This document shows positions 1 through 64,000 of a stretch of 64,000 nt of DNA, piece after piece. Within the stretch, counting starts at the first letter, position 1, and every line of letters begins with the position of its first letter. Location of the stretch: sequence record LC727697.1; one strand, 5' to 3'. This DNA is from Pseudomonas phage sp. 30-2. Below the pieces are notes generated by a model. That model made no database searches, was not told the DNA's origin, and saw nothing but the letters and a program-made list of their open reading frames with translations. The translations under genes were made by a program, and so were the position numbers.

Positions 1-56
1 ATAAGATTAATTTGCATTTACAACTAGGACATAAAAGGAAAGGGGCAGTTGCCCCT
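1..56 (-). repeat. Copy A of a 56-bp direct repeat, truncated at the window edge. It is identical to 585-640 and carries the palindromic motif half plus the GC-clamp hairpin (stem 41-56).
   Basis: Exact match of 1-56 to 585-640 read directly. Hairpin aggggc-agtt-gcccct. Confidence 0.8.
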
Positions 57-61
57 ATCTC

Positions 62-352
62 TTATTGTTTGGATAACTTCATTGTCAGCACTGCTACTTC
101 GAGGTCGTCTTTCATTACGCGCCAAAGACCGGTATGTGCCCAGACCACCCTACGTCCACTTACATACTCCATAATGGGACGTGCGAGCTGAGTAACAGTG
201 GTCATCTCTTCTTCAGTAGTATGACCCTTTAGTTTGAACGAAACTTCGATGTTCGGTTTCGTTATATGATTCACTGTGCGCTTACCGAGAACTTCGACAT
301 TAAACAGCGCTAGTTCTTTCTCGAAGCGCTTGTTCACAATCGACATATCCAT
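62..352 (-). CDS. hypothetical protein (96 aa)
   Basis: Minus-strand ORF. The stop sits 6 nt before the hairpin. ATG preceded by GGAGCAAGTAA. Confidence 0.55.
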   Translation of the reverse strand: MDMSIVNKRFEKELALFNVEVLGKRTVNHITKPNIEVSFKLKGHTTEEEMTTVTQLARPIMEYVSGRRVVWAHTGLWRVMKDDLEVAVLTMKLSKQ

Positions 353-366
353 TTACTTGCTCCAGG

Positions 367-504
367 CTAATGTGATGTGCGTCTTATCCTCGTACATGCT
401 AGCAGAGCAAGCATCGGGCTTGCAACCGAGTTCTTCGAACATACGCTGTAGGCGAACTTGGCACTGACATGCTCGAACTGTGCCTTTAGGTACTTGCGCT
501 TCAT
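367..504 (-). CDS. small hypothetical protein (45 aa, MKRKYLKAQFEH...)
   Basis: Hand-translated. Its stop is 12 nt upstream of the next ATG, whose RBS GGAG lies inside it. Below the ORF-track size cutoff. Confidence 0.35.
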   Translation of the reverse strand: MKRKYLKAQFEHVSAKFAYSVCSKNSVASPMLALLACTRIRRTSH

Positions 505-573
505 AGCAATTACTCCGTATAGCTACATATATGCTAACATCTTACCGCAGTAATGCAACAGGAGATTGACTTG

Positions 574-600
574 TGCAAATGCAAATAAGATTAATTTGCA
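574..600 (-). promoter_or_regulatory. near-palindromic intergenic motif TGCAAAT-GCAAATAAGATTAATTTGCA (arms TGCAAAT/ATTTGCA)
   Basis: Perfect 7-bp inverted arms with a 7-nt spacer. About 70 nt upstream of the next minus-strand gene. Recurs at least 14 times in the window. Confidence 0.6.
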
Positions 601-619
601 TTTACAACTAGGACATAAA

Positions 620-645
620 AGGAAAGGGGCAGTTGCCCCTTTCCT
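620..645 (-). terminator. GC-clamped hairpin followed by a T-tract on the minus strand (intrinsic terminator of 659-1114)
   Basis: aggaaaggggc-agtt-gcccctttcct, then TTTTAT in the minus sense. Confidence 0.65.
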
Positions 646-658
646 GTGTTAGCAGCGC

Positions 659-1114
659 TTACTTTTTGCTGCCGCCTTTGCTGCCGCCTTTGCGGGCGGG
701 CTTAGCTTCGGCTGCCGGGGTCTCCGGCGCATCCTCGGTCTGCGCCGCCGGGGCTTCTGCTTGCGCTTCTGCCGTTGCCTGGGCATCGGTCTGCGCCGCC
801 GGCGCGGGGAGGGGTTGCCCTTGTTCGCCGTTGCTAACGGAGTGCTTTACTGCATCCTCGAACGCCCGTGCAATGCGGATTGCACTGAACACGCCTTCCT
901 GTGCAAACTGCACCTCTACGCCGTTAACGGTAGCGTGCATGCTCGCGTTCCAGCTACGCTGGGTTTTTGTGCTGTAGAGCGGGAAAGCTTGCCCTACTAC
1001 TACCCCGTTAACTTTTAGGTCGAGCACACTTCCGACCTCCTTGTTAGCGGTGCGCACGATGCGCAGGGTGCCGATGTTCTCTACCGTTACAGCAGGGATG
1101 CTTACATTAGACAT
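659..1114 (-). CDS. GC-rich hypothetical protein with an Ala/Gln-rich linker and a C-terminal KGGSKGGSKK tail. Paralog of 18824-19528.
   Basis: About 65% GC ORF in a roughly 30% GC background. Shares the blocks VNGVVVGQ and VQF.QE.VFSAIRI with the 18824-19528 product. Confidence 0.7.
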   Translation of the reverse strand: MSNVSIPAVTVENIGTLRIVRTANKEVGSVLDLKVNGVVVGQAFPLYSTKTQRSWNASMHATVNGVEVQFAQEGVFSAIRIARAFEDAVKHSVSNGEQGQPLPAPAAQTDAQATAEAQAEAPAAQTEDAPETPAAEAKPARKGGSKGGSKK

Positions 1115-1496
1115 AGCTTGTACTCCGTTGTGTTGTTTATGTGTGTAGCTTACTAGGGATGCTACACTGTGTCTACTACTTTTTAAAAACTTTTATGCTT
1201 GCAAGCACATTGCTTGTTTGCATGTCTGTAGTGTGTAGGATTTCGCAGGTATTGTACAATTGTATATTTCTATTAAGACAGGCACGTTAATAGACGACGT
1301 CTTTTCTGCATTTTGCTATGTAAAGCTACAGGTGTGCGCATGCGCATGGGCCCTAAAACGCGCTACAAGCGCGCATAACAGCGTTTGTGCGCGTAGCTGT
1401 ACTAACGCATTGCTTAGCACTACTACGCAGCATACAGCGCTTACAGCGCTTTTAGCGGCATTGCAAATGTGAATTATTCTTATTCTATCTATTGTA

Positions 1497-1580
1497 GCAA
1501 ATAAGAATTAATCGCAATTACAAATAAGAATTATTTACATCACTAAATGCAAATAAGAATAATTATTATTTGTATTTGCA
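1497..1580 (-). promoter_or_regulatory. three degenerate tandem copies of the palindromic motif (gcaaataagaatta...)
   Basis: gcaaataagaattaatcgcaat, caaataagaattatttacat and gcaaataagaataattattatttgtatttgca, read directly. Confidence 0.5.
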
Positions 1581-1664
1581 ATGATAAAAGATAAAGAAAA
1601 AGATAAAGATAAAGAAAAAGATATTGAAAAAGAAAAAGATATTGATAATGAAAAAGAAACTAAA

Positions 1665-2009
1665 TTATTTCTTTCTTTTATAAATTATTGACTGAACGGT
1701 AATACAGAATATATAAGTCAAAACTGACATAAAATAATAACTTGTTATAAGAATGGTTATTATTAAACACGAAACAAATGTAGTTATATTGACTGGATTT
1801 TTCAATCCTATATAATATAAAGGAGTTATAAGTAAAAACAATAATAACGTCGTAAGGAACAACGAAATGGTTTGCATGAATATGTCGTGAATAAATGACA
1901 TTTTATCATATGAAAAATATATACATCCGACACTACAGCGAAATATATTAAAACCATTATACAATGGATAATGTCTTTTACTTATTATACTTTTATTATC
2001 AAACAACAT
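1665..2009 (-). CDS. hypothetical membrane protein (114 aa, strongly hydrophobic)
   Basis: ORF with multiple hydrophobic stretches. AT-rich, so confidence is moderate. Confidence 0.4.
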   Translation of the reverse strand: MLFDNKSIISKRHYPLYNGFNIFRCSVGCIYFSYDKMSFIHDIFMQTISLFLTTLLLFLLITPLYYIGLKNPVNITTFVSCLIITILITSYYFMSVLTYIFCITVQSIIYKRKK

Positions 2010-2416
2010 ATAGGTATTAAAGATAATCGTATAGGATAAAATAAATTGTATTTCTTAATACGTTTATGCGTATGTACATGCGTATGCAAACACATATAGC
2101 ACACTCATATTCGCATTTTATATTGCAATGCAAGGTTGAGATAAGAATCCAAAATTCAAATATAACTTTTGTAATATGATTTAGGAAATATATTTCATAG
2201 AATGGTTTTTGATATAAATGTAAGTAGCTAATTAGATATGATTATTGTATTTCATTTAAAAAGTGTCCAGTAAAATGTGCGACGAGGTGTTTCTAGTGAT
2301 ACATATCCTATAGAATATTTCGCTGTACTTAACCTTATTCTCTTATTGTTTAAAATTACTATGTATTCTGTCCATTTGCTAAGATAAAAAATTGATGACA
2401 TTTAACACCTACAATG

Positions 2417-2444
2417 AAAGGAAGGGGTTAAACCCCCTTCCTTT
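2417..2444 (-). terminator. GC-clamped hairpin aaaggaagggg-ttaaa-ccccttccttt
   Basis: Perfect stem. Immediately downstream of 2445-2672. Confidence 0.6.
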
Positions 2445-2672
2445 TTATTTAACTATTATCACTAATGCTATGAACACTATGCCCCATGCAATGTCTCCGT
2501 TAAATATAGCACCAATCCCGACAATGACCGAAAATACATCAATTAATGATCCTTTTCGTTCGGGCGACATAAATGCTGTGCATAGCAACAGTGCGATAAA
2601 ATACCAGATATTTCCAGTAACAATTGCAACAATAGAAGCTATGCATGCAACTATATTAGCAAGACCGCCCAT
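2445..2672 (-). CDS. small two-TM membrane protein (75 aa)
   Basis: Two hydrophobic helices. Stop abuts the hairpin. Confidence 0.5.
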   Translation of the reverse strand: MGGLANIVACIASIVAIVTGNIWYFIALLLCTAFMSPERKGSLIDVFSVIVGIGAIFNGDIAWGIVFIALVIIVK

Positions 2673-2673
2673 A

Positions 2674-3321
2674 TTATCCCCCTTGGGTCACGATGTATTC
2701 CCAATTAAGCCGGGTGACTCGACCGTCGACATTGCTGCGAATGCTCACTTGATCGTCGATTCCGCAGATGTTACCTTGTACATATTTCCATCGGGCAACA
2801 TCGTTGGGATACGAACGAAGGGGAACTACAGCCATAACTTCTTGCCCGAGATGATACCACCCGATGTCCAGATCGCTTTGCAAGCGGGCATATACGAGGC
2901 GAATCAATTCGGGACTAACAGACCATACCAAGTCTTTCTCTACATCCCACCACAAGACTGCCCCGCCGCGGATGGCCTTGCCGTCACTGAAGTAGTTACT
3001 GAATGAACAGAACTCGTCAGTAGTGTAGTCGAGGATCTCCCGACGATATTGTTCCCTGACCATCGAACCCGGTGCAAGGCACATACCATACACCGGAAAG
3101 TATCGGAAGAAGCAGCTCATGTTGCTTACTTGCAACGGCTGATCATCGTCATCGTAAACTTGAAACACCGTAGGGCTCGACTCGACTGAGCGGAAAGAAG
3201 AAACGAAGTTTTTAACACTCTCTTCGAATCCATCCAGCCGACCGGTGGTAGGACGCAACCATTTCAGCAGACCAGTGTTGTCCATGTCTACGTTTACGCT
3301 AAAAGAAAGATACTTAGACAT
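2674..3321 (-). CDS. hypothetical protein (about 215 aa, moderately GC-rich). Start chosen at MSKYLSFS.
   Basis: Long ORF at about 50% GC. AAGAG lies upstream of the internal ATG. The N-terminal 27 codons of the ORF-track call are doubtful. Confidence 0.5.
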   Translation of the reverse strand: MSKYLSFSVNVDMDNTGLLKWLRPTTGRLDGFEESVKNFVSSFRSVESSPTVFQVYDDDDQPLQVSNMSCFFRYFPVYGMCLAPGSMVREQYRREILDYTTDEFCSFSNYFSDGKAIRGGAVLWWDVEKDLVWSVSPELIRLVYARLQSDLDIGWYHLGQEVMAVVPLRSYPNDVARWKYVQGNICGIDDQVSIRSNVDGRVTRLNWEYIVTQGG

Positions 3322-3413
3322 AATATAATCTCTTATAAAAAGGTTATTTGGATCTGTTCTTGCTTTCGTGCATATTATTGCGCATATTGCTATATGCGTC
3401 AACAGGTATTTTA

Positions 3414-3866
3414 TTATAAAAATTTGTCAGTAAATGCCTTAGCAATAGAAGTACGAATGTTAATAGGTACCCATTCGCACATGAGCAAATCTACCATATT
3501 GCACGATCCTTCCATAGAGATAAGTTTTGTAGTTGTAATATCGTTATCAAAAAGATAGTGAAGATCTGGTTCTATATCGGAAATATTTACTTCTACCCCG
3601 CCCGAATTGATAAGAGTTAGCTGCAATGGCCTGTCAAAGAAAACACCTTCTGAACTAACTCTGTCTTTTATTTCATTAACGAATTCTACCAATTCGTCGT
3701 AGCCTGTGTAAAAGCTACAGAACCAAGTTCTACGTTCTATCTTCTCGAAATACAATTTTGCAGGAAGCTGCATAATTTCTTCGTAAACTTTTTCTACAAA
3801 ATTATCCGATGAAGTATCTACTTCAAACCGAATAAAAATATTACCATTCATTTTATGAAGTTTCAT
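3414..3866 (-). CDS. hypothetical protein (start at MKLHKMNGN)
   Basis: GAGG RBS 8 nt upstream of the internal ATG. Confidence 0.5.
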   Translation of the reverse strand: MKLHKMNGNIFIRFEVDTSSDNFVEKVYEEIMQLPAKLYFEKIERRTWFCSFYTGYDELVEFVNEIKDRVSSEGVFFDRPLQLTLINSGGVEVNISDIEPDLHYLFDNDITTTKLISMEGSCNMVDLLMCEWVPINIRTSIAKAFTDKFL

Positions 3867-3949
3867 TTTTACAACCTCGCATGTTGGTATCTTATATATT
3901 AAAACTATACATACTATTATGTGTGAATTCAAGCACTAAATTGTAACAA

Positions 3950-3970
3950 GTAAATAAGATTAATTTGCAC
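3950..3970 (-). promoter_or_regulatory. palindromic motif copy (gtaaataagattaatttgcac)
   Basis: Matches the motif consensus. Confidence 0.55.
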
Positions 3971-3986
3971 TTACACTTAACATTCA

Positions 3987-4015
3987 AAAGGAAAGGGGCT
4001 TAAATCCCCTTTCCT
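3987..4015 (-). terminator. GC-clamped hairpin aaaggaaagggg-cttaaat-cccctttcct
   Basis: Same hairpin family as 620-645. Downstream of 4046-4243. Confidence 0.6.
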
Positions 4016-4045
4016 AATAAATGTAGTTCACACCCAGTGGCGGCA

Positions 4046-4243
4046 TCAAACAGCATTGGTGATTGGAAGATCTGTATAATACTGAACAAGACGTTCAGTA
4101 TACATGTATTCCTGTAAATCTAAGCGAACTGCATTGTCTTTCAGTTCGCTATAGAAATGCTCACAGTTGAGTTGCTGCATTACATCAACCCATGCAGAAA
4201 GAATTTCTCTCGATGCATGTTCTACTCCGAGTGTGCTACGCAT
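4046..4243 (-). CDS. hypothetical protein (65 aa)
   Basis: ORF bounded by a cassette element. Confidence 0.4.
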   Translation of the reverse strand: MRSTLGVEHASREILSAWVDVMQQLNCEHFYSELKDNAVRLDLQEYMYTERLVQYYTDLPITNAV

Positions 4244-4316
4244 GATATAATCTCCTGCGTTGTTTTATGTACAACTACATAATAGCACATTTAGAGCTAT
4301 TGTAAAGCGGTTTCTG

Positions 4317-4532
4317 TTATAGCAACGACAGGTCTGTCGTGTTAATAGTCTTATATATTTCACTAAAATAAAGGATATCGTAGTAAGAACCGCGCTGGCC
4401 AGTAAACATATACGATGTCCCTTCATGAACAATAATAGAAGTATCCATGATCTCGGGGTTAATTTCGTTATCTACCGAAAATTCAGCGACAACACCATTG
4501 CTACGGTTTTGAAGAATGATTTTGTATTTCAT
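4317..4532 (-). CDS. hypothetical protein (71 aa)
   Basis: ORF in the minus-strand gene train. Confidence 0.4.
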   Translation of the reverse strand: MKYKIILQNRSNGVVAEFSVDNEINPEIMDTSIIVHEGTSYMFTGQRGSYYDILYFSEIYKTINTTDLSLL

Positions 4533-4814
4533 TTGCTTTTCCTCGTAGATAAAAGAGTACTTCTTTTCTGTTCAATGCATGATAAATGCACTATTGATAT
4601 AATATCTAGCAGTTGAAGTTTCTTATCAAAATTCTCAGCAAACTTAATCTTTAGACAAAGAATGAACTTCATCTTTGTTCTTTTGGTGCTATATGCTTAC
4701 ATTTTTATTATAAACTATTATAGCATGATTGTATTTTATATAAACAGAAAGTTTGTAACAGGTTCTGCAAATTCTAATTATTTGCGATTGCATATATCAA
4801 AAAATATAGAACTA

Positions 4815-5156
4815 TTATTTTTGTTCAAAGTATACCCAAACATATGCAAACTCGGGAGCTCGCATGATATGTGCTATAACTTTCTCTTTATTACAATTAT
4901 TTAATTCATCTACTTGTTTTTTCAATTGTTGAACAGCTTTAAATATTTGTTCCTTATTCTGAGTATAAGTACACTCAAAAAAGAATCCATCATTTAACTT
5001 TCCATCGTTATCAATAAAAGCAAGACCTACCATATCTTCGCCGACAACTATAAATTTGTCAGTGACAGGAATATTGTCTAGATCGGAAATTGTAGTAACT
5101 TCGTTGAGTTTCATAATTTCTCTTTTTACTACGAATATGTAAATATTATCTATCAA
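4815..5156 (-). CDS. hypothetical protein (113 aa)
   Basis: ORF. Overlaps the next gene by 11 nt. Confidence 0.45.
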   Translation of the reverse strand: MIDNIYIFVVKREIMKLNEVTTISDLDNIPVTDKFIVVGEDMVGLAFIDNDGKLNDGFFFECTYTQNKEQIFKAVQQLKKQVDELNNCNKEKVIAHIMRAPEFAYVWVYFEQK

Positions 5157-5340
5157 TAATATTGTCTACTTCAGACAATGCACGCATCATATCTATTACA
5201 GACCCAATTCCTGTTACAGTTACAACTAAGGCCATAAATACTATTATAGCAGCAGGTCCCAAGCCGTATTTGATAAAGATAGCATTAATTAATACTGCAA
5301 ACATAGACGGGACCAAAGCAAACAGATGTGCAAGATACAT
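5146..5340 (-). CDS. small membrane protein (64 aa)
   Basis: Two hydrophobic segments. Confidence 0.4.
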   Translation of the reverse strand: MYLAHLFALVPSMFAVLINAIFIKYGLGPAAIIVFMALVVTVTGIGSVIDMMRALSEVDNIIDR

Positions 5341-5350
5341 TACTACTTCC

Positions 5351-5554
5351 TTAGTACATAATGTATTTTTCTAGAATGATAAGCTCGGCAGTTGCATTAT
5401 CTTCTTCATAATATAGATTTGGCTGAGGCATATCACCCTGTTCGGAAAATTCGTTAATAAATGCTTGTCCTAGACGGAGTGGCTGACCGGATTTATTAGT
5501 GCTATAATAGTTTGCCTTCCATTTGGCAAAATCGCACATAGATAGTTTCTTCAT
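5351..5554 (-). CDS. hypothetical protein (67 aa)
   Basis: ORF. Confidence 0.4.
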   Translation of the reverse strand: MKKLSMCDFAKWKANYYSTNKSGQPLRLGQAFINEFSEQGDMPQPNLYYEEDNATAELIILEKYIMY

Positions 5555-5569
5555 AATATCCCCTGAATA

Positions 5570-5776
5570 TTATTTGTATTGTTGAACAGAATAATCATGC
5601 CACATTTGATGTCCTCGAATCCATTCGTTACGTTCATACGGCTCATTTTTGGTATACGGGCAGTCTGTATATTTCTGCCCTAGTTTAGCTGCATGAACAC
5701 CTTCGCTAAACGGAGAAAAAGATGCACGCTCGCACAGAAATTCATCTACCAGCATGTCTGTTGTTTTGTTACTCAT
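5570..5776 (-). CDS. hypothetical protein (68 aa)
   Basis: ORF. Overlaps the next gene by 8 nt. Confidence 0.4.
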   Translation of the reverse strand: MSNKTTDMLVDEFLCERASFSPFSEGVHAAKLGQKYTDCPYTKNEPYERNEWIRGHQMWHDYSVQQYK

Positions 5777-6095
5777 TATACACCTCTTGTTTTTGTTGTG
5801 TAGTTTCGCACGGTGTTTCTTTTTTATCAGATAGTGCTGCGTTACCTGCTAATCCCATTCCTACCAAACACAATACTGCCGCAACTACCAGCCCCCAGCT
5901 GGGACCAGTATTATATTTGTGCTTTTGGATATCCATTAACACATTTTCACATACAGCATACGGATCATCTCCACCGCATGCTATGCAATTACAGTATACG
6001 CTCATTTTATTTCGACCCCTCTGAGAATTGTTTGTATTTCTAATTTCTCTTCTTCTACTTCGGGTGTTGGTATAGCATATACAATTACTTGGCAA
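5769..6095 (-). CDS. hypothetical Cys-rich protein with a C-proximal TM segment
   Basis: CNCIACGG motif followed by a hydrophobic stretch. Confidence 0.4.
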   Translation of the reverse strand: MPSNCICYTNTRSRRREIRNTNNSQRGRNKMSVYCNCIACGGDDPYAVCENVLMDIQKHKYNTGPSWGLVVAAVLCLVGMGLAGNAALSDKKETPCETTQQKQEVYNE

Positions 6096-6277
6096 TTTTC
6101 ATTTCTTGGCAATTCTGCTTCGCAAGACTTTACAAGTTCTTTATACTGCATATATAACGAAGCAGACTCAGAATTCGACGCTAGGCTGTATCCTATCAGA
6201 ATGCCAGTTACAAAAAAACATATAGAAGAAATTATTAGTATTCTTTTAGCTCTGTGTGTATCAACATATTCATTCAC
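6002..6277 (-). CDS. hypothetical protein with an N-terminal TM segment (91 aa)
   Basis: ORF. Hydrophobic N-terminus. Confidence 0.4.
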   Translation of the reverse strand: MNEYVDTHRAKRILIISSICFFVTGILIGYSLASNSESASLYMQYKELVKSCEAELPRNENCQVIVYAIPTPEVEEEKLEIQTILRGVEIK

Positions 6278-6516
6278 AGAACTTCTCCTAGCTTACAGTC
6301 TACTGCCTCTTCAAATTCAGCATAAGACATTTGCTGGTTATCGAAATAAATAACGTCATGAACGGCATCATAAATGTAAGTATAAATGTTGCCGAAATAT
6401 TTAATCTGCACAGAATTTAAAAGTTTCTTTTTCAGCGACATAACTGCTACTCCTGCGGATTTATGAGTTAAATGTACTATGTTAACAAGCTACAGTCAAC
6501 TGGTATTTTTCTTAAA

Positions 6517-6538
6517 TTGCAAATAAGATTAATTCGCG
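6517..6538 (-). promoter_or_regulatory. palindromic motif copy (ttgcaaataagattaattcgcg)
   Basis: Matches consensus. Followed at 6555-6585 by an imperfect hairpin plus T-run. Confidence 0.5.
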
Positions 6539-6776
6539 TTTGCTAGTTAGCAGCCGCAAAAAAATCCCATCTAAGGGATCCTTTTGCCCAAAAACATTCG
6601 ATTCAGACATCTGTCTTTTAAACGAATCGAAGCGGTGTTTCGGCATTCATAATTATCATCATCATAATGTATATTTAATGCTGCGGCGGCATACTCTTCA
6701 CCTCCAGGAAGCATATAATAGTTTTAGGTTAATGATTCCTACTAGCACTAAGGCATATGCCAGTAGACCGTTTTAA

Positions 6777-7010
6777 GACCTGCTACAAAGCGGGGTAAAG
6801 CATAGATACATACAGTGTACCTTTGTAGCTGTCCCGCCTGTAGCAGCAAGGTCTAGCAGTGTCCAGGGGCAGGTACGTCATTGACCGATTTCCGATTTAA
6901 GGAAAGGTATGCTGCGCCTTCCACGTTACTAGACCTTGTACACCTGTTTGCCGCAGCCCGCGAACATCGCGGGCGGGCTGCTTGCGGGACGGTGTCTCCC
7001 GTTTAGTGTT
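6777..7010 (-). ncRNA. candidate structured non-coding RNA or leader (GC-rich, multiple nested stems, no ORF)
   Basis: About 58% GC island with no ORF. Complementary segments tgctacaaag/ctttgtagc, caaggtctag/ctagaccttg, cagcccgcg..cgcgggctg and cggga..tcccg. Orientation is uncertain. Confidence 0.35.
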
Positions 7011-7295
7011 GCTTACAATGCGTTATGCTGTATTGCTTTGTGTGTTTATAATACGTAAAACTATGCATGCTGTAAACTGAATTTTAAAACTTTTTGTGAT
7101 CTATTTTGTAACGCATGCAATGAAAATGAAGAATATTACATTGAAAAATATATAACTATTACAGACAAAATCTAATCTTTCCTTATAAAAAGTATAATCT
7201 TTATACAGTATCTGTTTATGCATTTTTATAGTTAATATATTAAAATATATCGATACTATTATAGATACAAATGCCTAAATACTTAAATAAAGCAT

Positions 7296-7484
7296 TCATT
7301 TCATCTCAACAAAGGCAAGTGCAAATATCATAAACGATATAACACATAGAATTACTCCGCCTATGCTGAAAATATAACTACCTACTAACCCTCCTAGCAT
7401 TAATCCTATTGTAGGATTATCTACCATAAATACGCCTAGTAACAGAACAATGATACCTATTACACTTGAAAGAGCTTTTTTCAT
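7296..7484 (-). CDS. small membrane protein (62 aa)
   Basis: Two hydrophobic helices. Confidence 0.45.
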   Translation of the reverse strand: MKKALSSVIGIIVLLLGVFMVDNPTIGLMLGGLVGSYIFSIGGVILCVISFMIFALAFVEMK

Positions 7485-7771
7485 AACCGAATTCCTTTAA
7501 TCGGGACAGATACTACTATGCATACACTGTCTTCTGCATTACATGCAAACATGTATTTCTTTTGTCCGTCATGCATTACACATTCGAACATTCCGTTAAC
7601 AGCATTATTGCAATTAACTTTCCCTGTTAATCCAAACTCTTCGTTTAGATATGTTTCTAGATCCTGTTCCATAATGAGGGTGCTCACATCTTTATTTGCA
7701 GAATCTGCTGCATAAGTATGAGCTATTACTGTGAGACCCAAAAATGCAACGAGACACAGTGTATTTTTCAT
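7481..7771 (-). CDS. secreted/periplasmic small protein (start at MKNTLCLVAFLGLTVIAHTYA, signal-peptide-like)
   Basis: Classic n-h-c signal peptide ending AHTYA-AD. Four Cys in the mature part. Confidence 0.5.
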   Translation of the reverse strand: MKNTLCLVAFLGLTVIAHTYAADSANKDVSTLIMEQDLETYLNEEFGLTGKVNCNNAVNGMFECVMHDGQKKYMFACNAEDSVCIVVSVPIKGIRL

Positions 7772-7943
7772 TGTTGTATCTCCATAATAAATGTTTTTGT
7801 ATAGTTGATTGTTGCGTATGTTTAATATAACACCAACAAATGCATTGCACAATATGCAATTATAAGCTATATAACGCGCTTTTTAACGTTAGCAATATGT
7901 ATGTATTAGCTATGCAAATTTATGCGTTATAAAGCATCTTCGG

Positions 7944-7964
7944 TGCAAATGCGAATTATTTACG
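7944..7964 (-). promoter_or_regulatory. palindromic motif copy (tgcaaatgcgaattatttacg)
   Basis: Degenerate match. Confidence 0.45.
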
Positions 7965-7980
7965 TTTATAAAAGAAAAAT

Positions 7981-8004
7981 AAAGGGGGATAATTCCCCCT
8001 TTAT
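7981..8004 (-). terminator. GC-clamped hairpin aaaggggg-ataatt-ccccctttat
   Basis: Perfect stem plus T-run. Downstream of 8007-8363. Confidence 0.6.
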
Positions 8005-8006
8005 TT

Positions 8007-8363
8007 TCAAACGTTAGCTTCGTACCATTCGAAAGAAGATTTAATTTGTTCTACTTCGTTTGAAGTAATTGTTCTCGGAGTAAGAAATTCTTCATACGAA
8101 GACGGTTTAATTTCATTTACGTCGTCTTCTGATTTCAAACCGAGATACTCGCCTGTTTGAATAGAATAAACATGATACATTTGTTTGCCTTGCTTAATTC
8201 CTGCTCGATGCCCGCGGACTACCGAATCAACTACAACGCCATTAGCAGTTGAAATAGGAGTGATAACATTGAGTCGAACAACAATACGGGTATTATGCAT
8301 TTTAATACATTCCTTTCCAAAAATCGTCTTCATCTTGATATGTATCGTATTCATATATGTCAC
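8007..8363 (-). CDS. hypothetical protein (118 aa)
   Basis: ORF. Confidence 0.4.
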   Translation of the reverse strand: MTYMNTIHIKMKTIFGKECIKMHNTRIVVRLNVITPISTANGVVVDSVVRGHRAGIKQGKQMYHVYSIQTGEYLGLKSEDDVNEIKPSSYEEFLTPRTITSNEVEQIKSSFEWYEANV

Positions 8364-8577
8364 GTTGTTTCTTTTTGCGTTTTCTTAATACTTCTTCTCT
8401 AATAGATTTTACATAACCTACTCTACCCGGAGTTTCGTACACATAACAGCGTTTTATCTGAACCCTTATAGGAATTAAATCCATATAATGGTATACTGCC
8501 CAGATATATTTAAAATCATAACCTTTTATAATTATTTTTCTTATAGGTGCTTCTTCGTGCGGAACATCACCGATCAT
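8302..8577 (-). CDS. hypothetical protein (91 aa)
   Basis: ORF. Overlaps its neighbour. Confidence 0.35.
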   Translation of the reverse strand: MIGDVPHEEAPIRKIIIKGYDFKYIWAVYHYMDLIPIRVQIKRCYVYETPGRVGYVKSIREEVLRKRKKKQRDIYEYDTYQDEDDFWKGMY

Positions 8578-8614
8578 TAGGATAGGGTAATCTGTATATG
8601 CTTCTATTTACTTC

Positions 8615-8851
8615 TTACCTATCGTCAACTACTTTGCGATTATTTGTTTCTGCCCATTCGTATATGCCTGTAAGTTCCTTACAGTTTTCGCACGAAAAAT
8701 ATACTACATTTAATGGATCATCTGCACATACTTTTGGTATTTTTATGTTTATAAGAGTGCTACCACATTTTGCACAGATGATATGTAATTTATTTGCCAT
8801 AGCTATTAATTTATCGCTTTGTTTAACAGCATTGTGCATATAGTAACACAT
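8615..8851 (-). CDS. small zinc-ribbon-like protein (CAKCG...CENC)
   Basis: Two CxxC pairs about 30 aa apart. Confidence 0.45.
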   Translation of the reverse strand: MCYYMHNAVKQSDKLIAMANKLHIICAKCGSTLINIKIPKVCADDPLNVVYFSCENCKELTGIYEWAETNNRKVVDDR

Positions 8852-8886
8852 GTAATATTTAATTCAATAGAAAATATTATTACATA

Positions 8887-8912
8887 GCAAATGCAAATTA
8901 ATCTTGTTTAAC
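8887..8912 (+). promoter_or_regulatory. palindromic motif copy in flipped orientation (gcaaatgcaaattaatcttgtttaac)
   Basis: Central spacer AATTAATCTT instead of AAGATTAATT. Confidence 0.45.
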
Positions 8913-8923
8913 TTGTAACATAC

Positions 8924-8955
8924 AAAAGAAGCAGGAATAATTCCTGCTTCTTTTT
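8924..8955 (-). terminator. hairpin aaaagaagcagg-aataatt-cctgcttctttt
   Basis: Perfect stem flanked by A/T runs, so bidirectional. Confidence 0.6.
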
Positions 8956-8956
8956 C

Positions 8957-9289
8957 TCAGCTCAGTTCTTCTATTCGATTTGCTCTACGTAGAGCTTCGA
9001 CGAGAATTGATTGCATAAGAGGTGAATCAGTGTAATCTGCAATAACTTCGTAATCACTATTGCAATAAATGCAATACACATGACCTACCTTCACTTTCTC
9101 TGCATTATAAATACAGAATGTATCACTGTCGGTAGACATGATAGAATTCATAATATCTTTTACAGAAGTACTCTTCTCGATCGCCCAATCACCCCCTTCG
9201 TAAACGGAAACTGAATAACCCCGGGCAATTGCATGAGTAACAAAACCACGTACAATATAACGCATATTTCTTACACTGATAGTATTCAT
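8957..9289 (-). CDS. hypothetical protein (110 aa)
   Basis: ORF ending at the hairpin. Confidence 0.45.
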   Translation of the reverse strand: MNTISVRNMRYIVRGFVTHAIARGYSVSVYEGGDWAIEKSTSVKDIMNSIMSTDSDTFCIYNAEKVKVGHVYCIYCNSDYEVIADYTDSPLMQSILVEALRRANRIEELS

Positions 9290-9316
9290 TGCCGTTCTCC
9301 TGTGTAGAGAGAATTA

Positions 9317-9718
9317 CTAATTAGCGTTCCAGCAAGTGTCAAACACAAGCAAATCTGTTAGTAGTTTCCACTCCGCTGCGGCAAGGTATGCCGAATGTTT
9401 TTCTACAAATTCGGGACTATGTAACGAAACTGACCAGCCGTTGCCGCGAATATACACCCGTTCTTTACTCCGGGCTACCTTGCCGTCTTTACGCATTGCA
9501 TCCTTGTGATGCGGATGCCCGGCAGTGCTAGACCACTGTACTGCCATTTGATGCAGTGCTACTTCGAAAAGTTCTGCATCTGACATGTTTATGTCCAGAT
9601 CCGGCACTTCAGCATCATATATGTTTGTCCCTACATAAAACTTTGCGTAACTTTTCATGACAGACAATCCTTTATGTTTTAGTTCTGTTATTAAACTTCT
9701 ATAAACACATAATAGCAA
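9317..9718 (-). CDS. hypothetical protein (133 aa)
   Basis: ORF with moderately raised GC. Confidence 0.45.
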   Translation of the reverse strand: MLLCVYRSLITELKHKGLSVMKSYAKFYVGTNIYDAEVPDLDINMSDAELFEVALHQMAVQWSSTAGHPHHKDAMRKDGKVARSKERVYIRGNGWSVSLHSPEFVEKHSAYLAAAEWKLLTDLLVFDTCWNAN

Positions 9719-9817
9719 AACTACTATGTATTGTAACTCAAAAATTTGTAACAGAGATCCTATCTAAGTTTTCCATCTCATATCCATGTTTAGAAGTCGT
9801 TTCTATTATACAAGATA

Positions 9818-9850
9818 GCAAATGCAAATAAGATTAATTAGTGTTTGCAA
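9818..9850 (-). promoter_or_regulatory. palindromic motif copy (gcaaatgcaaataagattaattagtgtttgcaa)
   Basis: Matches consensus. Confidence 0.5.
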
Positions 9851-10228
9851 TTTAACAACTGTGTTACTAATATATTCTTTTATAGATATATTGCAAATGT
9901 TAGTATGTTACTCCTACCCAAAAGTAGCCTACTCGCAGGTAGCAGTGATGGCCGTCATAATATATCGGCTTACACCAAATAAAAGGTTCATTGGGTTTGC
10001 TACCCCAAGTCGGATCCCATCCTATATTCCAATCACCATAACGCACAGCCCAATATATATGTTTTAAGATATTCATTTATTTTTGCCTCTATCATAATAG
10101 CTAGTTGATATTTTTGTAGTTATCATAAGATAATTACTACTTAGCATCAAAGACAAAGTAGTCATGCCTTCTTTATTGTCACTTAATACAGGAATAAAGA
10201 ACTGGAATTAATTATTCTTTATTTTTTG

Positions 10229-10282
10229 CAGTATTGATGCTGATACAAGAAACTGTAATAGTCTATATCAGCATCAATACTG
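10229..10282. repeat. perfect 17-bp inverted repeat cagtattgatgctgata / tatcagcatcaatactg with a 20-nt spacer
   Basis: Read directly. Not followed by a U-run on either strand. Confidence 0.6.
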
Positions 10283-10287
10283 ATAAT

Positions 10288-10518
10288 TTACTCTGTAGAC
10301 GTAGAAACTAGTGCTTGAACATTAATCGAGAAATTGCTATACATTTGATTAGTAAATTTCTCGAAATCATCTGATTCGACGAATTTTGCCATTGCAGCCA
10401 AAAAAGCTTTCTTTTTATCACTTTCGGGATCATCAGTAGGATGGGCATATTCACTGATAGCTTCGTTTTGGCCATGGATACCGATGTTAAAGACATATCC
10501 GTTATATTTGAGGCTCAT
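10288..10518 (-). CDS. hypothetical protein (76 aa)
   Basis: ORF. Confidence 0.45.
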   Translation of the reverse strand: MSLKYNGYVFNIGIHGQNEAISEYAHPTDDPESDKKKAFLAAMAKFVESDDFEKFTNQMYSNFSINVQALVSTSTE

Positions 10519-10601
10519 TTATGCTGCTCCTTCTGGTAGGATCATAATGATAATTCTCTCGCTTTACTTCAATTATTTCTTTGCATTCTTATAAAGCTGA
10601 T

Positions 10602-10829
10602 TTATTGTTTCCCAGTCGGGTTGTTCGTAGATGTCATATGGGTGAGCTCCGATTCAACAGCCTGTAGTGCTGCTCGCATTCTGGCATTCTCTGCCTTTAG
10701 CTGTTCCAGCTCAGCTATAAGACTGAGAATTTCTTGTGGCTTTGCTGATGCTATTAACGCCACATAGCTATCAAATTTACAATCGAGAGCCTGTTCCGCT
10801 AGCTTCTTCATTTTGTTGATGTCAATCAT
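10602..10829 (-). CDS. Ea22/Ead-like N-terminal-type small protein (coiled coil)
   Basis: MKKLAEQAL start and an LEQLKAEN heptads region resemble the N-terminal part of lambdoid Ea22-like proteins. About 50% GC. Confidence 0.45.
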   Translation of the reverse strand: MIDINKMKKLAEQALDCKFDSYVALIASAKPQEILSLIAELEQLKAENARMRAALQAVESELTHMTSTNNPTGKQ

Positions 10830-10853
10830 TTGGTGGCTCCTTTGAGGATTTCG

Positions 10854-11168
10854 TTAAGATCGCAGCATCTCGGCGAGTTGATCGACAGTCTCTCGCAGCG
10901 CCTCGTTCTCCGCCTTGAGTTTGTCGATCTCGTCTAGCAAGTCGAGGACGGCTCGGGGGTTGGCGGCAGCACAGAAAGTGGCGTTAGCCTTGTCCTGCTC
11001 CAAATCGCTGTAAAAGCCTTCGTTACCGATCACGACTTCGCCATTGTCCGCTCGGATTACAGGAAACAGATTCGACCATGCAATGTCATCGCCTTCCTCC
11101 CAAGTTGCATACCACGGACCCGGCGTAGCCAGTTTTGCTAGCTTTTTTATTTTGTTGGTGTCGGTCAT
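10854..11168 (-). CDS. Ea22/Ead-like family protein
   Basis: KKLAKLATPGPW plus ...AAANPRAVLDLLDEIDKLKAENEALR, the characteristic PGPW signature. About 55% GC. Confidence 0.6.
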   Translation of the reverse strand: MTDTNKIKKLAKLATPGPWYATWEEGDDIAWSNLFPVIRADNGEVVIGNEGFYSDLEQDKANATFCAAANPRAVLDLLDEIDKLKAENEALRETVDQLAEMLRS

Positions 11169-11356
11169 GGAATCATCTCCGCCATTTCGGTAATAGCCTT
11201 TGCTAGGGCAAGGGCGTGTTCACAGTTACGGGCGCTTTTGCGAAGTGGAGTGCTGACGATGCGCATGTTAGTCACCCAAAATGTAAGCGATTAGGCAGGC
11301 GTAAATGGCCAGTCCAGGATGGCCAGAGAAGGCAAGGACTAGAGCGATTACCCAGA

Positions 11357-11623
11357 TCATGCGATCTCCTCCTTCGCCTGCAGTGTCATGTTGAGGTTAT
11401 ATTGCTTAGCGCAGGAGCAAAGGCGGCGAAGTTCATCGTTCTCGTCCGCCATGTGAAAAAATTCGATGTTGTAGTTGTTCAGCTTCAACTTACCGCTGCT
11501 GAATTTGGCAGATACGCGATGGCCTTGCGTGTGCAGGCTAAGGCCAAGATAGCGGAGTATCGACCTGTGGTCGGTTGGGATAGGTTCGTTCTTTGTGTTG
11601 ACGACAAACAAATTGATGGTCAT
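11357..11623 (-). CDS. hypothetical protein (88 aa)
   Basis: ORF fills the gap, ending 4 nt from the next gene. Confidence 0.4.
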   Translation of the reverse strand: MTINLFVVNTKNEPIPTDHRSILRYLGLSLHTQGHRVSAKFSSGKLKLNNYNIEFFHMADENDELRRLCSCAKQYNLNMTLQAKEEIA

Positions 11624-11626
11624 GCT

Positions 11627-12028
11627 TCACCCGAAGTCATACGCTTTCAGAACGCCATGTTTATCGTAGCCGACTTGACCACAATCTATGCTGCCTACCC
11701 AATCAGGAAAGTTTGCATGGGTGTTGTTCTTCCAATCCACTTCAACCAAACGCTCTTGCATGACGCAAATGAAGCCTCCGATTTCTAGCCAGCGTCCGCG
11801 CGCCAAGTAGCTGCCGGAACAGCTACCTTCCCAATCGTTGCACCGCTCACCCCTGTCATTAATCGGGAACTTCAGGACGTAATGCTTAGATAGAAAGCAT
11901 GCCCGTGTGATACCAATCTTCGGCTCACCGTACTTGGCAAACAACCGATTCAGTTGTTGCTGGGCAAGTTCATTGCGGTGCTGGGCGATGAAACCGCCAA
12001 ACAGCAATTTGTCCAACACAATGTTCAT
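11627..12028 (-). CDS. hypothetical protein (133 aa, GC-rich island)
   Basis: ORF at about 52% GC. Confidence 0.5.
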   Translation of the reverse strand: MNIVLDKLLFGGFIAQHRNELAQQQLNRLFAKYGEPKIGITRACFLSKHYVLKFPINDRGERCNDWEGSCSGSYLARGRWLEIGGFICVMQERLVEVDWKNNTHANFPDWVGSIDCGQVGYDKHGVLKAYDFG

Positions 12029-12052
12029 TCTGCGTGTCCTACGTGGAGACCA

Positions 12053-12487
12053 TTACAGATCCCGGATAGCTTCGGCGTTTTTTTCAAACCACTTGACTAG
12101 CTTTTGCATAGCTTCGGCTGGTGTCTTGCCCTTGATCTTGCGGAACTTGATCACTTCCGAACGATAGGGGATAGACCACGTTAGCAGCTCAATTTCGACC
12201 GGCGAACCTTCTGGCAATACATTCCCGCGATTGTCACACAAATTCATCATAAAGCGCATGTAACCGCTCGCATTCATCAGAATGCTGTTCGGGGCTTCGG
12301 AAGCGCAACCGACATTCGCAAACGAAATTGTCATCGACGGACCAAGGTTATCGGAAACCGACGCGGCGGCGATGTAATTCGGAAAAATCTTAGCCATGGA
12401 AGTTTTGAAGTCTTCGGCGGCTTGCTTGGTGTTTTCTACGATCATTTTTGAATCTCCGGGGCTGTTAGTCATGGCTTGTCTCCCCAT
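12053..12487 (-). CDS. hypothetical protein (up to 144 aa; start uncertain)
   Basis: ORF at about 50% GC. Confidence 0.45.
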   Translation of the reverse strand: MGRQAMTNSPGDSKMIVENTKQAAEDFKTSMAKIFPNYIAAASVSDNLGPSMTISFANVGCASEAPNSILMNASGYMRFMMNLCDNRGNVLPEGSPVEIELLTWSIPYRSEVIKFRKIKGKTPAEAMQKLVKWFEKNAEAIRDL

Positions 12488-12735
12488 TTCACTTCAAGCC
12501 ACAGGTCAACAGACTGGCGTCCTTCGGCATGCACCGCACAGTCGAAGCCGAGACTACGCAACACTTTGAGGATCGCTTCGCTGCGCCGCGAGGTGCCGAT
12601 GCCGAACCCATAGGCGCGGGTAGTGTACACGTACTTTCCTTCTGCGGCTGCTTTGGCGATGTCGTTGAGGATGGCATCGACATCGTCTTTCGCTCGCGCT
12701 ATGTCACGGGCTTGCTCAGCGGTCAGTCTGCTCAT
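12469..12735 (-). CDS. hypothetical protein (88 aa, start MSRLTAEQARDIARAK)
   Basis: ATGA overlap with the upstream gene. About 58% GC. Confidence 0.5.
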   Translation of the reverse strand: MSRLTAEQARDIARAKDDVDAILNDIAKAAAEGKYVYTTRAYGFGIGTSRRSEAILKVLRSLGFDCAVHAEGRQSVDLWLEVKWGDKP

Positions 12736-13055
12736 TTCACTGCCTCGATACCGGCTTCTTGGAGGGCTTCTTCCTGCGCCTTGAGCATTGCTTCGTAGGC
12801 TGGGAGGCATAGACCTCCTATGTAGTTTGTATCTGGGCAGACCACGGCGTCGTAGGTATCTTCCAACCAAGACGGGCACTGCCGCGGCATCGGGACGTAA
12901 TCCTTCATCAGTGCCACACGACTGGCTTTCCAGGCCTCGTAGCGTGCCTGAACATGCGGGTTGAGGTACAAGTCGTCGACTGCATTGTACGCAAGCGGTG
13001 CCGAAGAACGAGTCCGAACCCACGATTCAAATTCTTTTTTCATGTTAGGCTCCAT
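12732..13055 (-). CDS. hypothetical protein (107 aa)
   Basis: About 55% GC ORF. Translationally coupled to the downstream gene. Confidence 0.5.
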   Translation of the reverse strand: MEPNMKKEFESWVRTRSSAPLAYNAVDDLYLNPHVQARYEAWKASRVALMKDYVPMPRQCPSWLEDTYDAVVCPDTNYIGGLCLPAYEAMLKAQEEALQEAGIEAVK

Positions 13056-13083
13056 TAAATCAAAACGTTATGTGTTACTTCTA

Positions 13084-13123
13084 CTATACGTACTAACAGT
13101 ATACAACGTATTAGTACGTATAG
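13084..13123. repeat. perfect 13-bp inverted repeat ctatacgtactaa / ttagtacgtatag with a 14-nt spacer at the GC-island boundary
   Basis: Read directly. Confidence 0.6.
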
Positions 13124-13131
13124 CAAACGAA

Positions 13132-13719
13132 TTATTTGTCTATCCACGCAAAGTAAAATGACTTGTCCTCGGGACAACCTACTTTGATGTACTGATACGT
13201 GTCAACATCAGTATTCTCTTTTACTAGAGCTACTAATCTATCAATACAATTGAAATTTGACTCGCTACTATCTTTACGCACAAACCACGGAGTGATCTGG
13301 ATTTCTGATCCCAAATGATACATAACTGCTTTTATGTTTTTTGCAACAAACCAACTGTCAGAAATATCTACTGCACTGTGGTTAACAGTTACATAATCTG
13401 CATTATCGGGTGTTACACTAAATAGGTAATCGACATCCGGTAAACGAACCATACTAAGTGTGGCATATCCTTTAGTGATGTGTTTAGCTTCTATACCAAG
13501 TTCGTTCAGTATACTTTCAGTAGAATGACTCCAAAATTCTACTATATTGATAATAACACGCCACTGAGCTGATTGAAGGATCCGATATTGGATGATACGT
13601 AACTTGCCGGTCCACTCATAGCTTCGTTCATCCATAACTGCTTCGACTTCGATATCATCCCCGTCTTTGATATCCCATGCATAGCACATATCATTTCTCC
13701 TGTATATAGTTTTATGCAA
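13132..13719 (-). CDS. hypothetical protein (195 aa)
   Basis: Long AT-rich ORF. Confidence 0.5.
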   Translation of the reverse strand: MHKTIYRRNDMCYAWDIKDGDDIEVEAVMDERSYEWTGKLRIIQYRILQSAQWRVIINIVEFWSHSTESILNELGIEAKHITKGYATLSMVRLPDVDYLFSVTPDNADYVTVNHSAVDISDSWFVAKNIKAVMYHLGSEIQITPWFVRKDSSESNFNCIDRLVALVKENTDVDTYQYIKVGCPEDKSFYFAWIDK

Positions 13720-13770
13720 CTACATGTAATGTAGCACTTCAAAATAGAAAACACAATAGGATTAAATTTG

Positions 13771-13796
13771 TGCAAATAAGATTAATTAGTATTTGC
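13771..13796 (-). promoter_or_regulatory. palindromic motif copy (tgcaaataagattaattagtatttgc)
   Basis: Matches consensus. Confidence 0.55.
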
Positions 13797-13809
13797 TAAT
13801 ATAGATCCA

Positions 13810-13837
13810 AAAAGAAAGGGAATTATAATTCCCTTTC
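13810..13837 (-). terminator. GC-clamped hairpin aaagaaaggg-aattataatt-ccctttct
   Basis: Same family. Downstream of 13848-14396. Confidence 0.6.
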
Positions 13838-13847
13838 TAAATATGCA

Positions 13848-14396
13848 TTATTTCTTTGCATTCTTATAAAGTTGATTTATTGTTTCCCAGTTGGGATGTT
13901 CAGAATCCCATACTTGCCAATTAGGATAACAAAGTTTTATTTCAGATAACCTCTTTGTAGTAACGTCATTAAACAATGAAAAATCTTCCTTCATTGTTTC
14001 GTATACATTGTCCGGTAACATGTTGTCGGCTTTTTTGTAATATTCTGTTACTTCGTTGAAACTCGAGTATTTCTTTAAAAGTCGACGAAATTCTTTTACA
14101 TTCTTTTCATATCTTGCATACAAAGGTGCTAATACGTTGAATGCATTATAATTAAATCCTATCTTATATACTACATTCATTTCTCGAAGATCTGTCATGA
14201 ATCGATTCTGAACTTCGTATAATTCGTTAAATGAAGGAGTAAGAACACCAATACGTTTAACAAACGACAGTGATGACTTGCGCTTAGATTGATCATCACT
14301 ACCTGAAGGTTCGAATTTAAATTCCAAGTCGGCAACTGGATTTACCTTGTAATGTTCTAGAAAGAAATAAAATACTTCTAATGCTTTGTAGTTCAT
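13848..14396 (-). CDS. hypothetical protein (182 aa)
   Basis: ORF. Its last 55 bp are duplicated at 10573-10627. Confidence 0.5.
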   Translation of the reverse strand: MNYKALEVFYFFLEHYKVNPVADLEFKFEPSGSDDQSKRKSSLSFVKRIGVLTPSFNELYEVQNRFMTDLREMNVVYKIGFNYNAFNVLAPLYARYEKNVKEFRRLLKKYSSFNEVTEYYKKADNMLPDNVYETMKEDFSLFNDVTTKRLSEIKLCYPNWQVWDSEHPNWETINQLYKNAKK

Positions 14397-14983
14397 TCTT
14401 TATTCCATAATGTGTTTTTGTAATGTAGCATGTTTAAATCAATTTCTCTTACATAAAACTTCTTTGTTTCGTTAGTACATATAGAATGAACATGCATATG
14501 TTCTTGTAGTTCATTTACCATACTATCATTAATACAGACAAATATATCTCCTGTTTCTAATCGAATATACTTATTGTTTGAAATATAATTAAGATTAAAC
14601 GGATTCTCGTGAATTCCAATATTAGCTGTTGCCCAGCTAACTTGAGTATTCTCTTTAATATTAAAAACATTTCCACGAGGAACTGAATCGTAAAACATTC
14701 TTATATCTCCTACTCTAAATTTAGAGCAATCAGTAATAGAAATATACGAATGTACAACAGGTGTTTTTTTATCTAGTTTGACATCATTTTCTACATATGT
14801 ATAAGAAATAATTACCTTTATATAATCACGACTATGTGATATTTCAGTATGTAGGAATGTTTTATTTCTTAGTAATTTATATGAGATATATCCTGACTCA
14901 AAAGTCTTCAGATAATTTATTTTGAAATTTTCTTCTATTAGACTAGTGTATCGATTAATAGCAGCAGTCAAAGAAAATGACAT
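14393..14983 (-). CDS. hypothetical protein (196 aa)
   Basis: ATGA coupling to the downstream gene. Confidence 0.5.
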   Translation of the reverse strand: MSFSLTAAINRYTSLIEENFKINYLKTFESGYISYKLLRNKTFLHTEISHSRDYIKVIISYTYVENDVKLDKKTPVVHSYISITDCSKFRVGDIRMFYDSVPRGNVFNIKENTQVSWATANIGIHENPFNLNYISNNKYIRLETGDIFVCINDSMVNELQEHMHVHSICTNETKKFYVREIDLNMLHYKNTLWNKE

Positions 14984-15147
14984 AGTATGTTCCTAATAAT
15001 CAAAACATTGTAATGTACATTTGATTTATGCAGTGTAACACATATATCAAACTGTCAACAAGTAACAGCCATATTATGCCCTTGTATACATATATGGTTA
15101 ATACTATAGTAGATATTCACAGTAGCTAACGCTACATGTGAATTATT

Positions 15148-15188
15148 GTTTAGTTTTTATCTTCATATTCATTACGATAAAACTAAAC
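15148..15188. repeat. 13-14-bp inverted repeat gtttagtttttatc / gataaaactaaac
   Basis: Read directly. Confidence 0.55.
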
Positions 15189-15214
15189 AATAATTAATTC
15201 TTATTTGTAATTAT
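15189..15214 (+). promoter_or_regulatory. motif-like copy in plus orientation (aataattaattcttatttgtaattat)
   Basis: AATTAAT-CTTATTTG core, as in the flipped 8887 copy. Confidence 0.4.
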
Positions 15215-15445
15215 ATTGCTTTTGCTCTTGCTCTTAGCGGTAAGGGTGAAGGCCCTTAGATGCTGTGCAAAGCACAGCAGAAGCGTCCATTTCCAAGTAG
15301 GTTCAGGAAATTATATTCTCCCGTAATTACGGGAGAATATAAAACCCATATGCCAATATAGGACGAGGGCATAAGTACTCAAAACCATTTCGTAATATGG
15401 ACGAGGCGGGGACCTTTTTCCTCAGATTACATCATTCTCTCATTG
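15215..15445 (+). ncRNA. candidate plus-strand structured ncRNA in a 0.9-kb ORF-free gap
   Basis: Hairpins aaggg-tgaa-ggccctt, ctgtgc-aaa-gcacag and tctcccg-taatta-cgggaga. Duplicated ataggacgagggc / atatggacgaggcgggg. No ORF of 60 aa or more. Confidence 0.3.
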
Positions 15446-15898
15446 TTTCCAATGAATCCCGGAACATCGATGTTATATACCTATGCTAGAAAATTTACAT
15501 CAATGCTGAAGTTGGTGTGTATATTCTTTTGTATATCCGTGTGAAATACAAGCAAGAATTACACTCTGTTTCTACCAGAGCTTCATCCTTTTATTACATA
15601 TCTAATATCGGATAAGATATATAATACGTTTCGCATAGTCCTTTGCAACATTAGACATATCCTTGTCTAACGACTATACTTCAGCACCCAAAATCATAAT
15701 TTAAATAACCCACTTTTGTATGCTTTAATCTGTCTCTAACAGAACAATACTGTGGGCACGATGGGGATAGTTTCTACTACCAATATCCAATAATGGAACA
15801 GAGCTGCTTGTGAATGGAACAAAGTAGCTGTTACGACAGCATGAACAAATTATACTAGTATACACATCAAATGTCAAATACTTTGATTATGTATAATT

Positions 15899-16156
15899 TT
15901 AAATCTTAAATGATACTACTTCAAAGTCTTCTACTTTAAGCTTAAACTTCTTATCCTGTTCTGTTCTTGCCGTAAGATATTCTTGTAGAGTATTCATATG
16001 ACTAAATCCGAAGCCGGATTTGTGCAGACTACGGATCCTATCAATTACATATTCTACATCTTCGTTATAATTAATTGGAGATACAGTATCTGATGAGAAA
16101 TGATCTAATTGAAGATAAATGGTATCATGTTTTTTGTTAACGTAAAGTTTTGGCAT
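15899..16156 (-). CDS. hypothetical protein (85 aa)
   Basis: ORF. Confidence 0.45.
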   Translation of the reverse strand: MPKLYVNKKHDTIYLQLDHFSSDTVSPINYNEDVEYVIDRIRSLHKSGFGFSHMNTLQEYLTARTEQDKKFKLKVEDFEVVSFKI

Positions 16157-16157
16157 T

Positions 16158-16355
16158 TTATTTTACCTTATCTAAGTTAATAACTGCATCTGACCGTATG
16201 CAAACGGTGTTATTAAAAATACCACCTACTTTGTTACATTTTTCTTCTAGTACATTTATTTCTGTGTATTGTAGAATTAATACCCATACACACAAGATAA
16301 TAATTGTACCCAAACTAATCAATGGCCAATCTGTAAATCCTGTTTGTTTTTTCAT
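16158..16355 (-). CDS. small membrane protein (65 aa)
   Basis: One TM helix. 1-nt spacing to its neighbour. Confidence 0.45.
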   Translation of the reverse strand: MKKQTGFTDWPLISLGTIIILCVWVLILQYTEINVLEEKCNKVGGIFNNTVCIRSDAVINLDKVK

Positions 16356-16368
16356 ATATTCCTCAAAA

Positions 16369-16773
16369 TTAATAAAACGAAGCTATTCCGTATTCTAAAT
16401 TAGAGTCAAAATATACTATATATCTTTCACTATTATTCAACAAATCTATTTGTTCTTGTGTTATTTCTGTATATTTAAATTTTATAATAGATTTATGTGT
16501 AACTAAATCATTGAGCTTAGCATAAAGATTGTCTAATACAGGCATTTCATCAGTGTTTACTTCGTTTAATATAACGGCAACACTTTCTTGCTGGCAATAT
16601 ATATAATATATATTCATTACTACATAAAGGTATTTTATTCCCTTTATACTTGTCCTACTCTTAGCACTAACACATACATGTTCCATATCTTTGTTAAAAC
16701 CATACTGAAAATGTTTATTTGCATGTATGTTTACGTACCCGATTAGTTTAGCAATTTTAAGAATATCTTCCAT
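16369..16773 (-). CDS. hypothetical protein (134 aa)
   Basis: ORF. Confidence 0.45.
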   Translation of the reverse strand: MEDILKIAKLIGYVNIHANKHFQYGFNKDMEHVCVSAKSRTSIKGIKYLYVVMNIYYIYCQQESVAVILNEVNTDEMPVLDNLYAKLNDLVTHKSIIKFKYTEITQEQIDLLNNSERYIVYFDSNLEYGIASFY

Positions 16774-16774
16774 A

Positions 16775-17116
16775 TTAATTATAATAATTAGTGGGTAAAT
16801 ATTTGTTTCTGTAATTCAGCAATACGCTATGAGTGCATGAATCGGAATTAGAAAATACATGCGCATGCATGAGTATGTGTGTTTCTGCATACGGGTTGCA
16901 TTTTACTTCAACCGTTATTTTTATTATATGATCCCATATGATAGCGAAACATCCAATTTCTTGTTTTATATTCGAATATTTAAGGATTGCGACCATAACC
17001 AGTATTTTATTTAATTTATATGATTGTATTTTTTGCTGAAGAGGAACAGACAGATCAGTTATAGTGCATGCCTTATCAAAATCAAAGTCTTCTGTATTTC
17101 CGTTTTTATCTATCAT
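16775..17116 (-). CDS. hypothetical protein (113 aa)
   Basis: ORF. Confidence 0.45.
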   Translation of the reverse strand: MIDKNGNTEDFDFDKACTITDLSVPLQQKIQSYKLNKILVMVAILKYSNIKQEIGCFAIIWDHIIKITVEVKCNPYAETHILMHAHVFSNSDSCTHSVLLNYRNKYLPTNYYN

Positions 17117-17131
17117 ATGTCACTACTTCTT

Positions 17132-17344
17132 TTATTTCTTGGACTGAAATTGGATAGTAACAAACATATAGCTTAACCGCGCAACACCCCAAATAACCGA
17201 TAGAAGGGAAATAAAGATAACAACTGGATTATTGTCAGTATTGTTATCTATATACATTACTAAATTTATACCGCATATAAACACAATCATTATCAACGAA
17301 GTTACACAGACGTTGTATAGCACAGTGGTAACTAATTTAAGCAT
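17132..17344 (-). CDS. small membrane protein (70 aa)
   Basis: Two TM helices. Confidence 0.45.
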   Translation of the reverse strand: MLKLVTTVLYNVCVTSLIMIVFICGINLVMYIDNNTDNNPVVIFISLLSVIWGVARLSYMFVTIQFQSKK

Positions 17345-17602
17345 GTTTTAAACCCCCTACAAAGCGCATGTAAGCATGCATTTTAAAAGCAGTATGTGTG
17401 TATTGCTTGTAACGCATACCCCGCAAAATCGTGCAAAAAATGCACATTTTAACGCTATATACTGTCATGTTACGGGTACGGGACCTGCGTTTCCTACGTA
17501 AAGCATTATCTTCTTTGTTTTGCTAAAATGTATGCCGTGCGCATAGTAAGACAATCTGTATATGCTATGCAATTGAACATATCTTTTTAATCTAATCATA
17601 CA

Positions 17603-17908
17603 CTATTTTCTGAAGAAGAGAATAAGTGTAGTATACTCTTCGCAACAATCATTATTTGCCCATTGAATAGAAAAGGGCAAATTTAAATCTTTTTGAATCA
17701 AATAATTGCTCACAACTGATTCGACATTAATTTGTTCTGCCGAATCTAATTTACCATTTTTGCGAATATTTCGTATTGTAACGGTATTACACAAATTACC
17801 ATTTGTGTAAAATATATCCGAATACTTTACATTAATAGATTTTAGGGCATTAACGATTGTTGTTTGCATATGCTGAAATCCCTTTGAGGCATTCTTTGTT
17901 ATGTACAA
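17603..17908 (-). CDS. hypothetical protein (101 aa)
   Basis: ORF. Confidence 0.4.
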   Translation of the reverse strand: MYITKNASKGFQHMQTTIVNALKSINVKYSDIFYTNGNLCNTVTIRNIRKNGKLDSAEQINVESVVSNYLIQKDLNLPFSIQWANNDCCEEYTTLILFFRK

Positions 17909-18184
17909 ATTTTCTATATTTAGAACCTTCTATATAGAAACTAACAAGTATAATTAGATTGTCATCTCGCACTTGTATACATTTTGAGAACCGTCGCCCG
18001 AACAAATTGTCTATAGTATTAGTTTTGTACTGTAAGAGAGGTATATTAATCATTAATGCAAAATAAGTAACACACAAATTTTAATACATGTAAGATGTAT
18101 TGCACACTGTATTTTAAAATATCAATTGCACTGTTATATAATATATTAACAGCAAATACTTTTAATAGCAACTGATTGTTTATA

Positions 18185-18217
18185 TGCAATTACAAATAAG
18201 AGTAATTTGCAATTGCA
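18185..18217 (-). promoter_or_regulatory. palindromic motif copy (tgcaattacaaataagagtaatttgcaattgca)
   Basis: Matches consensus. Confidence 0.5.
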
Positions 18218-18523
18218 ACTCATACAATAAGAAAATGAATTAGATAATAAATGATACCTTAGTAATATTGAAAGAATATGTAGGCCAAATAGAAGTAGAA
18301 TTATTAATCTTAATATCTATCATATGTATACCATAAGCTTTATGATATAGTATATTAGATAGACCGTTTGATATAAAGAATATATTCATATTAATACTTT
18401 TTTATAAAAGTAATGCAAGTATTGTCTAATATAGGAACTGTCGGAATAATTATCATTAAAGAAAACGCAGGTGTGTTTACTTCTAGATAGTAGTCATATG
18501 TAAAATTATTGACTGTTATATAG

Positions 18524-18748
18524 TCATTTCTTATTCCACGACATATCTCTAATATAGTGTTCATAACTTCCTACAGGTATTGTATTAGAAATAATTTTAG
18601 ATACAAGTATGTTATTATAAAATGGATAGGTTATAAAAATATCAGCGTCGCGTGTTATTATGTCTATGTAACAGCATTGTGTCGCTGGCATAGAATACCA
18701 AGTTATTGCATACAAACTAGCTGATATAGAAAATATAGTTAAAGACAC
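18524..18748 (-). CDS. hypothetical protein (74 aa)
   Basis: ORF. Confidence 0.35.
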   Translation of the reverse strand: MSLTIFSISASLYAITWYSMPATQCCYIDIITRDADIFITYPFYNNILVSKIISNTIPVGSYEHYIRDMSWNKK

Positions 18749-18780
18749 AGTAGTATAGTATATAGATTATATGGTCATGA

Positions 18781-18808
18781 AGAAAGGGGAGCAAATTGCT
18801 CCCCTTTC
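18781..18808 (-). terminator. GC-clamped hairpin aaaggggagc-aaat-tgctcccctttc
   Basis: Downstream of 18824-19528. Confidence 0.6.
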
Positions 18809-18823
18809 GGCGCAGTTGGGCAA

Positions 18824-19528
18824 TTACTTGCTTTCCTGCGCCGCCCCGGCGATCGCTGCGTTCTTTTCAGCGACCTTTTCGGCGCGCTCAGCTTCGCGCT
18901 TGGCCTTGCGTTCGTCAGCTTCGCGCTTGGCAGCCGCCGCTTTTTCTTCGCGTTCCTTCTTCTCGGCATCGCGCTTGGCCTTGCGTTCGGCAGCTTCTGC
19001 CTCGGCCTGCGCTTTGCGGTTGATCAGGAAGCCCTTGCCGCTGTTCGCCTTGCCGGCGCCGAGTTCAAAGACGAAGCCCAGGCGACGCAGCTTGTTGCCG
19101 ACGGAAGTGCTGTTCTGCTCGAAGTTGGCCTTGTCGACCCCGTCGAACACCAGGGTAGCTTCGTCGAAGCCGGTGTGGGTGATGGCCGCCTTGACGATCG
19201 CGATCGCGTTGCTGAGCCGGCTTTCGTCGGTGAGCGGTTTCGGACCCTTCTGCCCGGGAACTTTCGGTTCCGGGGTGTACTTGGCCGCCAGTTCCTTGCC
19301 GTCGAGCGCCTGCTCGATTTCGCGGGTGATGCGGATCGCGCTGAACACTTCCTTCTGCTCGAACTGTACGACGGTGCCATCTGCCAGTTCGACTTCGGCG
19401 GTCGCCGACCAGGTGCGCTTGCTCGGGGTGGTGTAAGTAGCCATGGTCTGGCCGATGACCACGCCGTTGATTGCCAGTGCCAGGACGTGCTGTTTGTCGG
19501 TACGTTGACGAGTGATATGTACGGACAT
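18824..19528 (-). CDS. GC-rich hypothetical protein with a long charged C-terminal helix (KAQAEAEAAERKAKRDAEKKEREEK...). Paralog of 659-1114.
   Basis: About 62% GC. Shared blocks with 659-1114. The overlapping antisense or out-of-frame ORFs are GC artefacts. Confidence 0.7.
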   Translation of the reverse strand: MSVHITRQRTDKQHVLALAINGVVIGQTMATYTTPSKRTWSATAEVELADGTVVQFEQKEVFSAIRITREIEQALDGKELAAKYTPEPKVPGQKGPKPLTDESRLSNAIAIVKAAITHTGFDEATLVFDGVDKANFEQNSTSVGNKLRRLGFVFELGAGKANSGKGFLINRKAQAEAEAAERKAKRDAEKKEREEKAAAAKREADERKAKREAERAEKVAEKNAAIAGAAQESK

Positions 19529-19900
19529 GTTGTATACCTCTGTAGCTGATGGAAGGATTATGTTGTTTACTTACTACACTTTCGGGGCACTTACCCCTTA
19601 AGCTTGTATACAGTGTAGAGCCTAGTTTGCATTGCGTCAAGCATTTTTTGTTTACTTTCTGCGTTGCTTACTATGTAGCGCTCTACACACTGCGTCTACA
19701 GTTCGCACTTTAAGGTCGTAGTAATGGAAAGTCAAGCATTTTTTAAAATATTTTTAAATTATTTTTTACCATCTTGTATACGCGCGCGAGCTATATATAG
19801 CAAGGTCAATCAGTATGGTGTAGAATTATAATTTATAAACAAATCAACTACTTATCTACTATCCATTTCCAAGTATGCTACCAATCCATATACTGGGCAG

Positions 19901-20027
19901 TGCAAATGCAAATAAGATTAATTATTATTTGCATATTCTTTTTCGTTGCAAATGCAAATACGAATTAGTCTTATTTACAATAACAAATGAAATTACAAAC
20001 GCAAATAAGAATTAGTCTTATTTGCAA
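19901..20027 (-). promoter_or_regulatory. cluster of three palindromic motif copies interleaved with direct repeats
   Basis: tgcaaatgcaaataagattaattattatttgca, ttgcaaatgcaaatacgaattagtcttatttacaa and gcaaataagaattagtcttatttgcaa. Confidence 0.55.
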
Positions 20028-20135
20028 TAACAAATGAAATAGAGATGAATAAGGAAATGAATAAGGAAGTGACAAATGAAATAGAGATGAATAAAGAAAT
20101 GAATAAGGAAGTGAATAAGAGAATATCTGCTCAAA

Positions 20136-20164
20136 AAGAAAGGCAAACATAAGTCTGCCTTTCT
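20136..20164. terminator. hairpin agaaaggca-aacataagtc-tgcctttct
   Basis: Perfect 9-bp stem. Confidence 0.5.
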
Positions 20165-20686
20165 GATATAAATGCTCCTCAGAACAGTCACGTGCTCTGT
20201 ATCTGGGCAAATTATGCTCGTCAGCACAACGGAGCGGTATATCTTGCCTAAGGAATTGTTATTTGTATAAAGCCCCTTACTCTTTATACTCAGCTAGAAT
20301 ATACAATACTAAGGAATCACTAGCATCATCCTTAGGTCTATCTGGTTATACCAGAATCGACATATCTAAACAACATAGGAGGTATTTACGTATGCAACAG
20401 CGCATAACTTGTATATAGTATATGCATATGTGTATGTAATGTAAATGTTATTTTTATTAATTTACAGATAGTTTCTGTTCTTAATCTTTTCTAAACTATC
20501 AAAAATAAAAGATTAGCCAATGCATCGACAACATGCGCGATTGCATTTTGCATATACACTCAGAACACAAAATGTAAATGCAAAATGCAAATGCGGATCC
20601 GAGTTTGTGCCTAAAATTGAATTTGGAAACCGGAATTGCGATTTAGAATTCCAAAACCTAAATCGCAATTCCGAATGGCCGAATAC

Positions 20687-21094
20687 TTACTGATGAATGC
20701 CCATCTGGTGTTTCAGGTACTCGAGGGCGTTGTAGCTATTGCACTCGGCTTCGCTGCGAAGCTGACCTTCGCTTGCCGGGTAATATAGATCGCCTTTGCC
20801 TTGTGCTAGCAAGAAGCACATAGCACGAACGAGACCTTCAGACTGCACATGACTTACAGAAGACATCTGTGCATTGAGAAGTTCGGTGCCGTTAAACTCG
20901 ATGTAGTCGCCGCTTTCGAGACGACTCGCAGCATGTTCACGTCCGGTCTTGCGGTTGAAGTTATCCATTTCCGAACATGCTGCTACGGAAATACGGATCT
21001 TGTTGCCGGCGGTTTCCCAGGCAACAGTAGCGCCACGGCGGTTATCGATCTGTTGAGTTTCTTCGTTGTAGAAACGAATGTGAGTATGTTGCAT
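20687..21094 (-). CDS. GC-rich hypothetical protein (135 aa)
   Basis: About 50% GC ORF in an AT-rich context. Confidence 0.55.
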   Translation of the reverse strand: MQHTHIRFYNEETQQIDNRRGATVAWETAGNKIRISVAACSEMDNFNRKTGREHAASRLESGDYIEFNGTELLNAQMSSVSHVQSEGLVRAMCFLLAQGKGDLYYPASEGQLRSEAECNSYNALEYLKHQMGIHQ

Positions 21095-21602
21095 GTATAC
21101 TATACCTTTTCTAGACCATTAGTTGTTTGTTGAGTTTGGGTAGCACTCACCTACCCCCTTCACTGCGAGATTACTAACTGAAGGTTTTGCTTTTACGTTT
21201 AATACATGGTGTAATCTAATATCTTACAGCATGTATACGGTTGCATAGAACTTTATATCATATTAAAGTATTTTAGAAAGGACTGTCTGGGATAGCAACC
21301 ATCACCTACAGCTTCCTGATAGTGCATTCCTTCTAATACACTATCCTACGAGAAAATTTCGAAGGTTCTTTGGAAGTTTTTATGCCCATTCAAATATAAT
21401 GTGTAGGCTATAATGCCTAGGAATGAGCTGGATATTTGTTCTTTACACAGCATCTTCCAACCGTATTTGCCTGTGTATCCTGTAACATCACTGTTACAGA
21501 CTTTTTAACTTACTTAACAAGTAACTGTTTAGTAAGCATGTATATATTAGCATAATGCACTTATTTGTCTATGGTTATATTGTGTGTTTAGTAGAAAGCT
21601 CA

Positions 21603-21887
21603 TCAATTTTTATACAGGAAATCAATATATACATCTATGCCAGTATCTGGAGGCCAAGGATAAGCCCAACATTCGTTACTAGTAATATCTCCCATCACCC
21701 TTTCACTTATTATATTTGAAATACAGAATATACCTATATGATTTTTTAAATTAGTTAATATAATATATTTGTATGGTTTTGATACAAATATTAATTCACT
21801 AACACCATTAAGATTATATAGCCGTGCCATATCATGTCTTATACTAATATAATCACTAGCACTCGAAAATATTAATATTTCAATCAT
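21603..21887 (-). CDS. paralog-array family member
   Basis: IEILIFSSASDY and IGIFCISNIIS twin motifs. Confidence 0.45.
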   Translation of the reverse strand: MIEILIFSSASDYISIRHDMARLYNLNGVSELIFVSKPYKYIILTNLKNHIGIFCISNIISERVMGDITSNECWAYPWPPDTGIDVYIDFLYKN

Positions 21888-22072
21888 ATGGTTTGTGCAT
21901 ATCCTTTATACATATCCTCGTAAATTCTGATACTATTAGTACCTATTAATGAAAATATAGTTATTCTATCAGCATCTCGAAAATATGTAGGTTTTGAAAA
22001 TCTAAGAATGTCATAAAAATGACAATCTATAAAGTGACATCCTCTTTGCAATTTAAATATATTGAATTTCAT
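21884..22072 (-). CDS. paralog-array family member (short)
   Basis: ATGA coupling. FNIFKLQRG motif. Confidence 0.35.
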   Translation of the reverse strand: MKFNIFKLQRGCHFIDCHFYDILRFSKPTYFRDADRITIFSLIGTNSIRIYEDMYKGYAQTI

Positions 22073-22266
22073 ACTAGTATACCTGTATCTAAAAATCTAT
22101 ATATTGCAGCGTTTACATAGAATGTTTGATGTATATATTTTGTTATTGCAGGTAATACATATGTAGCGCCTACAGAATAATTATAATAGGTATCATTACT
22201 AATGTATATTCTATTCGATTTCATCAAAATAGATGAAGAATTATAAGACAGATCGAATATATTCAT
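22069..22266 (-). CDS. paralog-array family member (short)
   Basis: ATGA coupling. Confidence 0.35.
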   Translation of the reverse strand: MNIFDLSYNSSSILMKSNRIYISNDTYYNYSVGATYVLPAITKYIHQTFYVNAAIYRFLDTGILV

Positions 22267-25161
22267 CTACTGTAAAACTCGGATGTATTACAATTCTGCT
22301 ATTCGTTTTATATAATACACAAATTGAATCATAATTTACATCTTTAATGAAATATGTATGATAAAAAAGTCTGATAGTCATGCAATTTTGTGATATTACA
22401 AATATACGCATATCATTTAAGTATTTTTATATCTCGGGAATACCTACCGCTGTCGTTACGTTCAATTAGAATGTAATACACATTGCCTGACTTAAAACGA
22501 GCTTTCTGCAAAGATATGGAACATAATGTGAGTTGATATTGTAATAGATCATTCATATAGTATGCCTATTTAAAAGAATTCTTCTTACACTATTAAAATT
22601 TATATAAATTTATTTTCAACTGAGCACAATAATATTGTATAGTTCCTAAAAGACAATATGAATTATATATTTCTATTGAATCACTATGTTGTCTGTCTAT
22701 TTTGTAGCAACTAGCAGACAATTTAAATACCCAATCGATCATTTTAGTTTTAGATTCTAAAAGTATTTTATTTTACTTACAATCTTAATATAAAATATAA
22801 TTCTTTAATAATAGGTGATTCTTTGTTTGTATCTTTATTCATAAATTTTTATGCCGAAAAATACAACTTGTTTTTGTTAATTAATACTTCGGTGATCGGG
22901 CGGCAGAAATATAGCATGAAATAACTCAATTTCCTCGCCGGCTTTTTCATAAAAATGCAAGTGACGCCACATTAACTCCATCTTAATTGTATCCACCCTG
23001 CGTTGGAACTGTAGCAATATATCTAACATATATGTAGTCCTGTACAATAAATTACCACTAACATTTTTCCATAAATATAAACTTCAAATGTTTTATTAAA
23101 AATAGAAAAACTAATTAAAGAAACATTAAAAGAAATAAAAATAAGATTATACACCATACAGTATAGTTCGTGTAGTTTGACACGGAAAGATAGTAATATT
23201 ATTATATATTATGGAAACTGATATTACTGATCTAGTAAATGATTCAAATGATATAGACTCTACACCGCTGCATACAGTTAAAATGTAATTATATTTGAGA
23301 GTATCTATATATTCTAACATTTTAAGAATTGTTTATTAATATATAACATACCTGACTTAATATATACAATAAGACAGGAAGGCTGTCGAAAAATCTTTAT
23401 TTTATCTGCACGATTAGACATATACAACAGTGTAGTGAAATGATGATCTTGCATTATAGTTTCCCACACGTTGTATAATAATGGTAGTAGTATTTTCCGA
23501 TTGATTTAAATATAGAAACACGTAATACTTTGCTTGTTCTTCTTTCTAATATTATTTTTGACGTGTTATGTGATATTAGAACTATATTTTTACGAATCAT
23601 ACAATACTATAAAGTAATTCAATACATGTCGTATAGTTAATAAGCATATATTATATGAAAGATAATCCTATACATGCAAATGTAACCTACATTATACAGA
23701 TATAGTTCTTAAGATGCAACGCAATTATGTACAAGTGAGAGATATATTGAAATTCTTGCAGAATCATATCGCACAACATGAACTCTAAAAGTATGATTCT
23801 GAATAACAAATATAGAAACATTTTTCTTTGCTGCTCTATTCATTTATTACTCTCATGTATTAGTAATTAACGATATGTTTATTTGTATCTAATTATTACA
23901 ATGAAATGTATGTCATCATTTTTGTTTAGAAAGTTCACAACTAAAATATCACTGTTTTTACAAAAACGAAACATAATATTAGAAGTATTGTAAGAACATT
24001 CAAGGATACTGGTCATGTTATATATGCAAACGAGTCTACCATATAAAATGCAAGACCGTCTTTTGCCTTTATGAGTATCGAGTAGTATACTATATCTCTA
24101 AGTCTTGCTGTATTTGCACATATTTCGTATGCATGCGATGAAAATTCTATTATATCTTTTATACCATTCATCTTAGATATGCAACACTAATTATAATAAT
24201 TTTTTCATTACTATTATAAATGCATGCTAATAGATACGTGCTACATAGCGATGAATCTATTGTATGTGCGCATGAAGATACCTGCAACATATCATAATGT
24301 ATATCGTGATTTATAATATTTTTATTTATGAACATTTATTCTAATTCTAACATATGAATCTGAATACACATTAATACCTGTTGGGGATATTCTAGTATAC
24401 CATCTATTAAGATAGTGTTGAATACAAACTATATTATGAATTGATACCGGCGACATAAGTGTTAACGCTTGTTTGTGTGTAAACGAACATAATGTATAGG
24501 ATATGACGACGCATTATAAAATACTAAACAATGAGCACTAGTTATATAATTAGTATTAAACCGGTGCGTATTAAGCGATAATTCAACTATATTACTTATT
24601 GGTTTTTTCATTTAATTTATATGTTAGAGTAAGAAAATTATTGCATTCTACTTGTAATATATTACATTCACATGCATCAAAATAATATATGCTGATATGA
24701 CGTACATTATACTGTATGTAGAATACGTTCTTATATAAGCCCGGGGGTATCATCATATAAAATCAATCTACCGTACTCATAATATATAATAACACTAAAA
24801 CGATTAACTGATATATAGCATGAGTTAAATGAAATGTATGTTATTTTATCAATATCTGTTGCCATTATTAAACTGTATTACATACAACCAGATTCTATAT
24901 AATTTAATATGTTCTTAGATAACATTAATTGTAAACACATAATTGCCATGTCTGTCATACATTTTAATCTTGTATACAATGCGTCTGACATGTATAACAC
25001 AAATATAGCAAGTATTGCGTGATAAGAGAAATATTCCCATTTGTTTTAATACACAACAAAGATAATTTTATTATTTTTATTTAAGAAGAAAATGTTATAG
25101 TAGCTGTCAGTTGTTATATTATATGTATGGTGACATACATACATTAATTCTAATATATTTG
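22267..25161 (-). pseudogene. 2.9-kb ORF-free AT-rich stretch inside the array, probably decayed paralog copies
   Basis: No ORF of 60 aa or more on either strand. Flanked on both sides by family members. Confidence 0.35.
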
Positions 25162-25443
25162 TTACCATTTATCTGATACGACCTGCAGAAATATATAGGG
25201 TAGTATACCGCAATGACATAAACGAGCATAGGTATACTTTTTGATCCCATAATATTTTAAATTTAAACATATTTGTACAATATGATAATTTAAATATATT
25301 ATGCATATTAATCCTTTATATAAAAGATTTTTAGAAACAACAATGTCAAAATACTCAACAAACAATACTGTATAACATGTTTTTGCGTTAAATGCAAACA
25401 CGCTACCATAAGCAGCAATGTATTTCGTCGCCGTCTTTATCAC
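25162..25443 (-). CDS. paralog-array family member
   Basis: Family-like composition and placement. Confidence 0.4.
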   Translation of the reverse strand: MIKTATKYIAAYGSVFAFNAKTCYTVLFVEYFDIVVSKNLLYKGLICIIYLNYHIVQICLNLKYYGIKKYTYARLCHCGILPYIFLQVVSDKW

Positions 25444-25597
25444 AAAACACTATACTATCATAAATAGAATCAAAACAGATAATATGTAGATTTGATTGTA
25501 GTCGTATCAACATTGCAACAGGCGGAATAAAACTTATAAACATTATGACCTTAGTATAATATAATGGAGTGTTTGATACGATTTGTCGTGAATGCAC
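25403..25597 (-). CDS. paralog-array family member (short, overlapping)
   Basis: IRLQSN motif. Confidence 0.3.
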   Translation of the reverse strand: MHSRQIVSNTPLYYTKVIMFISFIPPVAMLIRLQSNLHIICFDSIYDSIVFCDKDGDEIHCCLW

Positions 25598-25842
25598 ATA
25601 CTGTCTATAACAAATAATATTGCGTGTGTTTTCGATTGTAAGTGTATAATTCCTATTTTGTCTGTAATAGCAGAATATTCAGCCGAAGCCCTTGCATATG
25701 ATTCACTACCCGATGGTACCAATAATCTCTTATATACAGACAGTCTGTAATAAAGTGAATAGTTATTACTATAAAATAGATATGATTTATAAACAGTTTC
25801 TATTTTATGAGCACTGTGTTGAATATACAGTATAAAATCCAT
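25543..25842 (-). CDS. paralog-array family member
   Basis: MDFILYIQHSA ... IGIIHLQSKTH. Confidence 0.5.
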   Translation of the reverse strand: MDFILYIQHSAHKIETVYKSYLFYSNNYSLYYRLSVYKRLLVPSGSESYARASAEYSAITDKIGIIHLQSKTHAILFVIDSMCIHDKSYQTLHYIILRS

Positions 25843-26132
25843 TAAATATCCCTAGCATATGATGAGTGTATAATGGCATAATTTTTATCATACATATATA
25901 TTGTATGATAAGGTAAACTAAGGGTAAACTTAATAGAATTAATGGCATGTTGCAAATACACCATGCCATTCTTATCATTATTATATAACTTGAATATTAT
26001 TTCAAAATAATATACATATTTGCCTATATCCAAACAAAATATAGTATCACTGTTTATATTTTGAAATACAAATAATGCACTAAACTGTGATATTAGCACA
26101 GTTTTATGCTGAAGTGTTAATATTAAATCCAT
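25842..26132 (-). CDS. paralog-array family member
   Basis: MDLILTLQHKT ... GMVYLQHAIN. Confidence 0.5.
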   Translation of the reverse strand: MDLILTLQHKTVLISQFSALFVFQNINSDTIFCLDIGKYVYYFEIIFKLYNNDKNGMVYLQHAINSIKFTLSLPYHTIYMYDKNYAIIHSSYARDI

Positions 26133-26376
26133 TTATATTTCTGTCTTATTGACAATATATAATACTACGAGTTTTATCATAAAAACAATATACTGAAAAA
26201 CGAAATGTTATTTGCATAGTATTGTTAGACAAATATAATATATCATATTCTTCGTTCATATTTAAAATATAATATAATGAGTTAACCTCGGTTCACGTGT
26301 TTTTACAGTTAATCCAAGTGCCTTCAACGAAATATATTTAGACTGGTTACTAATTAGTAATATATAATTCATATCA

Positions 26377-26679
26377 TTATACATATTCGTTTGTGTCAAA
26401 CAAAGTCTCCCAGTGAATAGAAATAAAATCTACACTATCAAAAAATATACATTTACCGTGTGTTACAAACCGGTGTGTATTCTGCTGCAAATGAATTATA
26501 CCTAGTAGTTCATTAGGAAATGTTTTATAGTTAACAAATCCTCCCTTTTTATTACAAAAATATATTGAGTCGTATTCATTAATAAAGAACCTTATTTGTA
26601 AAGTTTCTATATCATAAAAACAACCTTGTATTCTTATAACTTCACTGCTAAGGATCAATATAATATCCATACTAGTCAC
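26377..26679 (-). CDS. paralog-array family member
   Basis: MDIILILSSEV ... LGIIHLQQNTH. Confidence 0.5.
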   Translation of the reverse strand: MTSMDIILILSSEVIRIQGCFYDIETLQIRFFINEYDSIYFCNKKGGFVNYKTFPNELLGIIHLQQNTHRFVTHGKCIFFDSVDFISIHWETLFDTNEYV

Positions 26680-26939
26680 CAGCCAAAAATTATTACGCCA
26701 TTGTGGTTTAGTATCATAAATTCATCAAATCTATTAAATGATATAGTATCACAATTGTACTGTAAATAAAACATACCTACAATGTCATTACTAGCATGGC
26801 AATTTAGATACCCATTAATTTTCTGTATCTGATTTAGAAAACGATATAACGTGTTATAATCGGGCAGAACAAGTCGAATTTCACAATCAGTATAAAGAAT
26901 CCATTCGACATTACGCTGAAGCATTAATATTAATAACAC
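26676..26939 (-). CDS. paralog-array family member
   Basis: MLLILMLQRNV ... VGMFYLQYNCD. ATGA coupling. Confidence 0.5.
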   Translation of the reverse strand: MLLILMLQRNVEWILYTDCEIRLVLPDYNTLYRFLNQIQKINGYLNCHASNDIVGMFYLQYNCDTISFNRFDEFMILNHNGVIIFGW

Positions 26940-26951
26940 AAATTCCGTCCT

Positions 26952-27242
26952 CTACAAACTAAAAAAATGACCGCCTTTACTATCTAGAAAACAAATCATA
27001 TCCATTTGATGTTTTTCATTAAGAAAATAAAACTTATTTGTATGCACTTGTAAATGTATAATTCCTATTACATCATTTATAACAGAGTACGAAACAAAAT
27101 GTTTCATACTGAAACCATGATGATCTATTAATGAATATGCTACTTCATTAGTATCAAAAATATCAAATCCGTGCGAAGCCCTTCTAATCGAACAACACAA
27201 TTTCTGTATAAACAGGATAAAATACATTACTAAAGTATACAA
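26952..27242 (-). CDS. paralog-array family member
   Basis: ILFIQKLC ... IGIIHLQVHTN. Confidence 0.5.
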   Translation of the reverse strand: MYTLVMYFILFIQKLCCSIRRASHGFDIFDTNEVAYSLIDHHGFSMKHFVSYSVINDVIGIIHLQVHTNKFYFLNEKHQMDMICFLDSKGGHFFSL

Positions 27243-27514
27243 ATATATTGAATTAGATCTTCATACACATTAGTCATACGACATATTATAGAACGGGTAC
27301 TATAACTTATTTGTAATGAATGTATGCTATTCTGCAAATGCATTATACTAGTTTCGTTGTTTATACTATTACACGAACAATAGGCATACATACGCCCATT
27401 CGGCGGACGTAATAACGATACTATAGTATAATCACTATAGTCGATCATATCTATAATATAATCTGAATACCAAATCTTAAAACAACGAGACTGAAATAAT
27501 AATATTAAGTCCAT
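27230..27514 (-). CDS. paralog-array family member
   Basis: MDLILLFQSRC ... SIMHLQNSIH. Confidence 0.5.
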   Translation of the reverse strand: MDLILLFQSRCFKIWYSDYIIDMIDYSDYTIVSLLRPPNGRMYAYCSCNSINNETSIMHLQNSIHSLQISYSTRSIICRMTNVYEDLIQYICIL

Positions 27515-27517
27515 ATA

Positions 27518-27835
27518 TTAGACAAAACTATTGTATATAGCATGTTGAAGAAAACCGTTAGCAAACACCATATTAACAATAATATCTGTTTTACCAGAAA
27601 CTGATTTTAAATGTTTAACTTCTATTAACGATAGAATAGATTGCATATGCAATAATCCTATCACATCACATAAATTATTATACAAACAATATGCATCATA
27701 TGACACATGTTTTCTCCCCATAGGCAACGTAATTCCATATACGAACTCCCTATTATGCGCATTAAGCATATCAATGATTTGTTTGGTATATACAATCTCA
27801 TGACACTGAGATTGAAGTAATAGTATGAAATCCAT
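27518..27835 (-). CDS. paralog-array family member
   Basis: MDFILLLQSQC ... IGLLHMQSIL. Confidence 0.5.
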   Translation of the reverse strand: MDFILLLQSQCHEIVYTKQIIDMLNAHNREFVYGITLPMGRKHVSYDAYCLYNNLCDVIGLLHMQSILSLIEVKHLKSVSGKTDIIVNMVFANGFLQHAIYNSFV

Positions 27836-27838
27836 ATA

Positions 27839-28108
27839 TTATTTCAAATCAACATGTATTTCATGTACAAACCTATTATTATTAGCAAAAGTAAAAGAAA
27901 TATAATTGTCCGTATGCATGAAAAATTTATAATTACAGTATTGTAAATGAAGAATACCAAGTAAGCAATTGATATTTCTATAATACAGTCTAATACCGTT
28001 ACCTGTAATCATAGCTATATGCTTTTCATTCTTGTTGTTAAGACGGACGTACCATTCACTATAGTCCATCTCTACAGTATTATGTTGAAGAAATAGTATC
28101 AGATCCAT
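27839..28108 (-). CDS. paralog-array family member (one of a recently duplicated pair)
   Basis: MDLILFLQHNTVE ... LLGILHLQYCNY. About 75% identical to the 28112-28384 product. Confidence 0.6.
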   Translation of the reverse strand: MDLILFLQHNTVEMDYSEWYVRLNNKNEKHIAMITGNGIRLYYRNINCLLGILHLQYCNYKFFMHTDNYISFTFANNNRFVHEIHVDLK

Positions 28109-28111
28109 ATA

Positions 28112-28384
28112 TTATTTCAAATCAGCATATATTTTATGTACAAATCTATTATTATTAACAAATGTAAAAGAAATATAATTGCCCATATACTTGAATAAAA
28201 AATCATAATTACAATATTGTAAATGAAGAATACCAAGTAAGCTATTAATATTTCCATAATACATTTTAAAACCGTTATCGGTAATCATAGCCATACTATC
28301 TTCATTCTTGTTGTTAAAACGAATGCACCATTCGCACGCGTCTATCTCTACAGTATTATGTTGAAGAAATAGTATCAGATCCAT
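28112..28384 (-). CDS. paralog-array family member (one of a recently duplicated pair)
   Basis: Near-identical to the 27839-28108 product. Confidence 0.6.
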   Translation of the reverse strand: MDLILFLQHNTVEIDACEWCIRFNNKNEDSMAMITDNGFKMYYGNINSLLGILHLQYCNYDFLFKYMGNYISFTFVNNNRFVHKIYADLK

Positions 28385-28639
28385 AACTAGTTGTCCTGTA
28401 TATACGTTATACTACGAAATGGAATTATATTAACAAGCGTACAGTAGGTGAGTTGTATAGAGTCACGGTTTATATACGTATAGCATACTATATTCCGTAT
28501 ATGTTATGCAAACGGGAATATATAATGAAACCGGCCTATATAGCAAGAATTGGAAATTTTCAAAAAAAATATTTTTTATTGAAAAAGAACTTATATTTTA
28601 TAAGAAGGTCCCTATATAGCAGAAAACGGATTTTTCCAA

Positions 28640-28745
28640 AAAAAATCTATAAAAATGGTTAGAAATGGCTAGAAATGGAAAGAAAATGGATGTAACTGGG
28701 AAGAATATAAATGTAACTGGAAAGAAAATGGATGGGACCTATAGA
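28640..28745. repeat. purine-rich microrepeats (tagaaatgg x3, aatggatgtaactggaaag x2)
   Basis: Read directly. Confidence 0.55.
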
Positions 28746-28819
28746 GCAAGATTTCCAAAATTTTGGTCCTTCTTTCTTCGGTGATGTTAGGGTTCACCGA
28801 AATATGTACTATATAATTC

Positions 28820-29165
28820 ACTTATTATTTGTACACTATCACTATCTTATTAGTATCACTCAGTATCACTCATTATTTGTACACTATAGCTATCTATCAG
28901 TATTGGTATTAGTATCACTTCTATAAGTATCACTCATTATTCACTATCTATTGGTATTATCAATCAACATTATTCATTATTTGTTACACTATAGCTATCT
29001 CAGTATTAGTATTTTAGTATTAGTATCTATCAGTATTATCACTCATTATTTGTATACTATAGCTATATCTATCAGTATTAGTATTATCACTCATTGGTTG
29101 TTACACTATAGTTTCTATCTATTAGAGTATTATCACTCATTAGTTATAGTGTAGTGATTTCTATC
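28820..29165. repeat. iteron-like array of at least 5 direct repeats of a roughly 50-bp unit (tatcactcattatttgtacactatagctatctatcagtattagtatt), ending in an inverted partial copy
   Basis: Unit copies start near 28822, 28862, 28974, 29037 and 29086. The plus-strand ORFs 28732-28926 and 28951-29154 are translations of the repeats. Confidence 0.65.
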
Positions 29166-29181
29166 ATTCATCTTCATTACT

Positions 29182-29463
29182 TTAATAAAGTCTTCTTGAA
29201 TAACATTTTGTATTAACTGATAACCAATTACTATTACACATAGATAAAACAAAGGGATGAATGTGTATTGTATAAATTATATGCTGAAGATAACACATGA
29301 TTATATTGTTATTATTAAAGTTATTGATATGTATGTAACAGTTGAATTTGTTATTGTATATACCTAATTCTAATAATCTATTTCTATCAGAATATAATAC
29401 AAAATCATTAGTTAGAAACTGTATTGTAGTTGTGTATGATTGTAATGTTATAATAAATTTCAT
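29182..29463 (-). CDS. paralog-array family member
   Basis: MKFIITLQSYT ... IIMCYLQHII. Confidence 0.5.
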   Translation of the reverse strand: MKFIITLQSYTTTIQFLTNDFVLYSDRNRLLELGIYNNKFNCYIHINNFNNNNIIMCYLQHIIYTIHIHPFVLSMCNSNWLSVNTKCYSRRLY

Positions 29464-29744
29464 TTATGGTTATAGTTATGGATGTATATAAAAAATATTA
29501 AATCCGTACATACATCATATATTTTTATTAGGTAATATGCACGTTGTAGTATATGTGTTTTAGACTGTAAATGTAGTATGCCGAAAATATCATTAAAGAC
29601 ATTATAGTCTATGTCTACTACGGTCTTTTTGTTCTTGCGTGTTATAAGATAAAAGCATTTTCTATCTGAGTTAATTAAACGATAAGTAGTATCAAATTGG
29701 GATATATATCTAGTTTTATTTTGCAGTGCGAGGATTAGGTTCAT
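29460..29744 (-). CDS. paralog-array family member
   Basis: MNLILALQNKT ... FGILHLQSKTH. ATGA coupling. Confidence 0.5.
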   Translation of the reverse strand: MNLILALQNKTRYISQFDTTYRLINSDRKCFYLITRKNKKTVVDIDYNVFNDIFGILHLQSKTHILQRAYYLIKIYDVCTDLIFFIYIHNYNHK

Positions 29745-30025
29745 ATGATAGAGTGAACTATATAGTGGGAAGTAAAGATTACTAGTGAGTTCCGTGTGGT
29801 AGATATTAAAGTTGTTTGACTTTGTATATGAAGAATGCAGATTTCGTTACACAACTTATCGTAGTTCGCACGCACATATACACGGGATATTATTTTTTGG
29901 ATCTTTATTTCTATTATAGGTTGGTCATGTACGTTATATAGTGTTAAGCCGTGACGGGTGCTGCCAGAGTGGGTGGATTTTTTAATTTGATTTACTTCTG
30001 AAGAGATAAGTTTAATATAGTCCAT
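29741..30025 (-). CDS. paralog-array family member
   Basis: IKLISSEV ... ICILHIQSQTT. Confidence 0.45.
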   Translation of the reverse strand: MDYIKLISSEVNQIKKSTHSGSTRHGLTLYNVHDQPIIEIKIQKIISRVYVRANYDKLCNEICILHIQSQTTLISTTRNSLVIFTSHYIVHSII

Positions 30026-30320
30026 GTGTTATAATATAATAAACGTTTCTATGGTACATATTTCTCATTCTTATCATATAATAAGAATTTGATGATTCTT
30101 GATGTATAGTGTGTGTATTTTGTTGTAGATAGAGTATTGCAGTTTTGTCATTAAAAATACCTAGATATATGAACATAGAATTTGTTATATCTATGTCTAT
30201 TACTGGCATTTCGTCTTCTGTGTATAATTCTATAATACTATTACGATATAATATAATAGAAGTGTTATGTTGTAGTAGGAAAATAAAATCCATAATTATA
30301 TAACCAAGGTATTGTTGCAA
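30012..30320 (-). CDS. paralog-array family member (probable start at MDFIFLLQ)
   Basis: MDFIFLLQHNT ... TAILYLQQNTH. Confidence 0.5.
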   Translation of the reverse strand: MQQYLGYIIMDFIFLLQHNTSIILYRNSIIELYTEDEMPVIDIDITNSMFIYLGIFNDKTAILYLQQNTHTIHQESSNSYYMIRMRNMYHRNVYYIITHGLY

Positions 30321-30550
30321 AGATATGGATACGCTAGAAAATGGCTATGTACAATGGGATAACTAATAGTTTTTGTGTTATGTTGAATATAACAGATTAA
30401 ATCAATGTTTAGTAATAATTTGCTAATGTAAATTTTAGTTTGGCCATACATGTAATGGCAAATTATAATTTCTTTAGTTTTATTAATGACGATTATATAG
30501 TTAGCATATGCACTTATTGTATGTGTTAAATGTGAGATATGTATTATCAT
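30296..30550 (-). CDS. paralog-array family member
   Basis: LICYIQHNT motif. Confidence 0.4.
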   Translation of the reverse strand: MIIHISHLTHTISAYANYIIVINKTKEIIICHYMYGQTKIYISKLLLNIDLICYIQHNTKTISYPIVHSHFLAYPYLCNNTLVI

Positions 30551-30873
30551 TTGATTTTCAACCGAATATATGATTCGTCAAAAACCAAAGCGTATGATTT
30601 TTCCATTCTTTTGATCTTCTTTATTTTATTAGATATAATAACTAACGTAGATTCTGACATTTGAAACTGGTTTATTCTTAAAAATGTCTGGCAGGTCCAT
30701 GTAGAAAATGATAAACAAAAAGATGCTACTTTTATATAATCGGTATTTACAAGAATAAATCTAACAGCATTTAGACCATCATGCGGTATGATTTTACTGG
30801 TGTTTCTTAATAATTCAAGTATTAAATTCATAATATTCTTTACATAACATTGTATTAAGTAATGAATTGACAT
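30547..30873 (-). CDS. paralog-array family member
   Basis: MNLILELLRNTSKII ... STLVIISNKIKK. Confidence 0.45.
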   Translation of the reverse strand: MSIHYLIQCYVKNIMNLILELLRNTSKIIPHDGLNAVRFILVNTDYIKVASFCLSFSTWTCQTFLRINQFQMSESTLVIISNKIKKIKRMEKSYALVFDESYIRLKIK

Positions 30874-31204
30874 TTAGTCTATAATACGTAATTGTGTTTA
30901 TTGTTTTTATTGAATCGCATTTGTATTGTATATACAAAGGATCTATTTCGTTAAGCATACTAAAACACATTCGAAAATTAGAAATAGTAACAACTGAGCA
31001 TAGAAACACAAATCCATTTATATTAGCAATGTATATGCCTGGACCTCTTGTATTGTTAAAATACTGTCCGTAGATTAGTTTGTGGGAATTACTTGATATG
31101 ATAAATGGTAGGTTGCACATAGGGTTTAGATGGACATTAATCTGCTCATTAAAAGAGTTTAATAATGTAGTTTCTGTACAACAACTATTTAAATGATAGT
31201 TCAC
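30815..31204 (-). CDS. paralog-array family member (longer N-terminus)
   Basis: PLYIQYKCDS motif. Confidence 0.4.
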   Translation of the reverse strand: MNYHLNSCCTETTLLNSFNEQINVHLNPMCNLPFIISSNSHKLIYGQYFNNTRGPGIYIANINGFVFLCSVVTISNFRMCFSMLNEIDPLYIQYKCDSIKTINTITYYRLNVNSLLNTMLCKEYYEFNT

Positions 31205-31216
31205 ATACTTATCTTT

Positions 31217-31468
31217 TTAAATATAGTGAGGTATGGGAGAGTTATATAATAATATTCGGTGTGAATGGTTTAATTTTATCGTTTTTGCATTATTAGAAAT
31301 ATAAAATAGTAAGAAATCAGATTCACTCATATAATGCCATAGAATGTTAGTATCTATAAATGCGGTTGGATATATTTGCGCTAATCTATTACCATACACA
31401 GTAAGTTCTAATTCATTAAACTGTGCATTTAGTTCATATGTAAAGTGTGAAAGAAGTATAACAATCAT
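31217..31468 (-). CDS. paralog-array family member
   Basis: IVILLSHFT ... FLLFYISNNAKT. Confidence 0.45.
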   Translation of the reverse strand: MIVILLSHFTYELNAQFNELELTVYGNRLAQIYPTAFIDTNILWHYMSESDFLLFYISNNAKTIKLNHSHRILLYNSPIPHYI

Positions 31469-31488
31469 GCATTTTTGCCCATTTAAGA

Positions 31489-31797
31489 CTATGTTATTTT
31501 TCTAAATAACGTCAAATAATATTTGTTAGAAAATACTTCTAAGAAGTTGTTATGCATTGATATTGATCTTGTGACCGATTGTATCAAAATAGGAATTATT
31601 ATATCGTTACATATAACTTTTTTAAATAATAGTACGCCATTTATAAATATGCAATTGTTATCACCTTTGTATATTTTTAGTGTGTACAAACATTTTCTAA
31701 TTCTTTTTCTAAAACTGATTTCTATAGATATAGTATCAGCTATACTACTCAGAAATATTAACAACATACACTTGTCGTTCGGTATTTTATATACCAT
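31489..31797 (-). CDS. paralog-array family member
   Basis: MLLIFLSSIADT ... IIPILIQSVTRS. Confidence 0.45.
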   Translation of the reverse strand: MVYKIPNDKCMLLIFLSSIADTISIEISFRKRIRKCLYTLKIYKGDNNCIFINGVLLFKKVICNDIIIPILIQSVTRSISMHNNFLEVFSNKYYLTLFRKIT

Positions 31798-31812
31798 TTT
31801 TCGATCTATACC

Positions 31813-32094
31813 TTATAGATAATTATAATACCACATTATTTTTTTATCAGTTAATATACGCACCCGGTTATCAGTGAATGCTATGTACCCGCATTGTTTA
31901 GATGCTATAAATACTGCCCTATTCCACAAACTAAATGGATTACTATAAAAGTTATAATTTACATTATAATAAACAGAAGGTTTTGTGTATATAGAACATA
32001 TGCCAGAGTAAATTACAATTAATCTAGCTTTATTAGATATTTCTAAAATTTCGTCATAATAAATTTTATGCATAGTCAGAATTATTTTAACCAT
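31813..32094 (-). CDS. paralog-array family member
   Basis: KIILTMHKIYYDE ... AVFIASKQCG. Confidence 0.45.
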   Translation of the reverse strand: MVKIILTMHKIYYDEILEISNKARLIVIYSGICSIYTKPSVYYNVNYNFYSNPFSLWNRAVFIASKQCGYIAFTDNRVRILTDKKIMWYYNYL

Positions 32095-32387
32095 TTGCCG
32101 TGATAATATCTTCTTCCTATAGCAAGGAAAATGTATTCATCGTCTATATCTTTAAATGATACTTTAATGTCCACAGCACCCCATACAACAAGTGATGTAG
32201 TTGTGTGCTGTAATAGTAGAATACGATATATGGAATCTAACTTTATGTTATGAAGTACAACTGCGCCTTTTCCTGTTCTTCGGTTTATCGAAAGAACATG
32301 ACCGCCTAAACTCGTTATTAACGTGATACAGTCCGTGTCAAAGAAGATTTCGGAAGTTGATGCTTGAATGTTAATGATAATATTCAT
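32082..32387 (-). CDS. paralog-array family member
   Basis: MNIIINIQAST ... RILLLQHTTT. Confidence 0.5.
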   Translation of the reverse strand: MNIIINIQASTSEIFFDTDCITLITSLGGHVLSINRRTGKGAVVLHNIKLDSIYRILLLQHTTTSLVVWGAVDIKVSFKDIDDEYIFLAIGRRYYHGKWLK

Positions 32388-32456
32388 ATATTTTATTCAC
32401 AATTGCACATTGTTTTTTATTATTGCACATTGTGCATGTTATAGCAACTGAAAAAG

Positions 32457-32738
32457 TTATTGGTAAAGACCTTTCCATATAAGTGTACCATTATATGATA
32501 TGCAAATTGCATACTTATTATCGAATATTACGCGGCAAAATGATTGTATTATAAAAGGAGATAGTGTAAACACACACAAATATAAATGATGTATTCTGCT
32601 AGCAGCACGGGAACCCATGTATGGTATAGATATGCTATAAAATATGATTCCAGCAGCGTTGAACAAGTCTACACAGTTATGAGAAAATGAAGTTATATAA
32701 GTCTCTTTACTTAACAATAGTATTAATTCATCGTTCAT
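32457..32738 (-). CDS. paralog-array family member
   Basis: ELILLLSKET ... SPFIIQSF. Confidence 0.45.
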   Translation of the reverse strand: MNDELILLLSKETYITSFSHNCVDLFNAAGIIFYSISIPYMGSRAASRIHHLYLCVFTLSPFIIQSFCRVIFDNKYAICISYNGTLIWKGLYQ

Positions 32739-33028
32739 AACATATTTGTACGAAATACAGCATCTGCTGATATATTAGATTTATTTTGACGGAAAAGTAT
32801 AATAGACGGTAAATATACCAGTTTATTTGTATAATATTGTATAATTATAGGTAATGAAATATAGTTTAACCAACTGTTATCTATATAAGGAAAATTACAC
32901 ATACCATGCAAGTGTATTGGTATTATTTTATAAAAGAATATACCTTTATTGCCAACAAAGGTAATATTTGTGTCGAATATAATACAATTTGTGTTATTAC
33001 TTATATGTAATATAAAATCATATTTCAT
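32735..33028 (-). CDS. paralog-array family member
   Basis: DFILHISNNT ... LPIIIQYYT. ATGA coupling. Confidence 0.45.
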   Translation of the reverse strand: MKYDFILHISNNTNCIIFDTNITFVGNKGIFFYKIIPIHLHGMCNFPYIDNSWLNYISLPIIIQYYTNKLVYLPSIILFRQNKSNISADAVFRTNML

Positions 33029-33042
33029 TAAGTATAGATATC

Positions 33043-33309
33043 CTAATTAACACAACTAGTCATGATAACGCCATTGCAATTGCGTATAAAAGCATATCTG
33101 GGGGTGACATAAATTTCGGAACAATTTTTACTTATATAAATGATAATAAAACTATCTGTTATTAATTCGTCTACAACAATTAATGACTTAGTTTTAGATA
33201 AAAAATTTATAAAGTATACCACTTTATTATAATTTTGAAAACGCACAACATCGTCTAATAATGCTATCTGTTTAGTATTAATAGAAATTGTAAGTATTAA
33301 TTTAGTCAT
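33043..33309 (-). CDS. paralog-array family member
   Basis: KLILTISINT ... FIIIYISKNCS. Confidence 0.45.
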   Translation of the reverse strand: MTKLILTISINTKQIALLDDVVRFQNYNKVVYFINFLSKTKSLIVVDELITDSFIIIYISKNCSEIYVTPRYAFIRNCNGVIMTSCVN

Positions 33310-33530
33310 TTAAAGGTATATAGTATGTATAATAACTGTTTAGTGCAATAACACGACAATCTGAGTAACATGCAGCATATATTGTATCTGTGTGATAAGA
33401 TAATACCAATATATTAAATATGCATCCGGTAGGAAATAGATTTTTCATTAATAATTTATTTTATCTAATTGACATATTTAATAGTGTCACAATAACTAGT
33501 ATACACTAATTAAAATTAATGGTATGATAT

Positions 33531-33866
33531 TTATGGTGTAACTTGATCTGATTTAGCAGATACGTTACTAAGACAATAAAATATCTTTAACTTAGTAGTA
33601 GTTACCTGTATCTTTTCTCTACCAATAATAAATAAAAGCTTATTACAATATTTAGACGTTAGTAAGATTTTTTGTTTCCAATCAAAATCGAAAATGTCGA
33701 TTGGGTGTCCTGCGGCTGAACGTATTGCATAAAATACTCTATTGTGTTTATTAATTAAATAAAATGTAGTTATATTAGAACACTGGACAGCTATCTCGCA
33801 CGAAATATAAAATATATTGTCCATCAAATTACCTATGTATTGTACAATTATATTAGTAAGTGACAA
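33531..33866 (-). CDS. paralog-array family member (divergent)
   Basis: Position and composition. Confidence 0.35.
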   Translation of the reverse strand: MSLTNIIVQYIGNLMDNIFYISCEIAVQCSNITTFYLINKHNRVFYAIRSAAGHPIDIFDFDWKQKILLTSKYCNKLLFIIGREKIQVTTTKLKIFYCLSNVSAKSDQVTP

Positions 33867-34146
33867 TCTTAGAGAAAAATTGACCTACTTTTGTGAGCAC
33901 ATATATTTGAATTAATTCGTGATGCACAGAAAATTTAAAAATATCTGTGTAAAACTGAACTAGTGCGGGAATCTCATATATTGTCCCCCAGCCATTACTT
34001 CCGTCGTCTATCACTACCGGATGTGAATTAAGATTTTTTGTTACAACATAGATACATTTTTGATCAAATCTGTATAATAAGAATGTGCTATTACTCGTTG
34101 ATGTTATATAGTATGTATTGTTTGATATAAAAAGAATAATATCCAT
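33853..34146 (-). CDS. paralog-array family member
   Basis: MDIILFISNNT motif. Confidence 0.45.
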   Translation of the reverse strand: MDIILFISNNTYYITSTSNSTFLLYRFDQKCIYVVTKNLNSHPVVIDDGSNGWGTIYEIPALVQFYTDIFKFSVHHELIQIYVLTKVGQFFSKIVTY

Positions 34147-34258
34147 TTAGTGTTCCGCATTTAATTAACTTGTACACTAACATACAACACTTAATAACAC
34201 AACAGAGTTTTTATAATGAATAATACATAAGATATCACATTTTTCTGCAAATGTACTG

Positions 34259-34582
34259 TCACTGACCTATGTAATATAACAAATCTGTTAAAGATCTTCT
34301 GTCATCAGAATAAAAATAAAATACTACTTTATCGTATATTCTTAGTTCAGTGATGTGTTTACATTTACATGACAAAATAAAAATAAATAATTTTTTAAAT
34401 ACTGATATATCGAGATTTAACATAAGTGATACTGTTTTACCATATTTTACTTCTGTTATATATTTGATTATATCGTTAGAGGGGCTAGTTCGAATATATA
34501 TTATATTGTTTATATGTCCGATTGACCGGTCTATACCTATTTGTATATTATCAATGCTAGCTATACAAAATATTAAATTCAT
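34259..34582 (-). CDS. paralog-array family member
   Basis: NLIFCIASIDN ... LFIFILSCKCK. Confidence 0.4.
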   Translation of the reverse strand: MNLIFCIASIDNIQIGIDRSIGHINNIIYIRTSPSNDIIKYITEVKYGKTVSLMLNLDISVFKKLFIFILSCKCKHITELRIYDKVVFYFYSDDRRSLTDLLYYIGQ

Positions 34583-34583
34583 T

Positions 34584-34925
34584 TTATAATAAAACAGAAA
34601 TATTTATAATTACAGAAGATGAATAACAAGACGAATATGTCATATTCGTATCAACTACTGACAGTAGTATATTTCTGTTATTATTTTTTATTATAAAACT
34701 TGCATTATCTGCTCCATATGCTATCGTGTGTGTATGGTTACATAATGCAATAATATCTATACTGCAATTATTATAGGATATAAATGAACAATTATGCCAG
34801 TTTTTGAGATGATATGCTGTAAATTCTCTAGCTCCTGTAGTATTATTAATGGTAACTATACATCCGTATTCTGCTTCTAATTTTCTACTTCTTATAAAAT
34901 TCTGAACATATAATATATTATTCAT
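34584..34925 (-). CDS. paralog-array family member
   Basis: NNILYVQNFIRS ... IDIIALCNHTHT. Confidence 0.4.
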   Translation of the reverse strand: MNNILYVQNFIRSRKLEAEYGCIVTINNTTGAREFTAYHLKNWHNCSFISYNNCSIDIIALCNHTHTIAYGADNASFIIKNNNRNILLSVVDTNMTYSSCYSSSVIINISVLL

Positions 34926-35412
34926 TTATGATACGCCGTAACAAAGGTGTTGGATCTAATAAATTTTCAGGTCTGCTAGTATTTAATTGCCATAATCCAA
35001 TAGAATTTGTAGTTCCTTTTGTATATCGTTCTACGTGAAGCATAGACATAGGACGTCCTTTGTTCTTTTTTAACACTTGTTCTACTCTGCCGATACATGT
35101 TCCAGCTGGTACAGTATCTCCTATGTTAATCCAATTTCCTACTAATATTTCGCCGTATACCCATACACCAAATACGTCTTCTACTACTAATGCACTTGTT
35201 TTATTCCACCAAGGTGTTCCGCAACCTGGTCCTGTAAAATCTTTTATTATATTAACTACTTTACCCGATAGCATTGTAAACACAGGTTCTTTATTTTTAC
35301 AATAAAGGTCTACGCCTTCGTGTATATGATTTTTTCGTTGGTATGCAAATCCGCCCGGATGTGTGTAATCTGGGATATTATTCAATTCTATAAATGGTTT
35401 TTGAAATATCAT
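34918..35412 (-). CDS. peptidase M23 (LytM/lysostaphin-like) domain protein. The HxH motif is degenerate (MLHVE), so it may be non-catalytic.
   Basis: H-x3-D (HEGVDLY), then the GTCIGRV glycine-rich block, then SMLHVERY where HLHFE is expected. Embedded in the paralog array. Confidence 0.5.
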   Translation of the reverse strand: MIFQKPFIELNNIPDYTHPGGFAYQRKNHIHEGVDLYCKNKEPVFTMLSGKVVNIIKDFTGPGCGTPWWNKTSALVVEDVFGVWVYGEILVGNWINIGDTVPAGTCIGRVEQVLKKNKGRPMSMLHVERYTKGTTNSIGLWQLNTSRPENLLDPTPLLRRIINE

Positions 35413-35732
35413 ATTATGTAGGATACGTTTATCATAGTATATGCTTTTAACTTCCGAAATGATATAGTAAACAAATGCGAAGAACTGTGTAATTGAGTGT
35501 CATTGTACGAAAAAATCGTATCTCTTGCACGATGCGAAACATTACACACATCTATTATATGAATAGGAGTACACAGTATACTGGATACAACTTTTGTTAT
35601 AGGCCTACCCATTCCGAATATAACAAAATGAAACGATGTATAATTACTCAGTCTTATTGTATACGAATATCTTGTTATATTGCATAATATACTTGAATCA
35701 GACATATCATATTGTAGAAAATGTATATTCAT
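35409..35732 (-). CDS. paralog-array family member
   Basis: MNIHFLQYDMS ... TPIHIIDVCNVSH. Confidence 0.4.
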   Translation of the reverse strand: MNIHFLQYDMSDSSILCNITRYSYTIRLSNYTSFHFVIFGMGRPITKVVSSILCTPIHIIDVCNVSHRARDTIFSYNDTQLHSSSHLFTISFRKLKAYTMINVSYII

Positions 35733-35881
35733 ATACAGCTATAAACTTATTGTTGCGTTCTGTTATATATTGAATTATATAATTACCAAATACATCTGCT
35801 ATACAAAATGTAACGAAATCACTATACGCATCTTCAGATATAGACGTGCATCTAGCAGTAATTGATACAATATATGTAATG

Positions 35882-36241
35882 CTAGCTGACATACGATATT
35901 CTATATCTGCAATATACTTCATCTGCAATACGGGGTCTTAATATACCCACAGAGCATATAGTATTGTGCATTATATCATCTAATACATATGTACTGTTTC
36001 TATATCTGTTTTTTATAGAATACACTGTATTGACTAATTTAAATAAATCTATTTTGAATTCATTTTTATATTTTAAGGTACATAATCCTGTAGTTAAATT
36101 AGTTGCCCATAAAATTATAGTAATATTAGGTGAAATATATAACGACCATATAGTGATTGTATGGTCCATTACCTTTATACTTCGTGTATTTTTAGAAATA
36201 TAATAAATTTTTTCTATATTAGAATGCATGTCCGAGCCCAT
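35882..36241 (-). CDS. paralog-array family member (divergent)
   Basis: Position. ITIILWATN motif. Confidence 0.35.
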   Translation of the reverse strand: MGSDMHSNIEKIYYISKNTRSIKVMDHTITIWSLYISPNITIILWATNLTTGLCTLKYKNEFKIDLFKLVNTVYSIKNRYRNSTYVLDDIMHNTICSVGILRPRIADEVYCRYRISYVS

Positions 36242-36555
36242 GTGTGATTTTTGTAACTATATAACAATCCGTTTCCTTTATTATTAATAATACATACAGA
36301 TCTAGTTTTATAATACATCTCTGAGGCCATTTTAATCATAAAACATTTACTAGATAAAGACAGTACACATATATCATTTTTAAATGTGTAAATGTATGAT
36401 AAGTGCTCTGAATCATGGTTTAAATTATATCTTACAAAAAAGTTTAATGTTTTTGTTGGTTTGTCATATAATCCTTCTATACTTATAACACTGTTACCTA
36501 TAACAGCCACGTTTGAGCATCCTGCTTGCATTTCTAGTATATTGTTTTCCTTCAT
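36214..36555 (-). CDS. paralog-array family member (divergent)
   Basis: NILEMQAGCS motif. Confidence 0.35.
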   Translation of the reverse strand: MKENNILEMQAGCSNVAVIGNSVISIEGLYDKPTKTLNFFVRYNLNHDSEHLSYIYTFKNDICVLSLSSKCFMIKMASEMYYKTRSVCIINNKGNGLLYSYKNHTWARTCILI

Positions 36556-36603
36556 TTCAATACCTTATTTAAGAAATAACTAAACACAAATTATATCACA
36601 TGT

Positions 36604-36936
36604 TTATACAAAACACACCGGATCCCAATTATGGAACCGAGAACCTTGTATATCTATATTTAAGAAACATGGATTTATACCTAATGCTACTGCACGGTTT
36701 GATTCCATTTCTAAGTATAAAGTAGGATAGTCGAAACATATAATACAACACAAGGTAGACACCAAAAATACATTGATATGTAGATTTTTTGCAAACATAG
36801 AATACAAAGACGATTCTTTGTTACTGTAATGGAATACTTTCATGTTTTCTGAGTTAACAATAAAAAACCCGTAATTGTATTTTGAGTTATCTATTTCTAT
36901 TTTGTCACAATTGCTTTGTAATTTAATGATAAACAC
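36604..36936 (-). CDS. paralog-array family member
   Basis: MFIIKLQSNCDKI motif. Confidence 0.4.
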   Translation of the reverse strand: MFIIKLQSNCDKIEIDNSKYNYGFFIVNSENMKVFHYSNKESSLYSMFAKNLHINVFLVSTLCCIICFDYPTLYLEMESNRAVALGINPCFLNIDIQGSRFHNWDPVCFV

Positions 36937-37148
36937 TTAAAATACCTTATATAATTTTGTTAAATTAACCCAACACGAATGGATAGTCAAGCATTTTGCG
37001 GTTCTTTGTCCTGTACATCTAACTCAGCAATAGTTGTACAGATTTTACTAGAATTGCAATAATAAGAATATACATAAAGAAGTTACATTTTTAGTTTGGA
37101 ATTTAAATGCAAATGGTGCGTTATGGTCTTATGCTAAAATACATTCAT

Positions 37149-37496
37149 TTATGCTAATACTATTTCGGATGAATAATTTTTACTACTAATACTATCATTT
37201 GCTATTTCATTGTATAAAATTGTACTTGAGTTACTGTCTGTCAATACTACTACTATTCTATTAATAATATAAGATGATATTTTTTGTGTTAATAGCTGAA
37301 TCTTAAATATATCTAAGTATATCAAACTATTGTTATATGTATAGTCTACAAACCACGACTGTAATGAATTTTCAATTTCTACACAATAAAATATATTATT
37401 ACCACGTCTATCTTTGATAATAAAATTATAGCGGTATGACCGGTCGTCTGGTTGTATTGTTTCCTGCAAAGCACTTAGCGTTATTATAGTATTCAT
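37149..37496 (-). CDS. paralog-array family member (last before tilS)
   Basis: NTIITLSALQET motif. Confidence 0.4.
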   Translation of the reverse strand: MNTIITLSALQETIQPDDRSYRYNFIIKDRRGNNIFYCVEIENSLQSWFVDYTYNNSLIYLDIFKIQLLTQKISSYIINRIVVVLTDSNSSTILYNEIANDSISSKNYSSEIVLA

Positions 37497-37604
37497 TTGC
37501 TACTAGATAAAATAAACACAAGTTTATGTTTAACACCGACATACGGTATTATATGATAATTCCTTGCTTGAATAGAAATAACAAGCATTGTTAAAAGTGA
37601 GTGT

Positions 37605-38216
37605 TTAGCCATTCTCTTCTCTTACTTTTTTTGCAATCACTTTAAACAATCCTGGATTTACTTTAAGTGCTTGAGGAATTATATTATGTCGAATTTGATT
37701 TCTATTAAAATTAGTGTCTCGGTTACTAGGATCTTCTAACCATTGTACACCATTACTTTTCGCATATTTTTTAAATTCGTTTTTTGTAGTAAGCATAAAC
37801 GGTCGGATGACATTTTTTTTCCGATACGGAATGATACGAGGCGAACCGTGCATACTATAAAACAACCACGTCTCTACGTTGTCGTCTAGTGTATGTGCAG
37901 TCATGATTTCTAATTCATGAGAGTGCAGAAATTTATATCGTTCGTTTCGCCAATGTTCTTCCCAACTGCAACCTTTTGGTTTTTTTGTGTTAATGCAGTA
38001 TACATGGCAATTTATTTTATTGTCGCTACAATAATCTCTCACAAATTGCTCTGCTTTGATATCATACTCCGATCCGTGGTTTACATGAAAGACATCGAAG
38101 TTATTTTGTGGATATTTCTTTAAGAAGGACAATGCAACCATAGAATCAATACCGCCCGAAACAGCGATACCAAATTTCTGTCCATAATATGCAATGGGTT
38201 TTACTAACTTAATCAA
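37605..38216 (-). CDS. tilS: tRNA(Ile)-lysidine synthetase (TilS) N-terminal catalytic PP-loop domain protein
   Basis: PP-loop SGGIDS. FHVNHG matches TilS HVxHGLR. AHTLDDNVETWLF and IRPFML...QWLEDPSNRDTNFNRNQIRHNIIP match TilS blocks (E. coli ...WIEDESNQDDSYDRNFLR...). Confidence 0.75.
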   Translation of the reverse strand: MIKLVKPIAYYGQKFGIAVSGGIDSMVALSFLKKYPQNNFDVFHVNHGSEYDIKAEQFVRDYCSDNKINCHVYCINTKKPKGCSWEEHWRNERYKFLHSHELEIMTAHTLDDNVETWLFYSMHGSPRIIPYRKKNVIRPFMLTTKNEFKKYAKSNGVQWLEDPSNRDTNFNRNQIRHNIIPQALKVNPGLFKVIAKKVREENG

Positions 38217-38218
38217 AC

Positions 38219-38518
38219 CTAATATCCTTCCTTCATAACTAATCCAAGTACATAAGAAAAATTACACGATTCTAAACCAGTTCTTAAACTTTTTCTATAT
38301 ATATGATATGTAGTTAAGGTATCATCAGTAGTAACTGACAAGAATACCATATTGCTCCAGATATATATACATTTATAGTTCAACGATATGCGTTGTAACG
38401 CTAGTATGCTGTACATGTTTTTATGCACTGTATTGTTAGCTGTATTAGCGTTATACATGCGTTTGCACGTTATTGCAAACTTGCGTATAGCATAATGCAA
38501 ACGTGCAAAATAACGCAT
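38219..38518 (-). CDS. hypothetical protein (99 aa)
   Basis: ORF. Confidence 0.4.
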   Translation of the reverse strand: MRYFARLHYAIRKFAITCKRMYNANTANNTVHKNMYSILALQRISLNYKCIYIWSNMVFLSVTTDDTLTTYHIYRKSLRTGLESCNFSYVLGLVMKEGY

Positions 38519-38521
38519 TTT

Positions 38522-38818
38522 TTAAATTCCTCTTATTTTATTAATTTCCCGCTCAACGGATGTCATAGCTCTACTAAAGGAAATATAAATGTCAGTGTCG
38601 TATAACCTCCATACAACAAATCTATATCTAACTAGAAATTTTATATATGTATACTTAACAGATATAAAAGATATATAAAAAATAGAATTAACTTTAATAA
38701 ATCTAGTTTCATTATTGATAAATGGGTATTCCTTGCCATAAATTTCGCACAAAAATGCCCCTTCGGGATTATCACCTACATAATACAATATCGGTTTCAT
38801 TTTAATTATATTTGCCAT
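38522..38818 (-). CDS. hypothetical protein (98 aa)
   Basis: ORF. Confidence 0.4.
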   Translation of the reverse strand: MANIIKMKPILYYVGDNPEGAFLCEIYGKEYPFINNETRFIKVNSIFYISFISVKYTYIKFLVRYRFVVWRLYDTDIYISFSRAMTSVEREINKIRGI

Positions 38819-38992
38819 TCAGGAAAGACACCCATACATCCGTCTTGAGATACGTACAAATACCTACCATACTTATCTGACTTTGTAACGTATACCCATG
38901 CCTTTTTAATGTTTAATCCGAAAATATAAAAAGTTATGGTTGTAGTATTTGCACAAATTGAATAGTTTAGTATTAAACTCATACTATACCTC

Positions 38993-39214
38993 TTACCAAT
39001 ACTTTTTTCTTCGTTTATTCTTCGGTAACAAATGTTCCCCGGATAATTTTTTTATCATTTGCCGTTGCTGCTCTTGTGCAGTTTGTTTACAAGACTTAGA
39101 ACAATATAGTCCCCAACCTCTTTTAACATCGGCAATTCTTACTTCGAATACATTATTACATTCTATATTATTGCATGTTATTTTAGTTTTCTTTCCCCTA
39201 GGCGTTGTTGACAT
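38993..39214 (-). CDS. small basic zinc-ribbon protein (73 aa)
   Basis: CNNIECNN ... CSKSC cysteine pairs. Lys/Arg-rich. Confidence 0.45.
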   Translation of the reverse strand: MSTTPRGKKTKITCNNIECNNVFEVRIADVKRGWGLYCSKSCKQTAQEQQRQMIKKLSGEHLLPKNKRRKKYW

Positions 39215-39303
39215 TTAATTACTCGCAACAATACACTGTGTATTAGAATGCACAGTGTATATTATAGATAGTTGAATGCATGACTTACTTTGTTTCTTAC
39301 TAT

Positions 39304-39332
39304 AAAAAAAGGGCACAATGTGCCCTTTTTTT
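39304..39332. terminator. hairpin aaaaaaagggcac-aa-tgtgcccttttttt, bidirectional
   Basis: Perfect stem with A and T runs on both sides. Confidence 0.6.
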
Positions 39333-39546
39333 ATATTTTACTTCTTGCCAGTGGAAGAAGTAATAATTTCTTTACCGCAAACAGTGCAACGATAGCCCTT
39401 AGTAAACACGTTATGCACACGATTACCTTTGCCGTACACACTGTCCTGGAAATCATGTGCGCATTTGCACGATTTGATATTATCCACGTTTACCTCTGCT
39501 AGTTAATGTGTTGAGTGTTTAGTATACTGTTTTATAACAACGAAAT

Positions 39547-39768
39547 CTAGCATTTTTTTAAATTCTTATAACTGGTCCAGCCTAAGCCCCCTATTTCATG
39601 CGAAATATAAGTTGTATAATCATAATTACCTATACTCATCGATCTTGTATCATAAATCATACGTCTATACAAAACTATCCCTTTTTCTCCCCGGACCCAT
39701 ATACATGTATATATGGTACTTGGTTCTATGCATATTTGGCGTGCATTATAAGACAGTTTTAGGATCAT
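39547..39768 (-). CDS. hypothetical protein (73 aa)
   Basis: ORF. Confidence 0.35.
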   Translation of the reverse strand: MILKLSYNARQICIEPSTIYTCIWVRGEKGIVLYRRMIYDTRSMSIGNYDYTTYISHEIGGLGWTSYKNLKKC

Positions 39769-39934
39769 ATTTAGTTTTTACCTTAGCAAAAATAAATCCA
39801 AAATCATTTACAAATGATATAATGTAAACTGTATTACCTTTTATGTCTTTTTGTACATGTTCTACTATATGTAATTTTATAGAATTATACGATAATCCTA
39901 TAATAGAGGTATTGAAATTTGGATTATATGACAT
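39746..39934 (-). CDS. hypothetical protein (62 aa)
   Basis: ORF. Confidence 0.35.
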   Translation of the reverse strand: MSYNPNFNTSIIGLSYNSIKLHIVEHVQKDIKGNTVYIISFVNDFGFIFAKVKTKYDPKTVL

Positions 39935-40056
39935 ATTAGAATCCTTCTTATATGCAAATATTTATTGCTTAGATTCTTAATATATTATATCTATTAATAC
40001 GTTATAATGTAATTCAGAGACATTCAGGTTATATTTGTTTTCTAAATATAATCTCA

Positions 40057-40302
40057 CTAAGTTTGTTTAGTGTTATTATCTTTTTTAGATTTATTTTCAT
40101 TTCTTTCTTCTATACAAAACGATAATAGGTTTATAACAGTTGGTAGTAAGCAACATGTAGCTAAATTAGAAACAATGTCAATTCTTATTAAACTATATAT
40201 TTTATTAAAAATGGAAATAAAAAAATTAGAATATTTAATAGAAACAACGATTGTACTATTTCTAACTACTCTAGATAATTTACATAATAATGATAGATTC
40301 AT
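40057..40302 (-). CDS. small membrane protein (81 aa)
   Basis: Hydrophobic core. Lys-rich C-terminus. Confidence 0.4.
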   Translation of the reverse strand: MNLSLLCKLSRVVRNSTIVVSIKYSNFFISIFNKIYSLIRIDIVSNLATCCLLPTVINLLSFCIEERNENKSKKDNNTKQT

Positions 40303-40529
40303 TTGTATAACTTATTTCTCAGATCAAACAACGACTGGCATTCCACACATTTTGTTGCACTTGGTAGTATACGTTTTCTTTCTTCTCCTATTTCTTCTCC
40401 GCAATCTATACATTCGGTATAGCCAGAATTTCTTGCCATTTCTTTTCGTATTTTACTTACAGCTTTTTCTACAATTTGTTCGTGGGTTTCAGCAAGTCCG
40501 CTGTCATCTATATCAAATTCTGAACTCAT
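40299..40529 (-). CDS. TraR/DksA-family C4 zinc-finger protein (start at MSSEFDIDD)
   Basis: CIDCGEEIGEERKRILPSATKCVECQ is the TraR/DksA CxxC-N17-CxxC finger, including the conserved R and P. Confidence 0.7.
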   Translation of the reverse strand: MSSEFDIDDSGLAETHEQIVEKAVSKIRKEMARNSGYTECIDCGEEIGEERKRILPSATKCVECQSLFDLRNKLYK

Positions 40530-40602
40530 AAAACATTTCCTTGTTATTAAACGTCCATTATTTATTATTTGTATAATAGCATAAGAAAAATAAAAATACA
40601 AT

Positions 40603-40634
40603 AAAACATTGCCCGCATTAGCGGGCAATGTTTT
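40603..40634 (-). terminator. hairpin aacattgcccgc-atta-gcgggcaatgtt
   Basis: Perfect 12-bp stem. Downstream of 40636-41274. Confidence 0.6.
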
Positions 40635-40635
40635 A

Positions 40636-41274
40636 TTAATATTGTTGCCAAAGATTTTTGGATTTCATTTCATTTACTAACCATGTGCAAAATTTAGCAT
40701 GCCCGGCAGCATTTAAATGCAATCCATCACCAAAATATGTTGCATTTTGGACAGGTGCTTGTTTCCCATCTATAAAATAGACATTACTATTATTAGCAGA
40801 AACAAGTGAAGTAACCCATTGTGCTGTATTTTGAAAATCTGCAAGTACATTAGTCGTTCCGTCGTATTTTAACACAGATGTATCCTTATCTTGTCGCCAT
40901 ATAGGCGAAACAATTACAACAGGTATGGTTAACGATATTGCTGCATTCAAAAAATCAGTTAAAGCATAAAAATAATCGACTGTAGTTACGTATGGACTTC
41001 CGTAGTCGTTTGTACCTAATGTACACACAACTCCGTTTAACCCGAAAAATCCATGTAATTTGCTTAATGAAGAAATATCAAACGGATCACTAGGATCAGT
41101 TCCTTTTGCTAAACGCATACCCGGGACAGACACGTTCTGTATAGATGCGTTTACTTTAAACGGTATCATAGATGCAGTGAGTTTATCTGCCCTCGGAATA
41201 ATACCACTATTACTATTTTCTAATACCCATGCCTGGATAGAATCTCCAACTAATGCCCAACGCTGTTGCCACAT
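40636..41274 (-). CDS. SGNH/GDSL-family hydrolase (esterase)
   Basis: Block I LVGDSI, block III GTNDY, block V DGLHLNAAGH. Confidence 0.65.
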   Translation of the reverse strand: MWQQRWALVGDSIQAWVLENSNSGIIPRADKLTASMIPFKVNASIQNVSVPGMRLAKGTDPSDPFDISSLSKLHGFFGLNGVVCTLGTNDYGSPYVTTVDYFYALTDFLNAAISLTIPVVIVSPIWRQDKDTSVLKYDGTTNVLADFQNTAQWVTSLVSANNSNVYFIDGKQAPVQNATYFGDGLHLNAAGHAKFCTWLVNEMKSKNLWQQY

Positions 41275-41335
41275 AATATATCTCCTACATAATTAAAGAT
41301 ATTTAGTGGCATTGCATTTATAAATCTAATGTGTG

Positions 41336-41854
41336 TTAATCTTTATAACACACTTGTTCTAAATCTTTGGCGTCAGCGTCGGATATTTCTAAGATTGTTA
41401 ACCAATTTTTAAAATATTTAGATAATTGATGAGATCTTTTGTGGGTGTCTTTATGATATATTTTAAAATCTTTGAAATTTTGAACCTTATCTGCTATTAG
41501 CATTTCTTTTACAGGATGAATAATATGACCTATTTTTTTAGATGCATATTCAACTGTCCAATGATCTGTTTCTTTTTTACACAAATATGTATTTGCTTTG
41601 TGTCTATATTCCATTGCAAGAAGAATACTTTTTGTTACCAGGCCGCCTGTGCTTACTACTAAATCATAGTTATTTTCAAATTCTTCGTTATTTTGGAGCA
41701 AAGGATGTAAACAAAATGCTTCTTTTACTTCGTATGAAGAATTTATTGTATCTAAAATTTTTAGACCTTCATCTATATGGTTCATTAACGGAATCCCGGA
41801 ACGTTTAGCAACCCGGGTACCATAATATTCTTTAATTAAATCATACCCTTTCAT
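41336..41854 (-). CDS. hypothetical protein (172 aa)
   Basis: ORF. Confidence 0.5.
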   Translation of the reverse strand: MKGYDLIKEYYGTRVAKRSGIPLMNHIDEGLKILDTINSSYEVKEAFCLHPLLQNNEEFENNYDLVVSTGGLVTKSILLAMEYRHKANTYLCKKETDHWTVEYASKKIGHIIHPVKEMLIADKVQNFKDFKIYHKDTHKRSHQLSKYFKNWLTILEISDADAKDLEQVCYKD

Positions 41855-42069
41855 GCTGAATATTTTCCTTCCATTAAGTATATAAAACTTTTTGTGTATT
41901 TTCCTTTATTATACTGAGTATCGTTGTGCGAAGTAGTCTCGTAAGACCATTTATACCATATAGAACCGTCTGAAAAATATTCTGCCAGATCGTAGTGTAC
42001 ACCATAATGGCGTGATGAATCTATAAAAATTAAACAATAGGAACTTAATTTAAAGATGTAATCTATCAT
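41851..42069 (-). CDS. hypothetical protein (72 aa)
   Basis: ATGA coupling. Confidence 0.4.
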   Translation of the reverse strand: MIDYIFKLSSYCLIFIDSSRHYGVHYDLAEYFSDGSIWYKWSYETTSHNDTQYNKGKYTKSFIYLMEGKYSA

Positions 42070-42245
42070 TTTATTTTAGATTTTAAGAAATTAATATACC
42101 TCAGTACATTAGTGTGTTTATTTCTGTCTGACAGACACTTACAACCGCCGTTAGTTACCATTCCTTTCCGATGCGATGGGCGAAATATACAATTGCCATC
42201 AGTACATGCACAATCTAATTGTTCTAGAAATTCGTCTATTGTCAT

Positions 42246-42596
42246 TTACTTTACCTTCAAATACGGTTGCATTGTATATGCACTGGAATAAAATGTTCTT
42301 CGCCAAACTAATGTATAATTTATCCACATATTTAATATTTCTTTCTGGGTAGCACGATTGTACACTGGTGATATTTTCACATTAGATGCAGAAATTCTAA
42401 TTATGCGTTCTAGTTCTTCTTCTATGATGTTAATTGGGCTAGTAATATTATGGTCTAACAAGCGATGCATTTTTTTATTATTTTTGTATTCTATATATAC
42501 GCCGTAGTCGTTATAAAATTTAGATAACGAAATACGTTCTATCGAACTAGAAACTTTTAGTAGATTGATTAATTTAAATACATACTCAAAGTTCAT
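42246..42596 (-). CDS. hypothetical protein (116 aa)
   Basis: ORF. Confidence 0.45.
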   Translation of the reverse strand: MNFEYVFKLINLLKVSSSIERISLSKFYNDYGVYIEYKNNKKMHRLLDHNITSPINIIEEELERIIRISASNVKISPVYNRATQKEILNMWINYTLVWRRTFYSSAYTMQPYLKVK

Positions 42597-42753
42597 TCAT
42601 TATACTCTTTAATTTCATAATGACTGTTCCATATGGGTTTAGGATTATTTAAATTAATAAAAACGATGGGTGATGATGATGAATCTATAGTATATATAGA
42701 TAAATGATAATATATCATATGTGCTAAGTGCATCTGTATTTTAAATATGTTTA

Positions 42754-43026
42754 TCATTTATAAAGTTTCATTCTTGGGTTATTAATCCATCTAATATAAC
42801 TGTTATGTAAATGATTTATTCTATTAGAATAATCACTTAGATTATTAGTTATTTTAGTTGTTTCCTTATGTACTTTAAAATGAAATATGAAAGATGAAAT
42901 ACTACCATACTCTGTCGGTACTTCGAATCTAATTATAATTGATGTTGTTTTGTCCTGCAGATTTTCCATGATGATTTCGAGATATTGATACATGGAACAT
43001 AGTTTACATAGTTTAGTCATGTGCAT
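42754..43026 (-). CDS. hypothetical protein (90 aa)
   Basis: ORF. Confidence 0.4.
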   Translation of the reverse strand: MHMTKLCKLCSMYQYLEIIMENLQDKTTSIIIRFEVPTEYGSISSFIFHFKVHKETTKITNNLSDYSNRINHLHNSYIRWINNPRMKLYK

Positions 43027-43235
43027 GATTTTAAGAACCTAGAATAGCTTAATATCTCGTAGTTGGATACATTCGCACATAACACTATGTTTACTTTTTT
43101 TACTAATACTTTGAATATGTCATTAACACTGAAATCGCCATACGCATCTTTAGTGTCATAGGTTATTCCACAGTTTGGTTCTTGCCAAAATGCCGGCGAA
43201 GGACCGGCATCTGTACACATAACAAATATTCTCAT
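43017..43235 (-). CDS. hypothetical protein (72 aa)
   Basis: ORF. Confidence 0.4.
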   Translation of the reverse strand: MRIFVMCTDAGPSPAFWQEPNCGITYDTKDAYGDFSVNDIFKVLVKKVNIVLCANVSNYEILSYSRFLKSCT

Positions 43236-43239
43236 TTAA

Positions 43240-43455
43240 TTAGTATTGTTTCTTTATTTTATAAAGGGCTGCTGTGCAGTAGTGAGATAGTACGCGGATG
43301 GCGTCGTCGGCAGTGCAATTTTCGTGGCGTGCAACATACTCGCCCTCGTTAGGTTGTTGGCCAACCTCATATCTACCATCGTCGCGATATTTCCTTACTT
43401 GTACAGTATAAGTAGGATATTCGAGTTCGGCAATTATATCGAAATGTTTGTTCAT
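43240..43455 (-). CDS. hypothetical protein (71 aa)
   Basis: ORF. Confidence 0.4.
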   Translation of the reverse strand: MNKHFDIIAELEYPTYTVQVRKYRDDGRYEVGQQPNEGEYVARHENCTADDAIRVLSHYCTAALYKIKKQY

Positions 43456-43769
43456 AACTGTGACCTCGTGTGATTTATATTTAATATACTATACTCTGTG
43501 TATTAATAAAATTGTAAATTTATTGTTTTAATGGAAAATACCAGAATGTAATACTATACTGATTTAAATGAGTATTTTCTGATTTTGCTAAATTAGATAA
43601 TAATAGTTGATTGCATTTGACATCTGCAATAATACTTTGTCTAGTAATCTTTTTCTATATAATACCTAAACTAATATTATTACAAATTATTTTAGAAATT
43701 TCAAAACTAGTATTATAAGATATGTTTTATAATGAGTAACATTATAAAATAACATTTATTAGGTTAATA

Positions 43770-43794
43770 AAAAGCGGAACAATTGTTCCGCTTT
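43770..43794 (-). terminator. hairpin aaaagcggaac-aatt-gttccgctttt at the downstream end of the tRNA cluster
   Basis: Perfect stem plus T-run on the minus strand. Confidence 0.65.
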
Positions 43795-43799
43795 TGTGT

Positions 43800-43889
43800 T
43801 GGCAGATACTGTAGGATTCGAACCTACGGAGCTTTTTCAAACTCACTTCCTTAGCAGGGAAGCACCTTAAGCCACTCGGTCAAGTATCT
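43800..43889 (-). tRNA. tRNA-Ser (anticodon GCU), long variable arm, CCA encoded
   Basis: Hand-folded. Acceptor agatact/agtatct, anticodon loop cuGCUaa, T-loop ttcgaat. Confidence 0.7.
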
Positions 43890-43894
43890 ATATT

Positions 43895-43984
43895 TGGCGG
43901 AGAGGGTGGGATTCGAACCCACGGGACCTTTCGATCCGCTAGTTTTCAAGACTAGTATAATAAACCAGACTCTATCACCTCTCC
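43895..43984 (-). tRNA. tRNA-Ser (anticodon UGA), long variable arm, CCA encoded
   Basis: Acceptor ggagagg/cctctcc, anticodon loop cuUGAaa. Confidence 0.7.
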
Positions 43985-43998
43985 AAAACTAGTTAATT

Positions 43999-44358
43999 CT
44001 ATTCGTAAATTATTCTACAATGTTGTTTTCCTGCAACTCTATCTAAATAACCAAGTCTAGCTAAAATAGCTGGAGCTACATTATTATATTCATCTATAAA
44101 AGATTTAGGAACATTATATAAGTATGCACTTTGGTCATTATCGAATTCTTTACAAAAGATACCATAAAAGTGCGGAACATAGGGATTATCTTCGAATTCC
44201 TTATTTTCTAAAATCTTATCTTCTAAATACGCATCATTTGCAAATAATCTAATATTTTTATTTATTTTATTAGATTCGTATTCCGAGTCTTCGTATATAA
44301 TTTTTGCATCGGCAGTAGGAAGATATATTCCGTATACAATTTGAATTTTGGAAATCAT
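43999..44358 (-). CDS. hypothetical protein with a GIY...IIYE motif (possible degenerate GIY-YIG homing-endonuclease remnant)
   Basis: IVYGIYLPTADAKIIYEDSEY spacing resembles GIY-x9-YIG. Lies between tRNA genes. Too short for a full enzyme. Confidence 0.3.
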   Translation of the reverse strand: MISKIQIVYGIYLPTADAKIIYEDSEYESNKINKNIRLFANDAYLEDKILENKEFEDNPYVPHFYGIFCKEFDNDQSAYLYNVPKSFIDEYNNVAPAILARLGYLDRVAGKQHCRIIYE

Positions 44359-45170
44359 TTAAAATTCTCTTTTGTTATTTTATGCACTTATTATACGAAA
44401 TAATTATACTTTTGTCAAATGTTATTTTGTATATTTAAAAGAAATCATCATAAGAATGTACTACAAGTATATATTTTTCTTATTAAATATCCGTCGGGAT
44501 CTATTATAAAAATATTCAAATGCTTTGAATAAAAAACACCATTAAAAAAGTAAGTAGGGGATATTCGTATAATACCTTCGTTAGCATTAATAGATATCCT
44601 AAATATGTTTTCCATAAATCCACACCGTTATTATGTGTATTTATGGTTTTATTTCTATTTAGAATAGTTATTATAATAGATATATAATGGTTATTTAAAG
44701 GTAAGTCAATTTATAAAATAATAGATAAGCTAAAAATATTTGCATGCAATTAAAAAATCAGTTGTTTTATCTACAACATATATTTCTAATTGTTTTCTAT
44801 TGCTTGTCGGTTTAGTTTTTATCGAAACACATATAGATTTTGTATAAGACAACCTAGAAATGCTATATACATTTTCACGAAAAATAGACAAATCGAGTCT
44901 AAATATGCAACCTGCCATTTAATGTTGGTTCCTTAAACAGAACAATATCAATTTATATTTTTATTCTATCTGTCTAAAAACCATAAAGCATAATTTCCTA
45001 TATTAGGAAGGTATAAACATAAACAATGAGATTTTCTTACATACAATAACTCTGTTGTGTATGCCTGTATTTCCAGCACCGTTATATTAGATGGTATAAC
45101 TAATACTTCCATATTTATCCACTACACGAATCATCGAATAGATATACCAATCAATTATATTAGAATATTG

Positions 45171-45243
45171 AGCAGCCCACGGGACTCGAACCCGTAACAT
45201 CTGACTTGGAAGGACAGTGCTCTACCAATTGAGCTAGGACTGC
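45171..45243 (-). tRNA. tRNA-Gly (anticodon UCC), probable
   Basis: Cloverleaf with acceptor gcagtcc/gggctgc (one G-U) and loop cuUCCaa. One U-U mismatch in the anticodon stem. Confidence 0.55.
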
Positions 45244-45252
45244 ATAGTAAAT

Positions 45253-45329
45253 TGGTCTAGGCAGGAGACCTCGAATCCCCAACCTCTTGCTCCCAAAGCA
45301 AGTGCTCTACCTACTTGAGCTATGCCTAG
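45253..45329 (-). tRNA. tRNA-Pro (anticodon UGG), CCA encoded
   Basis: Acceptor ctaggca/tgcctag, anticodon stem cttgc/gcaag, loop uuUGGga. Confidence 0.7.
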
Positions 45330-45338
45330 ATATAAAAC

Positions 45339-45415
45339 TGGTTGCAGGGGTGGGATTCGAACCCACGATAAAAAGGTTATGAGCCTTTCTGCTTAGACCT
45401 CTTGCATACCCTGCG
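45339..45415 (-). tRNA. tRNA-Met-like (anticodon CAU) with a 1-72 C-A mismatch (initiator-like feature)
   Basis: Loop cuCAUaa. T-arm gtggg-ttcgaat-cccac. Acceptor cgcaggg/ccctgca has a C1-A72 mismatch. Confidence 0.6.
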
Positions 45416-45438
45416 ATAAAACTATATTGTTATATTAT

Positions 45439-45771
45439 TTACCATTTTAAATTTTTAATCTGAGAAAAATCAAATTCCGGAAGTATGCATTTATCGTCTA
45501 GATAATCTTGCATAATCTTTACATCATCAGGCGAACACGAACCTGTACTAGATTGCCACAGGCTCATTATATCTTTCGAATACATAGATCCACGACTATG
45601 TATTCCGTATCTACAGTGCATATTGTCTTTTACTATGCCAACTCTTGCTTTTCCGGCATCGAAATAAACAATATTATATATTCCGTCTATATATGAAATT
45701 AGACGTGCATTTTTTCTATTGTTACGCTTTATCCATTTTAGAACATCTGTATCATTAGAATAATTATTCAT
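45439..45771 (-). CDS. hypothetical protein (110 aa), possible mobile-endonuclease remnant
   Basis: DGIYNIVYFDAGKARVGIV is GIY-YIG-like. Intercalated between tRNA genes. Confidence 0.3.
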   Translation of the reverse strand: MNNYSNDTDVLKWIKRNNRKNARLISYIDGIYNIVYFDAGKARVGIVKDNMHCRYGIHSRGSMYSKDIMSLWQSSTGSCSPDDVKIMQDYLDDKCILPEFDFSQIKNLKW

Positions 45772-45799
45772 TATTTGAGGTACTCTTATATATACATGT

Positions 45800-46042
45800 T
45801 TATTCTAAAATTATTTTCCCTTTACCGTATAATTCTGTATTATACCAAGCTACAGAGTATAAGTAAATAGAATTATATTTAATATCGAATATGTATATTC
45901 CGCTAGTATCAGTTCTAATACTGAATGCTTGTTGTTGAAGCCAAAATAATTTTATTTGTAACGATAACTCTTTGCATTTCCTACAAGTCGATGTATGCTT
46001 TTTGATTGTTCTGTATTGTAGATGTTCTTTGCATCTATTCAT
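45800..46042 (-). CDS. small Cys-containing protein (80 aa)
   Basis: CKEH...CRKCK motif. Confidence 0.35.
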   Translation of the reverse strand: MNRCKEHLQYRTIKKHTSTCRKCKELSLQIKLFWLQQQAFSIRTDTSGIYIFDIKYNSIYLYSVAWYNTELYGKGKIILE

Positions 46043-46310
46043 ATTATTAATATAAATTTTTATACTATAATATTTTTATAGCGAGTCCAGCCTACTAAAC
46101 AGGTATTGTGCAGATTGTAGTTCGAATCAATTCCGATTAATACTCGTCCTATATAATTTTTTCGTAAGTTTAGCTGACCTGGACTGATCCGAGTTTTTCT
46201 GCACACTTCAAATATATCTTTACCTATACAACAGAAACCTTGTTTCATACTATAACGAAGAAGTCTTATGTCAAATCTTATTGTTTGCATAACACAACAC
46301 TCTTTAAAAT

Positions 46311-46387
46311 TGGCGCGCCCGGAGGGATTCGAACCCCCGACCATCCGCTTAGAAGGCGGATGCTCTATCCAGCTGAGCTACGAGCGC
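46311..46387 (-). tRNA. tRNA-Arg (anticodon UCU), CCA encoded
   Basis: Acceptor gcgctcg/cgggcgc (one G-U). D-arm tagctcagctggatagagca. Loop cuUCUaa. Confidence 0.75.
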
Positions 46388-47299
46388 ATATCTTGTGCAA
46401 CTAATGATAGCTTTGTAATAATGCTTTGTATGCGTAACATTATATACTGTTTTGTTTGTTCGGTCAACTATTTTTATTAAAATATATATCTATACAATTA
46501 AGTAATGATCGACGTAACATTTATGAAAATAACTACCACTATTTATTAAGTATAAAGCTATTACGGATTTCTCACAAAAAGTATTTTTACTGACTACAAA
46601 CCCTTTGTAGATTTTTGCATGACATACGATGCGTTCTAAATAGTACGAATAGGAAAAAATACAGTTCATTATCATCATCTTAGCCGTACAATATAACAAT
46701 TCTTATCTAGCCGAACATACCATACTATTTCGCCAGAATAAACACAAACTATGGATTCCGACCATTTTAATAACGACAATTTACATATCAATGTTTTATG
46801 CGAAATAGTTAAAATTTTTTCCATTCTTTATTCTATGTAATAAAGTTAATAAGAAATACTAAGTATACCGCAATATCGATAATAAACAGAATTGCTATAT
46901 ATTATCTAAGCACTTCCGGTATTTGTTACAATAAAAATATTATGTATTATAGAATATAACGGAACATCGGATGCAAATAGTATCTTATCTTAAATATCAT
47001 AGTAATAGAAAGGATAGTAACAGATCTATTATCGCATAACGATATTATGTTGAAACAAGGCATGTATATTACTTCTGTTGAGTATTGTAAATTAATAATG
47101 TATTTCATTTTTTAATTCTATATTGCATTGTATTTCCATGCCATAGAAAATGTACCGATATCAAAATGTACCCATAATGTAAAAGATCTATTATTTTTTA
47201 TAGTGACTACTAACTTGTTTAATACGCGATATTCTATTACGTATGTGTTGGCAGATATATGCATTATTTCATTCATAATAAAAATATCATAATAAAAAA

Positions 47300-47326
47300 G
47301 GAACATACCATAATATGTTCCTTTTG
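47300..47326 (-). terminator. hairpin ggaacatacc-ataa-tatgttcc within the tRNA cluster (processing or terminator element)
   Basis: 8-bp stem, one GU-type mismatch. Confidence 0.4.
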
Positions 47327-47334
47327 TAGGAGTT

Positions 47335-47419
47335 TGGTGCCCGGTGCCAGACTCGAACTGGCACGACTTTCGTCGGGAGATTTTAAGTCTCCTGTGTCTA
47401 CCGATTTCACCAACCGGGC
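47335..47419 (-). tRNA. tRNA-Leu (anticodon UAA), long variable arm, CCA encoded
   Basis: Acceptor gcccggt/accgggc. Loop cuUAAaa. Confidence 0.7.
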
Positions 47420-47468
47420 ATATTCATTCATTATATAGTTTAAGTATAGTTTGATTTGTATATAAAAA

Positions 47469-47545
47469 TTGGTGGGACTTACTGGATTCGAACCAGTGAC
47501 CTAGCGATTATGAGTCGCGCGCTCTAACCAACTGAGCTAAAGTCC
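47469..47545 (-). tRNA. CAU-anticodon tRNA, copy a, whose body resembles tRNA-Ile2 (lysidine tRNA)
   Basis: Anticodon arm gcgactcataatcgct and D-arm tagctcagttggttagagc match the E. coli ileX sequence as recalled. Acceptor gggactt/aagtccc. Confidence 0.65.
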
Positions 47546-47615
47546 CGTTTGAAACATTATATGAATATTTTATTTAGACTATTGTATCTCTTTAGATACA
47601 AATGTTATTTAAAAT

Positions 47616-47691
<76 letters not shown>

Positions 47692-47717
47692 ATATTGAAT
47701 ATACAACAAAGTGTAAT

Positions 47718-47793
47718 TGGCTGGCTAGGTAGGACTCGAACCTACGACCCAATGATTAACAGTCATTTGCTCTACCGACTGAGCTACTAGCCA
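47718..47793 (-). tRNA. tRNA-Asn (anticodon GUU)
   Basis: Acceptor tggctag/ctagcca. Loop cuGUUaa. Confidence 0.7.
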
Positions 47794-47843
47794 TTTAATT
47801 TTAGAATAGTTTCCTATCTTGTTAAGTATTTATATCTTTTGTT

Positions 47844-47928
47844 TGGTACCCGAGACCGGACTCGAACCGGTACGCTGCGAAGCGGGAGATTTTAAGTCTC
47901 CTGTGTCTACCAATTTCACCACTCGGGC
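47844..47928 (-). tRNA. tRNA-Leu (anticodon UAA), second copy with a different variable arm and acceptor
   Basis: Acceptor gcccgag/ctcgggt. Same D and anticodon arms as 47335-47419. Confidence 0.65.
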
Positions 47929-47950
47929 TAAAAGCACAACATCTTAAAAT

Positions 47951-48027
47951 TGGTCCCTCGAACTGGATTCGAACCAGTGACCTAGCGATTATGAGTCGCG
48001 CGCTCTAACCAACTGAGCTACCGAGGG
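47951..48027 (-). tRNA. CAU-anticodon tRNA, copy b, identical to 47469-47545 except for the acceptor stem (ccctcgg/tcgaggg)
   Basis: D-arm, anticodon arm, variable loop and T-arm are base-for-base identical to copy a. Confidence 0.65.
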
Positions 48028-48059
48028 GTTTTTTAACTTGTTAAATAAGCTGCATTATA

Positions 48060-48197
48060 CGCTTATTATACTAAAACTTTTAAGCTATTGCAACATTTTT
48101 TATTACGTTTTGTTTGTAAACTGTATTGCGTTGTTATGTGCTTATTATACTAAAACTTTTAAGCTATTGCAACATTTTTTATTACGTTTTGTTTGTT
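48060..48197 (-). promoter_or_regulatory. two tandem near-consensus sigma70-type promoters (TTGCAA-17-TATAAT) inside a 57-bp direct repeat, pointing into the tRNA cluster
   Basis: Minus strand ...TTGCAAtagcttaaaagttttagTATAAT... The repeat unit occurs at 48060-48117 and 48140-48197. Confidence 0.6.
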
Positions 48198-48332
48198 GCT
48201 GTGTTATTGCGTTATATGTGCAAATTATACGCATACTTTTATATGAAAACTATACTATATTTACAATATTTTTGGAATGTACTTTTATATAAGTAGTGAA
48301 CAGAAAGTTATATAATATACACGAAATATATT

Positions 48333-48527
48333 TCATACACTTCGGTAATAAAAGTATTTAATTACCAGGTTCCCACGTTTATCTGGTAGAATTAGAGACA
48401 TTCGTTGTAAAATATAACTAAAATTGTAATGCAGTCTTACAACTCTACTTCTGCTGCTTATATGTAATATAGTTTCAAATGTAACTATTTTGTCGTTATT
48501 CTGTCTTATATAATCATAAGTGTTCAT
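48333..48527 (-). CDS. hypothetical protein (64 aa)
   Basis: ORF. Confidence 0.35.
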   Translation of the reverse strand: MNTYDYIRQNNDKIVTFETILHISSRSRVVRLHYNFSYILQRMSLILPDKRGNLVIKYFYYRSV

Positions 48528-48530
48528 ATA

Positions 48531-49016
48531 TTAATATCTATCTAATTTTCTAGAAAGTTTTTCTACAAAATCTACAAATCTTGTAAATTTATATTGACTG
48601 GCGATGTTGGTTTTAAATGCAGCAGAAGTGTATGTGTGAAAACATTTTATGAGGTATTTCTTATGTTTTGCTCCGCATACCTTTAGTGCAAATCTACTAG
48701 CAAACATTTCGGAATAAAGACATTTATAAAAATCTTGTGTCTTATTATATAAAAGATACCCGTGTGTAGGACAAATAGGAGTATAGTAATCTAAATAAAT
48801 TTTATAATTAACTAATGTATGATGAATATAATGCCCTATTTCGTGCCAAAATATAGGTATAAAATTACTATTAAATACATTTACGCTAACTGTTATTTTA
48901 TCTGCGTTATCTATTTGTAAACTTCCTGTATCTAATTTTACAAAAGGATTAAATTTAATTCTATACCGTTTGCATATTCGTCTTGCAAGTATAAAATTAT
49001 ATATAGGATTATTCAT
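48531..49016 (-). CDS. putative HExxH zinc metallopeptidase (161 aa)
   Basis: FWHEIGHYIHH motif. ATGA coupling with the paralog-family gene upstream. Confidence 0.5.
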   Translation of the reverse strand: MNNPIYNFILARRICKRYRIKFNPFVKLDTGSLQIDNADKITVSVNVFNSNFIPIFWHEIGHYIHHTLVNYKIYLDYYTPICPTHGYLLYNKTQDFYKCLYSEMFASRFALKVCGAKHKKYLIKCFHTYTSAAFKTNIASQYKFTRFVDFVEKLSRKLDRY

Positions 49017-49321
49017 ATTCCCGTCATATCGTGTAAAGGAACAGAAGATTCATCTGTAACAGATGTGTCTATGTAGGCAAATTTATCGTGTATTCGGTTT
49101 GCATTCTTACTTATATAGATAATGATATCTATAGAACCGTCTTTAATGTCGTTAAACAAAATGTCAGTAAATACAATGCATTTGCATCTTCTTTTGTGTA
49201 ACGTCATTATAGCAGATAAATTAGAATCACTATAAATATGAATAAGTGTTGCGCCGCCGCGCTGGAATCCTCCTATTACAGACGTACATCTTTGAAGTAT
49301 CAGTATTAAATTTATATTCAT
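49013..49321 (-). CDS. paralog-array family member (distal cluster)
   Basis: NLILILQRCT ... IDIIIYISKNAN. Confidence 0.45.
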   Translation of the reverse strand: MNINLILILQRCTSVIGGFQRGGATLIHIYSDSNLSAIMTLHKRRCKCIVFTDILFNDIKDGSIDIIIYISKNANRIHDKFAYIDTSVTDESSVPLHDMTGI

Positions 49322-49575
49322 CGAAGTATGTGCATTGCTCTTAATAGTTCTAAATCTTTAATATAGATTGCATCTTTGCCTATAGTATTGGTATTACGCG
49401 AAATATATAATATGAAATAAATGCATTTTATTCGTTTCATACATATATCTGTAAATAAGAATCCAATACCACTTCTTCTATTAATTAAAAAATATCCACT
49501 ATTAAAACAACCGAACAGTATTGTATTTTTATTATATGTTATTTTATGTAACAGTCGCTGTACAATGAATATCAT
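49318..49575 (-). CDS. paralog-array family member (distal cluster)
   Basis: CIYFILYISRNTN motif. ATGA coupling. Confidence 0.4.
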   Translation of the reverse strand: MIFIVQRLLHKITYNKNTILFGCFNSGYFLINRRSGIGFLFTDICMKRIKCIYFILYISRNTNTIGKDAIYIKDLELLRAMHILR

Positions 49576-49584
49576 AATTTAGGA

Positions 49585-49911
49585 TTATGTTTTGGGGCGG
49601 GTAAAGAATATAGTAATTCCAAGTTCAGTATCTACTTGTGCTGTACCTGTAGAACCCAAAAATGATATTTCGTCTGAATTTATTGATATATACAATATAA
49701 AATTTTCATCATATATTCCAATATCTTGGATACTATCAATATATAATAAAAATTTCATATTACTGCTAAACGAACCTATATCCATATTGTTATAATTCCG
49801 TGCAGATATCTTGACACTTTTACCGATTCCAAATAATCTTATTTTTGGGTTTCCTAAGTAGGAAAATTTATTAACGCATGCTTGGAAACATAATATAATT
49901 TGTTCATTCAT
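49585..49911 (-). CDS. paralog-array family member (distal cluster)
   Basis: EQIILCFQACV ... FILYISINSDE. Confidence 0.45.
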   Translation of the reverse strand: MNEQIILCFQACVNKFSYLGNPKIRLFGIGKSVKISARNYNNMDIGSFSSNMKFLLYIDSIQDIGIYDENFILYISINSDEISFLGSTGTAQVDTELGITIFFTRPKT

Positions 49912-49913
49912 AT

Positions 49914-50237
49914 TTAATCTGCAAAAAATTTAACTTTTTCCTGAAAATATCCAGTACCTAAACAAAATGTATCGTTATGTAGGGTTATACAGCCATAGTC
50001 ATCAGTCACAGTTATTGTTTTTATATTTGACTGGATATATAATATTGATTCTAGTGGTATAGTTTTGCCCATACATTGAACAAAAAGCATAGTGAATTCT
50101 GTATTGACTATTATATTATGTAGATATGTATTATTGTCACTATACATACACAAATATAACACATCATCCTTGCCATATTCAAATTCCATTTTATATATTT
50201 TATTAGATACAATTAACGGTATATTAACAGAGACCAT
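49914..50237 (-). CDS. paralog-array family member (distal cluster)
   Basis: ESILYIQSNIKT motif. Confidence 0.4.
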   Translation of the reverse strand: MVSVNIPLIVSNKIYKMEFEYGKDDVLYLCMYSDNNTYLHNIIVNTEFTMLFVQCMGKTIPLESILYIQSNIKTITVTDDYGCITLHNDTFCLGTGYFQEKVKFFAD

Positions 50238-50679
50238 TAAAATATACTCCGTTTGTTAAATGTTACTTGCAAATCAATAAGTATATTTTTACTTGTATTT
50301 AATATAGTATTATAAGATTGAATGTGCATAAAGTCTGAGATAATAAAATTTTTAATTGTAACATTTCCGTAATGTATATTATAAGATAGGTTAAATCTAG
50401 AATTTAAAAATATACATCATTCTAGCAAATTATTATATTTGTAAGAATACGTACCCCTAGCGTTATAGCTGCAAAAATGCGTTATTTTGCATGCTAGTTT
50501 GCATAGTAGTGCAGTATACACAAAGCACACAAACAACGCATTATGCGCGTGTTTTGTGCTGTTTACGTATGCATTATTTTGCATGCTTTGCAGCAACTGT
50601 AAAAAGCATTTAAATTCCCAACTGTCATTGTATATCATAAAAAGAATACCATATATAGTCTAGTATCGTATTAAATAAA

Positions 50680-51765
50680 TTATATATGATTTAATACTTC
50701 ATTTATAAAACTATCATCGTATTCATATGGGTTAATTTCATCAGTTACAGTTGTTTTACGGACGATTTTATTTTTAAAGTCTACGTATAAGGGTAATGCA
50801 TTGCTAGCACTGATATATTTGTAAGATAGCCATTTCTTGGGAATAGCTACATATGTTCCGGGAATTCCGTTACTGACAAACATTTCACTAATATCGTCGA
50901 TTTCTTGATACAACGAAGGAACACCTACTGTATATTGCAGTCCGTATAGATAACTTCCGGTGCCTAGCGTCCGCCCGGTTGCCACATCAAATCTGCGGTC
51001 AAATACACGATGTCCTTCTTTTGTGCAATAATAAAACGCCTTTAAGAAATACTTTTCATATATACTCGATAGATCACCTACATCTAATTGTTTTAATTTT
51101 AGTATAACATTGTACATGTCTTCGTCATATGATTTTAATTTTTCAAATTCGTTCTTATACACATTATGATCAGAATTTATATACCATGCATATCTTCCGC
51201 CTACAAGATCTACTGCCATTTTTGCTAGACCTTTTTCTTCTTGATGATTAGGCAAGTTGATTGTCAAAAATAATTGTTTGCCACATTCAGTTGATGCCTT
51301 CCCTAGGTATATAACGGAATTTCCTACTTTATCTTTATATGCCCTAAATGGAATTAGTTCTTTTGCAGTTTTCTTTGCACTGGCAGAAATTACATTATCT
51401 GCCGGAATAATTCTATAACTACTAGAACTAAAATCAAATGAAAACTTACCTTTAATTACACCTTCCGAAACAGAAATGTTTTTTGTATGTAAAAGTTCTA
51501 CAAGAGATTCTGCCCTCAGATCAAATCTGCCATACATATCTATCTCTTTTATATATATTGCTGCTTGCATTACTTTCGCACTTCCGTGTCTAGTAGATAT
51601 ATCCTTTAAAATATGTATTTCGTCAAATATGTTTTGTACATTTCTTACACAATTTGTAAAACTGTAGGAAGGTTCAGGGCTAGTAATTTTTTTAGGCCAA
51701 ATCTGTACTTGTTTCTTTGTTTTTGTTTGTAGTTCTACGTCAGTATACCATATATTAATATTCAT
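50680..51765 (-). CDS. hypothetical protein (361 aa)
   Basis: Long ORF. No motif confidently recognised. Confidence 0.6.
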   Translation of the reverse strand: MNINIWYTDVELQTKTKKQVQIWPKKITSPEPSYSFTNCVRNVQNIFDEIHILKDISTRHGSAKVMQAAIYIKEIDMYGRFDLRAESLVELLHTKNISVSEGVIKGKFSFDFSSSSYRIIPADNVISASAKKTAKELIPFRAYKDKVGNSVIYLGKASTECGKQLFLTINLPNHQEEKGLAKMAVDLVGGRYAWYINSDHNVYKNEFEKLKSYDEDMYNVILKLKQLDVGDLSSIYEKYFLKAFYYCTKEGHRVFDRRFDVATGRTLGTGSYLYGLQYTVGVPSLYQEIDDISEMFVSNGIPGTYVAIPKKWLSYKYISASNALPLYVDFKNKIVRKTTVTDEINPYEYDDSFINEVLNHI

Positions 51766-51845
51766 AGATATATTCTCAATACATTATAGTAAGGACATTA
51801 TAGCATAAAACAATATTTTTGTGCTAAAGGTATGCGCAGACAAAT

Positions 51846-51868
51846 AAAAAGGGCTTTAAGCCCTTTTT
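51846..51868. terminator. hairpin aaaaagggctt-taa-gcccttttt, bidirectional
   Basis: Perfect stem flanked by A and T runs. Confidence 0.6.
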
Positions 51869-51881
51869 ATTGATTTTCGTT

Positions 51882-52124
51882 CTACAAAAATAGATTGTAG
51901 CATGTTATTATTGAAATTAAAATTCCTAACACAACGGGAACATAAATCCATTTATTGCGAACCCGTTTATTAACAACAAATGTGTTATACAGAGCTACTA
52001 ACATTACCACTAATGATACTGCCATAATCATAAATGTCACAAGAAAAAGTCCAATATTTCCGTCTTGCATGCTCGACCAAAACGCTGCTTCTACCGGATT
52101 TCTGTACACTATAATTTCTTGCAT
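51882..52124 (-). CDS. small membrane protein (80 aa, 2 TM)
   Basis: Two hydrophobic helices. Confidence 0.5.
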   Translation of the reverse strand: MQEIIVYRNPVEAAFWSSMQDGNIGLFLVTFMIMAVSLVVMLVALYNTFVVNKRVRNKWIYVPVVLGILISIITCYNLFL

Positions 52125-52185
52125 GATAGTATCCTACTATGCGGTTTGTTGTTGCATAATACAATTAAACAGTAACTGTGTCAAA

Positions 52186-52212
52186 AGAAAAGCGCATATA
52201 AAAGCGCTTTTC
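52186..52212. terminator. hairpin gaaaagcgc-atataaaa-gcgcttttc
   Basis: Perfect 9-bp stem. Confidence 0.55.
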
Positions 52213-52227
52213 TTTGTTTAGATTTTA

Positions 52228-53208
52228 TTAAAAATCTTTTGTTACACGAACTATCATTTTTGCACTAACAGTATTAAAGTTAGTTTTATGGGTTGCTTCT
52301 AATTTGATAATAAATGTACCTACTATAGGATCTTCTTCACCTACGGGAGGCACAACATTATCTTTAAAGAACGTGTATCTAAGAGTATTTTGAACACACC
52401 GATTATCAGGATCGGATGCACTGTCAGTAATATCTCCATCTAAAACTGTATTTTTCCATACATATGTATCTTCTTTTGCTAAAGTAAATACAGCCGGGTT
52501 TTGTTCTTTGCCTTCTGAATTACAATATGCAGTAAGAACAACGTTGTATTCTGTAGTTATATCTGTTACTGCCGGAGATACGATACCTACACAATAGTCA
52601 AACGCCCAATCTTGTGTTGAAGAAGTTAGAGATATATCATACGAACCGTCGTCGTTTATTTTTCTGTTAATAACAGAACCGCGCAAGTGTGCAGACAATG
52701 CAAGTTCAATTATATTATTTTTAGATACTAACATTCCTGATGCCGGTATTCCCGAACCAGTCCATAATGTTCCGTTTTCTTTCTTAAATGCAGTACTGGC
52801 ATTTGCAAGCAACGTTTGATTACTTGGTTGCGGGACAGAACTAGTATCAGGTTGTAATCCTGTTTCTTCGTCTACTACCCATTGTGTTTGTCCGCCGAAT
52901 TGAATTTCGCCAGTGGAATTAACTGCTACTAATCCGTATTGTTGTATTTTAGAAACAGTTATGTCACTATCTACTTCGCCTACGAATATAACCCCTTCGC
53001 CTTCGTTTAAATCAGCTAATTTAGAATTAACTAGAAAGACATCGCCTATAGTGTCGTTAACGTTTACTTTATATTTACGAGTACCTTTTTGTGCTACTAT
53101 AAAACCCTCGGCAGCATTAGTCATACCAGGTAACTTAGCATATATGCTTAACTTAGGTTGGCCCGTTTCGCTTTCACCAAACCAATCGCTTTTAATAGGT
53201 CTTCCCAT
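52228..53208 (-). CDS. hypothetical protein (326 aa), Ser/Thr/Asn/Gly-rich; a structural-protein role is only a guess
   Basis: Long ORF with moderate GC. Confidence 0.6.
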   Translation of the reverse strand: MGRPIKSDWFGESETGQPKLSIYAKLPGMTNAAEGFIVAQKGTRKYKVNVNDTIGDVFLVNSKLADLNEGEGVIFVGEVDSDITVSKIQQYGLVAVNSTGEIQFGGQTQWVVDEETGLQPDTSSVPQPSNQTLLANASTAFKKENGTLWTGSGIPASGMLVSKNNIIELALSAHLRGSVINRKINDDGSYDISLTSSTQDWAFDYCVGIVSPAVTDITTEYNVVLTAYCNSEGKEQNPAVFTLAKEDTYVWKNTVLDGDITDSASDPDNRCVQNTLRYTFFKDNVVPPVGEEDPIVGTFIIKLEATHKTNFNTVSAKMIVRVTKDF

Positions 53209-53293
53209 GGAAAACTCCTCCTTTACAAGATAACACTATTTAGTTATATAATGCGATAAATAAGCATATACATATAATACAGGATTAAAGATT

Positions 53294-53488
53294 ATGAAAC
53301 TTTCCGAAATATGCATACTAGAATCGTCAGAATTAGACGAAGAATTAAAACATATAAATGGAAAATGGGCACTTGTTTCTAAAAAGACAGGGAAGCCCCT
53401 TAGATATTATGAGGGTAAAGGAAAACCTTCTAAAGACTGGGTTTCTAAACAAGAAAAATCTATCCAGTATTGGAAACATAACGGATAG
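53294..53488 (+). CDS. small basic protein (64 aa), first gene of the plus-strand trio
   Basis: AGGATTAAAGATTATG context. Followed after 6 nt by the next ATG. Confidence 0.5.
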   Translation: MKLSEICILESSELDEELKHINGKWALVSKKTGKPLRYYEGKGKPSKDWVSKQEKSIQYWKHNG

Positions 53489-53494
53489 GATATA

Positions 53495-54184
53495 ATGAAA
53501 ATTTTAGAATTTAATCTAATAGAAAAGGCAAGCGAAAGTATAATATTATCTACTATTGCAAAAATAATATGGTTTGTTATAGAAAAGAATGCAGAAAATA
53601 AAATATACAATTCATACAAACTAAAAGATTTAATAAAACAAGAATATTTCGATAAGTATCCTGTTTTAAATAATATTTCCGATTTAATAATACGTCCGTA
53701 TGCGAATGAGCATCCAGAACAATACAACGGTGCTTTTATTCAAAGAACTGATGGCAAAAATCTCATAGCACTTTTTGATATAGGTCCGGATTCATATAAA
53801 AATGATATAACATACACAAATACCTTAGTTCATGAATTACAACATGCATTAGATAGTTCTAAGGGTAATCCATTATTATATAAACATACAAACAATTCAG
53901 ATAAACATAAAGAATATTTAAATCAAAAATACGAAATAAATGCAAGAATAGCCGAATTATTAAATGATCTTAAGGTTATATTTTTGCAGTATTGGGGATC
54001 TTCAAAAGAAATACCATCCAAAGAATGGTTTCTAGATAATATAGAAAAATTCGCAAAAGGTCATCAGCTTACATACTTAAAGAAAGAAAATCCAAAAGTA
54101 TGGAAACGAATAGTATCTAGATGTTACGAATTGTATGTTACATTAAAGAAAAGGGCAGAAAATCGTGCGACTGAACGAAATTAA
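53495..54184 (+). CDS. HExxH-motif protein, paralog 1 (putative zinc metallopeptidase, ImmA/IrrE- or FtsH-peptidase-like motif)
   Basis: LVHELQHALDSSKG and YEINARIAELL. N-terminal MKILEFNLIEK shared with paralog 2. Confidence 0.6.
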   Translation: MKILEFNLIEKASESIILSTIAKIIWFVIEKNAENKIYNSYKLKDLIKQEYFDKYPVLNNISDLIIRPYANEHPEQYNGAFIQRTDGKNLIALFDIGPDSYKNDITYTNTLVHELQHALDSSKGNPLLYKHTNNSDKHKEYLNQKYEINARIAELLNDLKVIFLQYWGSSKEIPSKEWFLDNIEKFAKGHQLTYLKKENPKVWKRIVSRCYELYVTLKKRAENRATERN

Positions 54185-54917
54185 TTTAATCGAAACTTCA
54201 GACGAAGAACTGATTATTCAAAATATTGCGAAAATGTGTGTAGCAAACGCCGTATCATATTTCAATAATTTAAAGCAACACAGAGAAGAAATAGAAGATC
54301 AATTGTTGTTGAAAAACTACGATTGGCCGACTGTACAATTAATGTTAAGTACCCATAGTGTTGTTTTAAAAAATATAATTCCCGATGATATATTTGATAA
54401 TTTGTACAATGAATTTAAAGATATTCAGGTAGTGTTTGACATTTCCGGACAACACGGTGCAAAGAAAGGAGAATACAACTTAGTATCTAATACGATATAT
54501 GTTTATACTCATTATTATGGTAATTCTTTTAGTAATAACAAGAGTGTAGTTTCAACTATAGTACATGAGTTAAGGCATGCACTAGATAAAAATAAAGGAC
54601 AACCGTTTAAGAATGAAAAAATAAAAAGATACGATCCGGCATCTTCGGATACATATTATAGACAATCATACGAAATAAATGCAAGAATAAGTCAAGCTTT
54701 AGAACAAACTGTAGATCAATTTAGTTTTTTATACAAAAAAGGAACTGTATTAACAAAAGAAGAATTTATAAATGCATTTATAGAAAATGCACACATAAAT
54801 TATATTATGTTTCTTAAAAATGAAAATCCCAGAGCATACAAACGTATAATCAAACGTGCATATGATTTATATAATACTATAATGACTAAAATTTCAAATA
54901 ATAAAACAGGAGCCTAA
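54165..54917 (+). CDS. HExxH-motif protein, paralog 2
   Basis: IVHELRHALDKNKG and YEINARISQAL. Overlaps paralog 1 by 20 nt. Confidence 0.6.
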   Translation: MRLNEINLIETSDEELIIQNIAKMCVANAVSYFNNLKQHREEIEDQLLLKNYDWPTVQLMLSTHSVVLKNIIPDDIFDNLYNEFKDIQVVFDISGQHGAKKGEYNLVSNTIYVYTHYYGNSFSNNKSVVSTIVHELRHALDKNKGQPFKNEKIKRYDPASSDTYYRQSYEINARISQALEQTVDQFSFLYKKGTVLTKEEFINAFIENAHINYIMFLKNENPRAYKRIIKRAYDLYNTIMTKISNNKTGA

Positions 54918-54930
54918 TGCTCCTGTTTTA
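54904..54930. terminator. bidirectional hairpin aaaacaggagc-ctaat-gctcctgtttt between the convergent units
   Basis: Perfect 11-bp stem, A-run on one side and T-run on the other. Confidence 0.7.
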
Positions 54931-54947
54931 TTATATAGAAACTACTG

Positions 54948-55211
54948 TTAGGTGTCTACATTTTGTAATTTTGTTGATATTTCAGTTTTAGTAGAATTAA
55001 TTTCTTTGTTTAATTCCTTTATTTCCAGATTTAGTGCTTTTTGTTGTTCCAATAATTCATTCATATTTTTAATAAGATTATCCCTACTATTAGAATACCC
55101 TGGAGAGTTTTCTTTTCCGGCAAATATAAATCCATATGTCAACGCATATATAATTCCGGATATAGCTAATATGAATACCAGTGAAAAATATGCAATGAAA
55201 TATCTACGCAT
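54948..55211 (-). CDS. small membrane-anchored coiled-coil protein (87 aa)
   Basis: N-terminal TM helix, then LEQQKALNLEIKELNKEINSTKTEISTKLQN heptads. Confidence 0.5.
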   Translation of the reverse strand: MRRYFIAYFSLVFILAISGIIYALTYGFIFAGKENSPGYSNSRDNLIKNMNELLEQQKALNLEIKELNKEINSTKTEISTKLQNVDT

Positions 55212-55216
55212 ATTGT

Positions 55217-56644
55217 TTAGTTCCCGAAACCAATTTTTTGTTTCTTAAGTTGGACTTTAAAGTCAGGATTATCCATATTGTAAATGTCTGCTAGCGTCAT
55301 TTCGCCTTTTGCTACATATGTCCCTGTTCCGTATTTTTTGTCTAAAAGATTTTGGGATTTTTCTTTTGTTAATTTGTTAAATTCATACTCTGCATTTAAC
55401 CGACCTTTACGAGTTAATGCACTGTCAATTTCTGAAATTTTACAGTTAAACGTACAAATAAACTGACACCGAACAGCATCACCTAGAATACCGTCACTCA
55501 TGTTAAGAAGGTTAGACACTGCCGAACTGCCGCCGCCCTCCCGAGGACGGAGAATATTTTCTGCGTCTTCTACTATAAACACACTATCTTTGTGGTTCAT
55601 AACAAACGAGACAAACTGAGGTCTGGCTAACTCCGGAGCCATATCAGAAGGAACATATATGAGTTTCTTCTTTTTAGCTTTATTTGCAATGTATCGGATG
55701 AAATTAGTTTTACCAGTTCCTCGTTCGCCATAAAGGAGTGTTATACCTTTACTAGAACTAATAATTTTTTCTACTATATATTCAGATGTGTCTTTAAAAT
55801 CATCGTTATAATTTTCTTCAATAAAGGCATCTATGTTTTGCAGAGGAGTCATGTCAAACGACTCTAAATCATAACCGTGGGAATCAGCCACAATAATATT
55901 AATTTCCGGTTTTTCTTCTTTTACTTTAGGATATGCATTTGCATATACTTTTCCAAATTCTTCTACAAACCTAGCTACATTACAACTATCATTTGCAGAA
56001 ATTACCATAAACCGTACACTATCGTAAATATCTGTAATTCTAGAAATAGCTGCTTTTTCGTTTCCTATTACCCAAATTTCCTCAGATGCAACGTCTGCAT
56101 CTCGCTCTGCATCAGATGACGAATAAGATGTTATATTTGTATATTTTTTGGAGATTATATCAAACGATTCTTTACTTAGGCAAGTTTTAAATGCTTCTTC
56201 TACTGCCTTTGTGTTACAATCTATAAATGCTACCCACGTTTTTCTTATAGGCGATTCATTAAAGACATTAGAGAATTCTTCTTCCAGAGAAAACTCAATA
56301 TCGTTGCTATTACGTGTGTAAGTTCTGTTAACTTGAGTCATTCCGGCATCCTCTTTATAATTCATAATAACTTTGTTAGTGTAAGATGTGCAACCTGAAA
56401 CATTTCCTGCAGTGTTGCGTATTAATTGACAGGGTATATCGTCAGAATATATCGACGATCTTCCTGCATATTTGCTATCTCCTGCCCAACTACAGATAGC
56501 AGCATCCTCTGCTATTATATTCTTTGTAAAATAGTGATCAAATGCTCCATTTAATTTCCCGCTCATCATATGGGGAATTTTAATCTTAACTGCTACTTTT
56601 GATATCAATCTATGAGAAGATGAAAGATTTATATTACGCCGCAT
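55217..56644 (-). CDS. classical-clade AAA+ ATPase with a roughly 230-aa N-terminal domain of unknown function
   Basis: Walker A LLYGERGTGKT. Walker B VFIVEDAE. Second region of homology REGGGSSAVSNLLNMSDG...ICTFNCKISEIDSALTRKGRL. The start ATG (MRRNINL) overlaps the upstream stop by 8 nt. Confidence 0.7.
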   Translation of the reverse strand: MRRNINLSSSHRLISKVAVKIKIPHMMSGKLNGAFDHYFTKNIIAEDAAICSWAGDSKYAGRSSIYSDDIPCQLIRNTAGNVSGCTSYTNKVIMNYKEDAGMTQVNRTYTRNSNDIEFSLEEEFSNVFNESPIRKTWVAFIDCNTKAVEEAFKTCLSKESFDIISKKYTNITSYSSSDAERDADVASEEIWVIGNEKAAISRITDIYDSVRFMVISANDSCNVARFVEEFGKVYANAYPKVKEEKPEINIIVADSHGYDLESFDMTPLQNIDAFIEENYNDDFKDTSEYIVEKIISSSKGITLLYGERGTGKTNFIRYIANKAKKKKLIYVPSDMAPELARPQFVSFVMNHKDSVFIVEDAENILRPREGGGSSAVSNLLNMSDGILGDAVRCQFICTFNCKISEIDSALTRKGRLNAEYEFNKLTKEKSQNLLDKKYGTGTYVAKGEMTLADIYNMDNPDFKVQLKKQKIGFGN

Positions 56645-56963
56645 ATATCCATCCCAACATAGCAACTAACACTACAGCGATGCCAGATATAACACCTACC
56701 GTAGTTGCAATATTTTTCTCTGGTTTTATCAATTCTATTATTTTACAACTTTTTAATCCACATAGAAGACCTATAATACAATACAAAACTACTATAGTTG
56801 TATAAACCGAGTCGGATACCAAATTTTGTACATTATTTAATTTAGACACATAACACAGAAATACTGTAGTTACTATACAACTAAAAAGAAATATAACGTT
56901 TGACAGAACTATATAGGAAAATCCGTTATAAAAATCTAAAATATGTTTAATTATATTTTTCAT
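56634..56963 (-). CDS. membrane protein (109 aa, 3 TM)
   Basis: Three hydrophobic helices. Confidence 0.5.
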   Translation of the reverse strand: MKNIIKHILDFYNGFSYIVLSNVIFLFSCIVTTVFLCYVSKLNNVQNLVSDSVYTTIVVLYCIIGLLCGLKSCKIIELIKPEKNIATTVGVISGIAVVLVAMLGWIYAA

Positions 56964-56973
56964 TATATTTCCA

Positions 56974-57600
56974 CTATATAAAAGTTATGTTATGTTCTTG
57001 TGCGTAACTAATTAAAGATTTAAGTTTCTTATCGGATTTTCTTATTCTGTTTCTTGCTTCGTGTTGTAAGTGTTCTGGTAATTGACGTATATAGGTATTA
57101 ATTATTTCTTCTAATTGTTTATATTGCATTCCTTTGTTTGTATGACAATTTTCTTTTATTAAACTTTGCGATAACGCATATTCTTCCCTGCCTTTAGCAA
57201 CAATTATATTTTGTTCTTCTATAGATTTAAATAGTTTGTTTGCAAGCTTAGACGAATTAATTGCAGTTAGTGCATCACCTACATTATGCATATATTTGTC
57301 GAATCCCTTCATTTTAGATAAAGGGTTATTTTTTAATGCGCCGGAAGTATATGCAGATACAGTAATGTTTGATATTTCTATAAATGCAGGCGAAAGAGAA
57401 ACTAATTCTTTTGCAGAAGAAGAAATTATATAATAGTTTTTAGAAAACCAAGTTCCTTTCCTGCAAACTACTTGTCTATCTAATATGTCGCCGTGTCCAT
57501 CGTCTATCATTTTTTCTAAAGAGATGTTTATTTTATAAATTTCTAAAATAAGAGAATTTGCAACAGACCTAAATATGTTTGCATGCGAACTGTATATCAT
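56974..57600 (-). CDS. hypothetical protein (208 aa)
   Basis: ORF in the operon. Confidence 0.5.
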   Translation of the reverse strand: MIYSSHANIFRSVANSLILEIYKINISLEKMIDDGHGDILDRQVVCRKGTWFSKNYYIISSSAKELVSLSPAFIEISNITVSAYTSGALKNNPLSKMKGFDKYMHNVGDALTAINSSKLANKLFKSIEEQNIIVAKGREEYALSQSLIKENCHTNKGMQYKQLEEIINTYIRQLPEHLQHEARNRIRKSDKKLKSLISYAQEHNITFI

Positions 57601-57986
57601 ACAATATATTCCACTTCGCCTAAATCTACGTATACAGACAAATTATTACCTATAATTCCTATTTTTGTTTCAAACAAAAATAAATTATCCACATTAGTAA
57701 TAGTGTCTAACTTTTCTTTTGTTTTAGAGTGATATTTTGCTGCAAGTTTAATGGAATGGTATATGTTATCTTTCGATTTAACAGAAAATTCTATTATTAA
57801 TTTCTTTTTACATTTGTATGATATAAAAGAATTAGAAATAAATTCGTAGTGCTCAGCTGAACATCCGGAAATACACTTTAAAATAATAGAATTATATATA
57901 GAGAAATACCCGTAATGCTCTGTCTCTTTTTTATTATACAGATACTCGGTTATAAACTTTTCGAAATTATACATTGGTAATCTCAA
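57597..57986 (-). CDS. hypothetical protein (129 aa)
   Basis: ATGA coupling. Confidence 0.5.
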   Translation of the reverse strand: MRLPMYNFEKFITEYLYNKKETEHYGYFSIYNSIILKCISGCSAEHYEFISNSFISYKCKKKLIIEFSVKSKDNIYHSIKLAAKYHSKTKEKLDTITNVDNLFLFETKIGIIGNNLSVYVDLGEVEYIV

Positions 57987-58008
57987 AAGTTTTTAAATAT
58001 ATTACATT

Positions 58009-58488
58009 TTAACACTTTTGTATAAAAACACAACTAGTTATTTTTAAATTAATTGAAGTATTAGGTTCTTCGATGTAGCAGATTAATTGTTTGTCATTAT
58101 AATAACTTCTATATCCATATAAAATATTTCCAGATTTAGTAACAACTCTGTTACTTCCTTTAAAAAACACAGTATCGGACTTTACTTCTATCCAACCGTC
58201 CAATTTAAGAGAGTTGTAAATTGTATCTATTGTTCTTTTTTGAATTGTTAATTCTAATAAATTTTCCCACGGGTTATCTTCATCACCAGAACCCCAGCAA
58301 GCATCGCACCGGCCGGGTGTTATTGCATTCCCTCCGACTGCACCTCTGTTCCACATAGCAGTAGATCCATAACAAATAATTCCGTAGCCCATACATTTTT
58401 TACAAGGATTTTTTATATGTCTTAATTTTAGACCTTGATCTTTTAATAATTCTATTTCTCTTCGGAGAGATTGTATGGTTTCATTCAT
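58009..58488 (-). CDS. DnaJ-type zinc-finger (CxxCxGxG x2) protein
   Basis: CKKCMGYG and CDACWGSG repeats. Confidence 0.55.
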   Translation of the reverse strand: MNETIQSLRREIELLKDQGLKLRHIKNPCKKCMGYGIICYGSTAMWNRGAVGGNAITPGRCDACWGSGDEDNPWENLLELTIQKRTIDTIYNSLKLDGWIEVKSDTVFFKGSNRVVTKSGNILYGYRSYYNDKQLICYIEEPNTSINLKITSCVFIQKC

Positions 58489-59089
58489 TTATTAATACCG
58501 GAAAAATTATATTAGAGTTTTTATCTATTTCTAATACCAAATTATAGGATTCTATTACAGGCATGCTGTATTCTGTTTTATTGATCTTAGGAAATATAAC
58601 AGTTATAGCCGAACTATTTACACTTACATTAGGTCCTCCGAGTATGTGTGAATTAGTCCAGTATGTCCACACACGTATAAAACCGCCGTAATCACCTATA
58701 TTCAAGTTTTTGTAATTATGAAGTACGATAGAATTGGATGCAATCCTAGATAGTATATAGGGAATATATTTGTATAACTCATTTGCTTTGGATATTATAG
58801 ATATATAAGAATAAAAAATTCTATTCTTCTTTAATTTGTTTGAATTTAATAATTTAATTTCAGTGGGATAGATATTATTTTCCGGATCGTCATTTAAAGA
58901 TCCATATTTATAATAAAATAAATCCAATTCGCACGAATGAATTATACAATTATAAAAATTGCTCTCAAAACATATTATGCATGAATTTCGAACTACATCG
59001 AAACTAGAAAGTCTGCAGTTATATATAAGATAGCTAACTCCAAATATATTCCCGTATTCAGACTTTCCTATTTCTTTTAAATTTAACAT
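58481..59089 (-). CDS. hypothetical protein (202 aa)
   Basis: 8-nt overlap coupling. Confidence 0.5.
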   Translation of the reverse strand: MLNLKEIGKSEYGNIFGVSYLIYNCRLSSFDVVRNSCIICFESNFYNCIIHSCELDLFYYKYGSLNDDPENNIYPTEIKLLNSNKLKKNRIFYSYISIISKANELYKYIPYILSRIASNSIVLHNYKNLNIGDYGGFIRVWTYWTNSHILGGPNVSVNSSAITVIFPKINKTEYSMPVIESYNLVLEIDKNSNIIFPVLINE

Positions 59090-59694
59090 ATTTCATCAAT
59101 ATCCCATATACTAAACTGTTTTGATATTTTGAATGTGTGTTTATATATAGTATTATAATTATACACGGTCAATGAAAAGTACAGGAAACTCCTGGAACTA
59201 AAATGTACATTACATAAATCTGTATCATTTACATGCGATATTATTTTATAATTGATGTTATTTCGTGATCCTGTGGGAGTCGTCGTTATATACTGTAGAT
59301 TGTGTGTTGTAAATTGACATTCTCTTACTTCTTTTACTATAAAAGGAATAAACATATCAAACGATATGTTTTTAAAATGGATAGCAAACGAAGTTTCATA
59401 TTTGTTAGTATGTAATATATCTGATACTTTGGTCTGTTTTTTAATGTCTTGATAGGCATAATGACCATCAGACCATGTTATCGTATTTAAAAATAATTTA
59501 TTATTTACAGAAGGCACTATTTTGATATTATATATAACTTCACTTACTATACCAGTTGAGTACCATCGTAAGATTATAGATTGATTACTTACATATGTGC
59601 CAGCTGGTTTGCATTCAGAAACACATTTAGAAAATAAAAATATATTAGCAATAACTTCAGTCACACCTACTAATAAACATTCATTTTTGAACAC
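59083..59694 (-). CDS. hypothetical protein (203 aa), first gene of the operon
   Basis: 7-nt overlap coupling. Confidence 0.5.
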   Translation of the reverse strand: MFKNECLLVGVTEVIANIFLFSKCVSECKPAGTYVSNQSIILRWYSTGIVSEVIYNIKIVPSVNNKLFLNTITWSDGHYAYQDIKKQTKVSDILHTNKYETSFAIHFKNISFDMFIPFIVKEVRECQFTTHNLQYITTTPTGSRNNINYKIISHVNDTDLCNVHFSSRSFLYFSLTVYNYNTIYKHTFKISKQFSIWDIDEIC

Positions 59695-59824
59695 ACTATA
59701 TATCCTATTATGAAAATATAATTACAGAAACGACTAATATTTTACATTAATTATTATATTCAAAAATACATGATTGCAGGCAACATTCAACTAAAAATGT
59801 CATTTATTGTTTATTTCTTATATA

Positions 59825-59853
59825 AAATAAGGGACATAAAGTCCCTTATTTTA
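59825..59853 (-). terminator. hairpin aaaataaggga-cataaa-gtcccttatttt
   Basis: Perfect stem. Downstream of 59881-60240. Confidence 0.6.
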
Positions 59854-59880
59854 TATAAACCGAGCGCACTCGCCGCCGGT

Positions 59881-60240
59881 TTAGTCGTCAGTGTCGAACT
59901 CGAACTGATCGTCGCCGTGTTGAAGCTTGAGCATCATAATGTGCTCTTTCGGCACCCGGTCGCCGACGGCTTTTTCGTATTCATCCCAGGTGCGGATGAT
60001 GTCACCGTCCACTGCCCATGCGTTTTTCTTTTTCCCGTTGATGTGGGTGGCCGGACCGAGCAAGCGGTGCATGTTGCCCTGAATGTTCAGCCACACCTTG
60101 TTGCCGTCCTTGTCAACGATGCAGTAGGAGTCGATTTCCTGGAGAACGTATTCGGTTACGCCGCCGACTTGACCATCGACGACCTTCGAGTGCTCGGGAA
60201 ATTCTGCCAGTGCCCATGCTTCTTCGTAGCTTTTTGCCAT
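59881..60240 (-). CDS. GC-rich hypothetical acidic protein (119 aa)
   Basis: About 55% GC island. The plus-strand ORF 59770-60279 is its antisense artefact. Confidence 0.6.
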   Translation of the reverse strand: MAKSYEEAWALAEFPEHSKVVDGQVGGVTEYVLQEIDSYCIVDKDGNKVWLNIQGNMHRLLGPATHINGKKKNAWAVDGDIIRTWDEYEKAVGDRVPKEHIMMLKLQHGDDQFEFDTDD

Positions 60241-60314
60241 TGCAAATTACCTCTCGGTTGTATTAATGTTGTTTGTTAAGCTTCTTAGCTTGATATACAG
60301 TATAGCGCAAAATA

Positions 60315-60614
60315 TTATGTTCGTCTAGTTACGTTTACTTTATTACATTTTTGCCTCTGCTGTTTAGTTGAAGACTTAGCTTTAATATAAAGTAATTTTA
60401 TTTTAGCTTGTTTACATACGGTATGCAATTGTTTAATAAGTTGTTTTACAGAATTTCGTCTAAAATTTAAAGATCTAAAATAAACATCTTTAACTTGTTC
60501 TGAATAGAACTTTGTATAATGTTGCATTAGGTCTTCATTAAGTTCTTTTTTTGTTCTTTTAAACTCTTTTATTTCTTCGATTAAAAGATTTATTTTATAT
60601 TCTATTTTTTTCAT
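60315..60614 (-). CDS. basic Lys/Arg-rich protein (99 aa)
   Basis: ORF with high pI composition. Confidence 0.4.
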   Translation of the reverse strand: MKKIEYKINLLIEEIKEFKRTKKELNEDLMQHYTKFYSEQVKDVYFRSLNFRRNSVKQLIKQLHTVCKQAKIKLLYIKAKSSTKQQRQKCNKVNVTRRT

Positions 60615-60858
60615 ATTCCCTATATAATCTACAAGACTGTATATATTGGTCGCATTCTTCGTTAACGTAATAATTTTGCAATACTATTCCCTGGTTAAAC
60701 GGGGTTTTATAATATATTTCTATTATATTTGCTCTTGTGCTAATATATATATGAGCAACGGTAGAATAGTTTCTTATATTATATTGCATTTCAAACATTT
60801 CTTTTGTTATTGTTTTACATACCATAGTATAATCCTCATTACGATTTATAAAACACAT
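60595..60858 (-). CDS. hypothetical protein (87 aa)
   Basis: ORF. Confidence 0.4.
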   Translation of the reverse strand: MCFINRNEDYTMVCKTITKEMFEMQYNIRNYSTVAHIYISTRANIIEIYYKTPFNQGIVLQNYYVNEECDQYIQSCRLYREYEKNRI

Positions 60859-61405
60859 GATTACCTAATTTGGCAGTTTTTCTCATTTTCTTTGCCCAAT
60901 ACGGTTTGCTTACTCTGTGCGGTGCATAATAATGATCTGCGCCGTTGGTGGGATCGCTAGATAGTCTATTTATAGCCCTATATGCTACTATATTAGCTAA
61001 ATCCCATTTATCTTTTTCTTTAAAACCTTGTTTTCTACTGCCGTCGCAAGTATAACTAAATTGGCATTTATAGTAAACCACACTGTACGGGGTGTTGGGC
61101 CATCTAGTAGGATTCATGGCTCTATTTAATATCGTAAATGCTACACCTTGCATTCCGATCCTAGATTCACTACGCGCTTCATAATATATTGCTTCTGCTA
61201 CTGCCCTGCAATTCTTTCTTCTTTTACACAACGCTATATATGATTTTATTTTATCTTCATCATTTATAGCAAATTCTTCTTTTAGTTTTTCTTCTTTTAG
61301 TTTAAGGTTAGTAATGTATTCAAATTCTTTAGAATACATTTTGTCTGCTACCATACAACTTGCAGCGATAGCGAGACTAAGTAGAGTTGCCTCAGTTGTA
61401 GTCAT
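60839..61405 (-). CDS. cell-wall hydrolase of the SleB/CwlJ (Hydrolase_2) family, putative endolysin with an N-terminal hydrophobic signal/anchor
   Basis: AEAIYYEARSESRIGMQGVAFTILNRAMNPTRWPNT...YKCQFS...HYYAPH...KPYWA...LGNHVFY matches SleB blocks. N-terminal TLLSLAIAASCMVA. Confidence 0.75.
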   Translation of the reverse strand: MTTTEATLLSLAIAASCMVADKMYSKEFEYITNLKLKEEKLKEEFAINDEDKIKSYIALCKRRKNCRAVAEAIYYEARSESRIGMQGVAFTILNRAMNPTRWPNTPYSVVYYKCQFSYTCDGSRKQGFKEKDKWDLANIVAYRAINRLSSDPTNGADHYYAPHRVSKPYWAKKMRKTAKLGNHVFYKS

Positions 61406-61415
61406 GCAGAAATTC

Positions 61416-61655
61416 CTATAATTCTATTATAAGTATTTCGTCAGAATCTTTCGGAAAAGAAAACTTCTGTTTTGTTGTATGAATTCGTTTTTGATACCCA
61501 TCGGTGCATTTGTATATTTTAACAACATTTAGAAATCCTGTGTATTCTGTTTCTGTTTCTTCTAGAAATTCTAAATAACCTTCCTGTCTGATAACTATAT
61601 CGTATATTTCGGCATTACCCCGGCAAATACGTTGTTCTTTTATATAAACTCTCAT
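61416..61655 (-). CDS. hypothetical protein (79 aa)
   Basis: ORF. Confidence 0.4.
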   Translation of the reverse strand: MRVYIKEQRICRGNAEIYDIVIRQEGYLEFLEETETEYTGFLNVVKIYKCTDGYQKRIHTTKQKFSFPKDSDEILIIEL

Positions 61656-62085
61656 TATTATATTTCTTTATATAAGATATTACTTCTGGATGTACTAAAT
61701 AATTTTTGGATGGATACACAAAAAACGAACCATTCAGTGTATTGTCGTATTTAAAAAAGTAATAGTTTGATAATTGTGTACCAAAATCATAAAAATTCAT
61801 TGATATAAGATTACATTTTGCTACAGAAATAATTCCTTTTGTATTACAGGCAATAAAATAATCCTCGTCGAGTGGCATGTCAATCGATATAGTGCAATAA
61901 TCCATGCTTAAGAGACGTTCAAATCTATATGCTCCTATAGTTGTACCTGCTAAATTACTTAACAGAAGTATTTCCGATAGATGATGTTTATGAACACATT
62001 TAAAGAAGACATAGAATCTTATATATTTTATATAAGCAACTTCGTTAAGGAACGCATAAATTGCGTTATACAGCTTTTTAAGCAT
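61615..62085 (-). CDS. hypothetical protein (156 aa)
   Basis: ORF. Confidence 0.45.
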   Translation of the reverse strand: MLKKLYNAIYAFLNEVAYIKYIRFYVFFKCVHKHHLSEILLLSNLAGTTIGAYRFERLLSMDYCTISIDMPLDEDYFIACNTKGIISVAKCNLISMNFYDFGTQLSNYYFFKYDNTLNGSFFVYPSKNYLVHPEVISYIKKYNNESLYKRTTYLPG

Positions 62086-62154
62086 AAGCGTATATAAGCT
62101 CTAGTGTTACATGTTTTTGTAGCATACGCGCAAATTAACGCGCAGTAAAGCGCG

Positions 62155-62460
62155 TTATTGTGTTAACTTTTTAAGTATAAGTAATTCTGTGTGTTCAGCT
62201 AGAGTGTATGTTGGCTGGTCAGCTTCTACATACTGAACAATTTCACATTCGTTGTATATGTCTTGTAAAACCGGGTTATTACGAATAGTAGTAAGATGAG
62301 ATCTAAGTTTACCTAAAGTATTGAATACTTTTCCCGGACCAGAAGTTACAAACGCCGGACTGGAAGACCCTGTGCTAAATGCACCGTCAGAAATGCGACG
62401 AATTCTATATAGTGCGCCTTTCGGTTCATATACTTTGCTATAATTAATTTTTTTCGTCAA
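62155..62460 (-). CDS. hypothetical protein (101 aa)
   Basis: ORF. Confidence 0.45.
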   Translation of the reverse strand: MTKKINYSKVYEPKGALYRIRRISDGAFSTGSSSPAFVTSGPGKVFNTLGKLRSHLTTIRNNPVLQDIYNECEIVQYVEADQPTYTLAEHTELLILKKLTQ

Positions 62461-62968
62461 TTGAAATATCTCCTGTATATTTGTCCCAGCTAGTATGTAC
62501 GGTATTATCTTTTAAATCGTTTAACTTATGACACCATACTCCTTCGTTAGTTTCATCAAAACCTATATCATCTATCTTTAATATAGTGTTTTTATTGTAT
62601 TCGGATATATTTGGTATTTTTGCACTTATAATAGGAATAAATTTATCATACTTAGATAAATCCATTTCTAAAATTGCAGAAGAATTGCATATATCAAAAT
62701 CTAAAGTACACCAAAATCCTTTATTTAAGCAATGCAGTATCATTTGTTTCCATTTAATTACTTCTGTTATATCTATTTTGTGTAGAGGGAAACTTTGGTT
62801 AGCACCGAAATATATATGTTTACAGTTATGTTTCAGTGCATTACTTACTACTTCGTCACCGGCTTGGGGACCAGCAACAAAAAGTGTTTTTTCACCGTAT
62901 ACTGGAGTATGTTCGACTTCTGTTCCTATAAAATAAATTACTTCTTTTCTATCCATTGTTAGTTCCAA
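62444..62968 (-). CDS. hypothetical protein (174 aa)
   Basis: Overlap coupling on both sides. Confidence 0.5.
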   Translation of the reverse strand: MELTMDRKEVIYFIGTEVEHTPVYGEKTLFVAGPQAGDEVVSNALKHNCKHIYFGANQSFPLHKIDITEVIKWKQMILHCLNKGFWCTLDFDICNSSAILEMDLSKYDKFIPIISAKIPNISEYNKNTILKIDDIGFDETNEGVWCHKLNDLKDNTVHTSWDKYTGDISIDEKN

Positions 62969-63861
62969 ATAATATAACCATAATTATAATGTTTCGGGCG
63001 ATTAATCCCTGTACTGAATGCACTTTTCCATTCAGTGTCTCTTTTATATCCCTTAGTCCAAAATTTATTAGGATCAAAGATTTTAGTTTCTACTATTCTA
63101 CATGCATCATTTAATGATTCGTAAAATTTATTATTATCGGGACTAGGGAAATTTATTGTAACAGATTTATGTGCTAATAGATTTAAATCTATTAAAGTTG
63201 GTTTACCTGCGGCACCTATTATTAATAAGGAATTCGTATTCAATATATTATTTGTTAAGGGTGTGTTTAAACCCTGCAGATCAAACACTATGTCATACAA
63301 GTGAATCGGTAGAGTATTATACAACGATTTATTAAAGATAGATTTATTATGAGATCCAACAACATATATTCTATTAGGATCAATATCGTGTTCTTTTGTT
63401 AAGACAGTATACAGTACAGATGCAACAAAACCAGATCCTAGAATAAGTATTTTACCTTCGTTTCTATTTAACTCTACGAATTTGTTCCAATTTTGTGTTA
63501 TTAAATTTAATGATCGAGCAATTGGTTCTAAAATATATCTAGGAGAACATTTAGGGATTTTTACATATTCTTCTGTTTTACAATTATAAAAATCTGAATA
63601 TAAATGATTCGTAGTTGTGGCTACAAAATCTCCCACTTTTACATCAGTAATTTTAGATCCAACTTTTGTTACTATACCTACACTTTCACAACCATATTTG
63701 TTACTAGCATAAGTTGTTTGGTTATAAATTACATTTAAATCATTATTGGAAACACCTACATATTTTGTTTTAACTTCAATTTCTGTATTTTTTATATCGG
63801 GCTTATCCCATACTGTTTCTTCGAATACATTGTTTATGGGATGAAAATAACGGACCTTCAT
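62959..63861 (-). CDS. medium-chain dehydrogenase/reductase (zinc-ADH-like) family protein
   Basis: YGCESVGIV...VKVGDFV (GHE-like block with Cys for His). Rossmann ILILGSGFVASV. Confidence 0.55.
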   Translation of the reverse strand: MKVRYFHPINNVFEETVWDKPDIKNTEIEVKTKYVGVSNNDLNVIYNQTTYASNKYGCESVGIVTKVGSKITDVKVGDFVATTTNHLYSDFYNCKTEEYVKIPKCSPRYILEPIARSLNLITQNWNKFVELNRNEGKILILGSGFVASVLYTVLTKEHDIDPNRIYVVGSHNKSIFNKSLYNTLPIHLYDIVFDLQGLNTPLTNNILNTNSLLIIGAAGKPTLIDLNLLAHKSVTINFPSPDNNKFYESLNDACRIVETKIFDPNKFWTKGYKRDTEWKSAFSTGINRPKHYNYGYIIWN

Positions 63862-63871
63862 TATAAATTCT

Positions 63872-64000
63872 CTATTTGTTTAAGTATCCATTCATCTATT
63901 AAATAATGATAACTCCAAAATCCTTCGTTACTTAAATTTTGTACACAGTTAGATATCATCCGAGAGTATGATGATTCTTCATTATAATCTATATCGAATA
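63872..64000 (-). CDS. 3' end of a CDS whose start lies beyond the window
   Basis: Open minus-strand frame running off the right edge (...LIDEWILKQIENL*). Confidence 0.4.

Follow-up and report, generated by a model that had tools for sequence, protein, structure and literature searches.

The 64,000-nucleotide stretch of DNA that was analysed as a whole, here called the window, comes from a PA5oct-like jumbo Pseudomonas phage of the genus Wroclawvirus, family Arenbergviridae, with 95-97% identity over 20 kb in a BLAST search of phage records. Only ten records matched the window, all of them Pseudomonas jumbo phages of this genus. They represent nine distinct phages, with PA5oct entered twice (MK797984.1 and the RefSeq copy NC_071039.1) next to MIJ3, Paride, Cassandra, Deifobo, Ettore, Callisto, PAC2 and 30-3. 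Comparisons among ten phages refer to the window and these nine relatives, which are ~96% identical and form one tight clade. Exact-pattern scans of IMG/VR with the repeat unit and the boundary element described below, and of the JGI metagenomes with the boundary element, gave no further relatives, so that all the comparative evidence stems from closely related GenBank genomes. The window is AT-rich (25-33% GC), carries small co-oriented genes and a cluster of 12 tRNAs, and is the reverse complement of the PA5oct record.

The region of interest is an intergenic block that interrupts an array of paralogous genes. Family clustering placed members of one ~90-aa paralog family on both sides of the block and on the same strand, and the first-pass annotation was therefore right to locate the repeats in the middle of the array. 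The flanking genes and the features between them are as follows.

28112..28384, minus strand: first gene within the terminal repeat, 90 aa, paralog family A (open reading frame list, family clustering)
28385..28648, minus strand: conserved non-coding leader of the terminal repeat (96.6-98.5% identity to the nine relatives, against ~95% for the neighbouring unique-region gene)
28649..28734, no strand: purine-rich microrepeats (Tandem Repeats Finder, TRF, and alignment of the ten phages)
28738..28775, minus strand: third copy of a ~36-bp motif, CCTATAGAGCAAGATTTCCAAAATTTTGGTCC (invariant in all ten phages)
28777..28801, no strand: boundary element TTCGGTGA-N9-TCACCGAA, a hairpin with an 8-bp stem (PA5oct end mapping, DNA fold)
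28800..28845, plus strand: first, conserved repeat unit just outside the boundary, AAATATGTACTATATAATTCACTTATTATTTGTACACTAT (94-100% identity to the relatives)
28846..29130, plus strand: hypervariable degenerate tandem array (cores at 28864, 28928 and 29037, and a diverged one at 29085)
29131..29165, plus strand: terminal unit with an inverted segment (present in most relatives)
29182..29463, minus strand: last gene of the unique region, 93 aa

The gene at 28112..28384 is the positional counterpart of EST35_0002 of PA5oct and is transcribed away from the block. The gene at 29182..29463 is transcribed toward it and is the first of about 5 genes with a strongly negative GC skew on the coding strand. 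Searches of Pfam and PHROG with these two flanking genes gave no match.

The array at 28800-29165 was built from a 30-nt core, TATCACTCATTATTTGTACACTATAGCTAT, which was found in five in-register copies at 28816, 28864, 28928, 29037 and 29131 with identities of 70-100%. A sixth, more diverged unit starts at 29085 and its match is limited to the first 12 nt, TATCACTCATTG. When the window was searched for the 30-mer with up to 3 mismatches, two occurrences were found, where none was expected. The 12-mer TATCACTCATTA, allowing one mismatch, occurred six times in the 64 kb, always on the plus strand and always within 28854-29142; about 1.0 was expected by chance and six was reached in 0 of 100 shuffles. 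In the 287-kb genome of PA5oct the core was absent outside the block, which answers the question of whether the unit occurs elsewhere in a full genome. TRF, a check that had also been proposed, recovered a period of 46 (2.5-3.0 copies, 29028-29166, scores 148 and 123) and periods of 22-27 at 28818-28908, in addition to both microrepeats. The first-pass annotation had described at least five tandem copies of a ~50-bp unit. Repeats above chance level are indeed present at these positions, but they are not clean units: the cores are spaced by 48, 64, 109 and 94 bp and the array is degenerate and interrupted. The cores within 28846..29130 are separated by linkers of the (C)TATCAGTATTAGTAT type that are themselves repeated. 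At the end of the array, the inverted partial copy that had been noticed was confirmed, since three upstream units contain a TACACTATAGCTA segment to which TAGTTATAGTGTA at 29141-29153 is complementary at 92%. The terminal unit that carries it folds into a weak local hairpin (-3.6 kcal/mol, z = -1.95) and closes the array 16 bp short of the stop codon of the last unique-region gene.

The position of the block relative to the genome ends was deduced from PA5oct. Its record annotates 1..39080 as a terminal repeat on the basis of double sequencing coverage (MK797984.1). The direct terminal repeats (DTRs) were estimated at 39,080 bp with 105 mostly early genes, and read mapping and PhageTerm served to define the ends (PMC7318152; bioRxiv 10.1101/679506). 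The PA5oct record starts and ends within the intergenic region of the window. When the joined ends of the record were aligned to the window, position 1 corresponded to 28783 and the record end to 28784. The boundary at 28783|28784 is thus a coordinate transferred by ~96% homology from one relative, PA5oct. Because PA5oct position 1 maps to 28783, the unique DNA ends with the array at 28800-29165, which occupies its final ~380 bp ahead of the DTR. From these alignments, the block probably represents the unique-side flank of the left boundary of a ~39-kb DTR.

The left boundary falls inside a conserved sequence, TTCGGTG-N9-TTCACCG, at 28777-28799. The DNA fold of the left element had a free energy of -6.9/-7.4 kcal/mol with z = -4.2/-4.7. 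The whole PA5oct genome, circularised at 286,783 bp, was then searched for TTCGGTG followed by TTCACCG within 80 nt, and exactly two such pairs were found. About 0.08 pairs would be expected, because the single motifs occur 37 and 15 times in PA5oct. One pair, on the plus strand, occupies 39064-39110 and spans the right boundary 39080|39081; the other, on the minus strand, occupies 286768-7 and spans the left boundary 286783|1. The two pairs are inverted relative to each other and each points out of the repeat, and each spans an independently published coordinate. The 64-kb window contains the pair once. The inner half-site is replaced by TTTGGTG at the left boundary of 30-3, Deifobo and Paride and at the right boundary of Ettore. 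When the motif was relaxed to TTYGGTG, a third pair appeared at 61377. The putative cut position is 0 nt after TTCGGTG at the left boundary and 10 nt after it at the right. As would be required of a cut site, a specific sequence is found at both putative cut positions and is rare elsewhere, with a C-to-T variant tolerated in some phages. A hairpin as the feature common to both boundaries was considered and rejected, as the right element folded no better than shuffled sequences.

Tandem arrays are also present at the right boundary, where they start ~30 nt outside PA5oct position 39080, and likewise in the five relatives examined. The right array of PA5oct consists of three CGTCTATAGGTT, two TTCACTTATAAGYCACT and five ACTGT units. 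Among the phages the unit and the copy number vary, with unit lengths of 12, 29 or 44 bp; 30-3 has 29-bp units and MIJ3 four or more 44-bp units. A stretch of ~160 bp across the right boundary, ending in TTCACCGTCTATAGGTTC, is nearly invariant in seven phages, and variation sets in precisely at the start of the array. On the left and on the right, the arrays are built of different units and have only a short core in common. This core, WTCACTYA, occurs 31 times in the PA5oct genome, 5 times in the left array and twice in the right, always pointing outward, so that 7 of the 31 occurrences lie in the 0.7 kb that the two arrays make up, where ~0.04 would be expected per array. All ten phages retain an array on both flanks.

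The left array differs widely in length between these phages. Measured from the hairpin to the next gene it is 405 bp in the window, 363 bp in PA5oct, 413 bp in Callisto, 337 bp in 30-3, 447 bp in PAC2, 446 bp in Deifobo, 561 bp in MIJ3, 524 bp in Cassandra, 513 bp in Paride and 232 bp in Ettore (range 232-561 bp). Except for the clean deletion of one 156-bp repeat unit, the array of the window agrees with that of MIJ3 in 402 of its 405 bases. The ends of this deletion fall within direct repeats, which points to unequal recombination or slippage. In general, insertions and deletions in the array occurred in steps of ~46 bp and 156 bp. The idea that recombination or slippage between units expands and contracts the array was supported by this spread of lengths among ~96%-identical phages and by the unit lost relative to MIJ3. 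The first unit together with the TTCACCG half-site forms a higher-order unit that is present in 2-3 copies in the relatives. All nine of them carry one or two extra internal copies, beginning with GTATTCACCGAAATATGTACTATATAATTCACT and composed of the outer half-site and the first unit, and the window has kept the boundary copy only. The boundary element and the first unit are 94-100% conserved, whereas the array interior, of which just ~79% could be aligned, shows the lowest conservation of the region. Across the relatives, the genes that open the repeat are alignable to ~50%. The array accepts large changes in copy number, and the internal TTCACCG copies are missing from the window; most of the array length is therefore dispensable, which would agree with a neutral by-product as well.

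On the other side of the boundary, inside the DTR, the purine-rich microrepeats that had been noted ahead of the block were recovered by TRF at 28649-28734, with a period of 10 in 4.2 copies (28649-28691) and a period of 21 in 2.8 copies (28676-28734). They fall within the first ~135 bp of the DTR. In the alignment of the ten phages their copy number differed by the gain or loss of whole units, and because of these indels the median identity was just 65%. The adjoining leader carries two copies of a ~36-bp motif at 28535-28570 and 28611-28646, which reads on the minus strand as a T-run followed by TTGRAAA and TTGCTATATAGG. The third copy, bordered by a GGACC/GGTCC inverted repeat, contains the perfect palindrome CCAAAATTTTGG. 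All three copies (starting at 28535, 28611 and 28738) lie within the first ~250 bp of the repeat and are candidates for early promoters or protein sites.

The strand composition changes at the boundary. The cumulative GC skew of the whole PA5oct genome, which had been suggested as a check for an origin, rises monotonically from a minimum at the record start to a maximum at ~284 kb. As this rise follows the dominant direction of transcription, the global skew cannot locate an origin. Locally, a switch of the GC and AT skew with the polarity of an origin was found centred on the block. At the third codon positions of the seven genes just inside the repeat, read on the common coding strand, G and C were counted 99 and 62 times and T and A 324 and 170 times. 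In the five genes just outside, the counts were 29 and 85 for G and C and 176 and 173 for T and A (Fisher p = 2.9e-9 and 1.4e-5 for inside versus outside). The 1.5 kb just outside the boundary in PA5oct, which carry plus strand genes, have the most negative GC skew of the genome (-0.245; mean +0.058, sd 0.081). The last 3.6 kb of PA5oct contain 5 of the 15 plus strand open reading frames with the lowest GC3 skew among 289. At the right boundary a weaker switch of the same sign was observed. The polarity agrees with the prediction for DNA synthesis, or exposure of single strands, that moves away from the boundary in both directions; an origin would be consistent with it, and so would strand displacement primed at a nick while the ends are duplicated. 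Because the local switch is centred on the block, the block may have a role in the initiation of DNA synthesis.

We then asked what else the block could be. Hypothetical coding sequences are annotated over it in several relatives, for example EST35_0461 in PA5oct, and the GenBank records of Deifobo and Paride carry repeat_region features named CRISPR. The open reading frames of the block are short and merely translate the repeats, as in MSDNTNTDRYSYSVQIMSDTNRSYSIQIMSE, and those annotated across the ten close relatives disagree in strand, frame and length even between near-identical genomes. The four longest gave no match in Pfam or PHROG, and no conserved open reading frame was found in the ten genomes, as anticipated from the first reading that no protein gene explains the block. 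For a CRISPR array, the supposed spacers turned out to be repeated linkers and not one was unique, and no cas gene is present in the full PA5oct annotation. Rfam, searched at the gathering threshold over the whole window and at E <= 1 over 28300-29300, matched the 12 tRNAs and no other family. No gene and no CRISPR array is present in the block, and we give these two assignments a negligible probability. A set of promoters, or of sites that control transcription of the early genes of the terminal repeat, would agree with the weak sigma-70-like matches that recur on the gene strand within the units (TGTACA-16-TATAGT at 28835-28808, CTGATA-17-AATAAT). It would also agree with the reliance of PA5oct on the host RNA polymerase and the early expression of the DTR genes; early transcription in this phage, however, peaks at gp34-gp105 and not at the first genes (PMC7318152; bioRxiv 10.1101/679506). 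A sigma-70 scan of 27800-29800 gave 22 promoter-like matches against a shuffle expectation of 18.8, and in DNA this rich in AT, with matches near the shuffle expectation, such a scan is uninformative. A terminator scan of the same interval found none. Since the candidate motifs with better conservation are found at 28535-28775, within the DTR and outside the array, we regard the array as a very improbable site of promoters.

Two further explanations are to be taken more seriously, and both are judged unlikely. In the iteron-type origin that the first-pass annotation had proposed, an initiator protein of the phage would recognise the TATCACTCATTA cores, and DNA synthesis would proceed in both directions from the block or its immediate vicinity. 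The direct repeats with a conserved 12-bp core confined to non-coding DNA of the block, and the significant switch of strand composition centred on it, resemble plasmid- or lambda-type iteron origins, and the phiOL and phiOR promoters adjoin analogous arrays in the T7 record. In contrast to such origins, the phasing is irregular (core spacing 46-109 bp) and the copy number is unstable among near-identical phages. In addition, DnaA boxes are absent (no TTWTNCACA in 28385-29181), no distinct AT-rich unwinding stretch stands out (GC 0.22-0.29, the same as in the flanks) and the flanking genes match no Rep-like or other domain, so that an adjacent initiator gene was not found. The skew switch fades within ~2.5 kb, with the genome-wide skew tracking the direction of transcription, and the opposite DTR boundary has a mirrored second array with a unit of its own. 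The iteron-origin claim was therefore not upheld. Alternatively, the array might be a functionless minisatellite, a by-product of repeated breakage, repair and slippage beside the site of end cutting, with the boundary element as the only functional part. The unit-precise indels and the wide range of lengths, the poor conservation of the interior, the different units at the left and right and the absence from the window of the internal half-site copies carried by all nine relatives all fit this. However, an array is kept on both flanks in every one of the ten phages, the core TCACTCATTA is nearly exact within the units while the linkers vary, the cores keep a single orientation that is outward at both boundaries, and the terminal inverted unit is retained. 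A minisatellite without function is thus also improbable in our view.

Most likely, then, the block is a processing region at the DTR boundary, that is, at the concatemer junction, and not a classical iteron origin. The evidence for the boundary reading is wholly comparative and derives from one tight clade. Several observations speak against it: the variable inner half-site, the third pair obtained with the relaxed motif, the unequal offset of the two putative cuts, the stable hairpin at the left element only, the short core as the sole sequence common to the two arrays, the large changes in copy number and the different layout in T5, another phage with a long DTR. An active role for the array itself is plausible rather than probable. 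The combined reading, a flank of the DTR boundary whose array takes part in end processing, we consider on balance somewhat probable.

The closest known layout is that of the SRL and SRR arrays of T7, and the block is best read as a variant of such T7-type junction arrays. The terminal repeat of T7 measures 160 bp (1-160), and its arrays adjoin sites tied to end processing and to secondary replication initiation; phiOL and phiOR are linked to secondary origins, and a staggered-nick model has been proposed for T7-type ends. In the T7 record, a 13-bp CCTAAAG array at 174-340 adjoins the terminal repeat and looser copies precede the right repeat, with phiOL at 405, phiOR at 39229 and the host promoters A1-A3 at 498, 626 and 750. 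Both phages thus have non-coding arrays of short direct repeats in unique DNA that abut the terminal repeat on both sides, and the three host promoters at the left end of T7 parallel the three motifs at 28535-28775. The differences are the size of the terminal repeat (~39 kb here, 160 bp in T7), the units (~46 bp with a higher-order structure here, 13 bp in T7), the use of different units in the left and right arrays and the lack of sequence similarity to T7. Furthermore, the promoter-like motifs lie inside the repeat here and in unique DNA in T7, and an inverted pair of boundary motifs is evident here.

In the cosB R sites of lambda, the pac hexamer repeats of P1 and the pacL/pacR sites of SPP1, the cut site is flanked by short motifs in the same orientation, repeated as binding sites for the small terminase subunit. 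The resemblance is a functional analogy. These systems produce cohesive or headful ends and not exact long terminal repeats. A cut site with several motif copies of fixed orientation is predicted here from the sequence as well, whereas the arrays are much longer and variable in copy number. In herpesviruses, whose lineage shares the phage terminase, the 'a' sequence has hypervariable DR2/DR4 reiterations between the pac1 and pac2 cleavage signals at the terminal repeat. Hypervariable tandem reiterations beside cleavage and packaging signals of the terminase are thus common to both, but the host domain and the sequences are different, and the herpesvirus arrays, which are rich in GC, form part of the terminal repeat itself.

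T5 has a large untranslated, repeat-rich region, known as repeat region 3, at the inner end of its long terminal repeat, where this meets the unique DNA; it is better conserved than the neighbouring genes (10.1101/866236). The region described here resembles it in being untranslated, rich in direct and inverted repeats, located at such a boundary and better conserved than the adjacent genes. In T5, however, the repeats and the injection stop signal (iss) lie inside the terminal repeat (9140-10149 of 1-10219) with paired DnaA boxes. The block, by contrast, is external to the repeat, lacks DnaA boxes and has a mirrored counterpart at the second boundary. The T5 record showed no tandem array ahead of the right repeat. 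T5 was therefore rejected as the closest analogue, since its repeats are internal to the terminal repeat and not mirrored, and an injection stop signal of the T5 type was rejected for the block because of its location outside the repeat and the missing DnaA boxes.

For the boundary-processing reading the following course of events can be envisaged. In replicating concatemers, the block would be the junction where the unique region of one genome copy meets the repeat. The two inverted elements would be the sites where the packaging enzyme, a terminase or an associated nickase, cuts opposite strands. The repeat would then be duplicated by DNA synthesis, in the way that the staggered-nick model describes for ends of the T7 type. 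The arrays with their shared outward WTCACTYA core may serve as multi-copy protein-binding or spacer platforms that position or assist the cut and possibly prime DNA synthesis. In its most specific form, with the inverted TTCGGTG..TTCACCG motifs as strand-specific nick sites, the arrays as platforms for protein loading and priming, and synthesis leaving the skew footprint, this is a tentative proposal that we consider rather doubtful.

Neither the arrays nor the boundary motif are mentioned in the main article on PA5oct or in the publications on MIJ3 and Paride. Long exact terminal repeats of 10-66 kb are common in large phages and, to our knowledge, there is no account for jumbo phages of how the boundary is specified and how the repeat is duplicated at packaging. 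The short inverted boundary motif, the mirrored repeat arrays and the mutational footprint at the boundary are new leads to this question. The analysis also corrects the two public records, Deifobo and Paride, in which the block is mislabelled as CRISPR. Since the arrays are natural VNTR markers, they would be useful for strain typing. If the specific proposal of strand-specific nick sites and priming arrays is true, these would be the first cis-acting packaging and end-duplication signals defined for a jumbo phage with a long DTR. Phages of the PA5oct and Paride type are candidates for therapy, and cis-acting end signals would aid the engineering of their genomes and the correct orientation of genomes in databases.

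The strand composition was compared on the two sides of the block, the non-coding array of degenerate repeats with its purine microrepeats at the left boundary of the direct terminal repeat (DTR). Between window 26377-28384 and 29182-30550 (PA5oct 284000-286500), i.e. across the block, the composition reversed, with third-position G/C of 29/85 outside the terminal repeat (29182-30550) versus 99/62 inside (26377-28384). The genes flanking this flip lie on a single shared strand and some belong to one paralog family found on both sides. The stretch just outside the terminal repeat has the lowest GC skew of the entire PA5oct genome. The CRISPR repeat region label given to the block in the public annotation of Deifobo (1393-1690 of record piece L006) and Paride (1392-1756 of L009) was rejected as an automated false positive.

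Other features of the window were the following.
19949-20141: two copies of a 47-bp tandem repeat (93%) and 2-2.7 copies of a 42-bp tandem repeat (up to 97%)
27812-28385: tandem duplication of a 276-bp unit, 2.1 copies, 86% identical, spanning two genes of family A (paralogs of about 90 residues)
43800-48027, minus strand: 12 clustered tRNA genes (Ser x2, Gly, Pro, Met x3, Arg, Leu x2, Thr, Asn)

The tRNA set agrees with that reported for PA5oct. The 47-bp and 42-bp repeats are close to the counterpart position of ncRNA001, which is highly expressed in PA5oct (8263-8498 of its record, corresponding to roughly 20286-20521 of the window). Islands of about 50% GC were observed at 1-1000, 11000-13000 and 19000-20000, the remaining genome having 25-33% GC, and PA5oct has comparable segments within the final ~5 kb of its terminal repeat.

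Two additional perfect tandem arrays were found in PA5oct ~1.7-1.9 kb past the right DTR boundary.
PA5oct 40799-40841 (L011 4300-4342): AGGGTGA, six copies
PA5oct 40982-41029 (L011 4483-4530): TTATATGAGTGA, four copies, containing the TCACTCAT core of the block in reversed orientation

A motif of ~36 bp occurs three times (window 28535-28570, 28611-28646 and 28738-28775) and is unchanged in all 10 phages. On the gene strand, a T-run is followed by TTGRAAA and then TTGCT(A/C)TATAGG, a spacing that departs from the standard sigma-70 promoter. The similar TTGCTCTATATAG is located at PA5oct 38860, ~220 bp inside the right DTR boundary, and these elements may be early promoters. Since the genes at the start of the terminal repeat were only about 50% alignable against the nine relatives, the family-A paralog array undergoes fast turnover.
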